Source: a virus. From it: 64,000 nucleotides of DNA. The translations under genes were made by a program, and so were the position numbers. Location: the IMG/VR virus record IMGVR_UViG_3300008117_000079; one strand, given 5' to 3'. A model generated the notes under the pieces. That model was given only the letters and a program-made list of their open reading frames with translations. It was not told the DNA's origin and made no database searches. This document shows positions 1 to 64,000 of the stretch, piece by piece. Each line of letters opens with the position of its first letter. Position 1 is the first letter of the stretch.

Positions 1-283
1 CAATAAAAAAACCGACAGCAAGTACATTATGAATTGTGACATAATCCTCAACTGAAAAAACGGTTAAAAGTAAAAGAAGTACTGCTGGTATTCGCCAATG
101 AGGTAAATCAAAAAAGAAATAACTTACAAGTGCGTTTGTAAAAATAAAAAGTGGTTGTAATGGTGTGTTCCAAGATTGTGAAAGTGAAATTAAGTCTCCA
201 CAAGTAAAATAAATAATAAAAGGTTGTAATACTGCGATTAATGCGGTAAACAACCTTTTATATAGTTCAAAATTACTTATCAT
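1..283 (-). CDS. hydrophobic membrane protein, N-terminal part (continues beyond window start)
   Basis: Minus-strand frame open from ATG at 283..281 (overlapping stop of upstream gene as ATGA) to position 1 with no stop; translation MISNFELYKRLFTALIAVLQPFIIYFTCGDL... is strongly hydrophobic. Not in ORF track because truncated by window edge. Confidence 0.3.
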   Translation of the reverse strand, partial: MISNFELYKRLFTALIAVLQPFIIYFTCGDLISLSQSWNTPLQPLFIFTNALVSYFFFDLPHWRIPAVLLLLLTVFSVEDYVTIHNVLAVGFFI

Positions 284-1053
284 CTAATAACCTTTCTCAT
301 TGTCCCATCATCATATATTTCTACATAAACATCAGAAATTTTAAGTTTTTCAGGATCAATTTCCTGACCATTTAAATTAACATATTTAATTATAGTTTTT
401 TTACTTTCTAAATCTATATTATTTATAGTTATTGGTCCAAATGTGTCATAAACACCATTTAAATCATATTGTTGTAATCTATAATAGTTTATGTTTGGGT
501 CAACTTTAAAATCAACAACATCGTAGGTTATTTCTTGTGTTGAATTTCCTGCTGCGTTTAGTGTTGCGATAGTAGTCCATATTTCACCATCTCTACTTTT
601 TTGTAGGTTAAAGTGGCTTGTATTTTGTTCAGATACAGTTGACCAAAATAAATAATTATTTGGACCTTTATTCACACCATTAAAAGTTGATAATTCAACA
701 GGTAATGGGTTTGGATCTGAAAGTGCTATTTTTATATTTGGTCTAAGACTAGATTGTACACCATTTGACGTGGGATATGACGCATCTTGGTGACTATACC
801 CTACCGTATTAGTTTTTGATGTGTAATAAAACCAAGGTTCGTCAAAAGTATATGTACCATTTCTATTTTCCCATTTTATAAGTAAGTTATTTGTGTTATT
901 CCAAGGAAATGGTGTTTGTAGTGCAATTTCGTTCCACCCAATATTCCAAGTAACACTACCATCATAAACCAATGTATAGTTAGATGATACATAATTTGTT
1001 TGTGCGTTTTCACTAACCGGTGAGGGTAATACTGATAGTGTTGTGTGACCCAT
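280..1053 (-). CDS. secreted protein with T9SS C-terminal sorting domain (probably C-terminal half of a frameshifted gene with 1101..1709)
   Basis: C-terminus ...KYVNLNGQEIDPEKLKISDVYVEIYDDGTMRKVIR matches Por_Secre_tail/T9SS CTD pattern (LxGxxV...GxYxxxxxxGxxxK). No signal peptide of its own. The same frame stays open upstream to 1136, overlapping the end of 1101..1709. Confidence 0.5.
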   Translation of the reverse strand: MGHTTLSVLPSPVSENAQTNYVSSNYTLVYDGSVTWNIGWNEIALQTPFPWNNTNNLLIKWENRNGTYTFDEPWFYYTSKTNTVGYSHQDASYPTSNGVQSSLRPNIKIALSDPNPLPVELSTFNGVNKGPNNYLFWSTVSEQNTSHFNLQKSRDGEIWTTIATLNAAGNSTQEITYDVVDFKVDPNINYYRLQQYDLNGVYDTFGPITINNIDLESKKTIIKYVNLNGQEIDPEKLKISDVYVEIYDDGTMRKVIR

Positions 1054-1100
1054 ATATATTTTTTGGTTTGTTGCGGTATAAGGACCTGGTGTGGTTGGGT

Positions 1101-1709
1101 CTACTTGGAAACGTATTTTTGTAATGTTTCCTTCTGTACCGACTGTAAATAAATTATTTCAGACCACCCATATTTGTAGTAATGATTGGCGGGTGCGTTA
1201 TAAACAACACCTTCACCACTACCTATACTTACTATGGTACTTCCTGCCGTACTACCTTTTTGATACTTAACTATTGCACTAGCGTTTATGGTGTTACATG
1301 TACTTGAGGCAGACCAACGAGTTAAAAGTATTGAATAATTACCTGAAGTAGTACAATACCATGTTATTTCTGATTGTGTATTAAAATAATCATCACTCCA
1401 CGCTAAAACTGAACCTCCAGTTGCTGTAGAATATAAACGAAGATATGTATCTACCGTAGTTTGACCTACAGTAGAAAAGGTGTATTCATTACCCGCTTCA
1501 GCATAAAAATTAAACGCTCTACGACCAGCGGCATAAGCTGGCGTATATTGTAAGGTTGTTGTTGGAGTAATTGTCTCATTTGTTGTTGCGGTATTACAAT
1601 ACTGTGACAATCCTGAAAAAGTCATTAATAAAGTAAAAATAAATAATATTAAATTTTTCATAACTACGTTTTTATTATTATAAATATCAAAAATAAATGT
1701 TATAATCAA
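1101..1709 (-). CDS. secreted protein N-terminal part (signal peptide MKNLILFIFTLLMTFSGLSQ); likely 5' half of the gene completed by 280..1053
   Basis: Bacteroidota-type signal peptide ending SQ. The ORF stops at 1101 while the downstream CTD-bearing frame is open from 1136, the classic two-ORF signature of a frameshift. Confidence 0.45.
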   Translation of the reverse strand: MIITFIFDIYNNKNVVMKNLILFIFTLLMTFSGLSQYCNTATTNETITPTTTLQYTPAYAAGRRAFNFYAEAGNEYTFSTVGQTTVDTYLRLYSTATGGSVLAWSDDYFNTQSEITWYCTTSGNYSILLTRWSASSTCNTINASAIVKYQKGSTAGSTIVSIGSGEGVVYNAPANHYYKYGWSEIIYLQSVQKETLQKYVSK

Positions 1710-1728
1710 GTTTTTTGATGTTATTTGT

Positions 1729-2106
1729 TTATACTACCACTTTTAAGTCGGTAAAACTAAGTTCTATATTATCAGAAACAACAAATTCAAATAAATTATT
1801 TGACAATATCTCCAAATCTTTACCTAATTCAAGTAGGTCTTCGTCAGATTCCTCATAAAACCAAATAACATTATTTTGTTTAAGATTGATTAACTTAATT
1901 AAGTGGAGTATAGAATTGGTGTTAATGTGATTTAATTTTACCATAATTGTTTTTATCTCATATTTTTTAATTTGGTTTATTATTAATGACCAAAATAATT
2001 CTGGTTCAAACAATATTGATTTACCCTCAATACTCAAAGTATTGTTGTTATGATTAAAAACAACTTTTGGTGTTGTATTAGTTTTTTCTGATAGTGTTGT
2101 TCTCAT
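1729..2106 (-). CDS. hypothetical protein
   Basis: 125-aa ORF, ATGA overlap with next gene (2103..2426); no recognisable motifs. Confidence 0.4.
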   Translation of the reverse strand: MRTTLSEKTNTTPKVVFNHNNNTLSIEGKSILFEPELFWSLIINQIKKYEIKTIMVKLNHINTNSILHLIKLINLKQNNVIWFYEESDEDLLELGKDLEILSNNLFEFVVSDNIELSFTDLKVVV

Positions 2107-2426
2107 TTTTTTATTTTTATTTCATAACCAAAAAAGGCCGTTAATATTTCTTCTTCATCCTCTTTAACTAAATCATCTTCACAAAGATTTAATATTTCAG
2201 ACAGAGTTGTTTTGTCTTTTATTTCATCAGTTACTTTTTGTTTAAACCTCTGAACCCCCCTAATCATTTCTAAAGTTTCTTCAATATCACTTATGGATTT
2301 TATATTTTTATCGTTAGAACTTTTATTTATCTCATCTAATAGGTCCCGTATAACTTCCCAACAATGGTCATCCACCATATTTATAACCCTAATTTTAGCC
2401 TCTTCAAGAATAAGTTCTATTTTCAT
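2103..2426 (-). CDS. hypothetical acidic protein
   Basis: 107-aa ORF rich in E/D/K, coding-like composition, operon-coupled to neighbour. Confidence 0.4.
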   Translation of the reverse strand: MKIELILEEAKIRVINMVDDHCWEVIRDLLDEINKSSNDKNIKSISDIEETLEMIRGVQRFKQKVTDEIKDKTTLSEILNLCEDDLVKEDEEEILTAFFGYEIKIKK

Positions 2427-2431
2427 TTTTT

Positions 2432-4456
2432 TTAACTTTTATATATTCTTTTTATTACCCCACCCTCAACCATAAAGTAAAAACCAACGGGGGCATTATC
2501 AAATCTAATTTGTTTTCCGTTCATATCTAAAACAATTTCTGGATTTAATTTTTCATTAGTGTTTATTATTTCTCCTATATTTAATATTTCTTCTGTTAAA
2601 TTAGATAAAATTACATTCTCAGAGGACATACATCCATTATCATCTGTAACTAATACCTCATAAAAATCCGATACCACACTATTTAAATCCTCACTAATTT
2701 CACCATGATTCCATTGATAGTTATACGGTTTAGTACCACCAACCACATCTAAATCAATTGATCCAAAGGTATTTTGAGTTGGTTGTACGTAATTTAAACT
2801 TGTAACAAGTAGTTCGGGTTCGTTAATTGTAAAATCTTCCATTACAACACACCCTGATTGGTCTGTTACATTTACCTGATAGTACCCAGGTTTTAAATTT
2901 GTCATAGTACTTAATGTGTTACCATTTGACCATTCATAAGTTAAAGTAGAATCACCACCTTGTGTTGAAACACTTATCCCACCATTTTCAAAACCATAAC
3001 ACGTTACATGATTAATTTCGGATTGTGTTGTTATTTCACTGTAAGATTCAATTTCTCTTTCTGAGTAAAATTTACAACCTTTAACATCTTTAACTTCTAT
3101 ACTATAAAAACCAGTAGAATCTACTTCTATTTTATCATTAGTACTACCATTAGACCATTCAAAAGATAAAGGAACTTGACCTGTAATGTTGTTAAATTTT
3201 GCCTGTCTTTTTGAATCAACACAATTAACATCAGTTATTAGTTCACCCTCAATCGTATTGAATTTTTTTGCCATTAAAACAGCTTTATAAGAATCTAATT
3301 TACCTGAACCTAACATACCAATATAGTTTTGGTTAACTTCATAAATTGAGCTATCAGCAGTTTCTTTAAGAATATACTCAATTTGATCGGGAGTTAAACA
3401 AGGATTAACAGATAACATCAAAGCTACGGTTCCTGAAACAAGTGGTGTGGCGAAAGAAGAACCATTTCCTGTAACATATTGACCCGGTGATGTTGACAAC
3501 ACTATGTCGTATCCAGGAGCCGAAATATCTACTTTATTATTGTGTTGGTGTGTTGAATTTGGGTTGCCGATGAATCTTTCGTGATTGTTGTTCGGTCCAA
3601 CAGATGTAACTGAAATTACGTGTTCGTATGATGCAGGATAAACTTCGTTTACTGACCCACCACAAGTACCACCATTACCAGCTGCAGCAATTATTACAGA
3701 ACCGTTATAATGAACCTCATTTATAACTTCTTGTGCGTAATAGTTAAAATAACAACTAGAAGCCCAACTAGCGTTTATTACTCTTGCTCCTGAATAAGTT
3801 GCTTCAAGTAATTCATTATAATCCATAACTCTTAGTTGTAACTTTGAATTGTAACCAATTGAACTTTTACCGGCGAAATTATTTGTGTTACCTGCAGCTG
3901 TTATAGCTACCGCGGTACCATGAGTATAATCAGTACTATAGTTGTCAATTGTTCTATAAGTAATTTTACCACCAAGATCTTCGTGATTGTGGTAATAGTT
4001 TGCATCTGTAATAGCAATAACTACTGAAGTATCTCCGTGTGTGATATCCCAAGCTTGTTCAGCGTTTATTGAATTAAGTGCGTAATCGTACATAAAAACT
4101 GAGATGTCGTTTGGGGTGTCAAGAGTTTTATATTCAGGACCTAATTCAGGTTTAACAAAATTATTATTTTTAGAAGTTCTTACTAGTAATTCATTAACAT
4201 CACAATTACAATTTATTTGATAAACTTGTTGTAATTCAGAATTATGTGATGATGGAAACGCCTTTTTTATTTCTGTAATACTAAGGTCTGAGATTGAATT
4301 TAAAACCTCAGTTCTTTTTGATTCATAATTTGGGATTTTTACCCATACGTTGTCCTGAGATAAGACACTAATTGTTGTTGTTAAAATTGTTAAAATTGTT
4401 ACTATTAAATTTTTCATAATGTGTATATTTTTTATTGTATACACATAGTTAGTCAT
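2432..4456 (-). CDS. subtilisin-like serine peptidase (S8 family) with N-terminal signal peptide and T9SS C-terminal sorting domain
   Basis: S8 catalytic triad contexts: VVIAITDANYY (Asp), DYTHGTAVAITAAGN (His), GSSFATPLVSGTVALM (Ser; GTSxATP motif). N-terminal hydrophobic signal. C-terminus ...IVLDMNGKQIRFDNAPVGFYFMVEGGVIKRIYKS fits the T9SS CTD consensus. Confidence 0.8.
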   Translation of the reverse strand: MTNYVYTIKNIHIMKNLIVTILTILTTTISVLSQDNVWVKIPNYESKRTEVLNSISDLSITEIKKAFPSSHNSELQQVYQINCNCDVNELLVRTSKNNNFVKPELGPEYKTLDTPNDISVFMYDYALNSINAEQAWDITHGDTSVVIAITDANYYHNHEDLGGKITYRTIDNYSTDYTHGTAVAITAAGNTNNFAGKSSIGYNSKLQLRVMDYNELLEATYSGARVINASWASSCYFNYYAQEVINEVHYNGSVIIAAAGNGGTCGGSVNEVYPASYEHVISVTSVGPNNNHERFIGNPNSTHQHNNKVDISAPGYDIVLSTSPGQYVTGNGSSFATPLVSGTVALMLSVNPCLTPDQIEYILKETADSSIYEVNQNYIGMLGSGKLDSYKAVLMAKKFNTIEGELITDVNCVDSKRQAKFNNITGQVPLSFEWSNGSTNDKIEVDSTGFYSIEVKDVKGCKFYSEREIESYSEITTQSEINHVTCYGFENGGISVSTQGGDSTLTYEWSNGNTLSTMTNLKPGYYQVNVTDQSGCVVMEDFTINEPELLVTSLNYVQPTQNTFGSIDLDVVGGTKPYNYQWNHGEISEDLNSVVSDFYEVLVTDDNGCMSSENVILSNLTEEILNIGEIINTNEKLNPEIVLDMNGKQIRFDNAPVGFYFMVEGGVIKRIYKS

Positions 4457-4588
4457 ATAATGGTATAAAGTCCTTTTGTGGGGGGTATAGTATTTTTAAA
4501 TTAAGGGGTACGCTCTATAGTAGTATAAGTACTACATACGAATGGTTAGGTAAAAATACTTAAATGGGGTAAAATTTTGTATGATAGT

Positions 4589-5590
4589 TTATTTCATAGT
4601 TTTTTCTATAAAACCATCATCATATATAAGTAAATATATTTCACCTTCTTTCATATTTAACACCGCTTGTCCCATTAAATTTGTGATTTTTATAAGTATT
4701 CTATTCTTATGTTCTTTAATGTAGATAATACTAAGATTTTCAAATTTACCATCATAATCTGTTTGTCTTAAAATAAAATATCCAGAACCAATCGTATTTC
4801 TAATTGAATATTTATGTTTACCTTCAGATGGTACATTATATTTTGGTTCAAAATTATACCCATCCATTGAGTGTAATATTGTGTAATAGTCATTATTATA
4901 TTCTGAATATATGTCCCACCATAAACTATCTCTATCTCCTTCAAAAGAGATTAAACTTACCGGTAATGGGGTTGTCATTTGCCACAATTCAAAATTATCT
5001 AACCACCATTCTTCACCTACGGAATTAACTCTAACATAAACTCTTGCGGTAAATTGTGTTACGTTTGTAAATTTTAAACGTATATCAGAATAAGTTCCGT
5101 TTTGTGCTGAATATGTTGTGAGTGTCCCGCTTGCTGTTTTTTGTATTAATGTTGTGTTGTAATTCCATAACGCATTATCATAACCATTAATTTTTATCTC
5201 TTGAACCAAAGTAGTATTATCGGTACTAATATAAAGTAATACGTAATCGGCAATATCAACACCAGCACTTAAAGATGACGATGAACCAAATTTATAAGAC
5301 CCTAATCTAAATCTAAATTCATACTCAAATCCTTGGTCTAATCCTGTGATATTTGGTAAAACATAGACCCCTTCTTCAATGTTTGACGTTCCATTACCGG
5401 TACCGATTAAAGCTGCTGATGATGTACTACTAACAAACGCGTTGGCGTAATAACCGGTATTATTTCCATACCCAACTGACCATCCGCCTAACCAATTGAA
5501 TGATTCAATATAGTCGTATTTTATTAAAGTTTGTGAAAATAAAAATGGTGGGAAAAAAACTATTAAAAAAAATAAAAAAAACTTTTTCAT
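4589..5590 (-). CDS. secreted protein with signal peptide and T9SS C-terminal sorting domain
   Basis: N-terminus MKKFFLFFLIVFFPPFLFSQ (signal peptide). C-terminus ...ITNLMGQAVLNMKEGEIYLLIYDDGFIEKTMK matches the T9SS CTD pattern. Confidence 0.6.
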   Translation of the reverse strand: MKKFFLFFLIVFFPPFLFSQTLIKYDYIESFNWLGGWSVGYGNNTGYYANAFVSSTSSAALIGTGNGTSNIEEGVYVLPNITGLDQGFEYEFRFRLGSYKFGSSSSLSAGVDIADYVLLYISTDNTTLVQEIKINGYDNALWNYNTTLIQKTASGTLTTYSAQNGTYSDIRLKFTNVTQFTARVYVRVNSVGEEWWLDNFELWQMTTPLPVSLISFEGDRDSLWWDIYSEYNNDYYTILHSMDGYNFEPKYNVPSEGKHKYSIRNTIGSGYFILRQTDYDGKFENLSIIYIKEHKNRILIKITNLMGQAVLNMKEGEIYLLIYDDGFIEKTMK

Positions 5591-5683
5591 ATTAACAATA
5601 AATAGATAAAAAGGTTAAAGAATGTAATGATTTATTTAATTATTAACAATAACTTATCATATATGATATTTTATTTAACAAAA

Positions 5684-5714
5684 TAAAAAAAGGTCAGATT
5701 TCTCTGACCTTTTC
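5684..5714 (-). terminator. rho-independent terminator downstream of major capsid gene
   Basis: Minus-strand reading GAAAAGGTCAGAGAAATCTGACCTTTTTTTATTTT: 8-bp GC-containing stem (AGGTCAGA/TCTGACCT), 4-nt loop, followed by a T-tract. Confidence 0.6.
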
Positions 5715-5734
5715 AAGGGTTATTTAAGTTTTGA

Positions 5735-7594
5735 TTATCTCAATTCTCTTAAATCAAATGTACGAACTCCATCAACAGTGATACGAGCGTAGAAACGGTT
5801 GTTAACCATTTTCTTAGCGTATCTTGTCATAATACCTTTGATAGGTGTGAAGTTGAATGGGTTGTACATTGTAGGTGTTAACTGAAGAGGTACGTATGGT
5901 GCGTAGATGTATCCAGTGTCTAACAATGATGTTCCTTTGTGACCCAACAAGATTGTGTTTGGTGGGAAGTAAGGATCACGATAAACTTGGTAACGTCCAG
6001 CAAGAGTACCAACTCTTTCAATACCCATATTGTATTGGTCTTGCTCAGGAGACGCGTTAGATACGTGGAAGTATTCTAAATCGTCAAAGATAGCTGAAAC
6101 TTCAGAAGAAACAACAATCCAGTTAGCACCACCTCTTAATGTAGATTTGTGGATTTGAGCAGACAATTGGTTAATTGCTGTAATCAACGTTTGGTTCCAA
6201 TCTTTTTGAGTGTAAGAAGTTGTTAAACCGTTTACTCTTCTCCAACCATTGTAATCCCAACGTAAGTTCCACGCTGCACCTTTACGTAAATCTCTTAAGA
6301 TTTCACGGTCAATTTCAGCCGCAACTTGTTCAGATAATAAAGCTGTTAATTCAGCTTCAGCGTCAATGTTGTGGAACGCTGCAACGTCTTGAGCTAATTC
6401 TGGAGACCATTGTGCTCTTAATTTTCTTTCAGTAACTGATACTGTAACAGACTCAAGGTCAAAAGAAACCTCTCCGATTTTTTCTTCAAACTCTAGTTCT
6501 TCGTAACGTCTCCAAACAGCAGTAAATGATGTTGCAGATGTGATAGCAGAAAGAGTAGAACCAGTGTACCCATCAAGTGAAGTGTCACCACAAGATGCAC
6601 AAGCAGGACAAGAAAGATCTACTTCAAGAATGATACAACCATTAGCGTTACAGATATTGTTAAAAGAACCACCATTTCCATCAACTGGGAATGTAGTTTG
6701 ATATTGACTACCATAGTCAACAATTCCTTTACCATATTTTTGAGTTACAACTCTAAATAAAAGTGGTGATGCACCAACTGTAGGAACTGGACATACGTTA
6801 GCAGCATCAAATCCTAATCCTGTATTAGTAAGGATTTTAAGGTCAGAAAGGAAAGATTCTGTATCAATTTCATTTCCGTCAGGTCCGATAAGTTTACCAG
6901 CACCTGGGATGTTACTCCACCCACAAAGTTTGATAAGAACTTTTCTTGTGTTACCAACATAAGCAGCGTCGTCATTGTTAGCATCAACTAAGTCACCATT
7001 TGACCATTTTACAACAGTAGCCGCTGCCGTGATAGCAGAAAAACGACCTTTAGAATAATCAAATAGACCAGCAGGATCCAATCCTGGCTCAGCTCCTTCG
7101 TAGAATAAATCATAAAGATTTTTTGAGAAAGGTGCGTTAGCGTTAGGTGCTGTATCAGCTCCTGGGTAACCTTGACCCGGTACGTTATAACCACCATTAA
7201 CCGCTTCAGGAGAACCAATTGGTGGATAGTGAACACTACCAGCTTCATTTGGGTTATATCCTTGGATACGAGGTACAAAGTAGAACAATTTACCAATTGG
7301 TAAGTTCATAGCTTGTACTGATACGATATCGTTAGCTAACAATTTAGAGAAAACTCTTCTAACGATAGGGAAAACAACCGTTTCAAAAGCTCCGTTTGAA
7401 CCTTCTGAAGTTGCTTCGTTAATTAGGTGAGATGCTTGGTTCTCATATAACTGAGCCACGTTCTCTTTTAGATGACCTTTAAGTCCATCAAGGAATCCTA
7501 ATTTATCCCATTTGTTAATTGTATCTTCTTTGATAACTTTAAGGTGCTTAAGACCGATGTTACCAACAAGACCAGATTCTAATAATGCTCCCAT
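5735..7594 (-). CDS. major capsid protein, T4 gp23-like
   Basis: Collinear similarity to T4 gp23 recognised by eye: FPIVRRVFSKLLANDIVSVQAMNLPIGKLFYF vs T4 MGMVRRAIPNLIAFDICGVQPMNSPTGQVFAL. Also IDREILRDL vs INREVVDWI, and a C-terminal ...GxxTRYA...FxARITVDGV tail. Followed by a strong terminator. Confidence 0.9.
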   Translation of the reverse strand: MGALLESGLVGNIGLKHLKVIKEDTINKWDKLGFLDGLKGHLKENVAQLYENQASHLINEATSEGSNGAFETVVFPIVRRVFSKLLANDIVSVQAMNLPIGKLFYFVPRIQGYNPNEAGSVHYPPIGSPEAVNGGYNVPGQGYPGADTAPNANAPFSKNLYDLFYEGAEPGLDPAGLFDYSKGRFSAITAAATVVKWSNGDLVDANNDDAAYVGNTRKVLIKLCGWSNIPGAGKLIGPDGNEIDTESFLSDLKILTNTGLGFDAANVCPVPTVGASPLLFRVVTQKYGKGIVDYGSQYQTTFPVDGNGGSFNNICNANGCIILEVDLSCPACASCGDTSLDGYTGSTLSAITSATSFTAVWRRYEELEFEEKIGEVSFDLESVTVSVTERKLRAQWSPELAQDVAAFHNIDAEAELTALLSEQVAAEIDREILRDLRKGAAWNLRWDYNGWRRVNGLTTSYTQKDWNQTLITAINQLSAQIHKSTLRGGANWIVVSSEVSAIFDDLEYFHVSNASPEQDQYNMGIERVGTLAGRYQVYRDPYFPPNTILLGHKGTSLLDTGYIYAPYVPLQLTPTMYNPFNFTPIKGIMTRYAKKMVNNRFYARITVDGVRTFDLRELR

Positions 7595-7652
7595 TTTCTT
7601 TTTTTTTAATTTATTTTATGTATTTAATAAATACTATGTACTTTTAAAAAGT

Positions 7653-8717
7653 TTATTTTATTTTTCCCATCAAGTCTTTCATTCTCAAAAATTGTGGATT
7701 TTCATACGTTTTAGACTCAATTAAGTTAGCAGCCGAACCAGTACTTGGTGTTTTAGAGACTGTTCTCTCAAATGATTCTGTGATTGTATTTTCCGTAGAT
7801 TTTGGAGATCCTAATTCATCCTTGATAGATTTGTAAAGATTTTTTGATTCTTTTAAAGTATCAACATTGTCAAATCTTCTAAGAATATTAATCTTTTCTT
7901 GTTTTGTTGTTGAATGTTCTGTAAACAATCTAGTTGCATAAGCAAGATTTGAGTTAAATATGGCAACCTCATTTAATTTAGTTCTGAATAGATCAAGAGC
8001 TTTTCTGTATTCTTCATTTTTTGCTCTCAAAACTTCTAATTCTTCAGTACCTTCTTTTCTTAAATGTCTTGGTGCCGCTTTTGGTTTTGGTAAACCTTCT
8101 CTACCCCAATACTTGCCATTAGCCAATGTTCTTGACGCTTCTTTAGTTTCAGTTTTTTTACCTTCAACTTTTTTCATTTTACCATCAAGGTTAGCACCTT
8201 CTTTGTATTCAAATTTTGCTTTACCAGTACCCATAGTTTTGTTAGCAGATTTTTTAACTGTTTTAAATCCACCACCCATATTAGGTTTCTTGTCATATTT
8301 GAATTTAGATGCGTTACCCATTCCGATACCTTTAGGTTTAATTGATTTTTTAGATTCGTAAATTGACTCTTCTACGCCGATTTCGTCTTCTAACTCAGTA
8401 TCGTCTAACTCAAGTTCAAAGATAATTTCATCCTCTTCTTCATCATCAAAAGAAAATTCATCATCCTCTTCTTCATCATCAAAAGAAAATTCATCTTCCT
8501 CTTCTTCATCATCAAAAGAAAATTCATCTTCATCTTTCTCTTCGTCTTTAGAAAAGTAAAAATCAAAATCATCAACTTCTCTTGAATAGAGTTCTTCCAA
8601 TTCTTCATCGGAACCCATTTCAGAAAAATCATTCACTTCAGAAAAATCATCCATTTCAGATTCACCTAATTGTATCAGATATTCGGTATCATTTTCTGTA
8701 TCTGATAGATGTATCAT
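7653..8717 (-). CDS. prohead scaffolding/core protein (gp22-like), highly acidic with tandem DDEEE repeats
   Basis: Sits between the prohead protease and the MCP, as gp22 does in T4. Extremely acidic N-terminal half carries three ~10-aa tandem repeats (FSFDDEEE...), with a K-rich C-terminal half. Confidence 0.55.
   Translation of the reverse strand: MIHLSDTENDTEYLIQLGESEMDDFSEVNDFSEMGSDEELEELYSREVDDFDFYFSKDEEKDEDEFSFDDEEEEDEFSFDDEEEDDEFSFDDEEEDEIIFELELDDTELEDEIGVEESIYESKKSIKPKGIGMGNASKFKYDKKPNMGGGFKTVKKSANKTMGTGKAKFEYKEGANLDGKMKKVEGKKTETKEASRTLANGKYWGREGLPKPKAAPRHLRKEGTEELEVLRAKNEEYRKALDLFRTKLNEVAIFNSNLAYATRLFTEHSTTKQEKINILRRFDNVDTLKESKNLYKSIKDELGSPKSTENTITESFERTVSKTPSTGSAANLIESKTYENPQFLRMKDLMGKIK
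8430..8540. repeat. ~30-33 bp tandem repeat x3 inside scaffold gene
   Basis: ttcatcatcaaaagaaaattcatc(c/t)tcctcttc repeated three times; encodes repeated acidic decapeptides. Confidence 0.7.
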
Positions 8718-8721
8718 TTTG

Positions 8722-9135
8722 TCATCTTTTTTCCATTGCTTTAAACACAGTTAAAACTTCTTCGTCTGAAGCTCCGGTTAAATCAATTGTGTCATCTTCT
8801 GTATCAGTATCAAATTCCATTTCAAAATCATCTTCTGTGTCATCCATGCCAAGCATGTCATCTTCTTCTTCGGAATCATCAACATCTAAATTATCAGTAT
8901 CAATATCTTCCACATCTGTATCAACATCCGTGTCCTCAATATCAACCTCATCGTCTTCAACCTCATCTTGTTCTTTAAGAGATTCTTTTACTAATGAACT
9001 GATTTCTTCCTTCATTGTTGAAGAAAGTATTCCTTCTGCATTCTTGTTAAGAGACTCCTCCAGATTTGAAATCTGAAGTAACGCCTCTTCAATAACATTT
9101 TTATTTTTTGTCATTATTTTGTTTTCTATTAACAA
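8722..9135 (-). CDS. acidic small protein, possible prohead core/internal protein
   Basis: 137 aa, very D/E-rich (DIEDTDVDTDVEDIDTDNLDVDDSEEEDD). Position within the prohead-core gene block. Confidence 0.4.
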   Translation of the reverse strand: MLIENKIMTKNKNVIEEALLQISNLEESLNKNAEGILSSTMKEEISSLVKESLKEQDEVEDDEVDIEDTDVDTDVEDIDTDNLDVDDSEEEDDMLGMDDTEDDFEMEFDTDTEDDTIDLTGASDEEVLTVFKAMEKR

Positions 9136-9234
9136 TAAATACTAACAAAAATGAAAAAATTCGTTTTGCGTGATATAAAACAAAAAAGGATGAACATTTG
9201 TCCATCCTTCAAGTATTTTTAAATAAATTGTATT

Positions 9235-9450
9235 TTATTCAATTACCTCATCAATTTTACTTTCTGTAATTGAAGTGATTCTCCAATCCATTGTGTAGTT
9301 TTCATAAATCTTGGTAACCTTTGCCTCTACATCTGTTGGTGTATATCCCAAAACTAATTTTTCTTCTTTAACTTTTTTAACTCTACCGGATTCACTATCA
9401 AGTAAATCTGAAGTAATTTTTGCTACAAAATATTTTTCTCCTTGTTCCAT
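9235..9450 (-). CDS. hypothetical small protein
   Basis: 71-aa ORF between scaffold-like and protease genes; coding-like but no motif. Confidence 0.3.
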   Translation of the reverse strand: MEQGEKYFVAKITSDLLDSESGRVKKVKEEKLVLGYTPTDVEAKVTKIYENYTMDWRITSITESKIDEVIE

Positions 9451-9485
9451 AATTTTTATTTTAATTAATTATAGAACAACTATTT

Positions 9486-10223
9486 TTATTTATCAAGAAA
9501 AGCGGATAATTTATCCATTAATTTTTTTGATTTATCAATTGCTGAAGCATCATCCATTTCACTACTTCTTGTTGATTGCATTTTCTTTTCCTCATCAAGA
9601 TTCTCCTCATAATTCATTCTATCATCTTTATTTAAGAAAAGATATGCACCAGGAGTTGAGGGAGATGATACAAGGTCAAAACAAATTAATTCAAAATCTT
9701 TTTGTACCTCATTTGTTTCACCAACTTTTTTAAGTGAACCAACTCCACGAGATGAAATACCCAAAGTAACACCTTGTCTTAAGTAGTTTGCTGCCAAATC
9801 ACCTTTTGTGGAACAAACTCCCCTTTCGTGAAATCCTGGACTTGTAAGCAATTTTAATTTACCCATAAGAACATTTCCTTCCCACCATACTTCGGTTATA
9901 ATGTGTGATACCCGGTCAAGATCAATAAGAGAAGATTCTGGGTGATTTAATTCAGAAAGAGAAGTTCCTCTTTCAATCATCTTTTTATAATTTTCAGCTT
10001 CTCTTTTTAAAATATCTTCAGGATATACTCTACCGTTTCTATTTGGCGTATTGTATTTTTGTAATACAGCGTAGAACTCAAATGGTTTTGAGTGATCAAG
10101 GAAACTTTTATTTTCCATTATATAACTATTTTGAGTTACTTTAGGGTTGATATATCCGGCATCGTACTCAATTAGAATACCCTTTCCAGTTTCACTTGGT
10201 GATAAAATTTTATAATTACTCAT
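9486..10223 (-). CDS. prohead core protein/protease, T4 gp21-like
   Basis: Motif series shared with T4 gp21: RNGRVYP (T4 NKRLYP), ELNHPESS (ELNHPQGP), IDLDRVSH (VNLDRVAL), GISSRGVGSL (GVSSRGMGSL), DLVSSPS (DVVADPS). Confidence 0.85.
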   Translation of the reverse strand: MSNYKILSPSETGKGILIEYDAGYINPKVTQNSYIMENKSFLDHSKPFEFYAVLQKYNTPNRNGRVYPEDILKREAENYKKMIERGTSLSELNHPESSLIDLDRVSHIITEVWWEGNVLMGKLKLLTSPGFHERGVCSTKGDLAANYLRQGVTLGISSRGVGSLKKVGETNEVQKDFELICFDLVSSPSTPGAYLFLNKDDRMNYEENLDEEKKMQSTRSSEMDDASAIDKSKKLMDKLSAFLDK

Positions 10224-10244
10224 CTTAAGTTTTAATAATAAATA

Positions 10245-10715
10245 TTAATCAATCTGAGTTTTTATTTTTTCCGGTTTAATATTTCCTTTTTTTGTTAAAT
10301 AGAATTTAAAAAATTTGTTATGTGTGAAAACCTCTGAGTATATATCTTTGGATAATTTTTTAAGTGTTTTTTTAAGAATTGGTGATTTAAAGTCAATAGG
10401 ATTTTCTAGGTTGTATAGATTTATCTCAAGATTCATAAATGATTTTTTCTTTAATTGTATACCACTTGTTCTTAGGTCTAAATCAACTATAAATTTTTCA
10501 TCAAATAAATTTTTATCAATATTATTAAACACAGAATGTTTTATATCTCTTGTCATATTAAGGACAACTCTTTCCCAGTTTAGACTTTCTTTTTTTGGTT
10601 CTACCCAGGTTTGTAAATTTAAATAAAGGGATTTGAATTCTTTTGAGTCTACAGTACCATAACTGACTTTACAAGTTCTAAACCCATTTATTTTGGAAGT
10701 TTTTCCTTTTTTCAT
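10245..10715 (-). CDS. hypothetical protein (position of gp68-like prohead core protein)
   Basis: 156-aa ORF in the T4 gp67/gp68 position between portal and protease; call is from position only, no motif seen. Confidence 0.35.
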   Translation of the reverse strand: MKKGKTSKINGFRTCKVSYGTVDSKEFKSLYLNLQTWVEPKKESLNWERVVLNMTRDIKHSVFNNIDKNLFDEKFIVDLDLRTSGIQLKKKSFMNLEINLYNLENPIDFKSPILKKTLKKLSKDIYSEVFTHNKFFKFYLTKKGNIKPEKIKTQID

Positions 10716-10794
10716 AAAACTTTTTCATAATTATTTAGTTTATTTTTTAGAAGTTTATGTATTTTTGGGATATATATCAATATAATATCAAAAT

Positions 10795-10989
10795 ATGTTA
10801 AAAGTAGAAGTTAAAAGAGGTGATATAGAAAGGGCGTTAAAAGAACTTAAAAGTAAGGTGATTAAAACAAGACAAAATTCCCACCTAAATGATAGACGGG
10901 AATTTAAGAAAAAATCTGTTGTAAAACGTAGCCAGGTTAAAAAAGCAATCTATATTCAGAAACTAAAAATTACTCCTAAAGATTTGTAA
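10795..10989 (+). CDS. rpsU: ribosomal protein bS21 homolog
   Basis: 64-aa basic protein MLKVEVKRGDIERALKELKSKV...REFKKKSVVKRSQVKKAIYIQKLK. Size, charge and motif order (VxV...ERALKxFKxK...REFxEKPS..KR.....A) match bacterial S21. Only plus-strand gene inside the minus-strand head module. Confidence 0.7.
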   Translation: MLKVEVKRGDIERALKELKSKVIKTRQNSHLNDRREFKKKSVVKRSQVKKAIYIQKLKITPKDL

Positions 10990-11695
10990 ATAAATCTTTT
11001 AATTTGTAATAATTTACTCTATTGTAGGTTTCGTTATTTAATTTATTAATTGTCTGATTAATTCTTGATGTTACTTCAGTATCATCGTTTGTTGATTTTA
11101 AATCATTTAATTTATCAAGAGTACTCTCTTTTAATACTTCATATTTAACCAATAATTTATCATTGTCTTCTGACAAGATTTTTTTAACTTCTTCTCTTTC
11201 AGATTCGTTAATACTAGATAAATAATCTGAAATTGTCTTATTAGCAACATCAACAATTTTACTTACTGGTAATTTTACCATATCAGTGTATTCTTCTTTT
11301 TTTGATTTTGATAAAGATTCTAAAATAAACTTTTTACTTTTAATTCTTGATTCAAGATTTAAGTTTTTTGTGTAGACTAGATTGTCAATATTTTCATATA
11401 TGTTTTTAGTCTCTATTTCAGATAACCATAAATCTAATTCATTAATAGAGTTTGAACTTAAATTTTTAATACTTTCCTTTAAAGTGGTTATTGATTCGTT
11501 AAGGAATTCATTTGCAAAATCATCACTATAACCCTTACTTGAAGATAGTTCGTCGTACATATAATACATTTCTTTTAATGTCTTGTTTTTTAATACAAGT
11601 TCACTAAAAATAAAAATGTCTTTTTTAAATGATTCCTTAAGGTATGAATCTGTTAGACATTTCTCTATTTTACTTTTTATAAGTCCAAATTTCAT
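10976..11695 (-). CDS. hypothetical protein (position of gp67-like prohead core protein)
   Basis: 239-aa K/E-rich ORF immediately downstream of the putative portal gene; positional call only, no motif seen. Confidence 0.35.
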   Translation of the reverse strand: MKFGLIKSKIEKCLTDSYLKESFKKDIFIFSELVLKNKTLKEMYYMYDELSSSKGYSDDFANEFLNESITTLKESIKNLSSNSINELDLWLSEIETKNIYENIDNLVYTKNLNLESRIKSKKFILESLSKSKKEEYTDMVKLPVSKIVDVANKTISDYLSSINESEREEVKKILSEDNDKLLVKYEVLKESTLDKLNDLKSTNDDTEVTSRINQTINKLNNETYNRVNYYKLKDLFTNL

Positions 11696-11719
11696 TTTAA
11701 TTGTTTTTTAATAAATATA

Positions 11720-13513
11720 TTACTTATCTAAAATCTTCATAAGTTCTTTTTCTATTTCACCTAGAGAGTTATTACCAATTAATATTTCATTATCAATATT
11801 TTCTAATAATAGATTTTCCATCTTTGCCTTACTTTCTGGTAGACCACCTTCTGGTCCTCCCGGAGGTGGTCCTGGTGGTGGTGGAGGACCTCCTAAGTCA
11901 CCACCCATATCCATTCCGCCACCTTCGGCCGGTGCTGCGGCTGTTGAGTCGGTTACCCCACTTACAGTTTTATACAAATTGTCAATGTTATCAAATAATC
12001 CGGTATGTGTAATAATTGTTGGTGTGTTTACAAGTTCTGCCGCAACCGCTTTCTCCATTCTTTGTCTTTGGATATCTAATTTGATATCCTCGTCTGACCA
12101 ACCAAATATATGTTTCTTAGCCCAAGTCGCCGATGTTGGTGCGATTGTTCCTTGGATATCTGTAACCAAATCTTTATAAAGTAATACTTTTTCTTTCCAA
12201 ACCTCAACCATAAGAAGATCAGCTTGTTTTGACGGGTTTGTAAGACCTAATGTAAAGTTTGTAAGTTCGTCCTCAAATCCTAAAAGAAATAAATGAATAA
12301 TTGCAATTTTGTTTAATTCAGATAGCATATTTTTCTGAATTTTATTAATTGTTCTTGCAAAACGAATATCAAGTAGAGATAAATTTTTACCATCACCAAC
12401 TGGTTCTTCAAAACCAAGGTAAGCTTTTGGTACACGAATAGCGGTTACAAGTTTCTTTTGGATGTACTCAATATCCGCAATTTCAGAAAGGTTCTGAGCA
12501 CCTGCTAATGTCTCAATTGGCATTGTTTGTGTTGCATCACGAACCGGAATAAAATAATCTTGATCCACCGCCATTTGATTAAATCGTAAATCAACATTAC
12601 CTGTTTTATTATCTACAATTTGATCCCTTTTAAATTTATTGGCAACACGTTGTACGTATGGTTCAACATCTTTATCGTCCATATTTCCAACGAATACTTT
12701 GAATACCCTTCTTTCCGGGGCTCTTGATGTACGATAAATTAACATCGCATCTTCAGCAAGTACTAATTGTTTCCAAATTCTTCTTGCCTTTTCAAGCATA
12801 GAAGTTCCATATGGTAATTTTCTATCGTCACCTAGAAGTCTAAAGTGTGCTACCTCCCAAGTGTTAAATTCCATATTTTTTTCTTTCCAATTAAACCTAA
12901 CACCCTTCTCGTCTGGTTTTACTTCAGTGTTAGGTCTTTTTGGGGACATACCCTTTTCTAACCTTTCAATTTCAATATTCGGTAACTGAACACAACCAAT
13001 GATTCCTTTTTCTGGATCTAATTTTAAGTAAACAAAATTATCACCATACTTACAAGTGTTTCTAATCCACATCTGTAAGTTTGTGTTGATATCTAATGTA
13101 TTATTAAATAAATCGGCTAAAATTCCTTTTATTCTTTTTGATTCTGAATATATTTGAAGTATATGTCCGTTTTCATCTGGTGTTGTTGACTCTTCAGCAT
13201 AAATGTCAAGTGCTGTTGATATCTCCGGAGTAAACTCCATTGATTCATAATCATAAAATGCTGCAAGTCTTGTTGGTTCATAATATATTGCTTGAGTATA
13301 TAAATTACTTTCAATCTTTTGCCATTGATTTGCTAAATATAAAGTTTGTTGAGATTGTAGTAACTCTTTTTCGTATTCATTTCTATCTTTAGTTCTTAAA
13401 AGTTCTTTCTTATCAAACTTATACGTTGGGACATCTTGACCCAATAAAGAGTTGGGACCAAAGGCCTGGGTCAGTCGTTGCCAAACAGTTAGTTCATTAT
13501 TTTTATTTTCCAT
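11720..13513 (-). CDS. probable portal vertex protein (gp20-like)
   Basis: 597-aa ORF between large terminase and prohead core/protease genes, as in T4 (17-...-20-67-68-21-22-23); size appropriate. C-terminal Gly/Pro-rich tail. No motif-level confirmation possible by eye. Confidence 0.55.
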   Translation of the reverse strand: MENKNNELTVWQRLTQAFGPNSLLGQDVPTYKFDKKELLRTKDRNEYEKELLQSQQTLYLANQWQKIESNLYTQAIYYEPTRLAAFYDYESMEFTPEISTALDIYAEESTTPDENGHILQIYSESKRIKGILADLFNNTLDINTNLQMWIRNTCKYGDNFVYLKLDPEKGIIGCVQLPNIEIERLEKGMSPKRPNTEVKPDEKGVRFNWKEKNMEFNTWEVAHFRLLGDDRKLPYGTSMLEKARRIWKQLVLAEDAMLIYRTSRAPERRVFKVFVGNMDDKDVEPYVQRVANKFKRDQIVDNKTGNVDLRFNQMAVDQDYFIPVRDATQTMPIETLAGAQNLSEIADIEYIQKKLVTAIRVPKAYLGFEEPVGDGKNLSLLDIRFARTINKIQKNMLSELNKIAIIHLFLLGFEDELTNFTLGLTNPSKQADLLMVEVWKEKVLLYKDLVTDIQGTIAPTSATWAKKHIFGWSDEDIKLDIQRQRMEKAVAAELVNTPTIITHTGLFDNIDNLYKTVSGVTDSTAAAPAEGGGMDMGGDLGGPPPPPGPPPGGPEGGLPESKAKMENLLLENIDNEILIGNNSLGEIEKELMKILDK

Positions 13514-13551
13514 ATTTAAAATTTAAATATTTTTTTATAATATTAAATATT

Positions 13552-13806
13552 TTAACACCAAACCAAGACATAATTATCTTGTGTTGTTATATAATCGTAA
13601 TCTTGTGTTAGAATATAACAAGTTGTTATTTCTTGAGTGGTTGTAGTTGTTGTTACCGGTGTTCCGGGACCACCTTCTGGTAATGGTCTATACTTATACT
13701 GAAAAGTATTTGGAAATTTTTTAACCGAATAAATAGGTTGACCAGTCACAGTAAGTGTTGATCCACCAATTAATCTGCCAGATGTTTTTCTACTTTCTAA
13801 TCCCAT
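13552..13806 (-). CDS. hypothetical small protein (Thr-rich)
   Basis: 84-aa ORF between terminase and portal genes. Confidence 0.3.
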   Translation of the reverse strand: MGLESRKTSGRLIGGSTLTVTGQPIYSVKKFPNTFQYKYRPLPEGGPGTPVTTTTTTQEITTCYILTQDYDYITTQDNYVLVWC

Positions 13807-13810
13807 TTTT

Positions 13811-15586
13811 TTATCTTGTCATTCCACCAAATAACCAGCCGTATTTCATATACTCCTCTCTACTTGGCCCACTATTATTTCTATATCTATCATTCATTGT
13901 ATTCATATTTGGAAGTACCGGGTCAAAATGAAGTTGTCTACTAACTGAATCATTATTTGACACAGTCCAAGATTCAATCATCATTTTTGTTTTTTCAACA
14001 ACCTTTTCAAGTTTTTGGAATGACGATTCCCCAACATAAATTGCCATTGATATCCCCATAATTAAATCATCGTGTTGTCCTTTCTGGTGATCTGGTCTAC
14101 CATTTACATAAATAAATGTGTTCATCTCATTGTACAAACGAGAACTTCTAATTTTAAACTTGTGTCTTACATACTCCTCAAACGCTGCAATAATCTGAAC
14201 CCGTTTATTGTTAAAATTAATCCCGGGGATTTTATCCAAGGCTTTTGCGTTATACGACCAGATATTTGTCGTATCAACCCCATCAATATATAAGTTTTTA
14301 TAACCAAGTTCTTGCATTTTTCTAACTGTTGTAATTCCCATACCTCCGGTAATATCCACAACACAAAAAGCATTGTACATTAATCCCCATTTGTATGCTA
14401 TTTCAGCAAGTGCATCCGGTGGTATTTTCCCAACATATTCAAGAACTTGTTCTCTTTCATCAAAGTCAATAATTTGAATTGATGAAAAGTCTTCACTATC
14501 ACCTCTTGATACATCAACACCCATAATGTATTTATGTCCTTGTTCTGGTTCTTTCCACATCCAAAGAGAATTTCCCATCATTTTATTTGGTGCATCATAG
14601 ATTGTATTTGATTTTAGATATTCTAGTTGTTTTGCGTCAAATACGTTATCTCCAGATCCTAAGAATTCACAATTTAACTCTTGGTTAATTTTTCTTTTAT
14701 CGTATTTTAATTTTTTAACCATTTTCTCATACCAGGATGAGCATGGTTTATATCCTTTAAGGAAATATTCTTTTATGTGGTCATAATCTCTTTCGTATGG
14801 GTCAGAATCCCCAAATGAAATATTTCCAGAATGGTCTCTTTCTTCTTTGTGTAATAAATAATCAACCATATCATCTGTTGGGACAAGATATAAGTCTTTG
14901 GAATATCTTGGGTCTTTCCACCAAAACATTTCAGAGATTTTAAAGTTATTTATACCTTTTGTTGATTGATCGTAGATTTCATAATAAATTGGGTCATATC
15001 CATTTGGTGTTGATACAACAATTACTTTACCACCGGTAGAAAGTGACGCCATACAAGCTGCCCAGAAATCATTGTCAGCTTCAATGAAGGCTGCTTCATC
15101 AAAAACAAGTATTGTTGGTGTGTAACCCCTTAGTGCATCTCGTGATGTTGCAACAGCTTTAACTTCACAACCATTTGTTAACTTATAATGTCTTTGTGAA
15201 TTTTTGTCGGCTGAAAATCCGGTACCAACCCACTTTGGCCATTGGTCAACAAAGGCTCTAATCTTGTTTGCCATTTCCATTGACGTATCAAGTTTGTTTG
15301 CAATAATTAGAATTTTTTCTGGTTTTTCTTTTTTAGCAAACACAAGTCTTTTTGATACCCAAGCGGCGGTTACCGTTGATACACCAGCCTGGCGATACTT
15401 GAGGGCTATATTTTCCTCATAATCTTCATAATCTTTTAGTAGAGATACTTGATCTGGAAATAACTCTAATGGAACATACTTTGAGACTGTATTATCATAT
15501 GTTTGTAAATAAGTTCTTAAAGCATATGGTGTGTCTCTCATACACTTCACATACTCAAGCATTATTTGTTCCTTTGTCAAACTCAT
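13811..15586 (-). CDS. terminase large subunit (gp17-like ATPase/nuclease)
   Basis: N-terminal ATPase region with ILVFDEAAF (Walker B-like DEAAF). C-terminal RNase H-like nuclease region with VDVSRGDSEDFSSIQII and GQHDDLIMGISMAIYV acidic motifs typical of large terminases. Confidence 0.85.
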   Translation of the reverse strand: MSLTKEQIMLEYVKCMRDTPYALRTYLQTYDNTVSKYVPLELFPDQVSLLKDYEDYEENIALKYRQAGVSTVTAAWVSKRLVFAKKEKPEKILIIANKLDTSMEMANKIRAFVDQWPKWVGTGFSADKNSQRHYKLTNGCEVKAVATSRDALRGYTPTILVFDEAAFIEADNDFWAACMASLSTGGKVIVVSTPNGYDPIYYEIYDQSTKGINNFKISEMFWWKDPRYSKDLYLVPTDDMVDYLLHKEERDHSGNISFGDSDPYERDYDHIKEYFLKGYKPCSSWYEKMVKKLKYDKRKINQELNCEFLGSGDNVFDAKQLEYLKSNTIYDAPNKMMGNSLWMWKEPEQGHKYIMGVDVSRGDSEDFSSIQIIDFDEREQVLEYVGKIPPDALAEIAYKWGLMYNAFCVVDITGGMGITTVRKMQELGYKNLYIDGVDTTNIWSYNAKALDKIPGINFNNKRVQIIAAFEEYVRHKFKIRSSRLYNEMNTFIYVNGRPDHQKGQHDDLIMGISMAIYVGESSFQKLEKVVEKTKMMIESWTVSNNDSVSRQLHFDPVLPNMNTMNDRYRNNSGPSREEYMKYGWLFGGMTR

Positions 15587-15609
15587 AAAAGTATTTTTAT
15601 ATAAATATC

Positions 15610-15641
15610 AAACCCCCTTGTTATTTTAAACAAAGGGGTTT
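15610..15641 (-). terminator. intrinsic terminator between fibre gene and terminase gene
   Basis: AAACCCCTTTGTTTAAAATAACAAGGGGGTTT hairpin on the minus strand followed by a T-rich stretch. Confidence 0.5.
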
Positions 15642-15665
15642 ATGTTATTTTTAAAATTTATAATA

Positions 15666-17570
15666 TCACCTAACAAAGTATAATGATATTTCATCATTAA
15701 TATCTTTCATTTTAATCCATCTACTAGGGATTTGTTGGTTTTTTAGAACTCTTATTTGACCAAGTAAACCAACAACATTCCATTCAGGTCTTTTGGCTCT
15801 AGGTGTGTAAGTAATAGTTGGGTCAAAATTTGGTGTTATCTTTGGTCTTTTCCCCGTAATTGTTTTATGAGTTGTAACTCCACTCACAACATTATCAACA
15901 ACGTCATAAGAATAATCCTCCATTACTATTTTACCCCAGATATCTTTTTCATATTTACCAACCCATTCATCTGCTGTACCATCTTCATTGTTACCAACAA
16001 GTGTAGGTGTTGATGATATGACACCAATTGCGTTATTAGCGTCTTGACAAACTTTTATTTTATCCCCGTCTAATTCTACAACGGTGCCAAAAGGAAGTGC
16101 TTCACCTGTTACGGATTCAAAATATTCAGCGTAATCGGCACCAGTATTATAACTGGCACCAGCGCCATAAACATTACCACTTGTGTCAACTCTAAATGCG
16201 TTTGACCTTGCGGAATTTGATGTGCCTTTACCTATAATAAATAATTGATTTGGGTTTGTTGTGTCATTCCACGTACCAGAAACGTGTTGATACCCTTCGT
16301 ATGCAATTGTCCCATTACCTTCAGCGTGTGACCCAATACTTAAACTTAATGTTGTGTTACCTTCAGCGTGTGAATAGGTGCCCCCCTGAAATAAAGTTTG
16401 GTATGGTAGACTTTTTCCCCACATAAAGGCTCCAGGGTTATAAATAGAAAGTGGAACTCCGGCACTAACAAATAACCCCGGTGTTGCTAATGTGACATTT
16501 GTTTTTGTTGTAAACGTTGCTGTAGTTACGGTGTGTATTGACCCATCTAAAATAACTGTAGTTCCACTAGGGAAATAAGCCGTTAAATCCCCAAAAGAAG
16601 CTGGTAAACCAACAACACTACTACTTGTACCGTCTGTTTCCCAACCAGGTAACCCAACTCTATTGTTATAGCCTTCAGCGTGTGACGAGTAACCAATTGT
16701 TATATTACCAACACCCTCAACGTGAGAAACGTAACCTAAACTTAAGTTGTCATCACCTTCTGCGTGTGATCCAACACCTAACGCAACATTATTAAAAAAG
16801 TAACCACCTTCAACGTGAGCCCCAAAACCTAGGGATTGGGATGTATTTTGGTTTACCCCTTGATATGGGTACGTTGTTGCTAATGAGGTTGGGTCATAAA
16901 TTGAAAGTGGTAGCCCTCCGCCTGCATTTAATGTTGTATCAGTTAATTGTATGTTTGTTAAAGTGGTGAATGTTGAGGCACTTACAGTGTAGAACTGACC
17001 ATATAAAACAACTATAGTTCCGGATGGGAAATTGCTAGATAAATCACCGAAACCGCTAGGTAATTGAATTAGGCCATTAAACGTACCATTAGTCGTCCAA
17101 GCAGGTAAACCTGTAACACCATAAGCCCCTTCAGTGTGTGAAGAACCACCATATGTTCTTGTTTGATACCCTTCTGCGTGAGAATACTCACCGTTAGATG
17201 TTGTATCAATACCTTCAGCATGGGAAGTGAGACCTTTTGACGTTGTTTGATAACCTTCGGCGTGAGAATAACTCCCACTAGCTACAACGTTATAACCAAA
17301 AGCCATTGATAAAAAATCATCAGCTATAGACCCATTTGATTGTATGCTATCAAAAAAAGTTATTGGTGAACAACCAACAACATTACAAACGTGTAGTTCG
17401 TTAATTGGACTTCCTGATGTGTTCCCAGTAAATGAAGATACAACACCTGTTAAATTACTACCATCACCATAATATGTAACAGCAGAAAATGTTGTAGCAC
17501 TTACAGCACCATTAATTATCTGTTCTGTTAGTGTATTGTCTAAATTATCTATTATATATTTTACGCTCAT
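15666..17570 (-). CDS. tail fibre-like protein with repeated [GY]xSHAEG motifs
   Basis: At least 10 copies of the short motif YSHAEG / GSHAEG / VSHVEG spaced 12-20 aa apart, Gly/Thr/Ser-rich between; 634 aa. A C-terminal non-repetitive domain contains DYAEYFE. Confidence 0.55.
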   Translation of the reverse strand: MSVKYIIDNLDNTLTEQIINGAVSATTFSAVTYYGDGSNLTGVVSSFTGNTSGSPINELHVCNVVGCSPITFFDSIQSNGSIADDFLSMAFGYNVVASGSYSHAEGYQTTSKGLTSHAEGIDTTSNGEYSHAEGYQTRTYGGSSHTEGAYGVTGLPAWTTNGTFNGLIQLPSGFGDLSSNFPSGTIVVLYGQFYTVSASTFTTLTNIQLTDTTLNAGGGLPLSIYDPTSLATTYPYQGVNQNTSQSLGFGAHVEGGYFFNNVALGVGSHAEGDDNLSLGYVSHVEGVGNITIGYSSHAEGYNNRVGLPGWETDGTSSSVVGLPASFGDLTAYFPSGTTVILDGSIHTVTTATFTTKTNVTLATPGLFVSAGVPLSIYNPGAFMWGKSLPYQTLFQGGTYSHAEGNTTLSLSIGSHAEGNGTIAYEGYQHVSGTWNDTTNPNQLFIIGKGTSNSARSNAFRVDTSGNVYGAGASYNTGADYAEYFESVTGEALPFGTVVELDGDKIKVCQDANNAIGVISSTPTLVGNNEDGTADEWVGKYEKDIWGKIVMEDYSYDVVDNVVSGVTTHKTITGKRPKITPNFDPTITYTPRAKRPEWNVVGLLGQIRVLKNQQIPSRWIKMKDINDEISLYFVR

Positions 17571-17576
17571 TTTATG

Positions 17577-17993
17577 TTATATTTTGTCTATTATTTGTGC
17601 TAAAATTATTTTTGATCCTTCAGCTTTTTTTATTGTATCAACACTTGAGATATTCTCAACACCTAATTGGTATTGACAATCACCACAATTTTTAAATTCT
17701 CCACCTAGTCCGGGGTTAATATAATAGTCATACCCCTCAGTTTGAGTTTGATCAACCACAGTAAAACAACCGGCAATCGTATCATTTGATGAGTTATAAA
17801 CAAATATTGTGACTGGTTTTATTTCACCTTTTTCAGCATTAGCCAAAAAGTTATCCTTTGACTCTAGTGCTACAATATCACCTAATTGTTTTTCATTTTG
17901 AAACACCTCAACACGCCTGTTATCATATTGTGCGATTATTCGTTGTCCTGGATTTTTACAACTTTCTAATATATAAAATTCACTACTTGCCAT
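17577..17993 (-). CDS. hypothetical protein
   Basis: 138-aa ORF between two fibre-like genes; Cys-containing (CGDCQYQ). Confidence 0.35.
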   Translation of the reverse strand: MASSEFYILESCKNPGQRIIAQYDNRRVEVFQNEKQLGDIVALESKDNFLANAEKGEIKPVTIFVYNSSNDTIAGCFTVVDQTQTEGYDYYINPGLGGEFKNCGDCQYQLGVENISSVDTIKKAEGSKIILAQIIDKI

Positions 17994-18003
17994 ATTCTTT
18001 TTT

Positions 18004-21000
18004 TTAAGAGTTAATATTTGTTATGTTTAATACGTCACTACCATCATAATAGCTTAATCTAATAGAATTACTTGAGTTTTCAAATACATTACAATTGTAG
18101 TTGTCATACACAAAAGTTGCTGATGTAAAATCATAACCGCTAACAATACAGTTTATAATATTTTTTTGGAAGTTTGACCCTATATTTGTCGCACTTTGGA
18201 AGGCGTTACTAATGTTATTATAATAAAAATTATTACCTATAATTTCATTGTTATAAAACCCATACCCAATTACATTATTACTAAAGTTGTTTCCGGGTGT
18301 TGGGGACGTGAACATAGAGTTCCAAGTTGTGTTTGTTGGTGAAACTGAACTATTAAATGATCCCTCAACAGCAACATTATATATACCACCACCATTGTCG
18401 TCTCTTTTAATTTCAAGTACTCCAGGAACTATAACATCAATTGTTGATGGACTATAATCTGGTCTTTCAAATGTGATTGTAGGTCCAGATGTTGGGAAGA
18501 CCAATTCTCTAGTATATTTAAATCCACCGCCATTTCCTCCTTGAGTCCATTTGGTAAATACAACTTTATGATATTCATTACTAACTGTATCATACATAAT
18601 AAGTTCTCTACCAATTATATTATTACCAACATTACCATTTAAAGCATCTCTAAAATTATCATACGTTCTAGTTGTAATATCTGAAAAGTCATAGAAACCA
18701 TATCCATCACCAAATCTATTATTACTAAAATCACTCAAAATAGAATTACTATCCATTGAGGACAATCTATTATTCCCAAAATAATTACCAATAAAGTTAT
18801 TGGTGACATCGTAATTAAAAATATTACCATTAACACCATTGCCAAGTTTATTGGTATCAAAATAACTTACTTTGTTGTTATTGAATCCATTACCTATGGT
18901 ATTTTTTAAGAATTCATTACCACAAATGTTATTATTAAATTGATTTCCAATTTCGTTATTTTGGAATTCGTAGTATACAATATTCTCTCTAAAATCATTA
19001 CCAATATCATTTCTATAGAAAGAACTACTTATACTAGGTTCCCCAATAAAGTTATCATAGAAACTATCCCCAATTAAATTATTGTAGAATGGTGAGTATA
19101 TTGTATTTCCACCACTTGTTGGTCCGTCAAAACCAAAATAGTTACCTATTTTATTTGATCTAAATTCACTATATATTGTGTTTTCAGTTCCGGAGCCACC
19201 ATTACCAAAATAGTGTCCTATTTGGTTGTCCTCAAAATCATTATCAATAATGTTAAATGCCATAAAATTACCAACGTTATTTGAAGTAAACACACCATTA
19301 ATTGGATTTGGGAATCCACCAATACCCGCGTTTCCAACAAAGTAATCACCAAAATTATTTAGTATTGATAATGTATTAAATGAATTAAACCAAAATGAAT
19401 TTCCTATTTTATTATTTGTAAAATCGGAATCTATTAGATTATATATGATATCATCACCGACAACATTGTATTGGAAACCGGTATTTATAACATTTCCACC
19501 ATTTCCACCTGGATTTGTTGCACCAGGATAATTTGTGTCATTACCAAAGTAATTTCCAATTTTGTTAAATTTAAAGTCGTTGAAAATTGTGTTTGTTACT
19601 GGTGGTGTGGAATCTGAATTAAAATTACCGAAGTAATCGCCGATTATATTTGACTCAAAATTATTACCAATTGAGTTGTAATAAAAATAATTTTTAATTG
19701 TGTTATTTTCAAAATTATCCCCAATAACATTATCACGGAATTCATTACCAATAACGTTGTTATACATAAATTGACCAATTAGGTTGTCTTGGAATTTATC
19801 ATTAATAACGTTACCCTGTTCGTTACCCCCACCATAACCAAAATCACTACCGATTATGTTGTTTTGGAAAAGGTTACCAATTTTATTATACCCAAATCTT
19901 TCACCACTATTAGGCTCGGTATAAATAGAATTCCATTCAGTATCACTAGGGCTTACAGAACTATTCCAACCACCTTCAGAAAAACTATTATAAATACCAC
20001 CATTGTTACCTCTAGTTATTCCAACTCCAGCAACACCTGGTACAATAACATCAATATCATTAGTGTAATTTCTTTTTGTAAATAATATTGTAGACCCAAT
20101 TGTGTTACCGGCAGAATCAATTTCAGTTCTTTCGTATTGGAACCCACCTCCATTATTATTTTGTGTCCATTGTGTAAATTTAATTATAAAGTATTGTGAT
20201 GTAGAAATAATTCTCATAACAAATTCTTTACCTAATAATCTATTACCTAAATTGCCGTTACCTACAATATTATTAAAGACATCATATGTTCTTGTTGAGA
20301 CCGTAGATAAATCATACCACCCAAATAGAGTTTGATTTTCTGGTACATTACTTTGGAAATAAGTTTGTATATCATTATAAATAAAATCATTACTAATTTT
20401 ATTATTATAGAAATAATAATCTGTAGAGTTATTAAAAAAGTTATCGTTTACAATATTGTTATTAAACCCATTACCGATATTGTTTACTCTAAAATTATAT
20501 CCGGTTTGGTTATTATTAAACCCGTTTAAAATTGTGTTTCCAATAAATTCACCATTTATTTGATTATTTTGGTAATTAGTACCAACTCTATTGTTTTGAA
20601 ACGTTTGTCTAATAGTATTATTTAAAAAGTCATTACTTATATAATTTCTATAAAACTCAAAATTATCTAAGTTTCCAAAATCACCTATTATATTATCTTG
20701 AAATCTATATAAAATATCGTTTTCGTAAAAATCAGAATAAATAGTATTATTACTGAAATTATCCCCAATTATATTATTCCTAAAATTGGTACTATTTTCA
20801 CCTAATATTTTGTTATTGGCAAATTGGTTCCCAACTTTAGAGCTCTCCATATTAGAGTTTATTAAATTATTATTAAAATAATAACCAAAAGTACATTCAT
20901 CTATATCATTGGTTGACACATTTTCATAACAATAATCACCCCAAGTATTATTTTGATTGTCAGTACCAAAAGTATTATTATAGCAGTAATCACCAAATTT

Positions 21001-22020
21001 ATTACTTTCATATTGCCCTTCTAAGAACACATTATTTGCCAATAAGAAAGTTCCTGGTCCTACATTTTGATAATTATTAGCGTAATTACCAATATATGTG
21101 TTCTTAACATAATCGTTTGATATTGCATCTCCGAATGTTGTATATTCTAAATAGTCATATGTTTTAACGTTTGTTTGTTTGTAACTAAAATAACCAGAAC
21201 CATTATTTTCTTCAATTCCCATATAAAAATTACTACAACAACCAAATGAATTTATAGTATCACCGGATACAGCCATTGTTGTGTTATCGGTAATACTTAT
21301 AATTTCGTGGAATCTACTATTACCATCCATATAAATTACATCACCAACAGATAAACTAGTAAAATAAGTATTAGTACCAAGCACAGTACCATCGCTTTGT
21401 AATTCAATAGACCCATTTAATGGTTGTTGTTGTCTAATAGTAAACAACCTATATCTTTTAAATAAAATGTTTCTGTGATCGTAATCAGTCCTATTGTTAA
21501 ACTCATCAATTCTTTCGGAAATTCTACCAAAAGCAGGATTAGTAGTAACTTCAGTTGTACTATAAGTCCAATCATATAGTATTCTATCTTTAGGATATGT
21601 TGGTTGGTAAGCTATTTCACTTATTGTATTTTCACTTGTTGCCAAAACTAAAATAGGTTCAACCGGACCTTGTTTATAGTTACCACTAGTAATTGGGTTA
21701 CCATCATAATCAAAATCTGGTTGGTCATAACAAGTTTGGAAGTCCGTGATTAAATAAAAAGTACTGGCCGTTAAGGTATTAGTACTTATTCTATTGACAA
21801 GGTCAGAATATGTTACTTCTGTAGCCCCAGTTATACCACCTCCACCACCTCCGGCTTCAAGATCTATAATGGTTCCATTTGGATTTAATTTGTCAAATGT
21901 CCCAGTAAGTGAGTCAACACCGACATAATACACATCAGTTTGTGGTGTTAAGGTTGTAAAATCAACACCATTTACAAATTGTGTTTCTAGACCATTATTT
22001 TTTAAAATTAATTTACCCAT
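18004..22020 (-). CDS. giant Asn-rich beta-solenoid structural protein (putative fibre / receptor-binding protein) with internal ~150-aa duplication
   Basis: 1338 aa. Hundreds of degenerate ~9-10-aa repeats of form N-N-x-I-G-x-x-F (NNIIGDNFS, NNTIRQTFQ, NNKIGNSFW...). Two copies of a ~150-aa non-repeat module (residues ~565-715 and ~1095-1245) share ...TRTYDxF...G(K/R)E(F/L)(V/I)M...(F/V)TKWTQxxNGGGFxYxR...IDVIVPGV...GGIYN...EG(G/S)(W/F)NSSVSPxxTxWNS. A T4-type late promoter TATAAATA lies upstream. Confidence 0.6.
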   Translation of the reverse strand: MGKLILKNNGLETQFVNGVDFTTLTPQTDVYYVGVDSLTGTFDKLNPNGTIIDLEAGGGGGGITGATEVTYSDLVNRISTNTLTASTFYLITDFQTCYDQPDFDYDGNPITSGNYKQGPVEPILVLATSENTISEIAYQPTYPKDRILYDWTYSTTEVTTNPAFGRISERIDEFNNRTDYDHRNILFKRYRLFTIRQQQPLNGSIELQSDGTVLGTNTYFTSLSVGDVIYMDGNSRFHEIISITDNTTMAVSGDTINSFGCCSNFYMGIEENNGSGYFSYKQTNVKTYDYLEYTTFGDAISNDYVKNTYIGNYANNYQNVGPGTFLLANNVFLEGQYESNKFGDYCYNNTFGTDNQNNTWGDYCYENVSTNDIDECTFGYYFNNNLINSNMESSKVGNQFANNKILGENSTNFRNNIIGDNFSNNTIYSDFYENDILYRFQDNIIGDFGNLDNFEFYRNYISNDFLNNTIRQTFQNNRVGTNYQNNQINGEFIGNTILNGFNNNQTGYNFRVNNIGNGFNNNIVNDNFFNNSTDYYFYNNKISNDFIYNDIQTYFQSNVPENQTLFGWYDLSTVSTRTYDVFNNIVGNGNLGNRLLGKEFVMRIISTSQYFIIKFTQWTQNNNGGGFQYERTEIDSAGNTIGSTILFTKRNYTNDIDVIVPGVAGVGITRGNNGGIYNSFSEGGWNSSVSPSDTEWNSIYTEPNSGERFGYNKIGNLFQNNIIGSDFGYGGGNEQGNVINDKFQDNLIGQFMYNNVIGNEFRDNVIGDNFENNTIKNYFYYNSIGNNFESNIIGDYFGNFNSDSTPPVTNTIFNDFKFNKIGNYFGNDTNYPGATNPGGNGGNVINTGFQYNVVGDDIIYNLIDSDFTNNKIGNSFWFNSFNTLSILNNFGDYFVGNAGIGGFPNPINGVFTSNNVGNFMAFNIIDNDFEDNQIGHYFGNGGSGTENTIYSEFRSNKIGNYFGFDGPTSGGNTIYSPFYNNLIGDSFYDNFIGEPSISSSFYRNDIGNDFRENIVYYEFQNNEIGNQFNNNICGNEFLKNTIGNGFNNNKVSYFDTNKLGNGVNGNIFNYDVTNNFIGNYFGNNRLSSMDSNSILSDFSNNRFGDGYGFYDFSDITTRTYDNFRDALNGNVGNNIIGRELIMYDTVSNEYHKVVFTKWTQGGNGGGFKYTRELVFPTSGPTITFERPDYSPSTIDVIVPGVLEIKRDDNGGGIYNVAVEGSFNSSVSPTNTTWNSMFTSPTPGNNFSNNVIGYGFYNNEIIGNNFYYNNISNAFQSATNIGSNFQKNIINCIVSGYDFTSATFVYDNYNCNVFENSSNSIRLSYYDGSDVLNITNINS

Positions 22021-22089
22021 TTCGTGTTTTTATTTATAAATATTTTTGTTTATCAAATAAGTTCTAAAAACGTTTACTTTTTTGTAAGT

Positions 22090-22815
22090 TTATAAGCCAA
22101 ATCTACTTTTTGTCATATTATAATTATAATTTATTTGTGGTTGTGTTAAAGCATAATTAAACACCTCAAAACGACTCAAATACATTTTAGAATAAGAACC
22201 ATCACCCATACTCGTAGGACAATTACTGGCAATGGCGTAATATAAATTTGTACCATTATTATATGGGGCTGCTCTATTGAATGTTAGGGTGCCTGCCGAT
22301 GAACCATTAACATATGCAGTTAATGTTGTGCCATTATAGACCATACCTATATAATACCAATTATTTAAAGGGGTTGCTATTGATGAAGTTATAGAACTAA
22401 TAGCACTACCATCCCACATTCCAAATTTTAAAGTACCACTAACCATTTCAATTTGAGAGTCAAACCAAGCTGTATTTGGTGTTGGTGATGTACCTTGTTC
22501 ACTAAGAATAACACCATTATCCATTGGATAAATCCATAAAAATATAGATGTAACTTCTGATTTTGTTGGTGATGTTCCATTAAAAAAACTATCTAATGCA
22601 GTATTAGTTATTAAGTATTCATTAACACCATCAAAATATATTGACCCTGACGTAAATGCCGAATAGGTTGGTGTATTACTTAACGTTCCATCTGAAACAT
22701 CAAATAAATCGGTAACTACAGAACCGGTTGTTGGATATGAATTTTGATTTGTAAAATCATAACACAAAATTGGTTTAGCTGGTATACTAGATAATATCGC
22801 TTTATATTTATTCAT
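22090..22815 (-). CDS. LamG_3 (concanavalin A-like lectin) domain protein, paralog 1 of 6
   Basis: C-terminal ...MYLSRFEVFNYALTQPQINYNYNMTKSRFGL matches the Laminin_G_3 end signature (IxxxRIYNRALSxxEI) and the conserved terminal xKxRFG[LF]. Divergent copy of the array at 24298-28201. Confidence 0.55.
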   Translation of the reverse strand: MNKYKAILSSIPAKPILCYDFTNQNSYPTTGSVVTDLFDVSDGTLSNTPTYSAFTSGSIYFDGVNEYLITNTALDSFFNGTSPTKSEVTSIFLWIYPMDNGVILSEQGTSPTPNTAWFDSQIEMVSGTLKFGMWDGSAISSITSSIATPLNNWYYIGMVYNGTTLTAYVNGSSAGTLTFNRAAPYNNGTNLYYAIASNCPTSMGDGSYSKMYLSRFEVFNYALTQPQINYNYNMTKSRFGL

Positions 22816-22819
22816 AGTC

Positions 22820-24199
22820 TTACCTTACTATCCAATACTCCACTCTTGTCCCTTCAGACCATTCAGCATAAATTATATTAACAGTACTTGTTTGATAAGT
22901 TGTACTACCCAATAATACCCACCCAACTGGAACTGTGGGCGCTGTACCACTATTATGGTATATTTTTTGGGTAACCCCTAATTTAGCATTTGTTAAAGTA
23001 TCTGTTAAATTAGAAGATATCGGTGAAGAGTAAGTACCGAATACTGTGTTACCGGTAAAATGTATTGTTGCTGTAGTACTAGATAATGTGGTTATTGTTG
23101 CTGGTTGCCAAGTTCCATTACCACTAGCATCAGAGGTTAATACATATCCACTTGTTGCTCCCGATGTTACTTGTAATGAGGTCGTTTTTGTTTTACCACT
23201 AACCTCTAATCTTTCTGTTGGGGTAGAGGTTCCAAACCCACTTAAATCACCTATAACATTTACAGTACCATCTTCAGATCTAAAATGAGCAGATGCTTTA
23301 CCATCAACACCACCCCTATCGGCTGAATAAAATTTGAACCCATTTGTAATACCACTAGTAGGTGAGGTACCATTAGGTATGTAAATACAATTTGAATCCG
23401 TAATGTCTTGTTGTAAATCACCTAATAAAAAATTACTAGTACACGTCAATGACGCCTTTTTTAAAATACTAGCACCTGGATTTCCGTCTGTCAACCAAAA
23501 ATTAAATTTACTTCTAGAAATAGACGAAATGATTTCTGTTTCTGTTTGTATTCTACCAGTATCATAACTAACACCAGCACTATAGTCTGTCCTAAATAAA
23601 ATTGAGGCCTTTCTTGTTTGGTTTTGGTTTTGTGAAAATAAAATATGATCAAGTTCGGAACCGTACCCATTACCTGCAAGAGATATGGGGTAATTTCCGT
23701 GAGTTAGACTACCTAAAGTTAATTTACCACTGCTGGAACTTAAACCATTTTCACTTAAAATAATTGCTGGGTTACCAAACTGATTGACTGATAGGTTTGT
23801 ACCATATTGGCCATTTTTTCTCATAGTTAGACCAAAATTAGAGTCACCATATTGTAAAGTATAATTGTCATCCCAAGTGGTGCTCACTGTTGAATTTGTG
23901 ACTGAAAATAAATTACCACTATCTACACTATTTCTAATTCTAAAAGTTGTGTCGGTAAGCGTTGTCCCAGTAGCTATTACTTGTAATATACCATTATTAT
24001 AAGTCAATTGACTACTTCCACTTAGTGATGAAGATGTATCAAATAAAGCAATTTGCCCTGTAAATCCACTTCCTGAAACACCTGAAGGTGGTAGATTATA
24101 ATAAGTTGTTGCTGATATACTTGTTGTGGTTAATGTACCATCAACTAGTCCGTTTCCCTTTGATACGAACCCATTTTTAATTATAAATTCATTTGCCAT
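22820..24199 (-). CDS. tail fibre-like protein with GYVLTSDxSGN..W motif
   Basis: 459 aa, Ser/Thr/Gly-rich. Contains LQVTSGATSGYVLTSDASGNGTWQP, shared with 28203..30323. Confidence 0.5.
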   Translation of the reverse strand: MANEFIIKNGFVSKGNGLVDGTLTTTSISATTYYNLPPSGVSGSGFTGQIALFDTSSSLSGSSQLTYNNGILQVIATGTTLTDTTFRIRNSVDSGNLFSVTNSTVSTTWDDNYTLQYGDSNFGLTMRKNGQYGTNLSVNQFGNPAIILSENGLSSSSGKLTLGSLTHGNYPISLAGNGYGSELDHILFSQNQNQTRKASILFRTDYSAGVSYDTGRIQTETEIISSISRSKFNFWLTDGNPGASILKKASLTCTSNFLLGDLQQDITDSNCIYIPNGTSPTSGITNGFKFYSADRGGVDGKASAHFRSEDGTVNVIGDLSGFGTSTPTERLEVSGKTKTTSLQVTSGATSGYVLTSDASGNGTWQPATITTLSSTTATIHFTGNTVFGTYSSPISSNLTDTLTNAKLGVTQKIYHNSGTAPTVPVGWVLLGSTTYQTSTVNIIYAEWSEGTRVEYWIVR

Positions 24200-24297
24200 T
24201 TAATCTTTTCCCTTTCCAAGATTTATAACAATAAATATATGTGTTAATTAAATCTGGATCTTAATGTATTATAATTTTGTAAAATTTATAAATACAA

Positions 24298-25029
24298 TCA
24301 AAACCCAAATCTTGACTTTGTTGAGTTATAGTTTTGTAATATTTCAGACGATGTAAGAACCCTATTATAAACAATACCCTGCGCAATACTACCAACCATA
24401 TATTGTCCAGCAAAGTTGGCTCCAGCAAACTGAATTGGTGCGCTATGGTCCGAATGTAATGTTGTTGTAGTTAATACTGGTATACCATTCACATAGATAA
24501 CAACATTATTATTTGGTGGTCCGGGTAAAACAACCCCAATGGTCTCACCAAATGTCATAGCAACGTGAGTCCAAGTGTTTGTACCTAAATTGATTCCAGT
24601 ACTTCTTATTCCCGCATTTATATTACAACTAGGACAAGTTGCTAAGTAATTACCCCAATCAAATGCACATAATACATTATCAATTAAAAATAAACCCCAA
24701 GCGTTTTGTTTTGTAATAACACCTCTAAAACTACTATTACCACTTGTTGCTTTAATCCAAGCACTGATTGTCCCTAAAGTTATTTGTAATTGTGGTGTGT
24801 TTCCACAATTAATATATTGGTTAGACCCATTAAAAGTAAACATACCACCGACAGATGTACTAAATATTGGTGTATTAACCAAAGAACCATTATTTATGTT
24901 TCCAGAAATATCTTTTAATGTTGACCCACCCTGTAAACTATAATAAGAATTCGGTGAACTTGGGTCTATATAAATTAATAAACCATCTTCAACAATATTA
25001 GGCCCTCGCCAATTACCTACCGTACTCAT
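24298..25029 (-). CDS. LamG_3 domain protein, paralog 2 of 6
   Basis: ...IVYNRVLTSSEILQNYNSTKSRFGF end signature; 243 aa. 4-nt ATGA overlap with upstream paralog. Confidence 0.65.
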   Translation of the reverse strand: MSTVGNWRGPNIVEDGLLIYIDPSSPNSYYSLQGGSTLKDISGNINNGSLVNTPIFSTSVGGMFTFNGSNQYINCGNTPQLQITLGTISAWIKATSGNSSFRGVITKQNAWGLFLIDNVLCAFDWGNYLATCPSCNINAGIRSTGINLGTNTWTHVAMTFGETIGVVLPGPPNNNVVIYVNGIPVLTTTTLHSDHSAPIQFAGANFAGQYMVGSIAQGIVYNRVLTSSEILQNYNSTKSRFGF

Positions 25030-25745
25030 AACCCAAACCTACGTTTTAATGTATTATAATTTTGTAAAACTTCTGATGATGATAAGGTTTTTGTGTAAAC
25101 CATAAAATTATTTATTCTTGCAGGTAAAAACCAAGTCTTCCCAGGAGTAGAATATGTACCCAAATTAAAATGGGTATTTGTGTTAAAATAACAATTCAAA
25201 CTAGTTGATGTACCTTCTAAAACCCCATTTACATAAAGTGACATTGTACTTGTTAAAATATCATAAGTACAAGTTATATTATACCAATTATTGATAGTCC
25301 AATTATTAGTTGTGGAATATATAATACCAAATGGGTTAAATGTTTGAAAACTAATCCTACCTGAAGCATTACCTAGTAAATGTAAATAATTATCAACACC
25401 ATTAAGTAATGTGTTTTGGGCTTCCATAACCATATAATAATTTGTATTTGCTGGCGTTATATTAATTGTTGGACTAAACCAAATACTAAAAGAATAGTTA
25501 CCAAATGTTTGGTTTGTTGTTATTTGTGGTAATCCTATGTAATCATTAGATCCGTCTAGTAATAAACAACCCTTATTTGTTTCAGAAAATGTTACACCAT
25601 TAATTAATGTTCCACTATTTTTTTGTTGTACACTAATATCTGACCAAGAAGTACTGCCCGAAATATAAGATTTAGGATTTGAGGTATCCAAATAATAAAT
25701 TAAATTTTCTAAAATAATATTTATACCACCCTCTGTTGTACTCAT
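25026..25745 (-). CDS. LamG_3 domain protein, paralog 3 of 6
   Basis: N-terminal LIYYLDTSNPKSY...WSD.S...N.GTLINGVTF....GCLLLDGSNDY and C-terminal MVYTKTLSSSEVLQNYNTLKRRFGL. Confidence 0.65.
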   Translation of the reverse strand: MSTTEGGINIILENLIYYLDTSNPKSYISGSTSWSDISVQQKNSGTLINGVTFSETNKGCLLLDGSNDYIGLPQITTNQTFGNYSFSIWFSPTINITPANTNYYMVMEAQNTLLNGVDNYLHLLGNASGRISFQTFNPFGIIYSTTNNWTINNWYNITCTYDILTSTMSLYVNGVLEGTSTSLNCYFNTNTHFNLGTYSTPGKTWFLPARINNFMVYTKTLSSSEVLQNYNTLKRRFGL

Positions 25746-26035
25746 TATCCATTACCATTAAGTATAGTTTGATTAAATGAAACTGAATATGGATTAACCC
25801 ATTCAGGAGTCTCCAAAATCGTTAAAATTTCTTCATAGGTATAAGGACCTTCTTTTGTTGTTAAAGAATCAACAGATGATGGAATATCACCATCCCACTT
25901 AACAAATGTTTTTGTTTCATCTACTGAGTTCCTGACTGTTTCTTCAGATGTTTCTAGTACCTGAGAAAAATCAATTTGATTTAACTCCGATACATTGAAT
26001 ATCATAAATTGTCTGTTGTTATAAACTGCTCCCAT
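25745..26035 (-). CDS. hypothetical small protein inserted in LamG array
   Basis: 96-aa acidic ORF, start overlaps stop of next gene; unrelated to flanking paralogs. Confidence 0.35.
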   Translation of the reverse strand: MGAVYNNRQFMIFNVSELNQIDFSQVLETSEETVRNSVDETKTFVKWDGDIPSSVDSLTTKEGPYTYEEILTILETPEWVNPYSVSFNQTILNGNG

Positions 26036-26040
26036 AATTT

Positions 26041-26790
26041 TTATAAATTAAATCTACCTTTATGTGCGTTAAAATTCTGTAATACTTCTGATTCAGATAA
26101 CGCTCTATTATATATTCTAGTTATTGCTATTTTTCCTTTATAATTTATAAGATTATTACCAGTACCTCTACCTAGTGTTAATGAACCACCTAAATAAGTA
26201 ATCCAAGAAGGGTTAGATGATATTGTTGCACCTGTTACTGTTGTAACCAAAGTGCCATTAACGTATATTTTAACTGTGGATAAATCTCTAGTTACTGTTG
26301 CCAAATTCCATTTATTTGCTGGTGCTACGTAATTTGGTGAACCTATAAAATTAAATGAACCTGGTGATGGATAAGGATTACCATTGTTTGATCTAAACCA
26401 TAGATACCCTATTGCACCATAATCATAAATATAATTTAGTTGGAATTGACTATCTTCAACTTGACCGGCTCTCATTAAGTGACCCGAACCATCAAATATT
26501 GCGTTTGTTCCACGACCAGTTGAGTAAAACCAAGATTCTAAAGTATGACCACTAGCAACACTTAAAGTTGGATTATATGTAATATTTGCGTAATCATTTA
26601 CACCATCAAATAAAATACTACCACCATTAGAAGTATCATAGGTCGGTCCATTTATTAAAGTAAAATTATTTCTATTACCTGTTAAATCAGACCATAACGT
26701 ACCGCTACTCGGATATGAATAAAGATTAGCACCATCCAAACATACTACTAAACCATTTGTTACCACATTAGGTGCTACATTTCCACTCAT
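26041..26790 (-). CDS. LamG_3 domain protein, paralog 4 of 6
   Basis: NGLVVCLDGANLYSYPSSGTLWSDLTGNRNNFTLINGPTYD...ILFDGVNDY ... IYNRALSESEVLQNFNAHKGRFNL. Confidence 0.65.
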   Translation of the reverse strand: MSGNVAPNVVTNGLVVCLDGANLYSYPSSGTLWSDLTGNRNNFTLINGPTYDTSNGGSILFDGVNDYANITYNPTLSVASGHTLESWFYSTGRGTNAIFDGSGHLMRAGQVEDSQFQLNYIYDYGAIGYLWFRSNNGNPYPSPGSFNFIGSPNYVAPANKWNLATVTRDLSTVKIYVNGTLVTTVTGATISSNPSWITYLGGSLTLGRGTGNNLINYKGKIAITRIYNRALSESEVLQNFNAHKGRFNL

Positions 26791-27488
26791 TGTCCAAATC
26801 TTGTTTTTAATGTGTTATAGTTTTGTAAAACCTCATTAGCTAATAAACCTCTATTGTATATTTTAACGTTTGCTATTTCACAATTACCATTTGTTGTTTG
26901 TCTTCTAGCTATTTGTAGTGTTCCGGTTGTATTTGTAATATTTCCGTCGGCAAAAACACTACTTACAAATACACCATTAATGTAAAATTTTAAATCATTA
27001 CCATCATAAGTAACACAGTAGTGGTTCCAAACATCTATACATTGTGAATTATTTAAAAGTGTAAATACAACTTTTTGACCTGTACCAGCCCAACGTTCAG
27101 AAGCAATTGCAATTACATTTGGGCTATCCCTATAAAACCACAAATTGTACCCATTTCTTGGCGCTCCATATTCACGATTAAGTAATCCGTGAAAAGTACT
27201 ATTTGCTGTGATTATTTTTGCAAATAAACTTAAAGTATAAGGACTTCTATTTAAAAATTGTAAATCTGACAATATAGGGAATGTACCTTCATCATTTAAA
27301 CCATCAAATAAAATACTCCCTTTATTTTTTGAATCAAATGTTGGACCATTAACTAATGTACAGTCATTGTTTCTACCACTTAAATCAGACCATACAGTTG
27401 AACCTGAAACATATGAATTAATGTTAGCAGCATCCAAACACAGAACTAAACCATTTGTTACTATTTTTGGTGAAAAATTATAACTCAT
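26787..27488 (-). CDS. LamG_3 domain protein, paralog 5 of 6
   Basis: NGLVLCLDAANINSYVSGSTVWSDLSGRNNDCTLVNGPTFD...ILFDGLND ... IYNRGLLANEVLQNYNTLKTRFGQ. ATGA overlap with neighbours. Confidence 0.65.
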   Translation of the reverse strand: MSYNFSPKIVTNGLVLCLDAANINSYVSGSTVWSDLSGRNNDCTLVNGPTFDSKNKGSILFDGLNDEGTFPILSDLQFLNRSPYTLSLFAKIITANSTFHGLLNREYGAPRNGYNLWFYRDSPNVIAIASERWAGTGQKVVFTLLNNSQCIDVWNHYCVTYDGNDLKFYINGVFVSSVFADGNITNTTGTLQIARRQTTNGNCEIANVKIYNRGLLANEVLQNYNTLKTRFGQ

Positions 27489-28201
27489 AATCCGAATCTT
27501 GTTTTTAAAGTGTTATAATTTTGTTTTAATTCACTTAAACTAAGGTCCCTATTATAGATATTAACAGTTGCAATGTTACAGTTATTATAATTTATAAACC
27601 CAGGGAACCCTATTAAAAAATTAGATGTTATATTGATTATATTACCTAATGATGTGGTTTGACTTAATAATTCACCATTTAAATACATTTTAAGTGTTGA
27701 CCCATCATAAGTTGATGAAATATATACCCAAGAACCTTGTATAGAACTACGACTTACATTTGCCCCTGTACCACTTGAACCAGCGGTTGAGAATCTCTCT
27801 GTGTAAATATAAACCTGATCTGATGGTTGACCTTCTATTGTGTATAATAAATTATAACCATTTCTAACACCACTAATAAAGTCTTCTCTTCTTATCCAAG
27901 AAGGGTATGTTGATTTAAAATTCACAATTTTAGTAAAAACAGAAAGTGTATACGGACTATTATTTAAAAAAAGAATGGAACTATTCTTACCACAATTTAC
28001 ATAATCGTTTAACCCATCAAACACTATACTACCCATATTATTGGGATTAAAAGTTGGTCCATTAATTAAGGTACCATCGTTTTTATTTTTTGATATGTCA
28101 TTCCATGTTGTACTACCACTAATAAATGATTTAGTATTGGCAGCATCTAAATATAATACTAACCCATCCGTAACAATTTTTGGTGAAAAATTAAAACTCA
28201 T
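27485..28201 (-). CDS. LamG_3 domain protein, paralog 6 of 6
   Basis: DGLVLYLDAANTKSFISGSTTWNDISKNKNDGTLINGPTFN...IVFDGLNDY ... IYNRDLSLSELKQNYNTLKTRFGL. Confidence 0.65.
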   Translation of the reverse strand: MSFNFSPKIVTDGLVLYLDAANTKSFISGSTTWNDISKNKNDGTLINGPTFNPNNMGSIVFDGLNDYVNCGKNSSILFLNNSPYTLSVFTKIVNFKSTYPSWIRREDFISGVRNGYNLLYTIEGQPSDQVYIYTERFSTAGSSGTGANVSRSSIQGSWVYISSTYDGSTLKMYLNGELLSQTTSLGNIINITSNFLIGFPGFINYNNCNIATVNIYNRDLSLSELKQNYNTLKTRFGL

Positions 28202-28202
28202 A

Positions 28203-30323
28203 TTATATACTTCTTATTATTGTTTTAACAACCCAGCTTGATGTTACGGCTGATGTCTCTAATATCGCATTACCACTACTCACAACCATATTAAATGTTA
28301 TACCACTTGTGTTTCCAAAATCGGTTGTTGTTGTTTCTGTAAAATTAACTGAAGTTCCACTCCATATTGACATAATGTTTCCGGCTCTCAAATTGGTACC
28401 ATCATTAACTGTGTAATCAAAGAAAGCTCCGGTGTATGCGCTTGTAGGAATTGAGTATATTGTTGTAGTTCCGGCGTTTGCGGTCTTTTTACTTGTAGTA
28501 TTTAGTGATGGTGCTTGGTAACTACCCATTAATATCGTATTATCACTAAAGGCTTCAAGTACTGGTAGACCAGAAATATCGTTAACACTAAATAATGAAC
28601 CAATTAAACTATCTGTAACACTAAATAACTCACCACTTGATCCTTGAATTGTAAATATTGGTGTTGTCGTTCCGGAGCCATAAATTTTAACAACGTCTGT
28701 TGTTTGACCAGAAAATATTGAGTTCCCATTAACATATAAATTACCATCAACTCTTGTATTTCCACTTACGTGTAGTCTTTGTTGAGGAACTCCTTTAGTC
28801 CCAAGACCTAAATAACCATTACCATCACTAATAACCTCAAGGCGCATCATTTCGGTATTGAGACCTCTAGCTGTTAATACTGGTGCCGCATGCCAAGCAA
28901 AGTGTTTACCACTTAAGGTTCCAGAATAGTGAGAAAGGTCAAAATATAAATTACCATTACCGCCACCGGCATTTTCGTGATATGAAGATAGCATTGAACT
29001 ACCAGCAAAATAAGAACCCCATAAACTTGCGGTATAGTCTGGTGAAAACGTTGAGAAAAATACTGATGTTGAAAACGCCCCATTTTTTCTTTGAGCAATT
29101 TCAAAATAAGTTCTTGACGCTGAAGTATTACCTTCACCATAAAAATTAATTATGTTTGCACCAGAACCATTTGATTGGAAACTTAAATTATTTCCATTCA
29201 TAGTAACAGTTCTACTACCAGTTAATGTGCCATCAGAATTATATAAATTAGTATTAAACGGGGCTTGCCAACTAGCGTTACCACTCACATCTGATGTTAA
29301 AACATATCCACTATTAGCCCCATTTACAATTTGCAAATCTTGTGTGACTACTTTTCCAGATGGTAATTCTATTGATACTTGGTTTGTTGAGCCAAAATTA
29401 ACATTACCTTCGTCGCCTGGATTAATATTTAATGGTGAACAGGCGTGTAAATTTGATACGTATATATCCGCAATACATTCAGATATTGTGTTTCCGGTAA
29501 ATTTAAGTGGTGCTAAATCAACAGAATATGCATTTGTCAAATCATTCCTATTAAACTCAACAATTGTACCATTAAGTGTTGCACCAGTTGTGTAGGTGTT
29601 TGTATCGTCAAGTAATTGACTAACGTCAACAGAAAAGTTAGTCACCAAATCATTACCAACAAAATCAATACTTTCACTTAATGAATTATATGTTCCGGCA
29701 GTTAAATAAAAATTATCTGTTGATAACGAACTTAAATCAACATTAAATGGAACAAATCCAGTATTTCCAGAAAAAGTAATTAATTTTGTTCCGGGATTAA
29801 AAGTTCCTGAAGTTACATAAATATCATTCTCTGGTAAATCAATTAAATATGTTGTTCCGGAACCTATAATGGACCCGCCACTTAAAATTATATTACCATT
29901 TAATACAATTAGTTGGCCTTCAGGTTCTAAGTCCAATGTACCCTCAACGATTAAATCACCATATATAAAACTTTGGAAATTATTTTCAATTATATATGTT
30001 TGTCCCGATGGAATAAACCATCTATTATATCTTGGAATATCGGCAGATAAACTTGTTCCGTTGTTTAAAGATAATGTTAGATTATCCTCTAAAGTATTAT
30101 ATGTTACCCCGGTTAAAAAAGTATCGCTTGAATCAAAGTAATTGGCTAACTCACCAATAGTTACTTTGTTTGTTACATCTGCTTCAACATTAACTATTGG
30201 TAGAACATCAAGTGATGAAATATCATTTGCTAAAATTAATGGTAAGTCAACTATTCTTTTATTTAAGTTGGGCATAGTTTTTATTTGATAAATATACTTT
30301 AAGTTATGTTTTTGATTCCCCAA
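28203..30323 (-). CDS. tail fibre-like protein with GYVLTSDxSGN..W motif
   Basis: 706 aa with LQIVNGANSGYVLTSDVSGNASWQAPF. The ORF-track start at 30323 is a TTG codon; first ATG gives MPNLNKRIVDL at ~30275. Confidence 0.5.
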   Translation of the reverse strand: MGNQKHNLKYIYQIKTMPNLNKRIVDLPLILANDISSLDVLPIVNVEADVTNKVTIGELANYFDSSDTFLTGVTYNTLEDNLTLSLNNGTSLSADIPRYNRWFIPSGQTYIIENNFQSFIYGDLIVEGTLDLEPEGQLIVLNGNIILSGGSIIGSGTTYLIDLPENDIYVTSGTFNPGTKLITFSGNTGFVPFNVDLSSLSTDNFYLTAGTYNSLSESIDFVGNDLVTNFSVDVSQLLDDTNTYTTGATLNGTIVEFNRNDLTNAYSVDLAPLKFTGNTISECIADIYVSNLHACSPLNINPGDEGNVNFGSTNQVSIELPSGKVVTQDLQIVNGANSGYVLTSDVSGNASWQAPFNTNLYNSDGTLTGSRTVTMNGNNLSFQSNGSGANIINFYGEGNTSASRTYFEIAQRKNGAFSTSVFFSTFSPDYTASLWGSYFAGSSMLSSYHENAGGGNGNLYFDLSHYSGTLSGKHFAWHAAPVLTARGLNTEMMRLEVISDGNGYLGLGTKGVPQQRLHVSGNTRVDGNLYVNGNSIFSGQTTDVVKIYGSGTTTPIFTIQGSSGELFSVTDSLIGSLFSVNDISGLPVLEAFSDNTILMGSYQAPSLNTTSKKTANAGTTTIYSIPTSAYTGAFFDYTVNDGTNLRAGNIMSIWSGTSVNFTETTTTDFGNTSGITFNMVVSSGNAILETSAVTSSWVVKTIIRSI

Positions 30324-30332
30324 AAAACAAAA

Positions 30333-30365
30333 CCCCCAATTTTTTTATAAAAGGGGGTTTTTAAA
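30333..30365 (-). terminator. intrinsic terminator / hairpin upstream of fibre gene
   Basis: AACCCCCTTTTATAAAAAAATTGGGGGTT inverted repeat on the minus strand followed by TTGTTTTTT; lies between the 30382 gene end and the fibre gene start. Confidence 0.5.
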
Positions 30366-30381
30366 TTAAATAGACATTATT

Positions 30382-31656
30382 TTATAATCCTAATTGTGAA
30401 AGAATATCATCTTCATCTTCGTCCTCATCTTCCTCATCATCGTTTTGTTCTAATTCTGCGACAAGTTCATTAACCATTCTTTGTATCTTATCCATACCAG
30501 CTTGTTTTTCCGCTAAAACATCTTTGAATAGTTGGAAAAATTCTTGTGCTGACATAGTACTAATTTTACTAAAAAGATATAATTGAATGTGTCTTTGGTC
30601 CTCATCACTTAAAAGATCAATTGGGTATGCTCTTTGAAGTAACTCCCAAAATACTGGCCCTAATCTTAAATCCCAGGCTTCAGCTGGAACTGTATCTTCG
30701 GATGCCATAACCATTTCAGCTTGTCTTGGGTCGTCAGGTAATCCTTGAGTCCCAAGAACTTCATAAACACCTTTAACAAGTTCGTGAACAAGTGTTGGGA
30801 AATTAATTCCTCTTGCAATTACTGTTGGTGGATTTGTTGATGCGTCAATTTCAGAAGTACCGGCTTCACTACCTCCTTCTCCAGACATAGCCTCTATTGT
30901 TTCTTCCGGATACAACCAGTATAAGTGGTCAATAATTGCTGTTGATAAACTATAGTACTCAATTAAATCTGGATCTATTTCATCTAGTTTTTCAGAAACT
31001 AAATGATACATATATTGACCTTTTTTTGCTGCACCACCAATAAGAGCATTAATCATTCGTCTCTTATTTTTTTCCATATCAAAATTATCCATAGCATCCA
31101 AAAACGCCTCAACATCATTTTGATTCTCTTGAGCATTTTTAAAAGCTTGTGTCATTTCTTCTCTTGATGGTTTTTCAGATTCTCTTCTCATTTTTTGAGC
31201 CGACTCACTTTGACCCATACCAACAAGTTTTGCATCAAATTGTAACTGACCTTCAGGAACCCCTAATTGTTTTTTAACTAAATCAACAGCCATTTTCTCA
31301 AGGTCCGCTTTGTGTCTAGACTCCATTCTTGATGTTTGACTAATTGCTTGTGAAACAAGCATTAATAAATTCATTAGTGGATTTCCAGTTGTTAACTGAG
31401 TTGTTTTACCAGTTGTTCTTTGGAGTATTGTTTTTAATTTTGTAACAGTATCCTTAAATCTTCTTGAGGCAACAAGTTCAATAAAATCTCTATCCATTCT
31501 TGGCATACCGGGATGAGAAGAATATGGTGTTTCTTTACCTAATATTTTTCTTTCAATACTTGGGTCCATTCTTTCTGGTCCTTCGTAATCAATTGGAGCT
31601 TCATTTAAATTTCTTCTTATTAGATTTTTAATTTGTCTGTCGTTTAACTTTGCCAT
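30382..31656 (-). CDS. hypothetical virion-module protein with poly-acidic C-terminus
   Basis: 424-aa ORF ending ...NDDEEDEDEDEDDILSQLGL; coding-like, no motif. Confidence 0.45.
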   Translation of the reverse strand: MAKLNDRQIKNLIRRNLNEAPIDYEGPERMDPSIERKILGKETPYSSHPGMPRMDRDFIELVASRRFKDTVTKLKTILQRTTGKTTQLTTGNPLMNLLMLVSQAISQTSRMESRHKADLEKMAVDLVKKQLGVPEGQLQFDAKLVGMGQSESAQKMRRESEKPSREEMTQAFKNAQENQNDVEAFLDAMDNFDMEKNKRRMINALIGGAAKKGQYMYHLVSEKLDEIDPDLIEYYSLSTAIIDHLYWLYPEETIEAMSGEGGSEAGTSEIDASTNPPTVIARGINFPTLVHELVKGVYEVLGTQGLPDDPRQAEMVMASEDTVPAEAWDLRLGPVFWELLQRAYPIDLLSDEDQRHIQLYLFSKISTMSAQEFFQLFKDVLAEKQAGMDKIQRMVNELVAELEQNDDEEDEDEDEDDILSQLGL

Positions 31657-31661
31657 TTTAT

Positions 31662-32831
31662 TTATTTTAATTTAACTCCAAGTTTATTCCAAGATAACCA
31701 AGATGGTATATTTGATTTACCGGCTTTTGGTTTTGGATTATGTTTTGGTTGGAAAGGGGTTCCCTTTCCTGGTGACTTTTCTTTAGTTCCGGGTTTTTTA
31801 ACTGGAGTCGGAGCTGTTTCTGTCCCATACATTTCTTTTAACTCATCAGATTTTGCTTTTGGTTTTGGGTTGTGTTTTGGTTCAAAAGGATTTTTTCTTT
31901 CTCTACCTTTATCCTTTTCTTTTTTGTCTGTATCTGTATCTGGTTTTGTTCTTTCTTTTTCTTTTGTATCACCAGCTTTCGGTTTTGGATTATGTTTTGG
32001 CTCAAAAGGATTCTTTCTTTCTCTACCTTTATCTTTCTCTTTTTTGTCAGTGTCAGGTCTTGTTTTTGTTCTTTCCTTTTCTTTTGTGTCTTCTTTCATT
32101 TCACCAGAAATTGAATATAAATTACCAATTGGTTTTGTCATTTTACCTTTTGGTTGAAACATAGTATTCTTTTTTGGGTTTCTCAACACGAAGTTTTCTG
32201 ACTTATTAACTTTTTCCATAATTGTTTGGATAAGTTCCCCTTTTGTCATTTCTGGATCTGTGTGTCTTTCAATTAAACTAACAATTCTATTTTCAAGGAA
32301 CTTTTCATATTCCTCTTCTTTAATACTTTTTCTTTTTTTAACTGGAACAGTTTTTTCTGGGTGTAATTTTTCTGACATTTTTTTGTAGTCTTTTTTTGTT
32401 GTAGAACTTGCAAATTCATCTCTTAATTTACACCATTTTTTTTGTTCTTTTGTTTTACCATTACCACATTTAACAAAAAACAATTTTTGTTGCGCCTTTG
32501 ATGCAAATTTTTCATCAAGTTCTTGTGATTCTTCACTCATCTCACCTTCTTTTGTTATTGCAGTTACAAGACCTGTTGAAGGGTCAATGCTAACCTCACC
32601 ATCAACCTTTAAACCTGTTTTCTTTAAATCTTCAACAGTACCTGTTACTTTTTTCATTGCCGGAACATTTGTGACTTGGAACGCTTCAGTCGGTTCATCT
32701 TTCTTTGTAAACTTCTCAACCAAAACCTTAACTTGGTTTGGTGTTAGATTTTTAATTGTTGAAAATGTAAGCCCATTTTCAAATAAAATTTTAATATCCT
32801 TTTTAGTTTTCATACACCATTTTTTTTTCAA
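31662..32831 (-). CDS. basic K/E-rich protein with three NPFEPKHNPKPKA-containing repeats
   Basis: 389 aa. C-terminal half has three ~40-aa repeats (...KEKERTKxxxDTDKKEKDKGRERKNPFEPKHNPKPKA...). Strongly charged, as in internal/DNA-associated head proteins. Confidence 0.45.
   Translation of the reverse strand: MKKKWCMKTKKDIKILFENGLTFSTIKNLTPNQVKVLVEKFTKKDEPTEAFQVTNVPAMKKVTGTVEDLKKTGLKVDGEVSIDPSTGLVTAITKEGEMSEESQELDEKFASKAQQKLFFVKCGNGKTKEQKKWCKLRDEFASSTTKKDYKKMSEKLHPEKTVPVKKRKSIKEEEYEKFLENRIVSLIERHTDPEMTKGELIQTIMEKVNKSENFVLRNPKKNTMFQPKGKMTKPIGNLYSISGEMKEDTKEKERTKTRPDTDKKEKDKGRERKNPFEPKHNPKPKAGDTKEKERTKPDTDTDKKEKDKGRERKNPFEPKHNPKPKAKSDELKEMYGTETAPTPVKKPGTKEKSPGKGTPFQPKHNPKPKAGKSNIPSWLSWNKLGVKLK
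31690..32100. repeat. ~120-bp tandem repeats (2 full + 1 diverged) within coding sequence
   Basis: ggttttgg(a/g)tt(a/g)tgttttgg(c/t)tcaaaaggatt(c/t)tttctttctctacctttatc... repeated at ~31860 and ~31980 with a diverged copy at ~31730. Confidence 0.65.
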
Positions 32832-33210
32832 ACTCTAATACAAGATCTCTCTCATATAATTTATCTTTAACTATTTGTTCTTGGTCACCATATCTAAAAA
32901 CAAGACGTTTAACCAAAGAAAAATCAATTTCATCTTCCTTCTCCCATCCAAGAGCAATAACATCATCAATTGAGTCTTGAACGGAAAAAACATCAGATTG
33001 TTGTACTAGCTCAAGTGTTACATCACCATTTGTTAAAACACCAACCTTTTTTACATGCTCAATATCCGGAGGACTTGGATAACCGTTTGCAGGTCTTGCT
33101 TCCCAGTTTTCACCCCAGATATCTTCTGTGGTGTCAGAAAAAATAAATTCATAAATGTTCTCACCTTTGTAATTTGATCCTAAACCATTTATGTAAATTA
33201 AATAACTCAC
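32803..33210 (-). CDS. hypothetical protein
   Basis: 135-aa ORF overlapping neighbours at both ends (operon-style). Confidence 0.35.
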   Translation of the reverse strand: MSYLIYINGLGSNYKGENIYEFIFSDTTEDIWGENWEARPANGYPSPPDIEHVKKVGVLTNGDVTLELVQQSDVFSVQDSIDDVIALGWEKEDEIDFSLVKRLVFRYGDQEQIVKDKLYERDLVLEFEKKMVYEN

Positions 33211-34706
33211 AGAGGCTTACCATTTAAGTTTATTTTAGTTTCAACAATACCATTTTTGAATACTAAATTACCTTTGTTTGTTTTACCAATTAATTTATAA
33301 TTTGGGTGGTTTTCAAGGAATTTAAGAGCCCCTCTTTCTTGAGCTACAGATTCCGATAAGTTACGCACATTTTTTTTGTTTAACTCTCTTTGTTTTTCAA
33401 GTTTTTCTAATTTTGTAATTCTTTGTTTTTCTTCTTTGATAATTTCATCCTCATTAACATTAAAATATTGTGAAATAATCTTGTCAACTTCAGACTCGCC
33501 AAATGTTCCGTGTGTAAAATGTTTGAACTCACCAGTATCGCCATAAGTGTGTCTTGGTTTTCTAGCTCCGTGCATTCCGTATTCTGTCATATCACCTTTA
33601 GGTAATTCGTTTTTCATCGCACTCGTATATTGTGATGCAACAGATTTATTAATACCTTGTGCAAGATTCATAGTTTCACTCATTTCACCACCAAAATATT
33701 CGGCAACTTCACCACCTTCTGGCGCTTCTGGTGGTGTTGGTAATTCCTCCTCATCTGATGGCATTTGTGGTTCTTCCATATCTTCATCTTCCATATCCAT
33801 ATCTTCATCACCATCCTCGTCTTCTTCGTAGTTACCCTCAAGACGATCAATTATTTCCTCAAGATCGTCATCATCTAATACATCAACATCAATTGCAGAT
33901 AAAATGGAATTCACAATGTATTTCACATCATTTGAATCCATTTCATCTTTTGTGTTGTAACTTCTGATTTTTTGAGCTAGTTTACCTGTAAGTTTTTGGA
34001 TTGTTTTAAGTGAAGGTCCTTTTTTATCTCCTTCATCTTCTGGCATATCTTCATCGGCCGGTAAGTCCATTTCATCTTCTGGCATATCCTCATCTGTTGG
34101 TGGTTCCATCTCATCTGTTGGTGGTTCCATCTCATCTGTTGGTGGAGCAGGTAATTCACCACCCATTTCGTCTCCTGCTGGTGGTGGAGGAAGCTCACCC
34201 CCCATTTCATCTCCCATTGGTGGTGTTGCGGCCATATCTGGAGCTGGAGCAGGTGCCGGTATTGGTTCTGCGGCAGGTGGTGGTGGTAACTCAGGGGCTG
34301 GAGTTTCTTCTGTTTTTTTACCTCCAGGTAACCTTAGTTTAAACTTTTTTTTTTGCTCAGTAAAGAGCGACATACCTTCATCGTTACCGTAAAGGGAATT
34401 AAATTCTTTTGCCATTAAATTTAATTTTTTAAGGGCTTCAGAATACGAAGAAAAGTATTTTCTATTCTGAATAGGTTCAATATAATCGTTTACAGATTCT
34501 GAAATTGTTCTTTTGATTATATATCCTTGTCTTTCTTTTACAATTGAATATTCATTTCCATCAGCTAATTCTGCTGTATAATCTGTTCTTGTATTTTCAT
34601 TTACTGGAGTTGGAATACTTTCATTATATCTGGCAATTTCCATAATTCTACGGATTTTATCCATTCCTTGTAATTTTTCACTTCCAATAGGTCTAAGTCC
34701 TCCCAT
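33207..34706 (-). CDS. Pro/Asp/Glu-rich repeat protein
   Basis: 499 aa with tandem peptide repeats GDEMGGELPPPPA x2, TDEMEPP x3, DEDMPEDE x2 (DNA tandem repeats ~34085-34245), flanked by non-repetitive domains. Confidence 0.45.
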   Translation of the reverse strand: MGGLRPIGSEKLQGMDKIRRIMEIARYNESIPTPVNENTRTDYTAELADGNEYSIVKERQGYIIKRTISESVNDYIEPIQNRKYFSSYSEALKKLNLMAKEFNSLYGNDEGMSLFTEQKKKFKLRLPGGKKTEETPAPELPPPPAAEPIPAPAPAPDMAATPPMGDEMGGELPPPPAGDEMGGELPAPPTDEMEPPTDEMEPPTDEDMPEDEMDLPADEDMPEDEGDKKGPSLKTIQKLTGKLAQKIRSYNTKDEMDSNDVKYIVNSILSAIDVDVLDDDDLEEIIDRLEGNYEEDEDGDEDMDMEDEDMEEPQMPSDEEELPTPPEAPEGGEVAEYFGGEMSETMNLAQGINKSVASQYTSAMKNELPKGDMTEYGMHGARKPRHTYGDTGEFKHFTHGTFGESEVDKIISQYFNVNEDEIIKEEKQRITKLEKLEKQRELNKKNVRNLSESVAQERGALKFLENHPNYKLIGKTNKGNLVFKNGIVETKINLNGKPL

Positions 34707-34781
34707 AGTATTTTGTTTTGAATAAATTATTTTTTCTTAATAAATATATCAAATATTAAGATTATTTTGTTTTTTACTAAA

Positions 34782-35519
34782 TTATTGGTTCATAGATAAT
34801 TTCTTATCTATGATTTCAGTTGGTAAGTTGTAAAGTTTTTCTATATACCCATTTCTTCTGAGTAATTTGAAGACTAGATTTTCAAGCGACATCTCACCCC
34901 CTTTTTGTAATCCGCAGTTTCTAAACTTCTTAAGTTTTTCTTTATATGTTTTAACAATTGTTTTTATTTCATCCGGAGTTTCATCTTTGATATTGTCAAC
35001 AACACCATCAATTATTCTCATCCATTGTTTTGCTTTTTCTTTAATTAATTCCTTGTCAATGTTTTTCATATCTTCTTTTTTAGGTTCGTTAACCCACATA
35101 TCATAAAGTACTGAATAAACACCGGAACTAAAGGTGACTTCATTCTCATCCTGGACAAAACATTCAACGTCATATCCAAACATTTTAAGATTATGTTTTT
35201 GATTAAAGATTATTTTTTTAAGATCAAAAAACTCAACATATAAATCTTTTGTATTTTCTGGGAATTGGGAATAATTTACAACAACGTGTAAATCAATGTC
35301 GGAAAATTTTGACCAATTATAATTTGTTAATGAACCAATCATAATTATGTCAGTTACAAGAATATCAACACCTAAAAAATCAATAAATAGGTTTGAAATC
35401 TCAAGTAGTTTTTCTCTTACTTCTTGATTCATTTCGTATTTCTTACCTTTCTTTTCCCAAATTTTTGGGTTTAATTCTTTTTGGGTTTCAAAACTTTTTA
35501 AAATTTCCGAATTATCCAT
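34782..35519 (-). CDS. Pol-beta-superfamily nucleotidyltransferase-fold protein
   Basis: IGSLTNYNWSKFSDIDLHVVV fits the minimal NTase signature hG[GS]-x(9-13)-Dh[DE]h. 245 aa; no CCA-adding or CD-NTase-specific motifs recognised. Confidence 0.55.
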   Translation of the reverse strand: MDNSEILKSFETQKELNPKIWEKKGKKYEMNQEVREKLLEISNLFIDFLGVDILVTDIIMIGSLTNYNWSKFSDIDLHVVVNYSQFPENTKDLYVEFFDLKKIIFNQKHNLKMFGYDVECFVQDENEVTFSSGVYSVLYDMWVNEPKKEDMKNIDKELIKEKAKQWMRIIDGVVDNIKDETPDEIKTIVKTYKEKLKKFRNCGLQKGGEMSLENLVFKLLRRNGYIEKLYNLPTEIIDKKLSMNQ

Positions 35520-35544
35520 ATGATATAAATATATGAAATTCTAA

Positions 35545-35790
35545 TTAACTTAATTTTCTATATTTAAAAGCTTTTGAGATACTTGTGTTAAAGAAATTTC
35601 CTTGTGATTTTGCAGATCTAAAAGATGTGTAGGTTTGGTGTGGAACATCTTCATATTCATACTTCATCCCATTTTTAAATTCTGCAATTAATTTCTTTGT
35701 CTCAACGTCATATTCTGTTCTTACCAGATTTGACGATTCAACCTCATTTAAAATTTTTGTTCCTTCAATTTTTTCACTTGTGATTGCCAT
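35545..35790 (-). CDS. KTSC-domain small protein
   Basis: 81 aa; YDVETKKLIAEFKNGMKYEYEDVPHQTYTSFRSAKSQGNFFNTSI matches the KTSC pattern (Y...L.I.F.NG..Y.Y..VP...Y..F..A.S.G.YFN..I). Confidence 0.5.
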   Translation of the reverse strand: MAITSEKIEGTKILNEVESSNLVRTEYDVETKKLIAEFKNGMKYEYEDVPHQTYTSFRSAKSQGNFFNTSISKAFKYRKLS

Positions 35791-35802
35791 AATTTTTTAT
35801 TT

Positions 35803-37176
35803 TTATATTTTACCATCTTTAATTTTTCTAATACCAGTTTGATTACCTTCTTTATCATAATCATAAAAATCACCATTCTGTAGTATTGGTCCTTGTGAAC
35901 CCTTTCTAAAAATACCTTTAGCGTATATTTTTAATGTTCCTGATGGGTCTTGTTTGTCATAGTAATTACCCTTAAGGTCCGTATAGAAAGTATACTCTTT
36001 ACTGGGGTCCAAAGTAGCGTTTAAATTGGGCCAAGTTACTGGTTTAATTGTTATTATTGATTTTTCTGGTTCTTTTTTACCACAAATAATACTAGCAACC
36101 CATTTTGTACCACCAATAGGTGCGACAACGTCAACAAAATATTCTTTGTTTGGTTCTGCTTTAAATGTGATTGTACCTGTGTCCATTGTTTTTATAGTTT
36201 GACCACCACCGAATAAATAATTAAGTTCACTACTAATTAAACCTAAATTTCTATCATCAGGAACTGTTGTAACAAACCCAGTATCACCTTTTGTTGTAAA
36301 TTGGTTTGTTGTTGGGTCATACTCTTTTATTATAAACCTATCTGGAATTGCAAATGAGTTGTAATTTATTGTTACATCACCATTATAATTTTCTAAATCA
36401 ATTTTTAATCTATCCGCAATATATTCTGGCGCCCTTCCAGAATTACCTGTCGCGTCGGCTCTAGAGTTACATTTTGATCTTATGGACGGTTTTTTTGGGT
36501 CTGGAATGTATGTTTTATTTGTTTTAACATAATCATCTTTAAAGATTTTGTTTGTTTCAAAGTTAGTCATAACACTAGTTGGTATTTGAACTATTACTTT
36601 TTTTTCTGGTAGGTTTGTGACTACCTCAATATTAACATCCTTTAGTTTAGGAATTAAGCTTTTTAAAATCCAGGACATAAAATTTGCTCTATTTATTGCT
36701 AGAACCTTATTACTAATAGTTACTTTAATTTGTTGATTAAAAGCAGTTGCTGTTTGATTACCAGTCGTTGAGTTATATGAATAATTAACAATTGACTGGT
36801 TGTATCCTTCTGGGACATTCGCTGTCGCCCTAACATCTGAAGCACCACTACTAATCCTAATTGTACCTATCTTTATATTGTTTTCAAGACGAGTCTTTAA
36901 TCTAGTGATAAATTCAACCAAGTCTTGATTTAAATTACTTAAGTTTAAAACATCTTGAACACTGTTTATTGTTGAATTTGGTCTTATTGGAAAAGCAATG
37001 TTATCCGGATAAGAATTTGAAAAGTCAAACGTTTCAAAAGTTTCTTCTTGTTCCATTATTAAATCACCATATTTAAAATCTACAAGTGATTTAATTCTTT
37101 TTATTTCTTCTAGTAAATTAATTTTTTTGTTGTCCATAGAAAATATTATATATACTATAAATAAAACAAAAAACAA
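35803..37176 (-). CDS. hypothetical membrane-anchored protein
   Basis: 457-aa ORF with N-terminal hydrophobic segment MFFVLFIVYIIFS; no motif. Confidence 0.45.
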   Translation of the reverse strand: MFFVLFIVYIIFSMDNKKINLLEEIKRIKSLVDFKYGDLIMEQEETFETFDFSNSYPDNIAFPIRPNSTINSVQDVLNLSNLNQDLVEFITRLKTRLENNIKIGTIRISSGASDVRATANVPEGYNQSIVNYSYNSTTGNQTATAFNQQIKVTISNKVLAINRANFMSWILKSLIPKLKDVNIEVVTNLPEKKVIVQIPTSVMTNFETNKIFKDDYVKTNKTYIPDPKKPSIRSKCNSRADATGNSGRAPEYIADRLKIDLENYNGDVTINYNSFAIPDRFIIKEYDPTTNQFTTKGDTGFVTTVPDDRNLGLISSELNYLFGGGQTIKTMDTGTITFKAEPNKEYFVDVVAPIGGTKWVASIICGKKEPEKSIITIKPVTWPNLNATLDPSKEYTFYTDLKGNYYDKQDPSGTLKIYAKGIFRKGSQGPILQNGDFYDYDKEGNQTGIRKIKDGKI

Positions 37177-37250
37177 AAAAAGTATATTTCTTTTTGTAAA
37201 TTAAATAATTTGTTTATATTTGTAGAAATAATCATTTAATAAAACTCGTT

Positions 37251-37649
37251 ATGAAAAATATTATTATTTCTTTTGTCTTTACGTTTTGTTCTTTTGTTGG
37301 ATTTTCCCAAAAGGATACAAATATAATTGACTTGTCTGTTGTTTCACCAGCTTTATTTTCGTATTGTGATAGCTCAATTAACTTAGATTATAAAAACTTT
37401 AAAATACCACAATCTAACGATAAAAATGGAATTGAGTTGTTTGAAGCTGCAATCCAAAAGGAATTTAGTTTGGATAAGTATAAGGCTTATGTAATTACTT
37501 ATAATGGTAACACCGAATACATTTCTGATATCTGGTTGGAGGTTGGTAATGGTGATGATAGTGTAATTATACCTTTTTGTTCTATCATTAAAATTAAAAA
37601 TAAAAAGACTTTAACTGAGGAGTACACTAAAGTCTTTTCAGTTCTTTAA
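37251..37649 (+). CDS. small secreted protein (signal peptide ending FSQ)
   Basis: 132-aa ORF with N-terminus MKNIIISFVFTFCSFVGFSQ; one of few plus-strand genes. Confidence 0.4.
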   Translation: MKNIIISFVFTFCSFVGFSQKDTNIIDLSVVSPALFSYCDSSINLDYKNFKIPQSNDKNGIELFEAAIQKEFSLDKYKAYVITYNGNTEYISDIWLEVGNGDDSVIIPFCSIIKIKNKKTLTEEYTKVFSVL

Positions 37650-37652
37650 TAA

Positions 37653-38264
37653 TTACTTATCAGTTACGTCAGGTTCTAAGGTAATAAATCTAATAACACC
37701 AACTGGGGATGTAACATTTGTATTTTTAGTTTTATTATTAACGTGATACTCAACCTTTCCATTTGGGAAAACCGCTAAATAAGGTTTCTCATACGGATTA
37801 GGTTCATTTGGTGCCGCTGATAGTAAATATAATTTAACGTCACTTGTTTGAACATTTGCTTTACCGGGTTGTATATTATTGATTGTAAATGTAAGGTTGT
37901 CAACTAAATTTGATTTTGAAAATGGGTAGTTAATATTGTTAAACAAATAAGCCTTTTTACCAACTGCATTATAGTATGTTAAATCTCCATTTGAAACTCT
38001 TTCACCTGTGTGGTAATATTCTAAAAATCTATCATAATTTTCAGCGCTTAATTGCTCCTCATAGCTTCTCTGTTGTGGATCTTCATTTCTTGTTTTTGCA
38101 GACCACCCAGTGTCCTCAGCCCAATTCGTAAAATCACTTCCAGTTTGCTCAACTAAGTACTGTCTATTTGTTGCGGATTGGTGCATCTCAAGAATTCTTT
38201 GTCTTTCAGAATCATCTATAGTAAATAAGTTCTTATTCATAGTTTTTTTATTATAAATATACAC
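37653..38264 (-). CDS. hypothetical protein
   Basis: 203-aa ORF, convergent with 37251..37649. Confidence 0.4.
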   Translation of the reverse strand: MYIYNKKTMNKNLFTIDDSERQRILEMHQSATNRQYLVEQTGSDFTNWAEDTGWSAKTRNEDPQQRSYEEQLSAENYDRFLEYYHTGERVSNGDLTYYNAVGKKAYLFNNINYPFSKSNLVDNLTFTINNIQPGKANVQTSDVKLYLLSAAPNEPNPYEKPYLAVFPNGKVEYHVNNKTKNTNVTSPVGVIRFITLEPDVTDK

Positions 38265-38266
38265 AT

Positions 38267-38290
38267 AAAAAAAAACCTCCGAAGAGGTCC
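38267..38290 (-). terminator. rho-independent terminator after UVR-protein gene
   Basis: Minus strand: GGACCTCTTCGGAGGTT followed by nine T residues. Confidence 0.6.
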
Positions 38291-38293
38291 TTA

Positions 38294-38677
38294 TTATTTT
38301 AACGATTTTATTTTGTCTCGGAGTTCAATACACTTTTCAAAGTCTTGGTTTTGAATGTGACTTTTTAACTCGTCGTTTAACTTTTTAATTTCTTCTTGGT
38401 TTTGTTCAAGATTTTTAATCTTATCCCTTAACTCAACCGCAAGTTCAAACTCTTGATTCTCAATTACCATATCAAGTTTTTGTTTTAATTCATCAATCTC
38501 ATTTCTATTTTTTCCATTTTTAATGTAGACAACGTTTACTGACCCATCTTCGTTTGTGTAAACCCTTTTCTCAAGGTTATTATCACCAGTTAAAAACTGA
38601 TCAAAGTTAAAGGACTCATTTCTAGAAAAAAAGTCGTCAAATAATCTGTTAAATTTGTTAAAATTAAATCTATCCAT
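38294..38677 (-). CDS. small protein with two UVR (UvrB/UvrC-type) motifs
   Basis: Two copies of a UVR-like helix: ENQEFELAVELRDKIKNLE and QNQDFEKCIELRDKIKSLK (cf. the EFExAAxLRDxI consensus). Divergently oriented to the ClpC-like gene. Confidence 0.5.
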   Translation of the reverse strand: MDRFNFNKFNRLFDDFFSRNESFNFDQFLTGDNNLEKRVYTNEDGSVNVVYIKNGKNRNEIDELKQKLDMVIENQEFELAVELRDKIKNLEQNQEEIKKLNDELKSHIQNQDFEKCIELRDKIKSLK

Positions 38678-38836
38678 TTTTTATTTTTTTATTTGGTTTA
38701 TTTTGGTTAATATTTATACTAAAAGGATACCAAAATTTATAAACCTGACATTTTGTCATATAACACAAGACATTATGACATTGTGTCAATACTTTACTAA
38801 AAAAATAAAAATTACTAAATTTAAATAAAAAACATT

Positions 38837-40882
38837 ATGGCAATAGAATTCATTGATGACAACGACAAGAACAAGAAAAAAAGTGATAGTGGAACTCCGG
38901 TTCTAGACAACTTTAGTAAAGACTTAAATAAGTTAGCTCAAGAAGGTAAATTAGACCCTGTAATAGGTAGAGAAGATGAAATTATTAGAATTGCACAAAT
39001 TTTATCTAGAAGAAAGAAAAACAACCCTATTATTATCGGTGAACCAGGTTGTGGTAAAACAGCAATTGTAGAAGGGTTGGCAATGATGATTCATAGTGGT
39101 GAATGTCCTAAAAATCTTTCAGAGAAAAGAATTGTTTCCCTTGAGATGAATTCAATTGTTGCCGGTACAAAATATCGTGGACAATTTGAGGAAAGAATGA
39201 AAGTAATAATTGAGGAACTTCAAAGTAATCCAAACATTATTCTTTTTATTGATGAGATTCATACAATGGTTGGTGCTGGTAATAGTTCTGGTTCACTTGA
39301 TGCCTCAAACATCTTTAAACCGGCCCTTTCTAGGGGTGAAATCCAATGTATTGGTGCTACAACCCTTGATGAATATAGAAAGCATTTTGAGAAGGATGGA
39401 GCTCTTGAGAGAAGATTCCAGAAAGTAATTGTAGAACCATCAACAAAGGCTGAAACTTTTCAAATTTTAAAAAATAGTAAAGAAAAGTATGAAGAACATC
39501 ACAAGGTAACATATTCAGACGAATCACTTCTTTTATGTGTAGAACTTGCCGATAGATATATTACAGATCGTGAGTTTCCGGATAAAGCTTTTGATATTAT
39601 TGATGAGGTTGGGTCAAGAATGCAAATTGATATTAAACTTCCTGAAAGTATTGAAAATCTAAAACAAGAACTTCTTGAAATTAAAAAGGAGAAGTCTGAC
39701 GTTATAAAAAAACAGAAATACGAAATGGCTGCTGAGTTAAGGGACCGGGAAAAATCAGTAATGTCATCACTTGATGCCGAAAGATTAAAATTTGAGGAAG
39801 AACTTAGAAATAGTAAAAGAGTAATTCCGGAAGATTTAATTTATGAGGTTGTTTCTAAAATGACTAAAATCCCGGTAAGCAAAATTAATGTTGACGAGAA
39901 AAACTCTCTTGTTAATTTAGAGAACGCACTAAATAGCTATGTAATTGGTCAGGCTGAAGCGGTAACAAAAATATCAAAATCCATTAGAAGAAATAGAATT
40001 GGAATTAAGGACCCAAATAGACCAATTGGTTCATTTATCTTCCTTGGGTCAACCGGTGTTGGTAAAACATATCTTGCAAAGAAACTAGCAAAAGAAATTT
40101 TTGGTAGTGAAGATAGTTTGATTCGTGTTGATATGTCTGAATATCAGGAAAAACATACTATATCAAGGCTTATCGGTTCTCCTCCAGGATATGTTGGTCA
40201 CGAAGAGGGTGGACAGCTTACAGAACAGGTTAAAAATAAACCATACTCTGTTATCTTATTTGATGAGATTGAAAAGGCAAATAAAGATATCTTCTCAACA
40301 CTTCTTCAAATGCTTGATGACGGGCATATGACCGACGGACTTGGAAGAAAAATTAACTTCAAAAATTGTTTAATTATTATGACATCAAATATTGGTGTTA
40401 GAAAATTACAGGATTTTGGAACTGGAGTTGGGTTTAAATCAAATAGTAGTGAAGCAGTAAGAGAAGAAGAAAAAAGAGATATCCTCAAAAAAGAATTAAG
40501 TAAGTTCTTCGCTCCAGAATTCCTAAATAGAATTGATGACGTTATTGTCTTTAACTCGCTTAAAAAAGAGCACGTTGACCGGATTGTTAAAATTGAAATT
40601 GAGAAGTTAGTTAACAGAATTGAGTCAATGAAATATAAAATTACATACGATGAGTCAGTTGTTGAATTGATATCTGAGGTTGGGTTTGATGAACAATTTG
40701 GTGCAAGACCAATTAAAAGGGCAATCCAGGATAAAATTGAAGACCTTATCTCTGAGAAAATATTACTAAATGAAGTTCTAGAAGATGTTGATTATAAATT
40801 GACAGTTGTAGATAAGGAAATTAAGATTGATGTTCTTATTGAGAATAAACCTAAAAGGGGTAGAAAGAAAAAGGAGGGTTAA
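38837..40882 (+). CDS. ClpC/ClpA-family AAA+ chaperone ATPase (two nucleotide-binding domains, no Clp_N domain)
   Basis: D1 Walker [30 protein letters not shown] Walker B. Internal UVR-like linker motif [15 protein letters not shown] as in ClpC. D2 Walker [25 protein letters not shown]. Starts directly at D1, so the N-terminal double Clp_N repeat is absent. Confidence 0.85.
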
Positions 40883-40898
40883 AAACCCTCCTTTTTTA
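40872..40898 (+). terminator. rho-independent terminator after ClpC-like gene
   Basis: GGAGGGTTAAAAACCCTCC hairpin followed by TTTTTT. Confidence 0.6.
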
Positions 40899-41681
40899 AT
40901 GTTTGGTATAACCAAGTTCCTCAATCATTAACTTACCTACCTTTATTCCGTTGTATGTATCATCAATAACAACGTACTCATTTCTTGTGTGGTAGTTGTA
41001 ATAACCAATTGAGATATTAAAACAAGATATCTTATATCTTTGATTTAAAGGATAAATATCCGTATATGGATGTCTATGGTATTTTGTGTCCTTTGGGAAA
41101 TGTTCTGTAATCAACCTTCCACCAACCTTAAAGAAATCACTATCCCGGGTAAACATTGGCGCACTCATAAGAAACTCAGAAATCATATTATTTTCTGGTG
41201 CATCAAACTGAATAACATAACCCACGTTTTCAAAGAAAGCCGAATCTGAGTTAAATGACCCTTTACATCCAGTTTCTTCAGCAACAAAGAACGCAGCTTT
41301 TAGGTTTGGCATTTCCTCAAGAAGTTCAAGACAGGCAAATACGCCACATTTATCATCACCACCAATACCGGTTGGTTCTCCTTTATCGTTATAAGCTTTA
41401 AGTGCTAGTTTTATCTCTTTCTGTGCGTTTGGAAGCATCTCCTCAACGACATTTATTGTATCAATATTGTGAACAGTGTCTGTGTGGGCTACAACACAAG
41501 GAAAATACTCAATATTGGTATCTGTTTGTTTTGTAGCATATACATTATAGTATTGGTCCAGATAAAATGGAATATTCTTTGACTCAAGCCAGTCAACAAT
41601 AAACTCAATCATTAAATCTTCCTGGTAGGTCTTAGTCGGAACCGAAAGGACCTTTTTTAGTAATTCAAAATTTCTTTCCAT
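40896..41681 (-). CDS. clan MH metallopeptidase-like protein (M20/M42-type motifs), short form
   Basis: Motif order CVVAHTDTVH ... GIGGDDKCGV ... VAEETGCKGS ... YNYHTRNE fits the His / Asp-Asp / Glu-Glu / His metal-ligand arrangement of M20/M28/M42 peptidases; 261 aa is shorter than typical. Confidence 0.5.
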   Translation of the reverse strand: MERNFELLKKVLSVPTKTYQEDLMIEFIVDWLESKNIPFYLDQYYNVYATKQTDTNIEYFPCVVAHTDTVHNIDTINVVEEMLPNAQKEIKLALKAYNDKGEPTGIGGDDKCGVFACLELLEEMPNLKAAFFVAEETGCKGSFNSDSAFFENVGYVIQFDAPENNMISEFLMSAPMFTRDSDFFKVGGRLITEHFPKDTKYHRHPYTDIYPLNQRYKISCFNISIGYYNYHTRNEYVVIDDTYNGIKVGKLMIEELGYTKH

Positions 41682-41709
41682 AGCCCAAATATAATAAACT
41701 TATTTGATA

Positions 41710-42744
41710 CTACAAAATTCTATTTAAAATATCTTTAACACTTTCAAATAATTCTGGGTGGTATAAATTTAAATAAAGATCCTCAAGATTGTCAACACTT
41801 CTTTTTTCCATCTTACCACCTTTTTTATATAATTTAAAAACTAGTTGTCCGGTATGTGGATCAATACTATCAAATATAACAGATATTTCCTTTTCTTTTA
41901 AATCAAGCATTTTATTGAACCCTCCAAGTTTTACAACAACATCATATATTTTTTGAAACTCGTCGTGAACCCCTTCTTCTTCAATTATCTCAATTATTTT
42001 GTCAAGTTCGTGACTAATCTCCATTTGGACTCCTTCTGAATCATAGTCATCACAAAATGAGTTATATCTAATCTCTTCCCAACCACCAATATCACTTTTT
42101 GGGTTATATTTTTCAAATAAAGATTTAAGAAGATGTTTAATATCATCATCTTCCATTTTTAACATTCTATACCAATTAAGTAAAATACCAACTGTTGTTT
42201 TAAATCTGGATCCGTGCCATACTTCAATAATTCCAAATCTATCAAATGGTTTTTCTGTTTCTCGTCTTATAATTTCTTTAGCCCCATCAATTTGACATCT
42301 TTCATTTTCATTTGCATATGCCGAAATGATATTTTCTACTTGATCTTCATAAATCCCAAGTATTCCATTTAAAATATCACTTCTTACTGAAGTTTTTGGT
42401 GAAAGTGATAGTCTTACAATTTTTTCAAATTTTTCTTTATTCTCATTGTTAAAACCATCTAAAATGTATCCTTCTTTCCATTCATCTCTATAGGTATACC
42501 AATCCCAGTCACTAGAGTCGCCATACATTATATAGTTATATGTCCAGGCGTCATTTTCATCAACACCTAATATCTCTAGGAAGTCACTGTCCTTATCAAA
42601 ATCTAAAGTAATTTGTGATGCCAATGGGTTTTTTTCGTTAATACGAATATCGTGGATTAAGTCATCCGGGTAATTCCATCTATTATACCCTGAGTCCTCA
42701 CCTTTTGCAATTTGTTTTAAAAATTCGTATGTATTTGTTGGCAT
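41710..42744 (-). CDS. hypothetical protein
   Basis: 344-aa acidic ORF; no motif. Confidence 0.45.
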   Translation of the reverse strand: MPTNTYEFLKQIAKGEDSGYNRWNYPDDLIHDIRINEKNPLASQITLDFDKDSDFLEILGVDENDAWTYNYIMYGDSSDWDWYTYRDEWKEGYILDGFNNENKEKFEKIVRLSLSPKTSVRSDILNGILGIYEDQVENIISAYANENERCQIDGAKEIIRRETEKPFDRFGIIEVWHGSRFKTTVGILLNWYRMLKMEDDDIKHLLKSLFEKYNPKSDIGGWEEIRYNSFCDDYDSEGVQMEISHELDKIIEIIEEEGVHDEFQKIYDVVVKLGGFNKMLDLKEKEISVIFDSIDPHTGQLVFKLYKKGGKMEKRSVDNLEDLYLNLYHPELFESVKDILNRIL

Positions 42745-42810
42745 ATAGTATAAATATGTTTATATTTGTATTTATATATAGTTCTTTGATAATAGTCATT
42801 TACAATATAC

Positions 42811-43201
42811 GGGGATGTATTGGATTTGACAGGCGTTGGTTGAATAAAAGGAGCATGTCGGGACTGAATTAATCTCGTTAAAAACTGATTCACTTTTTAA
42901 ATGGCAATGTGCTAAACAAAATGGAAGCTGTTGGGTTAATCCGCACTTCTGAGGTTGCTGTAGCGTAATCGCAACAAAAACCGGGGGCCGGCAGACATAT
43001 AGCCTAGCAACAGAAGTCGTAGTTTTATAGAGCAACCTGGTCGGCTCTCTAAATCCGGATTAGAAACCATTGGTTGTTGATTTACGATGGAAAAGAACAA
43101 ATCAACTATTTTGGGGTATTAGAAAATACCAACCTAAGCATGTAGTGGTCTTTTAAACAAGACGAGCTGGACCGGGGAGTCGGAGCCCCGCATCTCCACC
43201 A
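42811..43201 (+). ncRNA. ssrA: tmRNA (SsrA-like transfer-messenger RNA), CCA encoded
   Basis: 5' end GGGGATGTATTGGATTTGACAGGCG parallels the canonical tmRNA 5' end GGGGCTGATTCTGGATTCGACGGG. 3' end ...CGGGGAGTCGGAGCCCCGCATCTCCACCA gives a T-arm plus 7-bp acceptor pairing with the 5' GGGGATG and an encoded CCA. An internal ORF AAT GTG ... GTT GCT GTA GCG TAA (NVLNKMEAVGLIRTSEVAVA*) has its stop inside a hairpin (GTTGC TGTAGCGTAATC GCAAC), as helix 5 does in tmRNAs. ~390 nt length typical. Confidence 0.6.
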
Positions 43202-43208
43202 ATTAATA

Positions 43209-43235
43209 ACCTCATCATACGATGGGGTTTTTTTA
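43209..43235 (+). terminator. rho-independent terminator after tmRNA
   Basis: CCTCATCATACGATGGGG hairpin followed by TTTTTTT. Confidence 0.55.
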
Positions 43236-44316
43236 TGTCTTAAAATTATATATTATTGCTGTACGATTTCTATATTTTTGTGTAAACAAAAAAAGGGATC
43301 AGTTTCCTGTCCCTACTAATTTTTTTTGTCTTATAAGATTAAACCTAAAAAGAACGTTGAGATTACACGTTTTATTGAGAACCTTTAGAGTCATTATTTA
43401 TTCTACTCCTATCCACTTCCTTTTGAGAAGTATTTCTCAGTGACGGTCACTTAGGGGAACCACTCCTTGAGATTTGGACTACTCTCACCTTACTTGACTC
43501 TTTCCGAGGATGCCTCCCCAGTTCGTCCTTGCGGGACTAAAGGTTTTTCGGATAATTACACTTAGACTTGGGATCCTTGTGTGCAATGAACGGCTCATTA
43601 CTATGTAGTCACCTTTCATCCAAACCTGACGGACACTTTTCCTTTCTGATTAAATTAATTTCATAATTTTTTCTTAGGTTTTTGTGTCGTGGATTATGAA
43701 AGTAGTGGTCCGCCACCAGAGCCAGCTCATCTTTTGAACGAGCCGATACTCAACTACTCTCTGAAATGTCCCCATCTCAATATTTTAAGATTACTTCGTG
43801 ACTTATGCCTTGGTAGGCAAGGGTCAAGGATAATGTCAGCACCACCTGTTTGTTATCATACCTTTCGGTTTTAAGTATCCTCTGATATTGGGACACGCAA
43901 TAATAAAATTGGATAATCTTATTTTTTGCAATATCCCTACGAGTTATTCCTATTGGTGTTCCCACCTCAACCGGACGACCCACATCGCCCAATCATCTAA
44001 CCACTTTCCCTACAGCGTTGCCCTCGGTACTAAAGGTTAAACGGTATCCCGCTTGTATACTTAAGTTCGGTTACCCAAACCGCAGATCAGTTACACTACT
44101 GACCCACTTTATCCTGGTTTCCCAGTTTATTTATTGACTATATACGGCCAAATATCTTTATCAGTTTGTTACTCAGAATCAACCGCAAGGATTTCATCAT
44201 CAAACATTCTGAATGGATATTCTAATTTTTCAAAGAACGATTTCGGACGTTTCCGAATTTGTTTTACAAAGTTACGACACTTTTTTCAGTTTGTCAAGTA
44301 CTTTATGAACTTTTTT

Positions 44317-44475
44317 TTAATTTTTTTCTGTGTAGACATCATAAGTCCCAAAATGGTATGCTCTAAGTTTCGCAAATTCCTGGTTGGGAGTCCAAAGTAG
44401 GTTCCCAGCAGAATCACGATACCCAAACATTTGGGGTTCCTTATTTTCTACTTCATTAAAATTATCTTCTGACAT
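44317..44475 (-). CDS. small hypothetical protein (52 aa)
   Basis: ATG-initiated minus-strand ORF MSEDNFNEVENKEPQMFGYRDSAGNLLWTPNQEFAKLRAYHFGTYDVYTEKN with protein-like composition; below the ORF-track size cutoff. Confidence 0.25.
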   Translation of the reverse strand: MSEDNFNEVENKEPQMFGYRDSAGNLLWTPNQEFAKLRAYHFGTYDVYTEKN

Positions 44476-44566
44476 CTTAATGTGGTTTTAAGGGTTAATA
44501 AATTAAAGAACTATCTGTTTTAAATACATTACAAAGTTATGATAAATATTTTGATTTGACAAGAAG

Positions 44567-45250
44567 TTAGAGAATTTTTTTAATAATTTTTTTTAATCTC
44601 TCATTTTGTTCCCACATTCCCTTATCGGATGCTTCGTATTCCTTCTCAACATCGGCAGCCATTTTTTTGAATAACTTGATTGTTTCTGATTTGTCCAACA
44701 AATCCCCAACTGGTTTAAGGACATAATCATTAGCGATACTCATTAGTGTTGCCGCTAAACCATCATCACTCAAATCTTTTTTATTTTCCTTACCACCAAA
44801 ACCTTTTGTGATTGGTGCTCCATTAATGTATGGTTCTGGATTTACCCAACCACCAGTAACTGATTTTCTTATCTCAAAATGTAAATGTGGTCCTGTTGAC
44901 ATACCCCCACCACCAGAAATACCCTGACCTCCACCGGATTCGGCAATTTTCTCTCCTTTTTTAACCTTATCACCAACATCAACAAGTCTTTTTGTTAAAT
45001 GTGCATAACAAGAAAAAAAGGTTTCACCATCAACATTATGTTTTACAATAATAAAATTTCCATACCCATTTTTGTCTTTCATATCTGATCTAACAACCTC
45101 ACCGTTAGCGACTGATATAACACTTGTTCCGTCTGGAATACCAATATCAATACCATTATGGTGAATAGTGCTACCTTTAACCGGGTGCTTTCTATTCCCA
45201 AATCCAGATGTTTTAACTCCTTTTTTTTCTAATGGATAGACTAAATTCAT
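44567..45250 (-). CDS. M23 (LytM-type) peptidoglycan endopeptidase
   Basis: HNGIDIGIPDGTSVISVANGEVV ... GYGNFIIVKHN ... SGGGGMSTGPHLHFEIR shows the HxxxD and HxH zinc motifs of peptidase M23. Confidence 0.8.
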   Translation of the reverse strand: MNLVYPLEKKGVKTSGFGNRKHPVKGSTIHHNGIDIGIPDGTSVISVANGEVVRSDMKDKNGYGNFIIVKHNVDGETFFSCYAHLTKRLVDVGDKVKKGEKIAESGGGQGISGGGGMSTGPHLHFEIRKSVTGGWVNPEPYINGAPITKGFGGKENKKDLSDDGLAATLMSIANDYVLKPVGDLLDKSETIKLFKKMAADVEKEYEASDKGMWEQNERLKKIIKKIL

Positions 45251-45280
45251 ACTACAATAAATATACTAAGATTGTAAAAA

Positions 45281-45892
45281 TTATTGATTTAAATGGTTCA
45301 TTAAAACACCACCCAAAGATGATGCGTGAACCTGAAGATGATTTATTGATTCAATATTAAGTTTTGTTTTCTTTTTTGTGTAATCAAGACCTAATGTACC
45401 AATAAATTTTTCATCAATTGTTTTAATTGCAAATAAATAACCAGATTTACAGCCAGTGTCTTCGGCAATATACTTAAGACCGAAAGTTGCAATTGTTTCA
45501 TCTTTATAATCTGTAATTTCAATAACGTCATTTACAAGTAATTCATTGATTGATTTTGAAAATAGATTAACTGGTATATTATGAAAGTTTGACTGCACTG
45601 AGGATATTCCAGGGTTTACAGCTTCATATATTATTGAGAATTTTGCCATTGATTTTCCAGTTGGGTAAAAGTTGCCTCCATTATGAAATTGAGTAACCCA
45701 AACACGATCAGCATTAAACTCTTCTTTAATATGTTCTATTTTTTGATTTACAAGTTCAGAAACTTTAAGTGTTTCTCTAACCATATCCGGTTTCTTTTTT
45801 TTCTTATCAAAATAGTTTTTAATAAGTAGGATTGAAATCGGTCCCAAGACTCCAGTTATAAAAGCAATAATTATTCCAGATAAATTCTCCAT
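45281..45892 (-). CDS. membrane-anchored protein in lysis cassette (N-terminal TM helix)
   Basis: N-terminus MENLSGIIIAFITGVLGPISILLIKNYF followed by a soluble domain; lies between the M23 peptidase and the muramidase-like gene. Confidence 0.4.
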   Translation of the reverse strand: MENLSGIIIAFITGVLGPISILLIKNYFDKKKKKPDMVRETLKVSELVNQKIEHIKEEFNADRVWVTQFHNGGNFYPTGKSMAKFSIIYEAVNPGISSVQSNFHNIPVNLFSKSINELLVNDVIEITDYKDETIATFGLKYIAEDTGCKSGYLFAIKTIDEKFIGTLGLDYTKKKTKLNIESINHLQVHASSLGGVLMNHLNQ

Positions 45893-45895
45893 ACT

Positions 45896-46717
45896 TTATT
45901 TAATATCAAAATTTTCAGACGCTTTAACCGCATTTGATCTGTGAGTACTTGTACCACCACCAGCATTTATATCAGCAAAATATTCTGCTGCTTCTTTTTT
46001 ACTATCAAATTTAGGAAAATCTGTTTTTCCTTTTGTTAAAAATTGTAACGCAACTTTTACCGCAACTTCTCTATCATTTAATTTATCTGGATTACTTACC
46101 AAATCAATACCGGCAAGTGAACCATATTTTCTATAGTTACCCTTCCCTGTTAACTGATTAAACCCTCTCCCACGATACTTATATCCATCACCACTTTCTA
46201 CATCACCATTTCCAATTATATTTGCATAAACAACATTAAAAAATCTCTTTGGGTTTGCTTTTAATTTATTTAGTTGTTCATCGGAATATTTTCGTACTCT
46301 TTTACCGAATGTGTTTCGTATTCTTGAGTTTGCGGTATCTGAATAGTCAACTTCACTTTTTTGAATGAAGTTAGTTTCTTTCATAATTACAGATAAAATC
46401 CCTATTTGAGTGTAAGGGTCCTTAATCCCCTTTTTCTCCATTTCAGATAAAAGGTATTCAATATTTTCCTTTTGTTCACTACTAAACCCTCCACGACTAA
46501 AGTCAACTTTTCCTTTATAATTGGTGTTAGATGATTTGCCACCAATATTGACCTTTGATTCAAGATCAATTCCTGTAACTTCCTTAAATTTTTTTTTGAT
46601 ATTTTCAAAATCCGGTAAATCTTTTATTTTGTCAACAACATCAGAAAGTAATGACTCATTAATTGAGTACATATTTTTAATGTTTTTAACTTCAGACTCT
46701 GTAAGTATTTTTTTCAT
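45896..46717 (-). CDS. GH19-like glycoside hydrolase (putative endolysin / muramidase)
   Basis: YKYRGRGFNQLTGKGNYRKYG resembles the GH19 motif [FY]xGRGxxQ[IL][ST]xxxNY. 273 aa. Confidence 0.55.
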   Translation of the reverse strand: MKKILTESEVKNIKNMYSINESLLSDVVDKIKDLPDFENIKKKFKEVTGIDLESKVNIGGKSSNTNYKGKVDFSRGGFSSEQKENIEYLLSEMEKKGIKDPYTQIGILSVIMKETNFIQKSEVDYSDTANSRIRNTFGKRVRKYSDEQLNKLKANPKRFFNVVYANIIGNGDVESGDGYKYRGRGFNQLTGKGNYRKYGSLAGIDLVSNPDKLNDREVAVKVALQFLTKGKTDFPKFDSKKEAAEYFADINAGGGTSTHRSNAVKASENFDIK

Positions 46718-46746
46718 AATTATAATATAAATATATTATTAAATAA

Positions 46747-46773
46747 AAAACCCCACCGTTTAAGTGGGGTTAA
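46747..46773 (-). terminator. intrinsic terminator after holin-like ORF
   Basis: Minus strand AACCCCACTTAAACGGTGGGGTTTTTTTATT: GC stem plus T-tract. Confidence 0.55.
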
Positions 46774-46795
46774 GTAAGAAATGTTATCAAATAAA

Positions 46796-46963
46796 TTACT
46801 TTTTGTCAATTATAGACCAAACAGCACCTGCTAATGTCATAACACCACCAATAATTTCAACCACTGCTGCGTTATCAACGTAACCTTTAGCAACAACGAT
46901 ACCTCCGGCAAACGTTAATACGTGTCTAAGAATACCTAGTGCTTGTTCTTTTGTTAACTTCAT
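46796..46963 (-). CDS. small holin-like membrane protein (55 aa)
   Basis: MKLTKEQALGILRHVLTFAGGIVVAKGYVDNAAVVEIIGGVMTLAGAVWSIIDKK: two short Gly/Ala-rich hydrophobic stretches and a charged C-terminus. Adjacent to the muramidase gene, followed by a terminator. Below the ORF-track cutoff. Confidence 0.45.
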   Translation of the reverse strand: MKLTKEQALGILRHVLTFAGGIVVAKGYVDNAAVVEIIGGVMTLAGAVWSIIDKK

Positions 46964-47011
46964 AATTTTTGTTTTTTAAAGTTTATTTATTATGATAAAT
47001 ATTTAAAAATC

Positions 47012-47404
47012 TTACAAAGTACTGTTTTTCTTAATTAGCTTTTCGTTATAGTGTTCCGGACAAAGTGTTAAATACCAACCCAAATCATTCCTTAATTCAC
47101 CATCCTTACCACATTTTTCACAGATTTTATAACTATCCCTTTCAGCTTTTATTATTCTATCAAAAATCTCATCAGACCCTTCATTTATATAAAATCTAAG
47201 TCCGCCAAATTTTTCCTTAACTTGACATACTTGTTTATTCCACCCAAGACTTATTAAGTCTTCAATAAGTTCTTTGAGTAATTCATTCCATCCGGAATCA
47301 CAATTAAAATAATACGCATTTTTAATTGGTGGTTTATCCGGGTAATATCCATTTTTAAGTCCACCAATTGATTCTAGATACTCACTTAATTCTTCTGTTG
47401 TCAT
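47012..47404 (-). CDS. hypothetical Cys-containing protein
   Basis: 130-aa ORF with CEKCGKDG...CPEHY (possible zinc ribbon). Confidence 0.4.
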   Translation of the reverse strand: MTTEELSEYLESIGGLKNGYYPDKPPIKNAYYFNCDSGWNELLKELIEDLISLGWNKQVCQVKEKFGGLRFYINEGSDEIFDRIIKAERDSYKICEKCGKDGELRNDLGWYLTLCPEHYNEKLIKKNSTL

Positions 47405-47654
47405 TTTTTCTTATTTTATATTTTGTTACTAATTGTTTTATAACCAATGTATCTTTACAATTAATTTGAACTGTGTCAGCCTCAAGCTCAACACAATGCC
47501 AAATATTATCATTATCACAAAAATGCCAGTGATCCTCCTTATAAATTATTGTATCATCCCAGGTTACCGGGTATTTTTCAATGTTATAAATTTCAACATA
47601 TGTTGTTGTGCAACCAACAAATAAAAATCCAATTAAAAACAAAAAGTAGTTCAT
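47382..47654 (-). CDS. putative small lipoprotein
   Basis: MNYFLFLIGFLFVGCTTT: signal peptide with lipobox-like Cys. Confidence 0.4.
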   Translation of the reverse strand: MNYFLFLIGFLFVGCTTTYVEIYNIEKYPVTWDDTIIYKEDHWHFCDNDNIWHCVELEADTVQINCKDTLVIKQLVTKYKIRKNDNRRIK

Positions 47655-47899
47655 TATCTATTTTTTTCAAGTTGCTCAATACGATGATTTAAATACCAAA
47701 GAGCTTTTTTCAAATCCTGGAGTTCTTTATCGGATTCTTTCTTTCCGGCTCTTGAGATGTATTTAACTGTATTTCCCAGAGAAAATCCAAGGTCCCAGGC
47801 ATCAATAACCTTAATTGCTTCATAAACATTATCAGATCCTCCGTAATGTTCTGGATGGTTTACTTGTTCTTTATTCATTTTATTTAATTTAAATCCCAA
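47654..47899 (-). CDS. DUF3310-like phage protein
   Basis: HPEHYGG...YEAIKVIDAW...GFSLGNTVKYISRAGKK...DLKKALWYL matches the DUF3310 pattern (HP.HY...E.I......F.LGN..KY..R...K...DL.KA..YL). Confidence 0.5.
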   Translation of the reverse strand: MGFKLNKMNKEQVNHPEHYGGSDNVYEAIKVIDAWDLGFSLGNTVKYISRAGKKESDKELQDLKKALWYLNHRIEQLEKNR

Positions 47900-48258
47900 T
47901 ATGGTCCAACAATAAATTTAACATCGTTTCTTAATGAAGAAATAATTTCTTTTTTAAACTCTTCATTTAGTGTTGTAAGTTCTTCGGTAATTCCGTCAAA
48001 TCCCGGTTGATCCGGATGGTTAAGTTTTACAAGTCTAGTCATTTCGGAATAATCCTCATCATCAATTTGATTTTTTAGTCTAATCAAATTAATTAAACAA
48101 CTAAATAAGTACAATTCTTTACCATCAAATAAAAGATAATAATAATCATATTCATCTTCAACCATTCCAATAAGTCTATATACAGAAAAATCACAAATGA
48201 CAAGTTCACCTTTTAGGTTGTCAAAGATTTCCTGGAATATTTTAAGGTTTGTGTCCAT
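47884..48258 (-). CDS. hypothetical protein
   Basis: 124-aa ORF overlapping the downstream gene start. Confidence 0.4.
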   Translation of the reverse strand: MDTNLKIFQEIFDNLKGELVICDFSVYRLIGMVEDEYDYYYLLFDGKELYLFSCLINLIRLKNQIDDEDYSEMTRLVKLNHPDQPGFDGITEELTTLNEEFKKEIISSLRNDVKFIVGPYWDLN

Positions 48259-48259
48259 A

Positions 48260-48436
48260 TTATACTAATTGCTCCATTGTCCAGACATTATTACATACCC
48301 TACATTTGTATGTTACTTTTGTGGTTGTATCCTCTGTAGAATCACCATAATACATCCCAACAATTCTTCCTTCTCTGTTACAATTGTGTTTTAACATTTT
48401 TTTTAACTTTCTTTTAATTAATCTAATTCTTCTCAT
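48260..48436 (-). CDS. small Cys-rich protein (58 aa)
   Basis: ATG ORF MRRIRLIKRKLKKMLKHNCNREGRIVGMYYGDSTEDTTTKVTYKCRVCNNVWTMEQLV; basic N-terminus and CxxC pair. Confidence 0.25.
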   Translation of the reverse strand: MRRIRLIKRKLKKMLKHNCNREGRIVGMYYGDSTEDTTTKVTYKCRVCNNVWTMEQLV

Positions 48437-48532
48437 TTAATATTTTTTCATTTTTTATTTATTACATATAGGAAAATAAAAAACAACCACACAATATTTC
48501 TATTAATGTGGTTGTTTGCATCTTAAGCGGTG

Positions 48533-48606
48533 TGGACCTTGTAGGGTTTGAACCTACGACTCCTTGATTATGAGTCAAGCACTCTGACCAACTGAGTTAA
48601 AGGTCC
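48533..48606 (-). tRNA. tRNA-Met (anticodon CAT)
   Basis: Cloverleaf GGACCTT-TA-ACTC/AGTTGGTC/AGAGT-G-CTTGA/CTCATAA/TCAAG-GAGTC-GTAGG/TTCAAAC/CCTAC-AAGGTCC-A; all stems pair; CCA not encoded. Confidence 0.75.
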
Positions 48607-48709
48607 GGTTGAGGATGAGAAGTCCTCTGTGTTGTGATTCATACTAGGTTAAATCCAAATCAAGACCATATCCCACCGTAATTCCTTTCTCAAGGGAATA
48701 ACACAACAG

Positions 48710-48789
48710 TACTCCGAGAGGGATTTGAACCCTCACCCCGTAGGAATGCGGCTTAAACGCATCGTGTATACCAATTTCACCATCGGAGC
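48710..48789 (-). tRNA. tRNA-Leu (anticodon TAA)
   Basis: GCTCCGA acceptor pairs with TCGGAGT; anticodon arm ATGCG/TTTAAGC/CGCAT; 11-nt variable region; T-arm GAGGG/TTCAAAT/CCCTC. Confidence 0.6.
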
Positions 48790-48969
48790 ATATTTTAGAA
48801 AATATTTCTTCAGCATTCTACTCCCAGCCCCGAGGAATCGTATCTTACTTAGCCCGTCTCACCGCTGTATGGGTACTGAAGTTAATATTTTCTTTTTTTT
48901 CTACCTATTAAAAGTATAAACAAAACAAATGATACAAACAATAACATATTCATCTTTTAATTGTATTTG

Positions 48970-49069
48970 TAGACAAGAAAGGATTTGAACCTATACGACA
49001 ACTTTTACATTGTCTCGGTACAATCTTAGTTAGATCTACCTTAGCGTCTGCCGATTTCGCCACTTGCCT
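48970..49069 (-). tRNA. tRNA-like gene, ~100 nt, type II-like D-arm, anticodon arm not resolvable
   Basis: Acceptor AGGCAAG/CTTGTCT, D-arm TGGCGAAATCGGCAGACGC, T-arm ATAGG/TTCAAAT/CCTTT. The internal 48 nt (TAAGGTAGATCTAACTAAGATTGTACC + hairpin GACAA-TGTAAAAG-TTGTC) do not fold into a canonical 5-bp/7-nt anticodon arm. Confidence 0.35.
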
Positions 49070-49331
49070 TTGTTAACACCCTAATTTATTCAGCTTACAG
49101 GTGCTCCGGTTGTCCCCACCAAAAAGGTAGGTTAGAAATAGTTTCTTTCGTCCTCAACCCAGGTCGGGCAAACTTTCAGTCCACCTCTGTTGAGATGTGC
49201 GTTTCCACTGTATCTAATACAACTTACTTTCCCAGTCGTTCTCCCTATACGACAATGTACGTTCCCCTACGGATATCACTCCGTTTCTCATTATGTGGGG
49301 CACACTAGGGGGTGATGAACCCTACCACGTG

Positions 49332-49435
49332 TAGTCAGGACAGGATTTGAACCTATAAGAGACCCATTGTTAACCCTCATTTAATGTCTCAACCCCAGGG
49401 TGTTGAGGTGCGTCTACCAATTCCGCCACCTGACT
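49332..49435 (-). tRNA. tRNA-like gene, ~104 nt, type II-like D-arm, 6-bp stem with 8-nt loop (ACCCTGGG) at anticodon position
   Basis: Acceptor AGTCAGG/CCTGACT, D-arm TGGCGGAATTGGTAGACGC (Leu/Ser/Tyr-like), T-arm ATAGG/TTCAAAT/CCTGT. The middle has CTCAAC-ACCCTGGG-GTTGAG followed by a long hairpin GAGAC...(22 nt)...GTCTC. Paralogous in layout to 48970..49069. Confidence 0.35.
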
Positions 49436-49581
49436 ATTTTTTACTGTTCACGTAGAACACACAATCTTTTTTTCGTTTGCTCTTAAAGACTATCTCTTTA
49501 TCTTCCTTAACTTGCCACCATATTCCTATCCAAGCATGACATTTCTTTTCTATTGTATAATTCATAACTTTTAATTTTTTG

Positions 49582-49655
49582 TAGTCCCGACAGGATTCAA
49601 ACCTGTGACCTTCGCCTTAGAAGGGCGTTGCTCTATTCAGCTGAGCTACGGGACC
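49582..49655 (-). tRNA. tRNA-Arg (anticodon TCT)
   Basis: GGTCCCG-TA-GCTC/AGCTGAATA/GAGC-A-ACGCC/CTTCTAA/GGCGA-AGGTC-ACAGG/TTTGAAT/CCTGT-CGGGACT-A; only mismatch A27:A43. Confidence 0.7.
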
Positions 49656-49665
49656 ATATTTTTTG

Positions 49666-49740
49666 TATTCCGTATGGGATTTGAACCCATGATCTCTTCC
49701 GTGAAAGGGAAGTGTCCTAAACCAGCTAGACGAACGGAAC
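49666..49740 (-). tRNA. tRNA-Glu (anticodon TTC)
   Basis: GTTCCGT acceptor; anticodon arm CTTCC/CTTTCAC/GGAAG perfect; T-arm ATGGG/TTCAAAT/CCCAT. Confidence 0.75.
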
Positions 49741-50200
49741 ATAAAACCACATTACAAAACCATAAAGGTACAACTCCTGCGGTCGCGTTGTTCATTACAA
49801 TATTTTAAATCACTTTCGCCCCCTGTATAGACATGCGTCAGATGCTTAAGGTCAGCCTTAACTATTAAGGGAGCCACCCGTGATTTAGATTTTTAAAAAA
49901 TGGTAAGACCTTAAGATTTACTTATTCGTGGGTTACCCCATCCTTACTACCCACACCTCGCCTTTAACATCCGTTCTACCCAAACCATCGTTTATTACCA
50001 GTTAACCTCCCGGAAAACTTTGAGTACCTCCTCAACACGTTAGTCTGATAGGGGCTCCGTTTTACTCATCATTTCTGATTCTCTATGAGAGTCTGCTGAC
50101 GTAGGTCTATCTGCTATCTTACCAATCTATTATTTCAAAGAACTTCTTTCCTTATTTGTTTTACAAAGATAAGGAGAATTTTTCAATCCTCCAAATCTTT

Positions 50201-51103
50201 TTATTTAATATTCAAAAACGTTCCAGAACTGCCTGCCATTGTTGTTGGAAGTTTACCATCCCAAGCATTTGCCTTCAAATACTCAATATACATCGGTGTT
50301 AGTTTTTGTTGTTTCAACTCAATTGCAAGTGATGCCGCTTTTGCGTTGATAATTGTTTCTGCCGAGTCGGCTCTTGCGACAGCCACCTTACGTTTTCCTT
50401 CTGCAATTGCAGCAATTGCTTGTTGCTCGGAGGCTTCAGCTTGTTGGATAGCTTTTGTTTTTGCAATAATTGATTCCTGGAGCGCCTCCGGTGGTGTAAT
50501 GTTTGTTCTAAGTTGTGACACATCAAACCACTTTGTTAATCGTTTATTACACTCAACAACAATTGCCGCTTCAAACTGTTGACGATTAGAAAAAATACTA
50601 TCAACTTCCCATTTATTTGCTTCATCATTAACCGCCCCAACAATTGCGTTTTTAAGCCACCCTTGTTCAATTTCTTTAACACCCAATCGTAGGTTTTCAA
50701 ACATATCACCAATTGCTTCCGGTTTCAACGAGTAGTTAAACGATGGTTTAATAGTTGCTGAGAACCCACCCTTTGTAATTACAACCTGATCATCATACTC
50801 AATATGTTGTTGAAAGGTTGGGAACTCAAGAACTTGCGTGAACCAGGTGTTATAAACAACCCACCCAGTTTTGTACTGATATGAAGCAACCCCTCTTTCA
50901 GATCCGGACAAGTTAACCACAATACCTTTGTGACCGGCGTCAATTCTCTCAAGTGAGTATGGTTGGAATACGCCAATCAATACACCCACAACACCAACAA
51001 CAACTCCTTTTAGAATACTTGAGGACTCATCGTTAATTTTACCTTTTACAATCATCACCCCTGCGATAATCAAAAACACTAATGTTACAATCAAACTAAT
51101 CAT
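50201..51103 (-). CDS. SPFH/band-7 (prohibitin/HflC-like) domain membrane protein
   Basis: N-terminal TM helix (ISLIVTLVFLIIAGVMIV), then an SPFH-type domain and a C-terminal Ala/Glu/Gln-rich coiled coil (AIQQAEASEQQAIAAIAEGKRKVAVARADSAE...) typical of band-7 proteins. GC content noticeably above the phage average. Confidence 0.7.
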   Translation of the reverse strand: MISLIVTLVFLIIAGVMIVKGKINDESSSILKGVVVGVVGVLIGVFQPYSLERIDAGHKGIVVNLSGSERGVASYQYKTGWVVYNTWFTQVLEFPTFQQHIEYDDQVVITKGGFSATIKPSFNYSLKPEAIGDMFENLRLGVKEIEQGWLKNAIVGAVNDEANKWEVDSIFSNRQQFEAAIVVECNKRLTKWFDVSQLRTNITPPEALQESIIAKTKAIQQAEASEQQAIAAIAEGKRKVAVARADSAETIINAKAASLAIELKQQKLTPMYIEYLKANAWDGKLPTTMAGSSGTFLNIK

Positions 51104-51317
51104 TTTCTTTTTCTTTTTTGTTAAATAAATTTGTTATTTCTTTTACTATTAGCTTTATTTGAAAAACGGTGTAGAATAAAGCTATAAAACTAGCACCGAT
51201 TTGTAGGATTTCATCAACCTCCCGGTTGATTACATAACTGAAAAATAAATTCATTATGTAGATGTAAATCATTGTGGTACCTACAACACCCCACAACCCC
51301 AGTTTAAACTTTAACAT
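51096..51317 (-). CDS. small membrane protein upstream of SPFH gene (possible partner protein)
   Basis: The ORF-track ORF 51096..51473 runs through tRNA-Asp. The plausible CDS starts at the internal Met MLKFKLGLWGVVGTTMIYIYIMNLFFSYVINREVDEILQIGASFIALFYTVFQIKLIV... (two hydrophobic helices) and overlaps the SPFH gene start by 8 nt. Confidence 0.3.
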   Translation of the reverse strand: MLKFKLGLWGVVGTTMIYIYIMNLFFSYVINREVDEILQIGASFIALFYTVFQIKLIVKEITNLFNKKEKEND

Positions 51318-51346
51318 TTCATTTTGTTTAGTTTTTAATTGTTTAG

Positions 51347-51418
51347 CGGTCCATCCGGGAATTGAACCCGGAGCACATCCGTGACAGGGATGTATGTTAG
51401 CCACTACACCAATGGACC
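51347..51418 (-). tRNA. tRNA-Asp (anticodon GTC)
   Basis: GGTCCAT acceptor; anticodon arm CATCC/CTGTCAC/GGATG (loop identical to bacterial tRNA-Asp); T-arm CCGGG/TTCAATT/CCCGG. Confidence 0.75.
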
Positions 51419-51927
51419 ATTTTAAGGGTGAACACGGGCCTAGCGTGCCGTCTTTTAGGAAAGGCCCTCCCACCTATCCACCCTTTTTGTTGTAGCAACG
51501 CCTTGGAATCGCACCAAGTTAAACCGGCTTATGAGACCGGTGAGATCCTCTACCTCCCGCCTGCTATATCTGTGATACAGTAGTTGACAACCACACTCGT
51601 TTCACCATCTTTTGTCAACAGGTCTATGAACTTAACGAGTTCACCTTTTCTTACCACCACAATATTTTAAAAAGTTGTGATTTATATGTATCAGCATCAT
51701 TACTCCATTATTAAATGCTTCACGGCGGATTAGACCGTGCTAGTCGGAGCAAGCTAGTTCAACACATACTACCTAAAGTTTTCCCCCTCGCTTTAGTGTA
51801 ATAAATCACAATGTTTTCAAAGAACTTTTTTCCCTTTATCTGGGGGTAGGATACCAATTTCTAAACTTCCTACCCCCATCGTTTGTCTTACAAAGATATG
51901 TCAAATTTTTTAATCTACCAAATCTTT

Positions 51928-52221
51928 TTAATGTAATCTTATAAGATATCTCATAATTTTTTCAATATCTTCTTTTGTTTGGTATCCCAAAACATCATTT
52001 GTTAAAATTGTATCATAACAAAGTTCCCAGTTGTTTTCATCACCTTTTAGGATTGCAACTTCCCACTCATCTTCGTTACTTGTATAAGACATATATCTAT
52101 CACCAAAAGGAGATTTAAATCTAACACAAGAAATTCCATATCCTCCCGGAAAGAAAATAGTACCCTGAAGACCAACACCCATGCTATGGGGTTTAAACTT
52201 TATATCACTAAATTTTACCAT
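51928..52221 (-). CDS. hypothetical protein
   Basis: 97-aa ORF inside the tRNA/RNA island. Confidence 0.35.
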   Translation of the reverse strand: MVKFSDIKFKPHSMGVGLQGTIFFPGGYGISCVRFKSPFGDRYMSYTSNEDEWEVAILKGDENNWELCYDTILTNDVLGYQTKEDIEKIMRYLIRLH

Positions 52222-52633
52222 ACAACAAAGGTATATTTAATTTTTTATATTTCCAATATGTCAAAGAACAAAAAACCCATCTTTTTTGAAGATGGGTTTC
52301 TAATATTTTATGTATTAATTTATCACACCATCTTCACATAGATAGAATCCTCAGCTTCTGCTAACCCTCTCAAAGATATGATATGTAAATTTTTCATTTG
52401 CAGTTTTATTATTTTTGTTATAAATATATAATACTTTTAAAAAGTGTAAATATTAAACAAAAAATTGTTTTTTATGTTTAATCTTTCGTGTGTAAGTATT
52501 TTTTGACTCCTCAACCCGGGAAACAAATCTACCGTCAAAGAATCCGGCTTTTACCTGGTCTTCCCTGATCTGAGTTCTTTTCATCTTATGTTGGTCATAC
52601 GTTTTCATAATCGTTTATTTTTTTAAAGTTTTG

Positions 52634-52707
52634 TACCCCTAGCAGGACTTGAACCTGCAAAATTCAGATCCTAAATCTGACGCGTATACCTATTCCGCCA
52701 TAGGGGC
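52634..52707 (-). tRNA. tRNA with anticodon TAG in a class I (short variable arm) body
   Basis: GCCCCTA-TG-GCGG/AATAGGTATA/CGC-G-TCAGA/TTTAGGA/TCTGA-ATTTT-GCAGG/TTCAAGT/CCTGC-TAGGGGT-A. UAG anticodon would read Leu CUA/CUG but lacks the long variable arm of Leu tRNAs. Confidence 0.5.
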
Positions 52708-52716
52708 ATTTTGTTG

Positions 52717-52789
52717 AGAGAGGTGAGGGACTTGAACCCCCGTACTGTGGGTTGCAACCACAGACCTAACGCCGCTCGGACAACCTCTC
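52717..52789 (-). tRNA. tRNA-Cys (anticodon GCA)
   Basis: GAGAGGT acceptor with U73 discriminator (Cys identity element); anticodon arm CTGTGG/TTGCAAC/CCACAG; T-arm GGGGG/TTCAAGT/CCCTC; weak D-stem. Confidence 0.55.
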
Positions 52790-52793
52790 ATAA

Positions 52794-53249
52794 TTAGCGG
52801 CAGTGGTGGTCTGCCGCCCTTGTTGCAATTTGGTTGTGGGGTTTAATGTTTGTCTTGTACCCCAGTGAAGTCGCCCAACCAACAGCCGGTTGGACTAATT
52901 TTGAGCTGAAGTGTTTTAAGTCGCTGTTGTAATCTAAATCTATTTCCACCTTTACATTCACTTTTGTGGTTAACCACTCTGCAACCTCAATTGAATAATC
53001 GGCCTCATTCCATAATCTGGTCCATTTATCTTTAATCTTTTTTGTCTTTTGTTTGTGATAGATATAATGAACCCCCCTATTCCCAAATCTATAAGCAATT
53101 GCTGTAACATATATAGTGCTTCTTCTATGATTCTGAGAGTCAGTACCAATGTGTACCTCAACCCAGGGACATTCCTTTAATATATCAACAGTATGTTTTA
53201 CAATGTCAGGAACAGATTCTCCGGTTACTTTTCTGAATACTCTGTTCAT
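52794..53249 (-). CDS. YkuK/DUF458-like RNase H-fold protein
   Basis: 151 aa with the HIGTDSQ motif characteristic of the YkuK family of RNase H-like proteins; located between tRNA genes. Confidence 0.45.
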   Translation of the reverse strand: MNRVFRKVTGESVPDIVKHTVDILKECPWVEVHIGTDSQNHRRSTIYVTAIAYRFGNRGVHYIYHKQKTKKIKDKWTRLWNEADYSIEVAEWLTTKVNVKVEIDLDYNSDLKHFSSKLVQPAVGWATSLGYKTNIKPHNQIATRAADHHCR

Positions 53250-53272
53250 AATTTCCTTAATTTATTTGTTTG

Positions 53273-53348
53273 TGGAACCATAGGGAGTTGAACCCCAACC
53301 TTTGGATTTTCAGTCCAACGTGACACACCACACTTACACCATAGTTCC
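53273..53348 (-). tRNA. tRNA-Phe-like (anticodon GAA), atypical D-arm
   Basis: Acceptor GGAACTA/TGGTTCC, anticodon arm TTGGA/CTGAAAA/TCCAA, T-arm TGGGG/TTCAACT/CCCTA are canonical. The D region (GTGTAAGTGTGGTGTGTCAC, 20 nt) is over-long and poorly paired. Confidence 0.5.
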
Positions 53349-53350
53349 TT

Positions 53351-53848
53351 TTATTTAATTTCAAATGCACAACGCATCGGTCTTTTCAATTTTTGAGAAT
53401 CCTCAAAGTTTCCAACAACAACACCATCTTTAATTGTAAAAGCGTGACCTTTAACAAGTACAAAAAAAGTTCCCTTTGGATTTTTCTTAACAAAGGTACC
53501 AACAGTCATTTTTCTTGTAACCACTTCACCTTTAACCTTAACGGGGTAATCCAAAGATCTTAACATATAGTCGTTCTTTCTTTCACCAACAATATGAACT
53601 TTTTTTCCGTTTATCATAACTCTGTTATCGGACATTTTAACAAATTTTAATGGAGTCCCAAATGTCCCTCTTCTTGGTTGTCTATTAAACTCTTCAGCGA
53701 CATACTTGTGTGCATAGTCATATGAAACCTCAAATGAGGACGCAAATGCTCTTACAACACAATCGTTTGTTTCACCTTTTGCAATTTTAGAGTCACTATA
53801 CCCTTTGATTGCCTTTCCTGTTGCTTCGTATGGTAGTCTGTTTTTCAT
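53351..53848 (-). CDS. hypothetical protein with possible Cys/His hydrolase dyad
   Basis: 165 aa; conserved-looking NDCVVRAFA (Cys) and KGHAFTIKDGVVVGN (His) segments suggest a papain-like/permuted thiol hydrolase, but this is speculative. Confidence 0.35.
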   Translation of the reverse strand: MKNRLPYEATGKAIKGYSDSKIAKGETNDCVVRAFASSFEVSYDYAHKYVAEEFNRQPRRGTFGTPLKFVKMSDNRVMINGKKVHIVGERKNDYMLRSLDYPVKVKGEVVTRKMTVGTFVKKNPKGTFFVLVKGHAFTIKDGVVVGNFEDSQKLKRPMRCAFEIK

Positions 53849-53884
53849 ATCTCAAAGATACAAAAAGTTTTTTAACCACCAAAA

Positions 53885-53955
53885 TTATTTTTAGCGCGTG
53901 GTGTAGGAATTGAACCCACCCAGTGAGGTTTTGGAGACCTACCCGACACCTTGTC
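53885..53955 (-). tRNA. tRNA-Trp-like (anticodon CCA), compact D-arm
   Basis: Acceptor GCGTGGT/ACCACGC, loop CTCCAAA with anticodon CCA, T-arm GTGGG/TTCAATT/CCTAC. D-arm reduced (GACA-AGGTG-TGTC); 71 nt. Confidence 0.45.
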
Positions 53956-54160
53956 TGTACCACGCAAATGCCCGACCTAGCTCGGGACCGACATCGGATA
54001 TTTAAATAGTTCTGGTCAACCACTCGCCACCCACCAATCTCTTGTATCAAACTTTTTGTAGTCCAAACGATTCCTTTATTGAACTTAATCATTTTGGTAA
54101 TATCTCCTACGACTCATTCTCAACTCACTTGCCTAAGCCTTGTCCGTTGTGAACTATTTG

Positions 54161-54234
54161 TGTGTATGATGGGTTACGATCCCATTACCTTTGGTTCCAC
54201 AAACCAACGCTCTACCGATTGAGCTACATACACC
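54161..54234 (-). tRNA. tRNA-His (anticodon GTG) with encoded G-1
   Basis: (G)GTGTATG-TA-GCTC/AATCGGTA/GAGC-G-TTGGT/TTGTGGA/ACCAA-AGGTA-ATGGG/ATCGTAA/CCCAT-CATACAC-A; extra 5' G as expected for His; unusual T-loop ATCGTAA. Confidence 0.7.
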
Positions 54235-54389
54235 ATATGTTGAGGAAAGCAGTGGTAACGATCCACAATCGGATTCTCACCGATCGCAATGCTTAGCAGG
54301 CATGCCCCGTCGCCTTCAGGGATTACTTTCCATAGAGCGTAGTAGGACTGCAGTTCCTTGAGGCACCTACGCAAGTTATTCCTCTTTTG

Positions 54390-54462
54390 TGTTCACGACG
54401 GGTTACGATCCCATTACCTCCGACATATCAGATCGGCACTCTACCAATTGAGCTACGTGAAC
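54390..54462 (-). tRNA. tRNA-Ile (anticodon GAT)
   Basis: GTTCACG acceptor; anticodon arm CCGAT/CTGATAT/GTCGG; T-arm ATGGG/ATCGTAA/CCCGT (same atypical T-loop). Confidence 0.7.
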
Positions 54463-54468
54463 TTATTG

Positions 54469-54541
54469 CGGACAAGGAAGGGTACGATCCTACAACCTAT
54501 CGGTTAACAGCCGATTGCTCTACCAATTGAGCTACTTGTCC
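54469..54541 (-). tRNA. tRNA-Asn (anticodon GTT)
   Basis: GGACAAG acceptor; anticodon arm ATCGG/CTGTTAA/CCGAT perfect; T-loop ATCGTAC. Confidence 0.7.
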
Positions 54542-54550
54542 ATTTTGTTG

Positions 54551-54631
54551 TGGGAGAGGAGGGACTTGAACCCCCAAGGCTTTCGCGACAGATTTACAGT
54601 CTGCTGAGCCAACCAATTGCTCAACTCTCCC
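54551..54631 (-). tRNA. tRNA-Tyr (anticodon GTA), long variable arm
   Basis: GGGAGAG acceptor; D-arm GAGC/AATTGGTTG/GCTC; anticodon arm GCAGA/CTGTAAA/TCTGT; variable CGCGAAAGCCTT; T-arm GGGGG/TTCAAGT/CCCTC. Confidence 0.65.
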
Positions 54632-54794
54632 AAGTTTAGGAAATCAGAAGATGGTTCTGTGGACATCTGATTTTACGATTAGCTTTACTATGACAGTTAA
54701 AACTCCCACATAACTACGAACTACTGACACGTTAACGTTATGTACTTCCCTAATCAACCTATTGTACACCCTATAGGACTTGAACCTATGACCT

Positions 54795-54868
54795 GTTGTA
54801 TCGACCGGTTACGATCCGATTCTCCCCATATTAAAAGTATGGTGCTTTCCCGATTAAGCTACGAGGGG
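54795..54868 (-). tRNA. tRNA-Lys-like (anticodon TTT), acceptor stem disrupted; possible pseudo-tRNA
   Basis: D-arm GCTT/AATCGGGA/AAGC, anticodon arm CCATA/CTTTTAA/TATGG and T-arm ATCGG/ATCGTAA/CCGGT are intact, but the 5' strand CCCCTCG pairs only 3 bp with the 3' strand CGATACA. A second orphan T-arm (ATAGG/TTCAAGT/CCTAT) follows at ~54765-54790. Confidence 0.3.
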
Positions 54869-54886
54869 TTTCGTTTGTCATACTTG

Positions 54887-55075
54887 TCACTTTTCATAAG
54901 ACATTAGTTTTTGATTGTTTATTTTTATTTCTGTTTCCACTCTTTTAAGTTCTTCACTTAAATCCCCACGATATGATGGGTCCTTACTAATTTTAACAAG
55001 GCTAATATAGTAATTATTTAAACCACTCAACTTACCTTTGATAGAAATTTTTTCACATTCTTCGTTTGTTATCAT
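54887..55075 (-). CDS. hypothetical small protein
   Basis: 62-aa ORF between tRNA genes; weak. Confidence 0.2.
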   Translation of the reverse strand: MITNEECEKISIKGKLSGLNNYYISLVKISKDPSYRGDLSEELKRVETEIKINNQKLMSYEK

Positions 55076-55092
55076 AACTTATAGTTTTTTAG

Positions 55093-55166
55093 TAGGGTAG
55101 ACAGGACTTGAACCTGCATCTTCCTCGTCCCAAACGAGGCGGCTTAGCCAATTAGCCAACTACCCT
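55093..55166 (-). tRNA. tRNA-Pro (anticodon TGG)
   Basis: AGGGTAG-TT-GGCT/AATTGGCTA/AGCC-G-CCTCG/TTTGGGA/CGAGG-AAGAT-GCAGG/TTCAAGT/CCTGT-CTACCCT-A. Confidence 0.7.
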
Positions 55167-55179
55167 ATGTTTATTATTG

Positions 55180-55253
55180 TTGTCCCGGAAGGGGTTGAAC
55201 CTCCATACTCCTCGTTCAAAGTGAGGTGACTCTGCCAATTCGTCTACAGGACA
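55180..55253 (-). tRNA. tRNA-Gln (anticodon TTG)
   Basis: TGTCCTG acceptor (one G-U); 3-bp D-stem; anticodon arm CCTCA/CTTTGAA/CGAGG (A31:C39 mismatch); T-arm GGAGG/TTCAACC/CCTTC. Confidence 0.6.
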
Positions 55254-55464
55254 TTATAAAAGAGGAGAGATGAGGTGCCGACCCCCATACCTTTCGGTAC
55301 TCACCGTTTTCAAGACGGGATCACAGGCCGCTGTGATTACCTCTCCTTTTAAGGCCGATATGTCAAAGAACATTTTCTTTTTTGAGGTCCCTGTCGGAAC
55401 TGACCCGACAACTCAACTTTACAAGAGTCGTATTTTTCCAGTTAAACTAAGAGACCAATTTAAA

Positions 55465-55497
55465 ACAAAAAACCCGGGTCTTTTGGATCCGGGTCTT
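55465..55497 (-). terminator. intrinsic terminator-like hairpin
   Basis: Minus strand GACCCGGATCCAAAAGACCCGGG followed by TTTTTTG. Confidence 0.4.
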
Positions 55498-55719
55498 TCA
55501 CTTTTATATTTGATGATACGTTACATTGTACTATTAAATGAAAGACACGGAAATTTATGAAGCGTAATATACGACTTGACCCAGCTCTGACACGGGTTAT
55601 TAAAGTTCATATTTATCTGTGTTGTTTTCATTTCGTTATAAATATATGTGTTTTACAAAAAGTTTAATTTTCTTTTACAAATATAGGTTATTTTTTTTAA
55701 TTGACAAATGTTTTTTTAA

Positions 55720-56163
55720 TTATCCTCTATATTCCCAAGGATTTTCATACTCCTGGTCATAAAAATCACAAGAAATTGGCCGATCACTTACGTCCCATCT
55801 TGAACTCTCAATTGACTCCATAAGGGTTTCTTCCTCTCCTTGGAATAGCTCATCGTACTCAGCTTTTACCTGTTCTATGTTTTGACAAATACGTTGGTTA
55901 ACCTCTTCTTCAGTTTTTCCAAAAACCGTTAATTCACCAACAACAAATAAATTGCCGGTATCATTAACATCACATAATACAACAGCCCCATATTCACGAC
56001 CAGGCATATTTGTTCGTTTTTTTCTTGCTGCCCGGATAATACAATCCTTACCGTAAACTTCATTTGGAAATGTCAAATCTTCCTCTGAATACTTTTCTTC
56101 CTCAACAATTCGTTGTATCAAAGAAACTAATTGACTTTCCGTTAATCTTATTCTTCTTTTCAT
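55720..56163 (-). CDS. hypothetical protein
   Basis: 147-aa acidic ORF; no motif. Confidence 0.4.
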   Translation of the reverse strand: MKRRIRLTESQLVSLIQRIVEEEKYSEEDLTFPNEVYGKDCIIRAARKKRTNMPGREYGAVVLCDVNDTGNLFVVGELTVFGKTEEEVNQRICQNIEQVKAEYDELFQGEEETLMESIESSRWDVSDRPISCDFYDQEYENPWEYRG

Positions 56164-56285
56164 ACTTTATAAATATCACTATTCTTGTGATTCTTCATAA
56201 TTGTATTCCATCATTTCTTTTATGAAATAATAATAATCTTCGGAGTTTACAAATTCATTATGAATTTCTTCAAATACATCATCCA

Positions 56286-56471
56286 TTATTGACCAATTTT
56301 TTTGACATCATAAATGTAACCAGAATCAGAATTTTTTTCAAAAACATCTTTTATTTGATCGGCCTCACTTTTTGTTTTAAACTCCCAAATCTCACTTTGA
56401 GTATTTAAAAGGATAACCGGAAGGTGTTTATTTGTTTTTTTGTTTTTAATAAATTTTACAATAACATACAT
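56286..56471 (-). CDS. hypothetical small protein
   Basis: 61-aa ORF upstream of the glycosyltransferase cluster. Confidence 0.25.
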   Translation of the reverse strand: MYVIVKFIKNKKTNKHLPVILLNTQSEIWEFKTKSEADQIKDVFEKNSDSGYIYDVKKIGQ

Positions 56472-56513
56472 AGGTTTAATTTTAGATAAAAATATAAATA
56501 AAATTAATAACTA

Positions 56514-58166
56514 TCAAATCCTTCTTGACTCTCTAGTAATACCTCCTTTAATATTTTCAAAAAGTTTTTTCTTAATATTAAGTGTTTTTGCAGATTGATT
56601 GTTTACCCCTTGACCCTGGTTTTTCTTATTTGTTTGTTTGTTGTAAATTACTTTATTTACTTCTTCGTAATTTATTTCTTTAGCTTCTTTTTGTGGTGTA
56701 GCAACCTGCGGTCTGTCTAGTATTTTTAATACAGAATTTTTTTCTTTTGGTGGTTCTGGTGTTGGAATTATGTTGTCAACATCTGATGTTTGGAATATGT
56801 AGTCCCCATTTGGAGTTATTTCAATGTAACCCCTAACATTTAGTTTATCTGGATTTCCGTGTCCTTTTTTGTTTTTACTTATGTTTGCATAATAAGCTCT
56901 TAGCGGAGAACTCATTCCAGTGTCCTTTCTATTTGTTAAACTACTTGAGTGAACTCTTCTTCTAAACAAAACTTGTTCAGTGTGTAGAATTCTTGGTTTT
57001 GTTTTATATAGTCTCCCCATAAAATCTGAGTCTGCTGCCATCATCCAAGGTTCAAACCCATTCATTTGTAAAAAAGTTTCTTTACCAATACCAAAAACAC
57101 CCTCACCAAACTTACGTATTTTATTTCTGTCACCAAATTCTTCATATTTTGGTTTAACACAAATATAGTTATTGAGTTCTTTTATTGTTAGACCAATCAT
57201 ATTTTGGTTCATAATGTCATCAGAATCAAAAAATAATAGTTTATCTGACTTTGACATATTAGCCAAAGTGTTTTTTATTGAGTATGGACCCTTGTTTTCT
57301 GTAAAATAAAAATATTTAACGTTGTGGTAATTTTTATTCTTAATATGATTTAACGTATCAATACATCCATCAACACCAACCAAAATTTCAATATCATTAT
57401 CTCTACCTGATTTAATAATTGACATAATACAATCATCAATATGGTTTTTACAGTTATATGCTGGAATCACCACAGATAATTCTGGTTTTTTTGTAAAACC
57501 AAACATTTCATTAACAATTTTAGTTTGTAAAGTGTCTTTATTTATTTCGGAATTATATATGGTTGTTTTTTGTGATGTGTAAGTTATAAAACCAGAATTA
57601 TGTGCCACACAAATTATTTCAATTTTATTTTCTTTAGCAAATTTACCAATCCAAACGTCAGCCATATTAGGGTATATGAAATCATCTATTGATTTTTTTA
57701 AAATAGATGTATGAAAACACATAACCCCGGTTCCACCGAATTGGACTACAACGTCTTTTTTAACTTCCTTTAAACAATGGTATACTTCTGATGCCGAATT
57801 ATAATAACTTGGTATTGGGAATTTATTAAAATTTCTTCCGTGTAGTGTTATGATTTTTTTGTTATCATTTTCTTTACACTTTGTAACCATAAATTCAACA
57901 TAGCCTTGAGGGTAAACTAGATCATCATCTATTGTAATAAAATATCCGTTAGAATCATTTAACTTTAAAAACTTGAATGCGTCACCTTTTGAGTTGTCAG
58001 TCATTGTTAAATTAATTTTTGGTTGTTGTAAAAAATCTGGGATAACACCCTTATGGTCGTTCAAACAAACATTAATCTCATCACACTGGTCGTAAATTGA
58101 CTTTAATGAAATTATTAAAGAATCAACCCTATTATATGACGCAACATTTACAATTCTCCTATCCAT
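56514..58166 (-). CDS. glycosyltransferase family 2 protein (two GT-A-like halves)
   Basis: Second half has LSVVIPAYNCKNHIDDCIMSI ... LLFFDSDDIM (GT2 N-terminal signature and DxD). First half also GT-like (IVNVASYNRVDSLIISLKSI); 550 aa. Confidence 0.65.
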   Translation of the reverse strand: MDRRIVNVASYNRVDSLIISLKSIYDQCDEINVCLNDHKGVIPDFLQQPKINLTMTDNSKGDAFKFLKLNDSNGYFITIDDDLVYPQGYVEFMVTKCKENDNKKIITLHGRNFNKFPIPSYYNSASEVYHCLKEVKKDVVVQFGGTGVMCFHTSILKKSIDDFIYPNMADVWIGKFAKENKIEIICVAHNSGFITYTSQKTTIYNSEINKDTLQTKIVNEMFGFTKKPELSVVIPAYNCKNHIDDCIMSIIKSGRDNDIEILVGVDGCIDTLNHIKNKNYHNVKYFYFTENKGPYSIKNTLANMSKSDKLLFFDSDDIMNQNMIGLTIKELNNYICVKPKYEEFGDRNKIRKFGEGVFGIGKETFLQMNGFEPWMMAADSDFMGRLYKTKPRILHTEQVLFRRRVHSSSLTNRKDTGMSSPLRAYYANISKNKKGHGNPDKLNVRGYIEITPNGDYIFQTSDVDNIIPTPEPPKEKNSVLKILDRPQVATPQKEAKEINYEEVNKVIYNKQTNKKNQGQGVNNQSAKTLNIKKKLFENIKGGITRESRRI

Positions 58167-58167
58167 A

Positions 58168-58740
58168 TCACATTAAATGTATATTGTTTGTTATTTTATT
58201 TTCAATATCACTAAACCCCTCTCTTTGCCACGCTATCACTGGGTTACATATAAAACATTTACCAGTTTCTAAAATTTCACTTATTAAAACATCAACTTTC
58301 CAATCTCTAGAATTTATATTATTTATTATTGTGTCAAAAAATTTGTTTTTAACTATAAATGCGTGAGTTGTATATACTTTATGTGCAATATCTAAAGATT
58401 CCGAATATTTTACCTTTTCCCCAATATTCCAACCACCTAAGTAAAGTAAATCCCAATCTTCCGGAAGTTCACTCATAACCTTGTTTAATTTTGAAATAAA
58501 GTTTTCGTCAACAACAACATCATCCTCAAGTACCATAAGTGTATTTATTTTACTTTCTTTAGCAAAAGAAAATAATCTTCTATGACTATCTAGACAACCC
58601 ATAAACCCCTGTTCGTTTTCTGGGTGGGTAGAATATTTTGTTTTACCATCCGTAGCCTCAAATAGGGTATATTCAAATGGTAGATTAAGTAATTTTAATC
58701 TATCGTTTCTTCTTTTTAAGTTTATTAAAAATTTTTGCAT
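58168..58740 (-). CDS. glycosyltransferase family 25-like (LPS-biosynthesis type)
   Basis: N-terminus MQKFLINLKRRNDRLKLL matches the GT25 opening motif (hhINLxRxxDR); 190 aa. Confidence 0.55.
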   Translation of the reverse strand: MQKFLINLKRRNDRLKLLNLPFEYTLFEATDGKTKYSTHPENEQGFMGCLDSHRRLFSFAKESKINTLMVLEDDVVVDENFISKLNKVMSELPEDWDLLYLGGWNIGEKVKYSESLDIAHKVYTTHAFIVKNKFFDTIINNINSRDWKVDVLISEILETGKCFICNPVIAWQREGFSDIENKITNNIHLM

Positions 58741-58742
58741 TT

Positions 58743-59558
58743 TTAATTATCAATAAAAAAATCTTTATACCAGTTACTAAATTGTGTTATTTTATCAAAA
58801 TTAACACTTCTCTGTTTTATTTCTGGATTTGTTTTATAGAAAAAAATATCCCATATTGATCCGGCGTCAATAAAAAAATTAGTATTACCATATTCAGCAA
58901 ACAGCACATTAATAAATGAATTTGTTGCCATAGAAGATGAAAATAACACTATTTGATTTTCTTTTAATTTATTTCTTATCTCATGCAGAATTCTATCTTT
59001 GTGTAAATAACAATTTTTAGTTGGTACCTGAATAAAATCGGTAATATTTAATAATTTAAACTTATTTAAATATTCTGGACCAACAATCATAATTTGATTT
59101 TGATTTAAAATATCAATAAACTTTTTAAACTCTTCAGGTTTGTACCTTAACATAATTTGTAGAAAATCACTACTAACGTATTGACCATTTAATTTGTTAT
59201 TTTTTAATAACGTTTCAGTGTACTCAATATATTTTGAGTTGTTTATAAATGCCGATAAGTATTGTATGAAATAATTTTTATTATCGGCGTTATTTAAAGA
59301 TTGTATTAAATCTAACCCTAAATCTGGGAAATACTCGTGTTTATCACAATTGTGTGTTGACCCAACTTCTGTAAAATTTTTAATGGCGCATATTAATTCA
59401 CCATCATTAAATCGTGAATACGAAAAAAAGTCTTTATTTTTAATTCGGTCTAAAAAATAGTCAATTTCTAAATCCACAATTTGATTTTTTTTAAAGTTTT
59501 CAACTAATATCATTATGTATAATATATAAAATAAATATTTATATTGTATATTTTCCAA
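58743..59558 (-). CDS. hypothetical protein, possibly GT-D/DUF1792-like glycosyltransferase
   Basis: Contains SRFNDGELICAIKN resembling the RFGDGE motif of DUF1792 glycosyltransferases; weak. Confidence 0.35.
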   Translation of the reverse strand: MENIQYKYLFYILYIMILVENFKKNQIVDLEIDYFLDRIKNKDFFSYSRFNDGELICAIKNFTEVGSTHNCDKHEYFPDLGLDLIQSLNNADNKNYFIQYLSAFINNSKYIEYTETLLKNNKLNGQYVSSDFLQIMLRYKPEEFKKFIDILNQNQIMIVGPEYLNKFKLLNITDFIQVPTKNCYLHKDRILHEIRNKLKENQIVLFSSSMATNSFINVLFAEYGNTNFFIDAGSIWDIFFYKTNPEIKQRSVNFDKITQFSNWYKDFFIDN

Positions 59559-59561
59559 TGA

Positions 59562-60260
59562 ATGAAGTTTTACATTTTAACATCAGATAGATTAGTCAAC
59601 GAAACCTGTAAAATGATTGACTATAGTTTTAAAAAATATTGGCCTGAAATTGAAGTTGTGATTTTAGGTTATAAGTCCCCGGACAAGCTGCCAGTACATG
59701 CTAAATTTGTTTCTATAGGAATAGATTTAGGTGTGGATACTATTTGTTCTCAAGTTTCTGAATATTTTGAATCGGTGTCAGATAAGTTTTTTGTTTTTGA
59801 GGTTGATGATAAGCCATTAGTTGATAGAGTTAATCATAATTTATTTAATACTCTTGTTGATGTAATAAAAAACAATGATAAAATTGGTAGGATTGGTCTG
59901 ACCAAAGATAATTTCAGAAGATTACATAAAAATATAGAACATAAAAACGGTTTAGATATTTTTGAAAACGAACATAATACCGAATATAGAATTTCTTGTA
60001 CCTCATCAATATGGAATAAAGATTTTTTTGTTAATTATGCAAAAAAATGTACAACACTTTGGGATTTTGAAATACGCGGATCTGAGTTAAGTAAAACTAG
60101 TGACTGGAAAATTTTTGGGTCAAGTCCTTGGATTTTAGATACTGGACATTTATATAGAAAAGGTGGTAAACTAATTGAGAAATGGTATTATGGGATTTAC
60201 ACCGGAAAAAAATTACCTATTGAAGATATTGAATATATAAAAAAAATATATCTTTTATAA
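59562..60260 (+). CDS. hypothetical protein in glycosyltransferase cluster
   Basis: 232-aa plus-strand ORF divergent from 58743..59558; no motif. Confidence 0.4.
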   Translation: MKFYILTSDRLVNETCKMIDYSFKKYWPEIEVVILGYKSPDKLPVHAKFVSIGIDLGVDTICSQVSEYFESVSDKFFVFEVDDKPLVDRVNHNLFNTLVDVIKNNDKIGRIGLTKDNFRRLHKNIEHKNGLDIFENEHNTEYRISCTSSIWNKDFFVNYAKKCTTLWDFEIRGSELSKTSDWKIFGSSPWILDTGHLYRKGGKLIEKWYYGIYTGKKLPIEDIEYIKKIYLL

Positions 60261-60360
60261 AAACAAAATAGGAACCTAAGTTCCTATTTTGCTAGATAAT
60301 GAACACCTCCTTCTTTTAGATGGTTTATACATACCAGACAACTACATCCGGTAAGTTTCA

Positions 60361-62421
60361 TTAATAACCTTTAATCATTCTAATTAAATCTTCGGCTATT
60401 ACATCTCTTGTCTTTTCTTTTCTTTTTGCAACTACCGCTTCAGAAATTAAAGAACTAATTTTTGATTTATTATTTCTTTTTTCAGTTAGTAGGTTATTAA
60501 CCTGGTTACTAACAATACTTTCAGTTTTAAGTTCAATTTGATTTTTAACATCATACAAACAGTATTCGTTACGCCCTTTTTGTAATTTTCTATTCTTTTC
60601 AGTTCTACATTTAATCAATTCCTGAAGTTCATCTTTAGCGCCAAATACTTTTCCAAATGGGTATTCTCTTGCGCACCAGATTATCTCTTTTTTAGCTAAT
60701 GGAATATCTTTAATATCTGACTCATCAGCACGAAGTCTAGGTGGGAACGCGGCCAAATGAAGTTCTTTAATTTTATTTCTACATGCGTCTCTTGATAAGT
60801 CAAACTCTTGTATCGGTTCTTCAGATCCTGTCATTTTATTTTGTTGTGTTGTTTGATTAGTTTGTGATGTTGTTGTCACACTACCTTGTTGATTAGGTTG
60901 TGTTGTGGTTTGTGTACCAGTCATTGTATTAGGTTGTGTCACTTGTTGTTGACTAATTTTAGATTTTGATACAGCCTCATTTTCTAGTCTCTGGCATTCA
61001 GATTTAACTTTTTCTAAATTGGTTCTTACTTGTTTTGCTAAATCAACAATGTCTTTTTTACCAAAACCACCTTCATTAGCCTTAATCATTTGATTTAAAA
61101 ATGTTAAATTTTCATCAATTAGAGTGATATTATCACAAGCTTTAGAAGAATCAAAATTCTTAAGTAAAGTTATTGCATCATCTAAATTTTTTCTATCTTC
61201 TGGTGATGCCGCAGCCTTAAATTTAAGATTTTCTTTAATTTGGTTTAATAATCCAATTGTTTCAAGTCTTATTGGTTCAATAACCTTTTTAACATCATTA
61301 GGATTTGGTTTTACATTTGTAACCCCAGAACCGCCAGTCTGTTGCACTCCGGATGCCCCAGAACCACCAGTCTGTTGTACTCCGGATGTTTGACTTGTTG
61401 ATGGACTACCTCCAGATTGGTCAGAACTTCTTCTATCTGCCGGACCACCATAATGTTTTTGTTCGGATAAAATATTATTTAATAGTTTCTTTATACTACC
61501 TTCCATAACATCAAATGACTCAATGTTTTCTTCAGCTTCCCATTTCCAGTTTTGATTCTTATCAACCTTTACTTTTCTTTCACCATTTGGTGTTGTATAG
61601 AAAATTAATTTACCATAATTACCTCTTGTTTGTCCTTGAGGAATTGGGAAATAGACAAAGTAATCAAACTTTTCTGGATCAGCTCCGGATAGTGTATCTA
61701 ATGGTAATTTTTTATCTGTGTTAAGTTCTCTTTTTATGATGTAAACTTCAGTTCCGTCTTTTATTTTGTATTTAAGACCACTATTATAAATTTGCTCATT
61801 CTCAATTAAAGTATCCCAACTAAATGTTGTTGTACCTGCTCCAGATTCACCATCTGGTGTTAATTTTCCAGAACAAATTGCATCAACTTGATCCGTTGTA
61901 AAATATTCTTTACCAGTTTTTAGTTTTAATTGTTCTTCGGTTTTTGGACCAAAGAAATTATCTTGTTTCACACCAAGACATCCTTGTACTCTATTGATTA
62001 TACCATCGGTATCTTTACACCCATTGAACCTGATTTTCTTACCAGTACAATCTTGGTATTTACTTGAAATAGGTCCTGGTGTTGGGTTAGGGTCTGGGTT
62101 AGGGTCTGGGTTAGGGTCTGGGTTTGGTGCTCCTTTTCTTTTTACGTGATAACTTGTTGTGTTATTATATTTACACAAATAAGTTTTTTTATCGTAATTC
62201 GTAGTACTTAAAGTGTCATAATATTCTTTCTTTACTCTAGTGTATCCATCGGATTTTATAGCGTCAAGATCTGTCTTACATTTTTCAATAGTATCCACAT
62301 TAGCAGGTTTTTTTCTAATATCATAACCCTTCTTTTTCCAAGCAACAGCTTGTGATTTAGTACAATCAACCCAATTACCAGTTGATTTATTTTTATATTG
62401 CCAATCTTTAATTTCTGCCAT
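60361..62421 (-). CDS. repeat-containing protein with (PNPD)n tract, possible peptidoglycan-binding-like segment, and Q/T-rich region
   Basis: 686 aa. GAPNPDPNPDPNPDPNPTPGP encoded by 12-bp tandem repeats at ~62085-62135. VQGCLGVKQDNFFGPKTEEQLKLKTGKEYFT resembles a PG_binding_1-type motif. Duplicated GVQQTGGSGASGVQQTGGSG. Confidence 0.45.
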   Translation of the reverse strand: MAEIKDWQYKNKSTGNWVDCTKSQAVAWKKKGYDIRKKPANVDTIEKCKTDLDAIKSDGYTRVKKEYYDTLSTTNYDKKTYLCKYNNTTSYHVKRKGAPNPDPNPDPNPDPNPTPGPISSKYQDCTGKKIRFNGCKDTDGIINRVQGCLGVKQDNFFGPKTEEQLKLKTGKEYFTTDQVDAICSGKLTPDGESGAGTTTFSWDTLIENEQIYNSGLKYKIKDGTEVYIIKRELNTDKKLPLDTLSGADPEKFDYFVYFPIPQGQTRGNYGKLIFYTTPNGERKVKVDKNQNWKWEAEENIESFDVMEGSIKKLLNNILSEQKHYGGPADRRSSDQSGGSPSTSQTSGVQQTGGSGASGVQQTGGSGVTNVKPNPNDVKKVIEPIRLETIGLLNQIKENLKFKAAASPEDRKNLDDAITLLKNFDSSKACDNITLIDENLTFLNQMIKANEGGFGKKDIVDLAKQVRTNLEKVKSECQRLENEAVSKSKISQQQVTQPNTMTGTQTTTQPNQQGSVTTTSQTNQTTQQNKMTGSEEPIQEFDLSRDACRNKIKELHLAAFPPRLRADESDIKDIPLAKKEIIWCAREYPFGKVFGAKDELQELIKCRTEKNRKLQKGRNEYCLYDVKNQIELKTESIVSNQVNNLLTEKRNNKSKISSLISEAVVAKRKEKTRDVIAEDLIRMIKGY

Positions 62422-62448
62422 TTTAATTCTATGTTAAATTTTTAAAGA

Positions 62449-63975
62449 TTAAACCGGTTTAAAAGTTCCATCTTTGTATTGATATAATGTATCTTCCCCA
62501 TTAATAACAACAATAGGATAACCATCATCGTCCCAAGTACCACTTAATCCGTTATCTCCAAGCCACTTAGTGAATCCTTCGCTAGTATTCTCATATTCAC
62601 CAGTAACCTCTTCTCTACCACAGGCTTTACTAATGAAATCAGGTTCATAATGTGAAAGCATTTTAGGTATATCACATAAATAATCACCCACTGTTACGTC
62701 ACCACCACTAACAATTGAGTGTAAGATACCCCAAACCATATAACCAGTAAATGCGCAAATACCAATTTTACCCGCAGTAGATAGTTTACCACCTTGCCCA
62801 CCACCAGCTTTTTTACCAACACAAAAACCAAGTACATCACCGGCAATATTTTTTGCACGCTCAATATTCCTAGCTCGTCTAGTTAATTGGTCTGCCTCTT
62901 CAGTACGACCTTCAGTTCTAAGTCTGTCCGCTTCCCTCTGAAGTCCGTTTATTTGGTCGTCACACATATCATTTAATTCTCTACGAATCATAGGTAATTG
63001 TTCGTTAAACTCTTCTGGTGTTAGACTACCAAATCTGTTACGAATATTATTGGCAATCAAATCTTTCTGTTCACGAGCAACTCTACCATAGATAGGGTTG
63101 TTAGTTATTAAATCAATTTGGTCATCTAATGCTTGTCTAACATTAAATGCTGGTGGCTGACCACCACCTTGGTTTCCTCCACCACCTTGGTTTCCTCCAC
63201 CACCTTGGTTTCCTCCGCCACCTTGTTGACCTCCGCCACCTTGTTGACCTCCGCCACCTTGTTGACCTCCGCCACCTTGTTGACCTCCACCGCCGGCTCC
63301 AGTACGTGTCGTTGGGGTTGTTGACACATAAGCAGAATTTGTTGCGGTATCTATCATATCAATTTGATCGTCAATTAGTTTAACTAATCTATCTTTTGTT
63401 GCTTGATCAATATCGGATAACGAAGCATTAATAATATTATTTTTTAAACGGGTTAAATTTGCCGCATGTGATGTTGCTGTTGCATCACTAACAGCGCCAG
63501 TCTCAATATCTCTACCGATTGTACGATTAAATGTATTCATCTGATTTTGTAAACTACCGGCTAAAGTGTTGTTGGTAATGTTCGTTGCTTGTCTATTGAA
63601 ATTTGACATATTAACATCACTAATTCTTCTGACAATATTACTAAAATTGTCCCTGCCTGATGTTGCCGCTAACCAGTATAATGCCTCAGCATCAGTTGTT
63701 ATTTGTTCACCAGCAGCCCTAGCTTCAGCTCTAGCTAAAGTTGTTAACTCATCAAAATTTCTAACGGTTCTTGATAGTGTATTTGTTGTATTTGCCCAAT
63801 CAACCATTTGAGTTTCAATCTCATTTCTGATTGCCGGATTTAAGTTTACGTCAAAAGCCTTAATTCTAGTTGGGTTTCCTATTGTTACCGCTTCATTAAC
63901 CGCATTTGAGTTTAATCTAACACCCATAATTTCTTTTATTCTTACTAGTTCTTCAATTAAAAGAGTATTTCTCAT
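62449..63975 (-). CDS. protein with (GGGGQQ/GGGGNQ)8 linker and C-terminal hydrophobic segment
   Basis: 508 aa. Central TGAGGGGQQGGGGQQ...GGGGNQGGGQPP encoded by 18-bp tandem repeats (63160-63300). C-terminal LSTAGKIGICAFTGYMVWGILHSIV hydrophobic segment. Confidence 0.45.
   Translation of the reverse strand: MRNTLLIEELVRIKEIMGVRLNSNAVNEAVTIGNPTRIKAFDVNLNPAIRNEIETQMVDWANTTNTLSRTVRNFDELTTLARAEARAAGEQITTDAEALYWLAATSGRDNFSNIVRRISDVNMSNFNRQATNITNNTLAGSLQNQMNTFNRTIGRDIETGAVSDATATSHAANLTRLKNNIINASLSDIDQATKDRLVKLIDDQIDMIDTATNSAYVSTTPTTRTGAGGGGQQGGGGQQGGGGQQGGGGQQGGGGNQGGGGNQGGGGNQGGGQPPAFNVRQALDDQIDLITNNPIYGRVAREQKDLIANNIRNRFGSLTPEEFNEQLPMIRRELNDMCDDQINGLQREADRLRTEGRTEEADQLTRRARNIERAKNIAGDVLGFCVGKKAGGGQGGKLSTAGKIGICAFTGYMVWGILHSIVSGGDVTVGDYLCDIPKMLSHYEPDFISKACGREEVTGEYENTSEGFTKWLGDNGLSGTWDDDGYPIVVINGEDTLYQYKDGTFKPV
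63160..63300. repeat. 18-bp tandem repeat x8 within coding sequence
   Basis: ggtttcctccaccaccttg / gttgacctccgccaccttg units repeated in tandem; encodes the Gly4-Gln2 / Gly4-Asn-Gln repeats. Confidence 0.75.
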
Positions 63976-64000
63976 AATATAATTTTATATATAAATATGT

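Follow-up and report, generated by a model that had tools for sequence, protein, structure and literature searches.

A one-piece phage tmRNA with a conserved 21-codon tag, genetically linked to a ClpC-like unfoldase and a putative M20 peptidase

Complete ssrA genes have been described in several large phages. The mycobacteriophage Bxz1 group and Bacillus phage G (PMC4131195), as well as huge phages that also encode SmpB (PMC7162821), carry them alongside many tRNA and translation genes, and they occur in T4-like aquatic myoviruses, the pelagimyophages and the OM43 phage Melnitz (PMC9004378). An ARAGORN survey found tmRNAs in 2.3% of the phage genomes examined, 402 of 18,146 (PMC9004378), in agreement with the remark in a first-pass annotation of the DNA studied here that tmRNA genes are uncommon in phages. 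The published ideas on why phages carry tmRNA are speculative (PMC9004378, PMC7162821); for the pelagimyophages and Melnitz, the authors considered translation maintenance or the degradation of host proteins for amino acids (PMC9004378). Neither a tag conserved within a phage lineage nor a linkage of tmRNA to ClpC and peptidase genes is reported in these phage tmRNA papers (PMC4131195, PMC7162821, PMC9004378).

The tmRNA described here is encoded in the window, by which we mean the whole 64,000-nucleotide stretch of viral DNA that was analyzed (IMG/VR record IMGVR_UViG_3300008117_000079). The window also encodes a portal, a large terminase, a major head protein, and a T4 gp21-like prohead protease, which bear out the phage origin attributed to the tmRNA at first pass. 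The phage is T4-like and from freshwater; its host, judging by promoter motif and G+C content only, probably belongs to the Bacteroidota. With the Bxz1-group, phage G, and huge-phage genes, the window shares a complete ssrA in a large phage amid many tRNA and translation genes; those tmRNAs were found by ARAGORN or tFind, whereas ARAGORN detects only 2 of 69 members of the window's family. With the pelagimyophages and Melnitz it shares an ssrA in a T4-like aquatic myovirus. Their tmRNAs, however, are permuted and two-piece, with tags of the alphaproteobacterial host lineage and a glutamine riboswitch, whereas the window tmRNA is one-piece, with a phage-specific tag and with ClpC, a peptidase, and GOLLD RNA as neighbors.

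Like bacterial SsrA (tag ANDENYALAA in Escherichia coli and GETNYALAA in Bacteroides), the window RNA is one-piece and has the G3:U pair, the ACCA end, and helix 2; PK1 is followed by a resume codon with A at −4, and the stop codon lies in helix 5, after which come further pseudoknots. Unlike bacterial SsrA, it has an 8-nt T-loop, AGUCGGAG, is encoded by a phage with no smpB nearby, specifies a 21-codon tag with a conserved internal motif and a (T/A)VA rather than an ALAA end, and keeps a fixed neighborhood of ClpC, M20 peptidase, and GOLLD. Since tag endings other than ALAA are known in some bacteria, the (T/A)VA end is compatible with membership among the tmRNAs.

We confirm that the phage-encoded tmRNA at 42811-43201 is genuine. 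The first-pass annotation had placed a tmRNA with an encoded CCA at these positions and named a covariance-model match as a way to check it; in an Rfam scan, the tmRNA model RF00023 (gathering score, 47) aligns over its full length (1-374) to exactly 42811..43201 on the + strand, with 86.7 bits and an E-value of 2.9e-32, and relatives score 55-115 bits. This E-value, the family-wide covariation, and a 21-codon frame kept in 67/67 unique relatives put the tmRNA above chance. The gene is 391 nt long. The 5′ strand of its acceptor stem, GGGGAUG (42811..42817), pairs with CAUCUCC (43191-43197), and the third pair is a G3:U wobble, an alanine identity element. By direct reading, the discriminator A is at 43198 and the CCA is indeed encoded, at 43199-43201; 68 of 86 relatives likewise encode the ACCA. 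Ten acceptor variants occur among the relatives, all of them 7/7 paired and all with G3:U (pairing was a selection criterion there), and four of the acceptor-stem pairs show compensatory changes.

The gene is flanked by signals of its own. A promoter-like region, TTGGCA-17-TATATT (42738..42768, + strand), matches a sigma-70-like promoter at 10 of 12 positions and overlaps a TAnnTTTG sequence, TATATTTG, at 42761-42768. TAnnTTTG, which we take to be the Bacteroidota −7 promoter element, precedes the tmRNA in 60 of the 63 unique upstream sequences of the family. On the 3′ side, an intrinsic terminator with a 9-bp stem and a T run (43208..43236, + strand) starts 7 nt past the CCA, and hairpin-plus-T-run sequences likewise stand 3′ of the tmRNA in relatives.

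Relatives of the window tmRNA are abundant in IMG/VR. More than 116 IMG/VR stretches match a 16-mer from the resume region, and we recovered 99 distinct full-length family sequences, on viral contigs of 5-304 kb. A search of 185,579 species genomes with an exact 18-mer from the resume region, which would miss diverged cellular relatives, gave 12 matches, none in a tmRNA and all of them chance matches inside unrelated ORFs. Searches by blastn and megablast against 50,697 GenBank phage records returned GOLLD fragments only and no tmRNA relative (blastn E <= 1e-5), and the tag strings had no match in the literature. This tmRNA lineage is large and has been seen only on viral contigs. One could still read the gene as a recently captured host ssrA or an att-site remnant whose tag is the host's own, given that ssrA is a common prophage integration site with fragments found in prophages (PMC9004378) and that the cellular search was by exact 18-mer only. 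We regard this as extremely unlikely. The gene is complete and has a promoter and a terminator to itself, the 99 distinct sequences on viral contigs are deeply diverged yet keep a constant synteny, and the exact 18-mer matched no tmRNA in the species genomes. Moreover, the native Bacteroides tag, GETNYALAA (bioRxiv 10.1101/2025.03.18.644028), is different: it is short, unlike the 21-residue tag of the phage.

The secondary structure was supported by nhmmer and direct pair counting, in a family alignment of more than 400 columns. Over 33 relatives, 98.4% of the cells for 64 tested pairs are paired, a figure that drops to about 40% if the 3′ partners are slid. Compensatory changes occur in 28 of the 64 pairs, and the observed covariation was reached by 0/500 shuffles. 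All elements lie on the + strand. PK1 (42859..42892), placed by the Rfam alignment, consists of stem 1 CGGGA/UCUCG (nt 49-53/63-67) and stem 2 UGAAUUA/UGAUUCA (nt 55-61/76-82), which are 98.7-100% paired with two compensatory pairs each. Farther along, the stop codon sits inside a helix-5-like hairpin, as had been noticed at first pass. Folding gives GGUU..GCU.GCG[UAAU]CGC.AAC..AACC at 42953..42982 with the UAA in the apical loop (−9.9 kcal/mol, z −2.64, for this strand), and one relative, L048, has the compensatory GUAAC/GUUAC where the window has GUUGC/GCAAC. PK2 (42985..43018) combines stem 1 GGGC/GCCU (nt 175-178/192-195) with stem 2 GAC/GUC (nt 184-186/206-208), both 100% paired, with compensatory G-C to A-U, U-A to C-G, and G-C to C-G changes.

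A candidate PK3 (43029..43058), read by hand, is an AGAGC/GCUCU hairpin (nt 219-223/234-238) whose loop pairs imperfectly with a downstream UCCGG; the module is invariant among the relatives that have it, and other relatives have a different PK3 module. It is followed by a PK4-like H-type pseudoknot (43067..43106). Its stem 1, CCAUUG/CGAUGG (nt 257-262/275-280), is 99.5% paired with a compensatory C-G to U-A change, and its stem 2, GUUGAUUU/AAAUCAAC (nt 266-273/289-296), where an insertion splits the alignment, is 81-99% paired, also with compensatory changes. A terminal hairpin, GGGGUAU/AUACC..CC (43113..43134), comes directly before the 3′ strand of helix 2 and is 100% paired, with compensatory changes in four of seven pairs. 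The stems of PK1, PK2, and the PK4-like element covary, which accomplishes the mapping of pseudoknots by covariance that the first-pass annotation had suggested. One helix in the Rfam alignment, CUUCUG in the tag with CAGAAG farther downstream, was excluded because the tag side varies (CAAGAAG or UUCUGAAG in many relatives) while CAGAAG is invariant. RNAalifold also predicted a small hairpin, UGGCA/UGCUA, around the resume codon, a stretch that was fixed by the search word in the first set of relatives.

The T-arm (43173..43190, + strand) departs from the usual form. Its 5-bp stem, CGGGG/CCCCG, is 100% paired, with compensatory changes in four of five pairs, and in place of the canonical 7-nt T-loop (UUCGAnn), which the window tmRNA does not have, it carries the 8-nt loop at 43178-43185. 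An 8-nt loop is present in 39 of 86 relatives and a canonical 7-nt loop in the other 47; the 8-nt variant is also found in other phage tmRNAs. ARAGORN called no tmRNA on the whole window and none in the sub-region with -m down to -ps80, and no canonical ALAA tag in another frame, an outcome that would have spoken against the first-pass tag. At -ps70 it produced a "permuted" tmRNA call in the sub-region that was nonsensical. When the T-loop was replaced in silico by UUCGAGU, ARAGORN called a tmRNA with identical ends, so the miss is caused by the T-loop. A family that is abundant in IMG/VR is in this way nearly invisible to ARAGORN. Since this program was used by two published phage surveys, the prevalence of phage tmRNA has been underestimated.

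A loop that differs from the near-universal UUCGA could impair interactions with EF-Tu or SmpB; against this, the 8-nt loop is kept in the 39 family members and in other phage tmRNAs. The same loop might uncouple binding from function, as would suit a decoy that acts against the host by titrating its SmpB or blocking its trans-translation. Such a role was proposed for the DS6A mycobacteriophage fragment, which has the tRNA-like domain only, and an inhibitory effect of such domains is described (PMC4131195). A decoy, however, would need no PK1, no A at −4, no resume codon, no conserved ORF, no helix 5, and no downstream pseudoknots, and selection keeps them all; we therefore hold this role to be very unlikely.

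The tag template occupies 42903..42968 on the + strand: the resume codon GGC (42903-42905), which opens the 21 sense codons for GNVLNKMEAVGLIRTSEVAVA, and the stop codon UAA (42966-42968). The GGC lies 10 nt downstream of PK1 and aligns with the resume codon of the Rfam model. It follows UAAAU in the window, and an A at −4 is present in 176/176 relatives; by the A86 rule of E. coli, the frame is set four nucleotides downstream (PMC2481249). With the 21-codon ORF present in every unique relative, the frame is settled. The first-pass reading, ...LIRTSEVAVA, was in the correct frame, but its length of up to 20 aa was one codon too short and its resume codon, described as uncertain, is fixed at GGC. 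It had rightly called the tag long and ending in AVA rather than ALAA: the tag has 21 residues and ends in EVAVA, and AVA turns out to be a minority variant in a family where most tags end in TVA. Together with the alanine borne by the tmRNA, 22 residues are added.

An alternative tag, ATKTGGRQTYSLATEVVVL, starting at a GCA at tmRNA nt 161, was called by ARAGORN on the T-loop-swapped sequence, and the UAAUC that precedes this ORF resembles the UAGUC of E. coli. The ORF is not conserved. GCA occupies its start column in the window only. Among 67 relatives, ORFs that open at that column measure anything between 0 and 57 aa, and in 23 of the 67 the aligned segment has a length not divisible by three. 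It also starts 78 nt after PK1 and crosses PK2, whose stems covary as RNA. The chance that the real tag lies there is negligible.

The tag peptide is strongly conserved. We recovered 170 complete tags from IMG/VR viral contigs, all of 21 aa and representing 20 distinct peptides, with the motif G-[ND]-[VL]-L-x-[KN]-[ML]-x-x-[LIV]-G-L-[LIV]-[RS]-x5-V-A; the window's EVAVA ending is replaced by EVTVA, EVSVA, or AVVA in relatives. The tags are free of indels, and changes fall mostly at third codon positions (9, 5, and 15 variable sites at first, second, and third positions). Invariant residues are encoded by several synonymous codons (GGA, GGT, or GGG for Gly; GCT, GCC, or GCG for Ala; GTT, GTA, or GTG for Val), and the same is seen at partly variable positions (AGA, CGT, or CGC for Arg; CTT or TTG for Leu). 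Loci found through their peptidase gene are free of any ascertainment by the resume 16-mer; there the first codons are GGC GAC GTT TTA TCG, with V3 and L4 kept synonymously. Even strongly diverged tmRNA bodies (nhmmer scores of about 131, versus 300-400) still encode GNVLDKMATIGLIREDAAVVA. Purifying selection on the tag at the peptide level is evident from the pattern of synonymous substitution, a length that does not vary, and the retention of the stop codon. This bears on whether the RNA might serve in ribosome rescue only, for example after mRNA and tRNA cleavage induced by the phage or by host defense, with a functionless tag. In E. coli, tmRNA-dependent phage propagation needs no particular tag identity (PMC2481249), and a location in a tRNA island fits translation maintenance. 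Selection on the peptide, as seen in these three features, argues against rescue alone, and we judge it quite unlikely.

The genes around the tmRNA suggest what might read the tag. About 2 kb upstream on the same (+) strand, at 38837..40882, the window encodes a 681-aa ClpC-like double AAA+ unfoldase (Pfam AAA, AAA_lid_9, AAA_2, and ClpB_D2-small). Its best match among solved structures is Staphylococcus aureus ClpC, 6em8 (723 bits, ClpC residues 149-806), and it resembles Firmicutes ClpC (S. aureus 6em8 and Bacillus subtilis MecB) in having about 50-55% identity over D1, the M-domain, and D2, with the M-domain region kept and a VGF/AGF loop. An (I/V/A)GF loop separates ClpA, ClpC, and ClpE from ClpB. 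The ClpP-docking G-VGF loop is present in the 6em8 alignment ("gtgvgfksn" opposite "r-fagfgg" of ClpC), where the Walker A and B motifs and the KYRG and GYVG pore loops are also intact, and this phage ClpC homologue looks active. Unlike Firmicutes ClpC, it is phage-encoded, has no McsB or ClpP that we could find, and is missing the N-domain that binds MecA or phospho-arginine: the 6em8 alignment starts at residue 149 and the PHROG profile at position 161, only 159 nt separate the gene from the one upstream, and public gene calls likewise give 681 aa. The Clp_N domain is the part of ClpC that binds adaptors and phospho-arginine. As in the ctsR-mcsA-mcsB-clpC operon, a small McsA-like protein with a UVR domain adjoins the ClpC gene. 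This 127-aa protein (38294..38677, − strand) resembles the C terminus of McsA (NF053706, E 2.4e-12, below the curated cut-off), has matches to the C-terminal UVR domain of UvrB/UvrC, and is present in 25 family loci.

Between the ClpC gene and the tmRNA, at 40896..41681 on the − strand, lies a gene for a putative 261-aa PepD/PepT-like M20 metallopeptidase that consists of the catalytic domain only. Pfam Peptidase_M20 matches it at 25.8 bits (cut-off, 24.6; E 1.2e-5). The match to TIGR01893 (4.7e-9) falls far short of that model's cut-off, and phrog_4191, "peptidase," gives 2.6e-34. The stretch aligned with PepD (2qyv) contains AHTDTVH, GGDDKCG, and AEETG, which we take to be the M20 metal and catalytic motifs (H-x-D, bridging D, and E-E), and the lid/dimerization domain is absent. 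Also on this side, the gene for a 344-aa protein (41710..42744, − strand) is divergent from the tmRNA, and the protein had no confirmed relative in viral contigs in the related-locus search. On the other side, a GOLLD RNA (43354..43761, − strand; RF02032, 319.1 bits versus a gathering score of 150) converges with the tmRNA, and 15-16 tRNA genes, identified by ARAGORN and Rfam (48532..55456, − strand), belong to the same RNA-gene island.

This arrangement holds across the family. ClpC is encoded 2.8-5.6 kb upstream of the tmRNA, on the same strand, in 52/53 informative relatives, and the M20 peptidase stands between the two in 79/79 informative loci. In the reverse test, the tmRNA was present in 73 of 80 loci fetched by means of the peptidase, and the other seven contigs end on that side, so that all informative loci (73/73) have it. 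In 58 of 82 informative loci of the family, GOLLD lies downstream of the tmRNA and on the other strand. The synteny is evidence of linkage rather than of recognition. Two huge phages have ClpC together with GOLLD but neither the tmRNA nor the peptidase, which indicates that ClpC has functions independent of the tag. A tblastn search of the 64-kb window and the family loci with E. coli queries found neither smpB nor clpP (best E = 1.6); SmpB and ClpP must be supplied by the host or encoded in parts of the phage genome outside the DNA analyzed.

The tag might be read simply by the host. Its terminal Val-Ala could be readable by host ClpXP, Lon, FtsH, or Tsp, and it is possible, if doubtful, that this is a functional tmRNA whose tag host ClpXP, Lon, FtsH, or Tsp/Prc treats as an ordinary nonpolar degron, the proximity of ClpC and the peptidase reflecting a gathering of translation and proteostasis genes in an island with tRNAs and GOLLD. 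Many bacterial tags likewise end in small hydrophobic residues such as this V-A; with no clpP in the window, host machinery would be needed anyway; the huge phages have ClpC and GOLLD without this tmRNA; and the island also holds the 15-16 tRNA genes. A generic degron, however, leaves unexplained the conservation of the full 21-residue length and of V3, L4, G11, L12, and R/S14 across diverged RNA bodies, as well as the near-absolute linkage with ClpC and the peptidase, and the host-type tag (GETNYALAA) is short and different. Because length and sequence are both conserved, we take the tag to be a signal that is specifically recognized, not just a hydrophobic tail of a generic kind.

We therefore lean, with somewhat better than even confidence, toward a functional one-piece phage tmRNA whose tag is read by the phage ClpC and whose products are trimmed by the M20 peptidase. 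On this proposal, transcription of the tmRNA would start at its own promoter and end at its own terminator, and the 5′ leader would be removed. Host AlaRS would charge the RNA with alanine, recognizing G3:U and the encoded ACCA, and host SmpB and EF-Tu would bring it to ribosomes stalled on broken mRNAs. Translation would resume at the GGC at 42903, and alanine followed by the encoded peptide would be joined to the nascent chain. The phage ClpC is the most likely tag reader; its VGF loop would dock on ClpP, presumably that of the host, and the peptides set free would be cut down to amino acids by the neighboring M20 peptidase. We infer the steps from charging and the SmpB partner through tagging to the protease and the role of the peptidase. 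The first-pass annotation had imagined tagged proteins going to a Clp-type ATPase of the phage's own; that enzyme proves to be ClpC-like, without the N-domain, and it still needs ClpP, of which the window shows none. The synteny is a good reason to propose that the tag feeds the phage ClpC, and it lends the idea strong, if circumstantial, support.

There may be a precedent for a tag moving from one protease to another. Gur and Sauer, in 2008, reportedly found that the SsrA tags of Mycoplasma and Mesoplasma were re-targeted from ClpXP to Lon. Those tags are long (27 aa, with 22 added here) and have an unusual end (FA, with VA here), and we propose as an analogy that in both cases the determinants are spread along the tag and that tag and protease appear to have coevolved away from ClpXP. 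The mycoplasma system is cellular, is experimentally proven, and has Lon as its reader, whereas the reader predicted here is a phage ClpC without an N-domain. More tentatively, the phage tag, a ClpC that reads it without an adaptor, and the peptidase could form a self-contained tagging and disposal system orthogonal to the host's. If so, the phage could rescue ribosomes and recycle what stalled, mostly host, translation had produced into amino acids, neither relying on host ClpXP and SspB nor competing with them. GOLLD RNA is reported to bind ribosomes, and the adjacent GOLLD may be part of the same ribosome-directed module.

A tag conserved in about 170 viral contigs and genetically tied to a candidate reader and a peptidase provides a concrete system, and the conserved tmRNA-GOLLD pairing is a new lead on the function of GOLLD. 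Should the phage ClpC read the tag, the two would make an orthogonal pair of degradation tag and unfoldase for synthetic biology in Bacteroidota, and a re-targeted SsrA degron, comparable to the one that switched to Lon in Mycoplasma, would be known for the first time from a virus. In infection, the module would free ribosomes and give the phage control over the breakdown of tagged polypeptides, most of them from the host, to amino acids.

The tmRNA model search that the first-pass annotation had suggested matches RF00023 over its full model length at 42811-43201 (+), with 86.7 bits (E 2.9e-32) against a gathering score of 47; these are exactly the ends at which that annotation, made by reading the sequence alone, had placed a tmRNA. 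Read directly, the acceptor stem has 7 bp (GGGGAUG/CAUCUCC) with a G:U at the third pair. In a separate alignment, four of its pairs vary in a compensatory way. The discriminator A and then CCA (43199-43201) follow this stem, so the tmRNA-like ends with encoded CCA were correctly recognized. ARAGORN reports 15 tRNAs and no tmRNA in the window, and still none in the tmRNA sub-region with relaxed thresholds. ARAGORN is defeated by the T-arm, CGGGG-AGUCGGAG-CCCCG, whose loop is 8 nt long and lacks the standard UUCGA. When the T-loop was replaced in silico by UUCGAGU, ARAGORN called a tmRNA with exactly the same ends. Checking with ARAGORN, another step proposed at the outset, thus fails on the unmodified sequence and agrees on the ends after the swap; the tag ORF that it then chooses is a different one, which we rejected because it is not conserved. 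Computation establishes this feature as a functional tmRNA gene.

Scanning IMG/VR for exact matches to the T-arm gave four viral contigs with Rfam-positive tmRNAs, three of which share the window's tag frame. A 16-mer from the region of the resume codon (the first tag codon), TGGCAATGTGCTAAAC, matched at least 116 viral stretches, and about 105 of the matches listed are tmRNAs with the same 21-codon tag, which we refer to as the family. Since this set is biased by its search word at the resume region, we collected 80 more loci through the neighboring peptidase protein (220 relatives in IMG/VR). Nhmmer found a family tmRNA in 73 of these 80; in the remaining 7, the sequence on the tmRNA side is shorter than 1.2 kb. 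The combined searches yielded 170 complete tags, which represent 20 distinct peptides, and 99 different tmRNA sequences of full length, on contigs of 5 to 304 kb. ARAGORN detects 2 of 69 family members. Encoded CCA occurs in 68 of 86, including all 39 with the 8-nt loop, and is not universal. In one genome each of 185,579 bacterial and archaeal species, the 18-mer TGGCAATGTGCTAAACAA had 12 matches, about the chance expectation, all within unrelated ORFs. A blastn search of GenBank phage records returned no detectable relative of the window tmRNA, and a literature search for the tag strings found none.

The resume codon GGC (42903-42905) aligns with the Rfam consensus resume codon and lies 10 nt downstream of pseudoknot PK1; this spacing is 12 nt in E. 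coli (PMC2481249). In 176 of 176 relatives the base at position -4 is A, the counterpart of E. coli A86, from which the reading frame is set four nucleotides further on (PMC2481249). From the resume column, the ORF is exactly 21 codons long in 67 of 67 unique full-length relatives; the 30 unique tag sequences contain no indels, always retain the stop codon, and have 9, 5, and 15 variable sites at codon positions 1, 2, and 3, respectively. Invariant residues use synonymous codons: GGA/GGT/GGG for Gly11, GTT/GTA/GTG for Val18, and GCT/GCC/GCG for Ala21. Position 14 is Arg (AGA/CGT/CGC) or Ser, and position 10 is Leu (CTT/TTG), Ile, or Val. The first codons vary too in the unbiased, peptidase-fetched set, where a start of GGC GAC GTT TTA TCG (GDVLS) retains Val3 and Leu4 by synonymous changes. 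Even three loci with a strongly diverged RNA body (nhmmer score about 131, versus 300-400) encode a 21-residue tag, either GNVLDKMATIGLIREDAAVVA or its GNVLDKMAAIGLIREDAAVVA variant. The family motif is G-[ND]-[VL]-L-x-[KN]-[ML]-x-x-[LIV]-G-L-[LIV]-[RS]-x5-V-A. The window's own tag, GNVLNKMEAVGLIRTSEVAVA, is a singleton variant, most members ending in TVA; the tag of a more distant phage tmRNA, L230, ends in ...VGLIRTEEVAVA. The first-pass annotation had seen a long, atypical tag, which stands; its length of up to 20 residues and its uncertain resume codon are replaced by 21 codons from a fixed GGC. Its stop codon in a helix-5-like hairpin is likewise found, at 42966-42968, within the apical loop of helix 5. 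The 21-codon frame is the translated one and its peptide is under selection, both established by computation, and we are close to certain that tmRNA identity and tag frame are both right.

Mapping the pseudoknots by covariance, as had been recommended, we examined an alignment of 33 diverse relatives for helix 2, PK1, PK2, and a PK4-like pseudoknot (both stems of each), the terminal hairpin, and the T stem. Overall, 98.4% of cells are paired; sliding the 3' partners by 1-3 columns lowers this to 37-43%. Compensatory changes occur in 28 of 64 pairs, and 0 of 500 shuffles reached the observed covariation score. For PK3 of the window, an AGAGC/GCUCU stem plus a loop pairing is a thermodynamic guess, and other members have a different PK3 module. 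Module swapping between lineages is visible in the PK2-PK4 blocks. In loci L039, L082, and L084, the acceptor-stem halves come from different family subtypes and do not pair, a sign that these assemblies may be recombinant or chimeric. A group I intron (RF00028) interrupts the T-loop of some members directly after GGACGAGGGUU, as in loci L024 (3940-4164, -, 94.9 bits) and L076 (2963-3186, +, 85.9 bits); the same insert is seen by sequence in L110. The 8-nt T-loop arm also occurs in the phage tmRNAs L001 (1957-2314, +), L218, L219, L220/L221, L227, L228, and L230. The tags of such RNAs (ANDNAFAPVAQAA, ANTVIEKVKGFFTADNYGFDQLAAA, ANNDVEIDDFAIAA, GDIFADATVGHFVTEGAEVVA, and GDNIINKLSSVGLIRTEEVAVA) differ from the family tag, so the loop is a trait spread more widely in phage tmRNAs, or in their hosts. 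The tag ANDNAFAPVAQAA, on a one-piece RNA, looks alphaproteobacterial.

The window is phage DNA of 32.4% G+C, encoding a portal protein, large terminase, major head protein, and T4 gp21-like prohead protease. Upstream of the tmRNA, at a distance of 43-73 nt, are a sigma-70-like site and a TAnnTTTG motif; a strong intrinsic terminator starts 7 nt past CCA. TAnnTTTG, the Bacteroidota -7 promoter element, is present in 60 of 63 unique upstream regions of the family; by our rough estimate, chance would place it in <10% of regions at this base composition. The motif and the 32% G+C point to a Bacteroidota host, perhaps of the Flavobacteriia. Between TAnnTTTG and the mature 5' end, within the presumed leader, is a conserved box, AGTTCTTTGA(A/T)AAT, at 42780-42793. 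Relatives have it at the corresponding place, and it may serve in processing or regulation. Compared with the native SsrA tag of Bacteroides, GETNYALAA (bioRxiv 10.1101/2025.03.18.644028), the phage tag is quite different, sharing the initial Gly alone. An M23 peptidase (44567-45250, -) and a GH19-like endolysin (45896-46717, -) lie amid RNA genes, and an SPFH/Band-7 protein (50201-51103, -) inside the tRNA array. Rfam also places a 104-nt tRNA at 54765-54868 (-, 37.6 bits), where ARAGORN reports none; it may contain an intron or insert, and locus L002 has similar over-long matches (122-235 and 472-578).

Where the flanking sequence is long enough, 52 of 53 loci encode a ClpC-like ATPase 2.8-5.6 kb upstream of the tmRNA and on its strand, and 79 of 79 encode an M20-type peptidase between the two; a 344-aa protein whose fold was not recognized is present in 47 of 87. 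The window's ATPase (38837-40882) is nearest to Firmicute ClpC (S. aureus 6em8, 723 bits, aligned to ClpC residues 149-806), and exact copies are encoded by 21 metagenome contigs from JGI and ENA, several with sample numbers that we take to be freshwater lake projects. Its Walker motifs and pore loops are intact. It keeps the G-VGF ClpP-docking loop and lacks the N-domain, which makes it a ClpP-dependent unfoldase unable to use N-domain-acting adaptors or phospho-arginine signals. The peptidase (40896-41681) corresponds to the catalytic domain of a PepD/PepT-like M20 enzyme, with H-x-D, D, and E-E segments. A 127-aa UVR-domain protein (38294-38677, -), divergently transcribed beside ClpC, is nearest to the McsA C-terminus (E 2.4e-12, below the cut-off); it is reminiscent of the Firmicute mcsA-clpC operon and may be a regulator or adaptor. 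With tblastn and E. coli queries, neither smpB nor clpP was found in the window or the family loci.

A full-length GOLLD RNA (RF02032, 319 bits; 43354-43761, -) is convergent with the tmRNA at a distance of 150 nt, with terminators back-to-back. Of 82 family loci, 58 have GOLLD downstream of the tmRNA and on the other strand. A 2025 cryo-EM paper on GOLLD does not mention tmRNA and cites ribosome pull-downs with GOLLD (PMC12286853). A 71-aa ORF (43777-43992, -) directly precedes GOLLD on its 5' side and shares its strand; kept in 49 of 74 family loci, it may encode a small GOLLD-associated protein. It also adjoins GOLLD in the huge phages LR756502 and LR745206 (36-47% identity), which carry a 59-60% identical ClpC near GOLLD; the 17-kb stretches examined there contain no peptidase and no family tmRNA.

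The rarity of phage tmRNA noted at first holds, with 2.3% of phage genomes in a published ARAGORN survey (PMC9004378). Known cases are the mycobacteriophage Bxz1 group and Bacillus phage G (PMC4131195), huge phages (PMC7162821), and two-piece tmRNAs of pelagiphages and of phage Melnitz (PMC9004378). Judged against the literature searched, what is new is a large lineage, confined to phages, that has a conserved tag of its own, the 8-nt T-loop common to other phage tmRNAs with different tags, the near-invisibility of the family to ARAGORN, and the fixed arrangement of ClpC, peptidase, tmRNA, and GOLLD.

From general tmRNA biology, host AlaRS would charge the tmRNA via G3:U and ACCA, host SmpB and EF-Tu would deliver it, and translation would resume at GGC. 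The tag would then be read by the phage ClpC, and the M20 peptidase would finish breakdown to amino acids. The chief competing explanation has the tag read by host proteases, the linkage being that of a general translation and proteostasis island. Conservation of the peptide from end to end implies that it has a specific receptor, and ClpC is the module's only AAA+ unfoldase, locked to the tmRNA across deep divergence. Without the domain by which cellular ClpC receives substrates, it would need another means of selecting them. There is also a precedent in Mycoplasma, where a long SsrA tag reportedly co-evolved with a different protease, Lon. We consider the co-inherited phage ClpC the most likely reader; a ClpC channel for tagged proteins is a tentative proposal, to which we give a little less than an even chance. 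The reader of the tag is the step that gives this finding its interest.

Follow-up and report, generated by a model that had tools for sequence, protein, structure and literature searches.

A phage tRNA island with exchanged T-loop residues and candidate tRNA-shaped RNAs

The 64,000-nt viral DNA analyzed here (IMG/VR record IMGVR_UViG_3300008117_000079; hereafter the window) carries a tRNA cluster with 18 genes predicted to be structurally sound and to cover 16 amino acids. Taken as a whole, the region is very probably a T4-like phage tRNA island that combines functional tRNAs whose T-loop residues 54 and 58 are exchanged, a flux of deletions, and non-decoding RNAs framed like tRNA-Leu.

Gene content of the tRNA island

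ARAGORN at default settings called 15 minus-strand tRNA genes at 48532-55456 (Met, Leu-UAA, Arg-UCU, Glu, Asp, Leu-UAG, Cys, Phe, His, Ile, Asn, Tyr, Pro, Gln, and Thr), which confirmed the strand and coordinates of the cluster proposed in the initial annotation. All 15 scored 42.8-72.3 bits with Infernal against Rfam model RF00005, whose gathering threshold is 29 bits, where that annotation had allowed that most might fall below threshold as pseudogenes. Relaxed ARAGORN settings added three more tRNAs, Trp(CCA), Ser(GCU), and Ser(UGA), each of which is kept in related phages. The earlier inventory had recognized the island but missed Ser(GCU), Ser(UGA), Thr, two scaffold RNAs, and the conserved non-tRNA RNAs described below. 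Thr and Ser(UGA) lie just beyond position 55253, at which the region had been taken to end. The genes are as follows.

55385..55456, minus strand: tRNA-Thr(UGU), 49.9 bits; T-loop GTCAGTT (G54:G58)
55262..55346, minus strand: tRNA-Ser(UGA), class II, relaxed settings only (ARAGORN -ps70); T-loop GTCGGCA (G54:G58)
55180..55253, minus strand: tRNA-Gln(UUG), 50.5 bits; D stem of 3 bp
55093..55166, minus strand: tRNA-Pro(UGG), 48 bits
54765..54868, minus strand: Lys/Val chimera, probable pseudogene, 37.6 bits over 104 nt (Rfam)
54551..54631, minus strand: tRNA-Tyr(GUA), class II, 53.1 bits
54469..54541, minus strand: tRNA-Asn(GUU), 66.0 bits; T-loop ATCGTAC (A54:U58)
54390..54462, minus strand: tRNA-Ile(GAU), 56.9 bits; T-loop ATCGTAA (A54:U58)
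54242..54331, minus strand: tRNA-Ser(GCU), class II, relaxed ARAGORN; T-loop ATCGTTA (A54:U58)
54161..54233, minus strand: tRNA-His(GUG), 66.1 bits; T-loop ATCGTAA
53894..53965, minus strand: tRNA-Trp(CCA), relaxed ARAGORN; D stem mismatched, T-loop canonical
53273..53348, minus strand: tRNA-Phe(GAA), 56.3 bits; D arm expanded, irregular
52717..52789, minus strand: tRNA-Cys(GCA), 42.8 bits
52634..52707, minus strand: tRNA-Leu(UAG), 66 bits; variable loop of just 5 nt, hence class I-like
51494..51564, minus strand: atypical CAU tRNA-like gene, 19 bits (Rfam); T-loop TGCGATT (G55), weak acceptor stem
51347..51418, minus strand: tRNA-Asp(GUC), 61 bits
49666..49740, minus strand: tRNA-Glu(UUC), 62.4 bits
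49582..49655, minus strand: tRNA-Arg(UCU), 64 bits
48710..48789, minus strand: tRNA-Leu(UAA), class II, 55.5 bits
48533..48606, minus strand: tRNA with CAU anticodon (Met or Ile2), 72.3 bits; ATA is 32% of Ile codons

Default detectors missed Trp, Ser(UGA), and the second CAU gene (51494..51564). Trp(CCA) is placed weakly by Rfam (31.3 bits, to tRNA-Sec), and its T stem shows compensatory changes in relatives L122 and L033. Ser(UGA) is 77-96% conserved across at least nine loci, with compensatory changes in the D stem and a T-loop of ATCGACA or ATCGGCA in relatives, while the atypical CAU gene is 96% identical in L029 and has compensatory anticodon-stem changes in L029 and L084. Ser(GCU) is 84-92% conserved in L029, L033, L107, L152, L173, and L180. 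In tRNA-His, the G at position -1 is encoded (54234) and faces A73. The gene listed earlier as a UAG-anticodon species is an ordinary tRNA-Leu(UAG) that reads CUN codons, not a suppressor of stop codons. Its short variable loop recurs in L004, L033, and L119, and the long variable arm is retained in L029. Among the D-arms that had been described as odd, those of Phe (3-bp stem, 14-nt loop) and Trp (mismatched stem) are indeed so; Cys and Gln merely have short stems of 2-3 bp, as is usual for these isoacceptors.

No CCA is encoded by any of the 15 default-called tRNAs, in agreement with the initial annotation: all 15 trailers have C74, with A as the next base in 13 and T in two. Clade-wide, C74 is present in 95.5% and CCA in 3% of 89 unique tRNAs. 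The proposed fit of the anticodons to A/T-ending codons is likewise borne out by phage codon usage (GC3 = 0.20), with a matching tRNA for each of the top codons TTA, AGA, GAA, CAA, ACA, CCA, and TCA.

Swapped T-loops as a probable functional minority variant

The T-loop reads ATCGTAA in His and Ile, ATCGTAC in Asn, and ATCGTTA in Ser(GCU), and an ATCGTAA arm lies within the Lys-like gene; the recurrent sequence first noticed in His, Ile, Asn, and that gene is as described. However, the loop does not remove both T54 and Psi55, as had been supposed. In the register G53-A54-U55-C56-G57-U58-A59-A60-C61, U55 and C56 are kept and just 54 and 58 are exchanged, with position 60 becoming A or C. A pair other than U54:A58 occurs in 7 of the 19 tRNA genes of the window, the Lys/Val chimera counted: A:U in His, Ile, Asn, Ser(GCU), and the Lys remnant, and G:G in Thr and Ser(UGA). 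U55 and C56, which are present in all seven non-standard loops, would dock onto G18 and G19 of the D-loop, and because both remain, the elbow fold and function are probably kept. m5U54 and m1A58 cannot form in these tRNAs.

Among 1,124 phage tRNAs, the 54/58 pair was T/A in 960, A/T in 136, A/A in 10, G/G in 5, and T/T in 0; frequencies from loci L081-L197, which were chosen for carrying one swapped loop, are inflated. In relatives picked regardless of loop, ~20 of 159 tRNAs have it. The 136 swapped loops retain U55 in 132 cases, C56 in all 136, and the D-loop GG in 131. The same loop is found in a cultured Acinetobacter phage and in CCA-encoding single-copy bacterial genes for tRNA-Lys, Val, His, Met, Thr, and Ala; one of these, on a Reyranella chromosome, adjoins gyrA and a cytidylyltransferase-like (coaD-like) gene. 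In 12 swapped-loop Ile(GAU) homologues from other contigs, pairing is kept in 99.6% of cells and both partners vary at 16 of 21 pairs, a level of covariation reached by none of 500 shuffles; every helix is kept via compensatory changes, and the loop is invariant. The 54/58 counts, the chromosomal CCA-encoding bacterial tRNAs, and the Ile covariation together indicate that the swapped loop is a functional minority variant and not a phage oddity or a product of decay.

The opposing reading holds that the island is degenerating and that its tRNAs with swapped T-loops and odd D arms are pseudogenes in decay. It draws on the DNA that the island does lose by deletion (the Lys/Val chimera, and two deletions in L001) and on the position of Trp, Ser(UGA), and the second CAU gene below default detection. 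We consider it highly improbable, given that His, Ile, and Asn score 57-66 bits, that the swapped-loop Ile helices are all maintained around an invariant loop, that chromosomal bacterial tRNAs use the identical loop, and that Trp and Ser(UGA) carry compensatory changes across relatives. Non-standard T-loops might also be adaptive, sparing phage tRNAs that are still usable in translation from a T-loop-reading host enzyme; a tRNA-cleaving defence nuclease or the U54 or A58 methylases would be candidates. Consistent with this are the frequency of swapped loops in the clade, the seven non-U54:A58 pairs in the window, and the chemistry, as A54 is not methylatable as U54 is and U58 cannot give m1A58; sequence changes also let phage tRNAs evade anticodon nucleases. 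However, the use of the same loop by chromosomal tRNAs of several bacterial lineages makes a phage-specific pressure unneeded, and we know of no defence nuclease that reads positions 54 and 58. Moreover, its recurrence is explicable by common ancestry: His, Ile, and Asn are mutually 68-71% identical, and the loop that they share may come from one ancestral gene rather than from repeated selection. Escape from a host enzyme is thus unlikely, and we retain a functional minority variant as the preferred interpretation.

Lys/Val chimera and deletion flux

The gene initially called Lys-like is instead a deletion fusion of the 5' part of a tRNA-Lys to the 3' part of a tRNA-Val. The former contributes the tRNA-Lys(UUU) acceptor 5' strand, D arm, anticodon arm, and ATCGTAA T arm, and the latter the tRNA-Val(UAC) variable loop, T arm, and acceptor 3' strand; the halves align to an intact Lys in L004 and an intact Val in L029/L033. 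As read from the sequence, just four of seven acceptor pairs are left, and the chimera is probably a pseudogene. In population variant L001, one of the two deletions in the island fuses Arg to scaffold RNA A. The island appears to be in flux by deletion, with one event having joined Lys to Val and others represented in this variant.

Scaffold RNAs and conserved non-tRNA elements

Further elements and a promoter motif accompany the tRNA genes.

55678..55708, minus strand: Bacteroidota-type promoter motif at the island's upstream edge, TTTG-N17-21-TAnnTTTG
51565..51673, minus strand: conserved non-tRNA element, ~110 nt, 94.6% identity to L045-L049
49891..50171, minus strand: conserved non-coding stretch, preceded by a promoter motif (50164-50195) and followed by tRNA-Glu
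49332..49435, minus strand: scaffold RNA A, 38.3 bits with the Rfam tRNA model; acceptor AGTCAGG/CCTGACT, A73
49070..49331, minus strand: conserved 261-nt spacer between scaffold RNAs A and B, MFE z-score +0.54
48970..49069, minus strand: scaffold RNA B, a variant scaffold with a 44-nt insert; A73, acceptor AGGCAAG/CTTGTCT

Scaffold RNA A has a tRNA-Leu-like acceptor, D arm, and T arm, with a 52-nt insert in place of the anticodon and variable arms, and its unconstrained fold contains the acceptor stem, D stem, two hairpins, and T arm. A and B are apparently members of an undescribed family of tRNA-shaped RNAs, of which viral contigs hold 110 distinct copies, several per genome; no member was found in any cultured phage. 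Acceptor, D, and T arms are near-invariant and the inserts hypervariable, acceptor variants with compensatory changes occur, and half of the copies lie between protein genes, distant from tRNAs. The tRNA-Leu-like frame would most probably serve as a handle for processing and stability of the insert or of neighboring RNA.

Alternatively, the scaffold RNAs could be leucyl-tRNA synthetase substrates, that is, charged or uncharged non-decoding mimics of tRNA-Leu. They retain A73, U8, a canonical T-loop, and a tRNA-Leu type D arm with G18 and G19, which we take to match that of E. coli tRNA-Leu, and the scaffold sequence itself is invariant beyond mere pairing, which suggests a sequence-reading partner. 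Leucine identity in E. coli depends on A73 and D/T-loop tertiary pairs, tRNA-Leu truncated of its long variable arm is still active, and the anticodon arm can be dispensed with in aminoacylation (PMC9976931). Nonetheless, the compensated acceptor variants weigh against this proposal, as does the location of half of the copies far from tRNAs, which suits transcript processing equally well. We regard a role as synthetase substrate as possible but rather doubtful, and favor that of a processing and stability handle.

The 261-nt spacer has no Rfam match and is 86% identical in L004/L005, where two scaffold RNAs again flank it. The stretch upstream of tRNA-Glu (MFE z-score -0.57), also with no Rfam match, shows 86-87% identity to L029 and L025, versus ~72% for the adjoining SPFH gene. 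The ~110-nt element, possibly a pseudoknot, has one compensatory pair (alignment A3) and an MFE z-score of -0.26, and is partly lost in L001 (51566-51626 deleted).

Phage context and proposed working of the island

Proteins encoded by the window include a Gp23 capsid, a Gp20 portal, a prohead protease, a terminase, a ClpB-like ATPase, and an SPFH protein, and Rfam places GOLLD RNA and tmRNA nearby, GOLLD ~5 kb from the island. The promoter motif has 17 matches in the window versus 5.25 expected, a number reached by none of 100 shuffles; four lie inside the island on the minus strand. Together with an SprB-repeat protein, these motifs suggest a Bacteroidota host.

We propose that the phage tRNAs supplement those of the host during phage translation. 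Transcription would begin at several internal promoters, RNase P would cut the precursor 5' ends, and the 3' ends would be trimmed; because the genes end in N73-C-A/T and not in CCA, a CCA-adding enzyme would then complete the CCA. The ~40 ORFs of the window include no CCA-adding enzyme or RNase, and this maturation route therefore rests on general knowledge.

Comparison with known systems

The T4 cluster likewise places tRNA genes in a T4-type genome beside stable non-tRNA RNAs (rnaC, rnaD; species 1 and 2) whose role is unknown (PMC3014915); it has 8 tRNAs, against 18 here, where none encodes CCA. The tRNA arrays of large and huge phages are similar in being dense, in large phage genomes, and near GOLLD RNA, which is reported to occur both close to tRNAs and within prophages (PMC5737381). 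The Trp/His segment has an 81.5%-identical counterpart in the record of a 642-kb uncultured phage; the island was not found in any cultured phage.

The swapped loop resembles the T-loop of the eukaryotic initiator tRNA, which has A60. The initiator loop AUCGAAA and the phage loop AUCGUAA differ solely at position 58 (A54:A58 versus the exchanged A54:U58), and AUCGAAA itself occurs in His of relatives L029 and L033 and in the cultured Acinetobacter phage. The shared feature is A54 in place of an otherwise universal U54 (PMC7912444). Unlike the initiator loop, however, the phage and bacterial swapped loop sits in elongator tRNAs; within the library covered, our literature search returned no paper with terms for such an exchanged A54:U58 loop.

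The nearest analogues of the scaffold RNAs are T4 rnaC and the engineered "tRNA scaffold". At its end, T4 rnaC has a canonical T arm (CCGGGTTCGAATCCCGG) and then a 3' strand resembling that of an acceptor, and it is thus tRNA-framed like A and B, but sequence similarity is limited to the universal 11-nt T-arm core, and the scaffold RNAs differ in their complete, near-invariant tRNA-Leu-like acceptor, D, and T arms, multiple copies, and hypervariable inserts. The engineered construct puts an arbitrary insert in place of the anticodon stem-loop and retains the acceptor stem, T arm, and D arm for the sake of processing and protection of the RNA by cellular factors (PMC3753655). The architecture is identical; the engineered scaffold is man-made, whereas the scaffold RNAs are natural, conserved, and multi-copy.

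A tRNA cluster matched to phage codon usage

The core of the finding is ordinary: the island is a functional tRNA cluster of a phage, fits that phage's codon usage and encodes no CCA. The most novel content lies in tRNA-Leu-framed RNAs with hypervariable inserts and in the conserved non-tRNA RNAs that surround them, none of which was listed in the initial annotation.

ARAGORN with default settings called 15 tRNA genes, all on the minus strand, within 48532-55456. In Infernal, the Rfam model RF00005 gave these genes 42.8-72.3 bits, where the gathering score is 29; whole-window E-values lay between 1e-5 and 7e-14, far beyond chance. The proposed island of at least 16 tRNAs is therefore real and not a run of sub-threshold pseudogenes, RF00005 serving here as a proxy for tRNAscan-SE. 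Three more tRNAs were called by ARAGORN only with relaxed settings.

53894-53965 (-), tRNA-Trp(CCA)
54242-54331 (-), tRNA-Ser(GCU), kept in related phages
55262-55346 (-), tRNA-Ser(UGA)

These three and a second CAU gene score below the 29-bit RF00005 gathering score. The stems of Trp and Ser(UGA) carry compensatory changes, and both genes are kept among related phages. A cloverleaf with a 7-bp acceptor stem, a D arm, anticodon and T stems of 5 bp each and a 7-nt anticodon loop (U33, purine 37) is formed by the 15 default genes and by Trp, Ser(GCU) and Ser(UGA) in the ARAGORN structures; for Ser(UGA), ARAGORN draws 8 + 4 bp, as in an 8/4 allo-tRNA or a tRNA-Sec-like structure, and by eye the normal 7/5 register with U8 fits too. 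Thr(UGU) and Ser(UGA) lie slightly past position 55253, where the island had been taken to end. No extra T-arm-like hairpins were found in the rest of the 64-kb window.

Two 104-nt sequences also pass the RF00005 gathering score.

54765-54868 (-), Lys/Val chimera, 37.6 bits
49332-49435 (-), scaffold RNA A, a tRNA-Leu-like frame with an insert, 38.3 bits

Short introns were considered for both and rejected. The Lys/Val fusion accounts for the length of 54765-54868. For scaffold RNA A and its companion B (48970-49069, -), the anticodons and intron positions given by the ARAGORN intron mode disagree, and the scaffold family has no constant anticodon-stem flanks around the insert. Default settings miss or mis-call two tRNA-like RNAs and one chimera as well as three tRNAs that are credible.

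Shortened or mispaired D-arms had been reported for Phe, Trp, Cys and Gln; in the ARAGORN structures those of Phe and Trp are truly irregular, whereas those of Cys and Gln are merely short. The “UAG-anticodon species” is no special type, being a tRNA-Leu(UAG) (52634-52707, -). Its anticodon pairs with the Leu codons CUA and CUG, which rules out a stop-codon suppressor, and the suppressor anticodons CUA, UUA and UCA are absent from the ARAGORN calls, default or relaxed. The variable loop of this tRNA has only 5 nt and is class I-like, which is unusual for a leucine tRNA. Short-arm tRNA-Leu(UAG) is also present in the loci L004, L033 and L119 from other contigs, and the long variable arm is retained in the related locus L029. 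Leucine identity in E. coli does not need a long variable arm (PMC9976931).

Other genes have features of their own. In the second CAU tRNA-like gene (51494-51564, -), the T-loop has G55 and the acceptor stem is weak, yet the anticodon stem carries compensatory changes. tRNA-His has a G encoded at position -1 (54234, -) and discriminator A73; bacterial tRNA-His usually has C73. A 549-nt contig binned in a Rhodoluna sp. MAG (L268) carries Ser(GCU), Ile and Asn genes near-identical to those of the window (Asn 100%); it is almost certainly phage sequence wrongly placed in this freshwater actinobacterial bin.

The window is from a large T4-like phage. It encodes a Gp23-type capsid protein, a Gp20-type portal, a prohead protease and a T4-type terminase, together with a ClpB-like ATPase, an SPFH protein, tail-fibre-like lectin-fold proteins and lysis enzymes. 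Through the SPFH protein (65-100% identity), 80 related IMG/VR contigs of up to 304 kb were identified; no cultured phage shares the island. Two protein genes inside the island keep their position among relatives.

50201-51103 (-), SPFH/Band 7 protein, with a small membrane-like ORF upstream
52794-53249 (-), RNase H-like protein (PF04308, E = 1.6e-24), between tRNA-Phe and tRNA-Cys

Two structured RNAs in convergent orientation lie ~5 kb from the island.

42811-43201 (+), tmRNA, Rfam 86.7 bits (gathering score 47), with no ARAGORN call
43354-43761 (-), full-length GOLLD RNA, Rfam 319 bits

GOLLD has been reported close to tRNAs and within prophages (PMC5737381). The window has 17 matches to the Bacteroidota-type promoter motif TTTG-N17-21-TAnnTTTG where 5.25 are expected; 0 of 100 shuffles reached that count, and four of the matches lie inside the island on the minus strand. 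Together with an SprB-repeat protein encoded in the window, this motif suggests a Bacteroidota host.

GC3 measured over 15,970 codons in 42 ORFs is 0.20. Each of the preferred codons TTA, AGA, GAA, CAA, ACA, CCA, TCA, AAT, GAT, TAT and TTT has a matching phage tRNA, bearing out, on the phage side, the suggestion that the anticodons fit the A/T-ending codons of an AT-rich phage. Under strict wobble rules the encoded set reads 64% of codons, with all top A-ending codons covered.

As had been noted, CCA is not encoded (0 of 15 window genes). Position 74 is C in all 15; the next base is A in 13 and T in 2. Among 89 unique tRNAs from the related loci L001-L080, C74 is found in 95.5%, CAA in 67% and CCA in 3%, CAA or CTA being usual. 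The scaffold RNAs follow the same C74 trailer rule, and an identical spacer, CAACAAAAT, recurs between several adjacent genes. Maturation would proceed by 3′ trimming and a CCA-adding enzyme; no tRNA maturation enzyme, CCA-adding enzyme included, was found among the ~40 ORFs of the window. Three related loci carry a 73-nt tRNA-Tyr(GUA) with an encoded CCA and no long variable arm (L004 3637-3709, L029 4355-4427, L033 1957-2029); the window tRNA-Tyr, in contrast, is class II and lacks CCA.

T-loops with an exchanged 54:58 pair

The T-loop recurring in His, Ile, Asn and the Lys-like gene had been read as removing both T54 and Psi55. With G53 and C61 closing the loop, it runs A54-U55-C56-G57-U58-A59-A/C60, so that T54 is indeed replaced but U55 is still present; U55 and C56 are retained and the exchange is limited to positions 54 and 58. 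Among the 18 intact tRNAs, 11 have U54-U55-C56-R57-A58. A54...U58 is found in His, Ile, Asn and Ser(GCU), and G54...G58 in Thr (GTCAGTT) and Ser(UGA) (GTCGGCA), the Ser(UGA) lineage of relatives having A:A or A:G. U55 and C56 are kept throughout.

Nucleotides at positions 54 and 58 among 1,124 unique ARAGORN tRNAs from 197 viral loci. Frequencies from L081-L197 are inflated because these loci were selected for carrying one swapped loop.
54/58: number of tRNAs
T/A: 960
A/T: 136
A/A: 10
G/G: 5
T/T: 0

The 136 swapped loops retain U55 in 132 cases, C56 in 136 and the D-loop GG in 131, and position 60, mostly T in usual loops, becomes A or C. In relatives selected by protein similarity, ~20 of 159 tRNAs have the A54...U58 loop, all with A or C at position 60. 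Moreover, 12 swapped-loop tRNA-Ile(GAU) genes from different contigs show 99.6% pairing, with 16 of 21 pairs altered on both sides; 0 of 500 shuffles reached the observed pairing and covariation, slid controls gave 34-52% pairing, and the loop itself is invariant. This combination of covarying stems and an invariant loop indicates purifying selection on a working tRNA.

In genomes of bacteria and archaea, the swapped-loop search pattern had at least 120 matches. Among the matches listed, most of those called by ARAGORN are single tRNA genes, many with an encoded CCA.

Swapped-loop tRNAs on bacterial chromosomes.
Alphaproteobacteria: tRNA-Lys(UUU), one identical sequence at 14 loci among the matches listed
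Betaproteobacteria: tRNA-Val(CAC)
Kiritimatiellae: tRNA-His
Patescibacteria: tRNA-Met, tRNA-Lys, tRNA-Ala
Clostridia: tRNA-Thr(GGU)

On a Reyranella chromosome, gyrA, an ABC transporter and a cytidylyltransferase-like gene lie next to the swapped-loop tRNA-Lys, and none of the ORFs tested there is an integrase. A cultured Acinetobacter phage carries Leu(UAG) with ATCGTAG and Asp with ATCGAAA. One review treats the U54-A58 pair as conserved and U54 itself as universal, excepting eukaryotic initiators with A54 (PMC7912444); a full-text search of the literature library used found nothing on an A54:U58 pair. The variant is real, functional, widespread and seemingly little discussed. Because bacterial chromosomal tRNAs have the A:U form too, we treat it as a variant within tRNAs and exclude no gene for it: the swapped loop is a legitimate alternative 54:58 pair, neither decay nor specific to phages.

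The mutual identity of His, Ile and Asn (68-71%, against a background of ~55-62%) is suggestive of a common origin but not decisive. D and T arms are common to Ile and Lys in L004. Taken together, these likenesses raise the possibility of duplication followed by anticodon change, and the spread of the loop among isotypes may owe much to this process.

A T-loop AGCGTWA, with G55 for U55, was observed in four related loci, in tRNAs whose D-loops have ...AGTA/AGTG where GG is usual.

L004 11151-11222
L029 4046-4117
L033 9995-10067
L046 5783-5855

The joint change suggests covariation in these tRNAs, with A18:G55 taking the place of the G18:U55 contact.

The A54:U58 exchange covaries over more than 100 phage tRNAs and also occurs on the chromosomes of several bacterial lineages. 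It offers a natural test of the need for the 54:58 pair and for the modifications m5U54 and m1A58, a matter of moderate interest, for tRNA specialists. Annotators should not take such T-loops as marks of pseudogenes.

Deletions in the island

The “Lys-like” gene (54765-54868) is not a separate tRNA, as had been supposed, but a deletion fusion whose halves align to intact Lys and Val genes of relatives. Its first ~70 nt align with the intact L004 tRNA-Lys(UUU), the ATCGTAA T arm included, and its last ~33 nt with the 3′ part of tRNA-Val(UAC), the gene after Lys in L029 and L033. On these alignments, one deletion took the 3′ acceptor strand of Lys and the 5′ two-thirds of Val. Read by eye, the chimera has 4 of 7 acceptor pairs left and forms no cloverleaf. 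It is probably dead, which would deprive the phage of tRNAs for Lys and Val; the island has none for Ala or Gly either. A population variant (L001, IMGVR_UViG_3300008261_001363) is elsewhere 100% identical to the window and has two deletions. One (49372-49586) fuses a 5′ tRNA-Arg fragment with a 3′ fragment of scaffold RNA A, and the other (51566-51626) takes half of a conserved 110-nt element. The chimera and these deletions show that the island is under erosion by deletion.

tRNA-Leu-framed RNAs with hypervariable inserts

In scaffold RNAs A and B, a perfectly paired 7-bp acceptor stem with A73 is combined with a D arm of the tRNA-Leu type and a canonical T arm, and two unrelated hairpins stand in place of the anticodon and variable arms. 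When viral contigs were searched with the 19-nt 5′ end, at least 120 loci were recovered; together with the viral loci already under comparison, they yielded at least 110 distinct elements of 71-163 nt (loci L004, L025, L029, L033, L045, L057, L152 and L322-L441). The family core is near-invariant, consisting of the acceptor AGTCAGG/CCTGACT with A73, the D arm GGCGGAATTGGTAGACGC and the T arm ACAGGTTCGAATCCTGT. Identity over the first 19 nt follows from the way the search was built. In the elements among the matches listed, conservation of the 3′ 27 nt is 80-100% at every position but the first, which comes partly from the extraction filter. Variant acceptors covary (AGGCAAG/CTTGTCT, GGTCAGG/CCTGACC, AGGTAAG/TTTACCT, ACACAAG/TTTGTGT).

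The inserts, of 25-115 nt, fall into 92 clusters among the at least 110 elements and are almost wholly different between copies; a compensatory change was seen in one insert subfamily when the sequences were read by eye. An anticodon arm is present in 0 of 110 elements among the matches listed (chance ~1, shuffle maximum 4), and A and B accordingly do not form the cloverleaf. Among the matches listed, several copies occur per phage genome, co-oriented in intergenic gaps, half of them away from tRNAs. The scaffold RNA was not found in cultured phages. Within the window, the longest antisense matches to the inserts of A and B are 11-12 nt, the level of chance. The mean folding z-score of scaffold inserts is -0.66.

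Several spacers of the island are conserved, often above the neighbouring protein genes.

49070-49331 (-), spanning exactly the gap between the two scaffold RNAs
49891-50171 (-), 86-87% identical to L029 and L025
51565-51673 (-), ~110-nt non-coding element
52222-52460 (-), conserved spacer
54632-54764 (-), conserved spacer

All but 51565-51673 are 74-88% conserved in relatives. The 51565-51673 element has 94.6% identity in phages with an SPFH protein only 68% identical. Two interleaved helices (ACTCGT/ACGAGT and GTTGAC/GTCAAC) are possible in it, with one compensatory change (GTTAAC/GTTAAC), and it may form a pseudoknot. The 261-nt spacer at 49070-49331 is flanked by two scaffold elements in the window, as is its conserved counterpart in L004. 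The conserved spacers match no Rfam family down to E = 5, and the folds of three compared with shuffled sequences are not significant (z = +0.54 for 49070-49331, -0.57 for 49891-50171 and -0.26 for 51565-51673).

Based on these comparisons, we propose, with slightly less than even confidence, that uncultured T4-like phages carry a large and apparently undescribed family of natural tRNA-scaffold RNAs, to which A and B belong. Its core would attract RNase P, 3′ trimming and CCA addition, and possibly leucyl-tRNA synthetase as well, and the insert or inter-element RNA would be the working part. By drawing RNase P, 3′ trimming and CCA addition, the frame would fix where the insert or neighbouring RNAs end and make these RNAs more stable. 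The same frame keeps the leucine identity set known for E. coli (PMC9976931), which makes it a live, though rather unlikely, alternative that the scaffold RNAs are leucylatable mimics of tRNA-Leu. If the scaffold family is real, it would constitute a large, diverse set of phage small RNAs.

Comparison with known systems

Apart from unrelated work, a literature search for natural tRNA-framed phage RNAs yielded only an engineered scaffold. Scaffold RNAs A and B are reminiscent of T4 rnaC and rnaD: they sit in a tRNA cluster, with tRNA-Arg on one side and tRNA-Leu on the other, and their acceptor and T arms are complete. T4 rnaC, which has a T arm and an acceptor-like end, is a stable RNA of unknown role from the T4 tRNA cluster (PMC3014915); the only matches between T4 rnaC/rnaD and A/B are 11-13 nt of universal T-arm core. 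We therefore regard A and B as analogues of T4 rnaC/rnaD, not as demonstrated homologues. In architecture, A and B match the engineered tRNA scaffold exactly (PMC3753655). If the scaffold RNAs are real, phages would have reached the design that engineers use for stabilising foreign RNA in bacteria.

Follow-up and report, generated by a model that had tools for sequence, protein, structure and literature searches.

A Family of Anticodon-Less, tRNA-Leu-Like Elements Carrying Structured Inserts in Uncultured Phages

Introduction

What could a phage gain from tRNA genes that have no anticodon arm? Two genes of this kind, here termed A and B, lie on the minus strand of a 64,000-nt stretch of viral DNA (the window, by which we mean the whole stretch that was analyzed). 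Each has the acceptor stem, D-arm and T-arm of a type II leucine tRNA, and in place of the anticodon and variable region each carries a private insert of 48–52 nt. The original prediction proposed three explanations for the pair: tRNAs with expanded anticodon loops for frameshift or quadruplet decoding, tRNA-derived regulatory RNAs, and decoys for host anticodon nucleases or tRNA-targeting defense. The second, taken as a tRNA-derived RNA that does not decode, is the one favored by the evidence presented here. A and B belong to a large family, specific to phages, that numbers over 100 distinct elements in uncultured phages and is apparently undescribed so far; the literature searched gave no description of anticodon-less, insert-bearing phage elements of this type.

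Results and Discussion

Two tRNA-Like Genes in a Phage tRNA Array

Genes for the major head protein, the portal and the large terminase identify the window as DNA of a tailed phage, and it has no nucleotide relatives among 50,697 deposited phages. Its tRNA array extends over 48.5–55.5 kb on the minus strand and comprises 15 tRNAs by default ARAGORN, which calls neither A nor B. Canonical Leu(UAA) and Leu(UAG) tRNAs are found by the same program in the array that holds A and B. A GOLLD RNA and a tmRNA (42811–43201; separate from A and B) are nearby, and the phage also encodes a Clp-type unfoldase (38837–40882). Promoter-like and terminator-like sites are not enriched between the tRNAs that flank the A-B block.

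Gene A (49435..49332, minus strand; 104 nt) consists of a tRNA-Leu shell and an insert. The acceptor strands (49435–49429 and 49339–49333) form seven Watson-Crick pairs, AGUCAGG/CCUGACU, and are followed by the discriminator base A73 (49332). The D-arm (49426–49410) reads GCGGAAUUGGUAGACGC, and the T-arm (49356–49340; AUAGG-UUCAAAU-CCUGU, with one U.G pair) is preceded by U48 (49357). The 52 nt in between (49409–49358), which may be called the payload, contain a 6-bp stem, CUCAAC/GUUGAG, closed by the 8-nt loop ACCCUGGG, then a 9-nt linker, ACAUUAAAU, and a second hairpin. The minimum free energy (MFE) structure is the cloverleaf shell with two hairpins in the insert, at −29.5 kcal/mol, in which GAGG is paired with UCUC, and an ACCCU/AGGGU pseudoknot within the insert is possible. 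A had initially been described as combining the 6-bp stem with a 5-bp GAGAC/GUCUC hairpin; the stem and its 8-nt loop stand, whereas the two cannot form together because both require the GAG of GUUGAG.

Gene B (49069..48970, minus strand; 100 nt) shares the layout of A, as expected of the paralogous arrangement that had been predicted. Its acceptor strands (49069–49063 and 48977–48971; AGGCAAG/CUUGUCU) also form seven pairs, one of which is G3.U70, so the description of both acceptor stems as perfect is accurate for A only. The D-arm (49060–49044) reads GCGAAAUCGGCAGACGC, the T-arm (48994–48978) has the stem AUAGG/CCUUU with one U.U mismatch, and U48 (48995) and the discriminator A73 (48970) are again present. 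The 48-nt insert (49043–48996) folds into a long arm, GGUAGAUC/GAUU(G)UACC (8 bp and a bulge), with the 7-nt loop UAACUAA, followed on its 3′ side by a GACAA/UUGUC hairpin in the position of the variable arm; the palindrome AGAUCU, noted earlier along with this hairpin, is also present. The MFE z-score of B is −2.4.

Sequence inspection thus confirmed both genes at these positions, the type II (Leu) D-arms, the normal acceptor and T domains, and the lack of a canonical anticodon arm. An arm of 5 bp with a 7-nt loop, U33 and a purine at position 37 is absent from both: the loop in A has 8 nt and lacks U33, and the loop in B has A at position 33. Apart from this, both genes have the 7-bp acceptor, the G18G19-containing D-arm and the T-arm with GUUCRANUC loop of a canonical tRNA, in B with the G.U pair and the U.U mismatch. 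Against the Rfam tRNA model (RF00005), A scores 38.3 bits, in a local search only and with a 24-nt loop insert (gathering threshold, 29 bits), and B has no match at E ≤ 10.

Other known RNA classes do not account for the two genes. Rfam 15, applied at gathering and E-value thresholds to the window, to 16 related loci and to 13 loci with large inserts, returned only tRNA for these elements; models of riboswitches, ribozymes, CRISPR repeats, T-boxes, RNase P and group I introns gave no match. A tmRNA was rejected as well, given that neither A nor B has an ARAGORN tmRNA or RF00023 match and that G3.U70 occurs in B only.

A Family of Shell Elements

Pattern scans for a Leu D-arm followed by 46–72 nt and a T-loop retrieved at least 118 viral contigs. 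Many of the matches have in common a nearly identical shell, AGUCAGGUGGCGGAAUUGGUAGACGC...ACAGGUUCGAAUCCUGUCCUGACUA, which surrounds wholly different middles. In all, 116 distinct long elements were collected, and the middles of 90 of them are unrelated to any other; across the family, the middle ranges from ∼20 to ∼150 nt in length. The acceptor sequences are also diverse (41 different ones among 90 representatives), and they are always paired. The elements with the AGUCAGG shell are 71–200 nt long, and only ∼19 of 109 are called by ARAGORN at default settings.

Membership of A and B was assessed with a covariance model, R1, built from 44 members with A, B and their orthologs left out. A (75.9 bits; E = 1e-19) and B (63.8 bits; E = 4e-16) are the top two matches in the 64 kb, and the canonical tRNA-Leu genes of the window score below them (44.1 and 41.5 bits). 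With these scores and this ranking, a chance resemblance is excluded.

The family is phage-specific. A 24-mer of the shell (T-arm and acceptor) occurs in only 18 contigs in 185,579 species genomes; all 18 belong to metagenome-assembled genomes, and many are freshwater Bacteroidota. None of the cultured isolate genomes in this set contains the 24-mer, and the A1-U72 acceptor AGUCAGG is likewise absent from every isolate genome searched. In INPHARED, both halves of the shell occur together in one metagenomic record only. The cyanophage matches resemble the tRNA-Leu-derived attachment sites of cyanopodoviruses; the match itself is partial and lacks annotation. A copy of a host tRNA or an attP site was considered as a source of the shell and was rejected, since the 24-mer is confined to contigs of metagenome-assembled genomes and is found in no isolate genome.

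No protein partner emerged from the genomic neighborhoods. Clustering of 2465 ORFs from 154 loci yielded only ordinary phage genes (helicase, TerL, ParB-methylase, DnaB, and DUF458), and their placement with respect to the elements varies.

Conservation of the tRNA-Leu Body

Constraint on the shell was measured in 106 elements that were defined by acceptor and T-arm alone. The discriminator is A73 in 94 of these, it is followed by C74 in nearly all, and the base before the acceptor is U(−1) in 83. Bacterial RNase P favors a U at this leader position. At the Levitt pair, 87 of the 106 combine A15 with U48, and three combine G15 with C48.

A and B each carry A73, A15-U48, G18G19, A20a and the D-loop/T-loop contacts, which are the features that the E. 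coli leucyl-tRNA synthetase (LeuRS) requires (PMC9976931). Neither the anticodon nor the variable arm belongs to this identity set, and a minimal tRNA-Leu deprived of both arms (Larkin et al., 2002) is still leucylated (PMC9976931). Since the full bacterial LeuRS identity set is retained, the A and B RNAs are probably leucylated, and the shell corresponds to exactly that portion of tRNA-Leu needed for processing and leucylation. The near-invariance of AGUCAGG/CCUGACU in many phages goes further, because these bases are read by neither RNase P, RNase Z nor LeuRS, and it hints at a sequence-specific partner or at frequent recombination.

Selection and Exchange of the Inserts

Orthologs of A occur in two other viral contigs (L275 and L279), set in different flanking DNA. 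Between A and its L275 ortholog, one of 52 insert positions has changed, compared with eight of 52 shell positions (Fisher p ∼0.03), a comparison with a single diverged ortholog which a recent transfer of the insert may also explain. The shell changes include a compensatory replacement of G10-C25 by U10-A25. Elsewhere in the family, a 115-nt insert class is 83–91% identical in at least nine contigs and has six compensatory pairs, and smaller insert clusters show covariation, swaps of whole helices and pseudoknot-like crossings. On this comparative evidence the inserts are selected sequences and not junk; for B's insert, the comparison extends only to the near-identical contig L110, the one ortholog of B that the pattern scans gave. 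The same contig lacks the 5′ half of A, so that A may be dispensable, unless this is an artifact of assembly.

Whole elements appear to be exchanged. Contig L170 is 94.6% identical to the window in the RNA adjacent to A and nonetheless has upstream of it an element with an unrelated insert, and a 43-aa ORF common to the window and L275 is followed by a different insert in each. Because inserts differ beside shared neighbors, the shells look like recombination points at which complete elements are swapped.

The inserts themselves have little in common. Motif enrichment is weak only (AAAGUU, AGAUUGA, and ...CAU before the T-stem), and in 2.4 Mb of loci no insert matches non-shell sequence. Capture of the inserts from flanking DNA was rejected on the latter ground, the sole exception being the likeness of A's insert to a hairpin of the neighboring RNA (below). 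Antisense guiding was also rejected: for the inserts of A and B, the longest complementarity found elsewhere in the 64 kb is 11–12 nt, which equals the mode of shuffled controls, and complementarity to the neighboring RNA (8–9 nt) is at chance level.

A Conserved Structured RNA Between A and B

Genes A and B are separated by a conserved, structured non-coding RNA (49331..49070, minus strand; 262 nt), which the original prediction overlooked. Elsewhere this RNA is 190–230 nt long. It opens with CACG directly after the discriminator of A and ends ∼5 nt before B, its core reads AUGAGAAACGGAGUGAU, and its features include a pseudoknot (from a CCC loop to GGG) and a 3′ hairpin, (A/G)CACCU...GGGUGU. 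No ORF of 30 aa or more is present in it on the minus strand. Matches to its 17-nt core number 21 among viral contigs and at least 119 among metagenome contigs (these counts include a few chance matches), and no deposited phage carries the RNA. In Rfam 15 it has only chance-level matches to C/D-box snoRNAs (E > 2), and nothing to T-box, RNase P or group I intron models.

The structure is backed by covariation. In an alignment of 20 sequences, 26 hand-drawn pairs in six helices, including the loop-to-downstream pseudoknot, are 96.5% paired. Twelve of the 26 pairs have changed on both sides, compared with two to four in shifted controls, and none of 500 shuffles reaches the observed value.

This RNA is closely tied to tRNA-type ends. 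In at least 46 of 58 distinct instances (∼80%), it starts 0–3 nt after the 3′ end of a tRNA-type or shell element, and in 29 of those the upstream element has the CCUGACU shell. Within a few bases of its 3′ end there is an AGUCAGG shell in at least 16 instances, another tRNA in several, and a T-run in six. Ordinary tRNAs also flank the RNA, so its processing would not depend on dummy tRNAs.

The insert of A resembles the consensus 3′ hairpin of this neighbor, with a score of 32 against 15.5 ± 3.2 for shuffled sequences (6 of 5000 reach the observed score), and it is the best match to that hairpin among all 116 inserts. A binding partner common to both, or capture in the past, might account for this likeness.

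Proposed Function

With roughly even confidence, we propose that A and B are non-decoding, tRNA-processed and probably leucine-accepting scaffold RNAs, which here would also set the ends of the neighboring RNA. In these elements, the upper half and elbow of a tRNA (acceptor, D-arm, U48, T-arm, and A73) would serve as the conserved shell, in which a lineage-specific insert takes the place of the anticodon and variable region. Judging from sequence, we infer processing, charging and any cellular role along the following lines. A and B would be co-transcribed with the tRNA array as part of a long precursor, and the ordinary tRNA machinery would read the shell: RNase P would cut between U(−1) and A(+1), while after A73 either RNase Z or an exonuclease would act first and the CCA-adding enzyme next. 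The shell would thereby give the RNA defined ends and tRNA-like stability, and would let LeuRS probably charge it. The insert would be the specific, selected part, and is likely a protein-binding or ligand-binding fold displayed on the tRNA body. At this locus, the shells of A and B bracket the 262-nt RNA, so that cleavage at their processing sites would free it with precise ends on both sides, as for the mascRNA and TMER units discussed below.

A more elaborate version, which we regard as improbable, takes the anticodon-less, leucine-accepting body and its aptamer-like domain together as a charged chimera that acts outside ordinary decoding, with the conserved acceptor as the handle for a sequence-specific partner. 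Such a chimera might enter the ribosome with EF-Tu, like a miniature tmRNA, or it might donate leucine for N-terminal tagging that feeds the phage's Clp-type unfoldase.

Alternative Explanations

An unlikely alternative is that the elements are decoys or sponges, in which the tRNA body titrates a host factor that reads the acceptor, T-arm or elbow (for example LeuRS, a defense nuclease, or a toxin modifying tRNA 3′ ends), or in which the insert mimics the RNA target of a defense system. The restriction of the family to phages is consistent with this, as is the conservation of the acceptor sequence beyond what the processing enzymes need. The quick turnover of inserts among close relatives (the window and L170) has the look of an arms race, and some members belong to tRNA arrays of very large size, which have been linked to defenses that target tRNA; however, a canonical tRNA lies within 500 nt of only 44 of 106 elements. 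Several further observations argue against decoys: the shell copies no sequenced host tRNA, the inserts match no Rfam family (CRISPR repeats included), they are kept between orthologs instead of diversifying, and a linked defense or anti-defense gene was not found. For the anticodon nucleases in particular, which had been suggested as the target, a decoy role is doubtful, because the elements present no anticodon loop.

It is quite improbable that A and B are working leucine tRNAs with an interrupted anticodon loop, whose insert is spliced or repaired out, or is tolerated as an expanded loop for frameshift or quadruplet decoding. The best case for this is made by ARAGORN, which with introns allowed does fold A as Leu(UAA) (stem CCUC/GAGG, loop AUUAAAU), which goes only halfway toward the standard fold whose recovery, by the original prediction, would refute it; the fold requires the removal of 19 nt at the non-canonical position 31/32, and its Leu-type stem is 8.5 kcal/mol worse than the MFE structure. 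Position 31/32 is no known bacterial intron site. An intron-bearing tRNA, in which the intron would lie at or near 37/38, was rejected on the grounds that the insertion in A lies inside a helix and that there is neither a bulge-helix-bulge motif nor a match to Intron_gpI or any other Rfam family. For B, the same procedure gives only an implausible Arg(UCU), with an insertion at 39/40 and a 7-nt loop with A33. Some related elements do fit this reading: L027, L113 and L085 share a 5-bp stem that covaries, and their conserved 13-nt loop terminates in CUCAAAA, the canonical Leu loop; the element at the same place in L170 is a near-canonical Leu(UAA) with a 6-nt loop. Across 105 family members, however, the isotypes and insert positions given by intron-tolerant ARAGORN are scattered, Leu is called about as often as expected by chance, and inserts reach ∼150 nt. 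The array already has canonical tRNAs for Leu(UAA) and Leu(UAG), and none of 40 ORFs of at least 150 aa was recognized as RtcB, a splicing endonuclease or an RNA ligase. Expanded-loop or quadruplet decoding, specifically, is not supported, in view of the loop of A without U33, the scattered isotypes, the variability of the middles and the canonical Leu tRNAs.

Decaying pseudogenes, namely copies of a duplicated tRNA-Leu whose anticodon region was wrecked by insertion or tandem-copy recombination and which persist through co-transcription with the array, are very unlikely: the vestigial Leu(UAA) loop AUUAAAU inside the insert of A, the recombining shells (different inserts after the 43-aa ORF in the window and L275, and before the neighboring RNA in the window and L170), the missing half of A in L110 and the seemingly captured hairpin of A would fit such a history, but decay would strike shell and middle alike, whereas more than 100 elements retain the shell with its U48, A15, A73 and U(−1), the inserts show both conservation and covariation, and A and B outscore real tRNA-Leu genes on R1.

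Relation to Known Systems

The non-decoding scaffold reading favored here has partial precedents. The mascRNA of MALAT1, the MEN-beta elements and the TMERs of murine gammaherpesvirus 68 are non-decoding, tRNA-like folds with poorly conserved anticodon arms, and cleavage of these units by RNase P or RNase Z defines the ends of the adjacent non-coding RNAs. They are eukaryotic or herpesviral units that are not known to be aminoacylated or to have a conserved structured insert or a synthetase identity set. A and B are similar in being non-decoding, tRNA-like folds and putative processing units beside a non-coding RNA, and differ in their conserved structured insert and retained LeuRS identity set. 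Phage T4 provides a further comparison in its species 1 and 2 (RNA C and RNA D), small stable RNAs whose genes lie among the clustered tRNA genes and which mature together with those tRNAs, although these have no sequence relationship to A or B. The design of A and B also resembles synthetic tRNA scaffolds, laboratory constructs reportedly introduced by Ponchon and Dardel in 2007, in which a foreign RNA takes the place of the anticodon loop and gains tRNA processing and stability; a natural counterpart was not found described in the literature searched.

Like A and B, tmRNA has an acceptor and T domain without an anticodon arm, and it is joined to a pseudoknotted RNA, aminoacylated and active outside normal decoding. 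B moreover has the G3.U70 and A73 of the alanine identity pair. A and B are nevertheless unlike tmRNA in length (100–104 nt compared with ∼360 nt), in their full D-arm, and in the absence of a tag reading frame. The bacterial Y RNA YrlA is comparable as a bacterial and phage non-coding RNA in which a tRNA-mimicking module is combined with a second functional module (PMC4201824); it differs in that the two ends of YrlA lie in its Ro-binding stem and its acceptor-like stem is closed by a loop, whereas the ends of A and B form a normal acceptor stem. In the window, no gene for Ro/TROVE was apparent. In origin and in their identity set, A and B derive from tRNA-Leu: their D-arm is identical to that of E. 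coli tRNA-Leu, and A73, A15-U48, G18G19, A20a and the T-loop are kept, while the 5-bp/7-nt anticodon arm and any usable anticodon are replaced by the insert. By function, and by analogy, they would be closest to the mascRNA/TMER units, tmRNA and YrlA.

Implications

Because programs that search for tRNAs either pass over these genes or give them low tRNA scores, a family of over 100 distinct phage RNAs has been left unannotated, and the second conserved RNA that travels with the shells, the 262-nt RNA, is likewise unannotated. In the annotation of phage tRNA repertoires and in inference of recoding, elements of this kind should be kept out of the tally of decoding tRNAs and suppressors. The family also raises the questions of which ligands the inserts have, whether the RNAs are charged with leucine in infected cells, and why one acceptor sequence is kept across unrelated phages. 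If the proposed reading is true, the tRNA body would serve phages as a natural carrier that gives arbitrary structured RNAs processing, stability and perhaps aminoacylation. The elements would then be the natural counterpart of the laboratory tRNA scaffold, and a parallel in bacterial viruses to mascRNA and the TMERs.

A Conserved Structured RNA Between the tRNA-Like Genes

The region separating the two tRNA-like genes A (49435-49332, minus strand) and B (49069-48970, minus strand) is occupied by a pseudoknotted, conserved non-coding RNA of ∼200-260 nt (49070-49331, minus strand), which occurs across many freshwater contigs, both viral and metagenomic, and has no counterpart in Rfam 15 or among deposited phages. 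Almost always, the 3′ end of a tRNA, or of a shell (the tRNA-Leu body in which an insert replaces the anticodon region), adjoins this RNA. A 115-nt class of inserts, carried in AGUCAGG shells of other contigs (L130, 614-725; also L157, L176, L177, L202, L224, L229, L249, L259, and L266), usually sits directly 3′ of the conserved RNA; this class shares 83-91% identity in at least nine contigs and has six compensatory pairs, and the D-loop of some copies holds an additional insertion of ∼33 nt.

The insert of A (49358-49409, minus strand) resembles the consensus 3′-terminal hairpin of the neighboring RNA (49070-49115, minus strand), with CCUCAACACCCUG..UAAAUGAGGGU in the insert matching CCACAACACCUG..UAAAUUAGGGU in the hairpin. 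The score of this likeness was reached by only 6 of 5000 shuffles, and it may reflect a common partner or a capture event.

Other Small RNA and tRNA-Like Elements

Between B and tRNA-Leu(UAA) lies a small conserved RNA (48809-48885, minus strand), for which Rfam gives no match; its closing stem (CUUCAGUA/UGCUGAAG) shows compensatory changes in contigs L105 and L027. The minus-strand tRNA array also includes a third over-long tRNA-like gene of 104 nt (54765-54868), which the Rfam tRNA model scores at 37.6 bits and ARAGORN leaves uncalled. Its loop, CUUUUAA, is canonical for the Lys type, its acceptor stem pairs poorly, and an extra region of ∼35 nt precedes the T-arm. Neither ARAGORN nor Rfam reported a 71-nt cloverleaf-like element (53895-53965, minus strand) whose acceptor stem has 7 bp and whose loop, CUCCAAA, gives the Trp anticodon CCA. 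The tRNA-Leu(UAG) (52634-52707, minus strand), only 74 nt long, has a Leu-type D-arm, and its long arm is replaced by a five-nucleotide variable loop.

The Region Upstream of A

A 43-aa ORF (MNYTIEKKCHAWIGIWWQVKEDKEIVFKSKRKKDCVFYVNSKK; 49434-49565, minus strand), with 39 of its 43 residues conserved in the viral contig L275, is located between tRNA-Arg and A. Because its UAG stop codon overlaps nucleotides 1-2 of A, RNase P cleavage at the 5′ end of A would remove the stop. The phage carrying this ORF also encodes a tmRNA (42811-43201, plus strand; Rfam, 86.7 bits), which ARAGORN did not call.

The viral contig IMGVR_UViG_3300008261_001363, 99.96-100% identical to the window, lacks two stretches of it, 49372-49586 and 51566-51626. 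With the first of these, A loses its 5′-most 64 nt and tRNA-Arg its 3′ end. This loss either arose naturally, by deletion between similar T-arms, or is an artifact of assembly.

Protein-Coding Genes and Known RNAs

The tmRNA is close to the gene for a ClpA/ClpB-like double-AAA+ protein (38837-40882, plus strand) and to a GOLLD RNA (43354-43761, minus strand), all within 38837-43761. Elsewhere, seven ORFs run together on the minus strand (22090-28201). One (22820-24199, 459 aa) has no Pfam match; the other six are paralogs, each ∼240 aa long and bearing a ConA-like lectin domain (Laminin_G_3), and may be diversified receptor-binding proteins.
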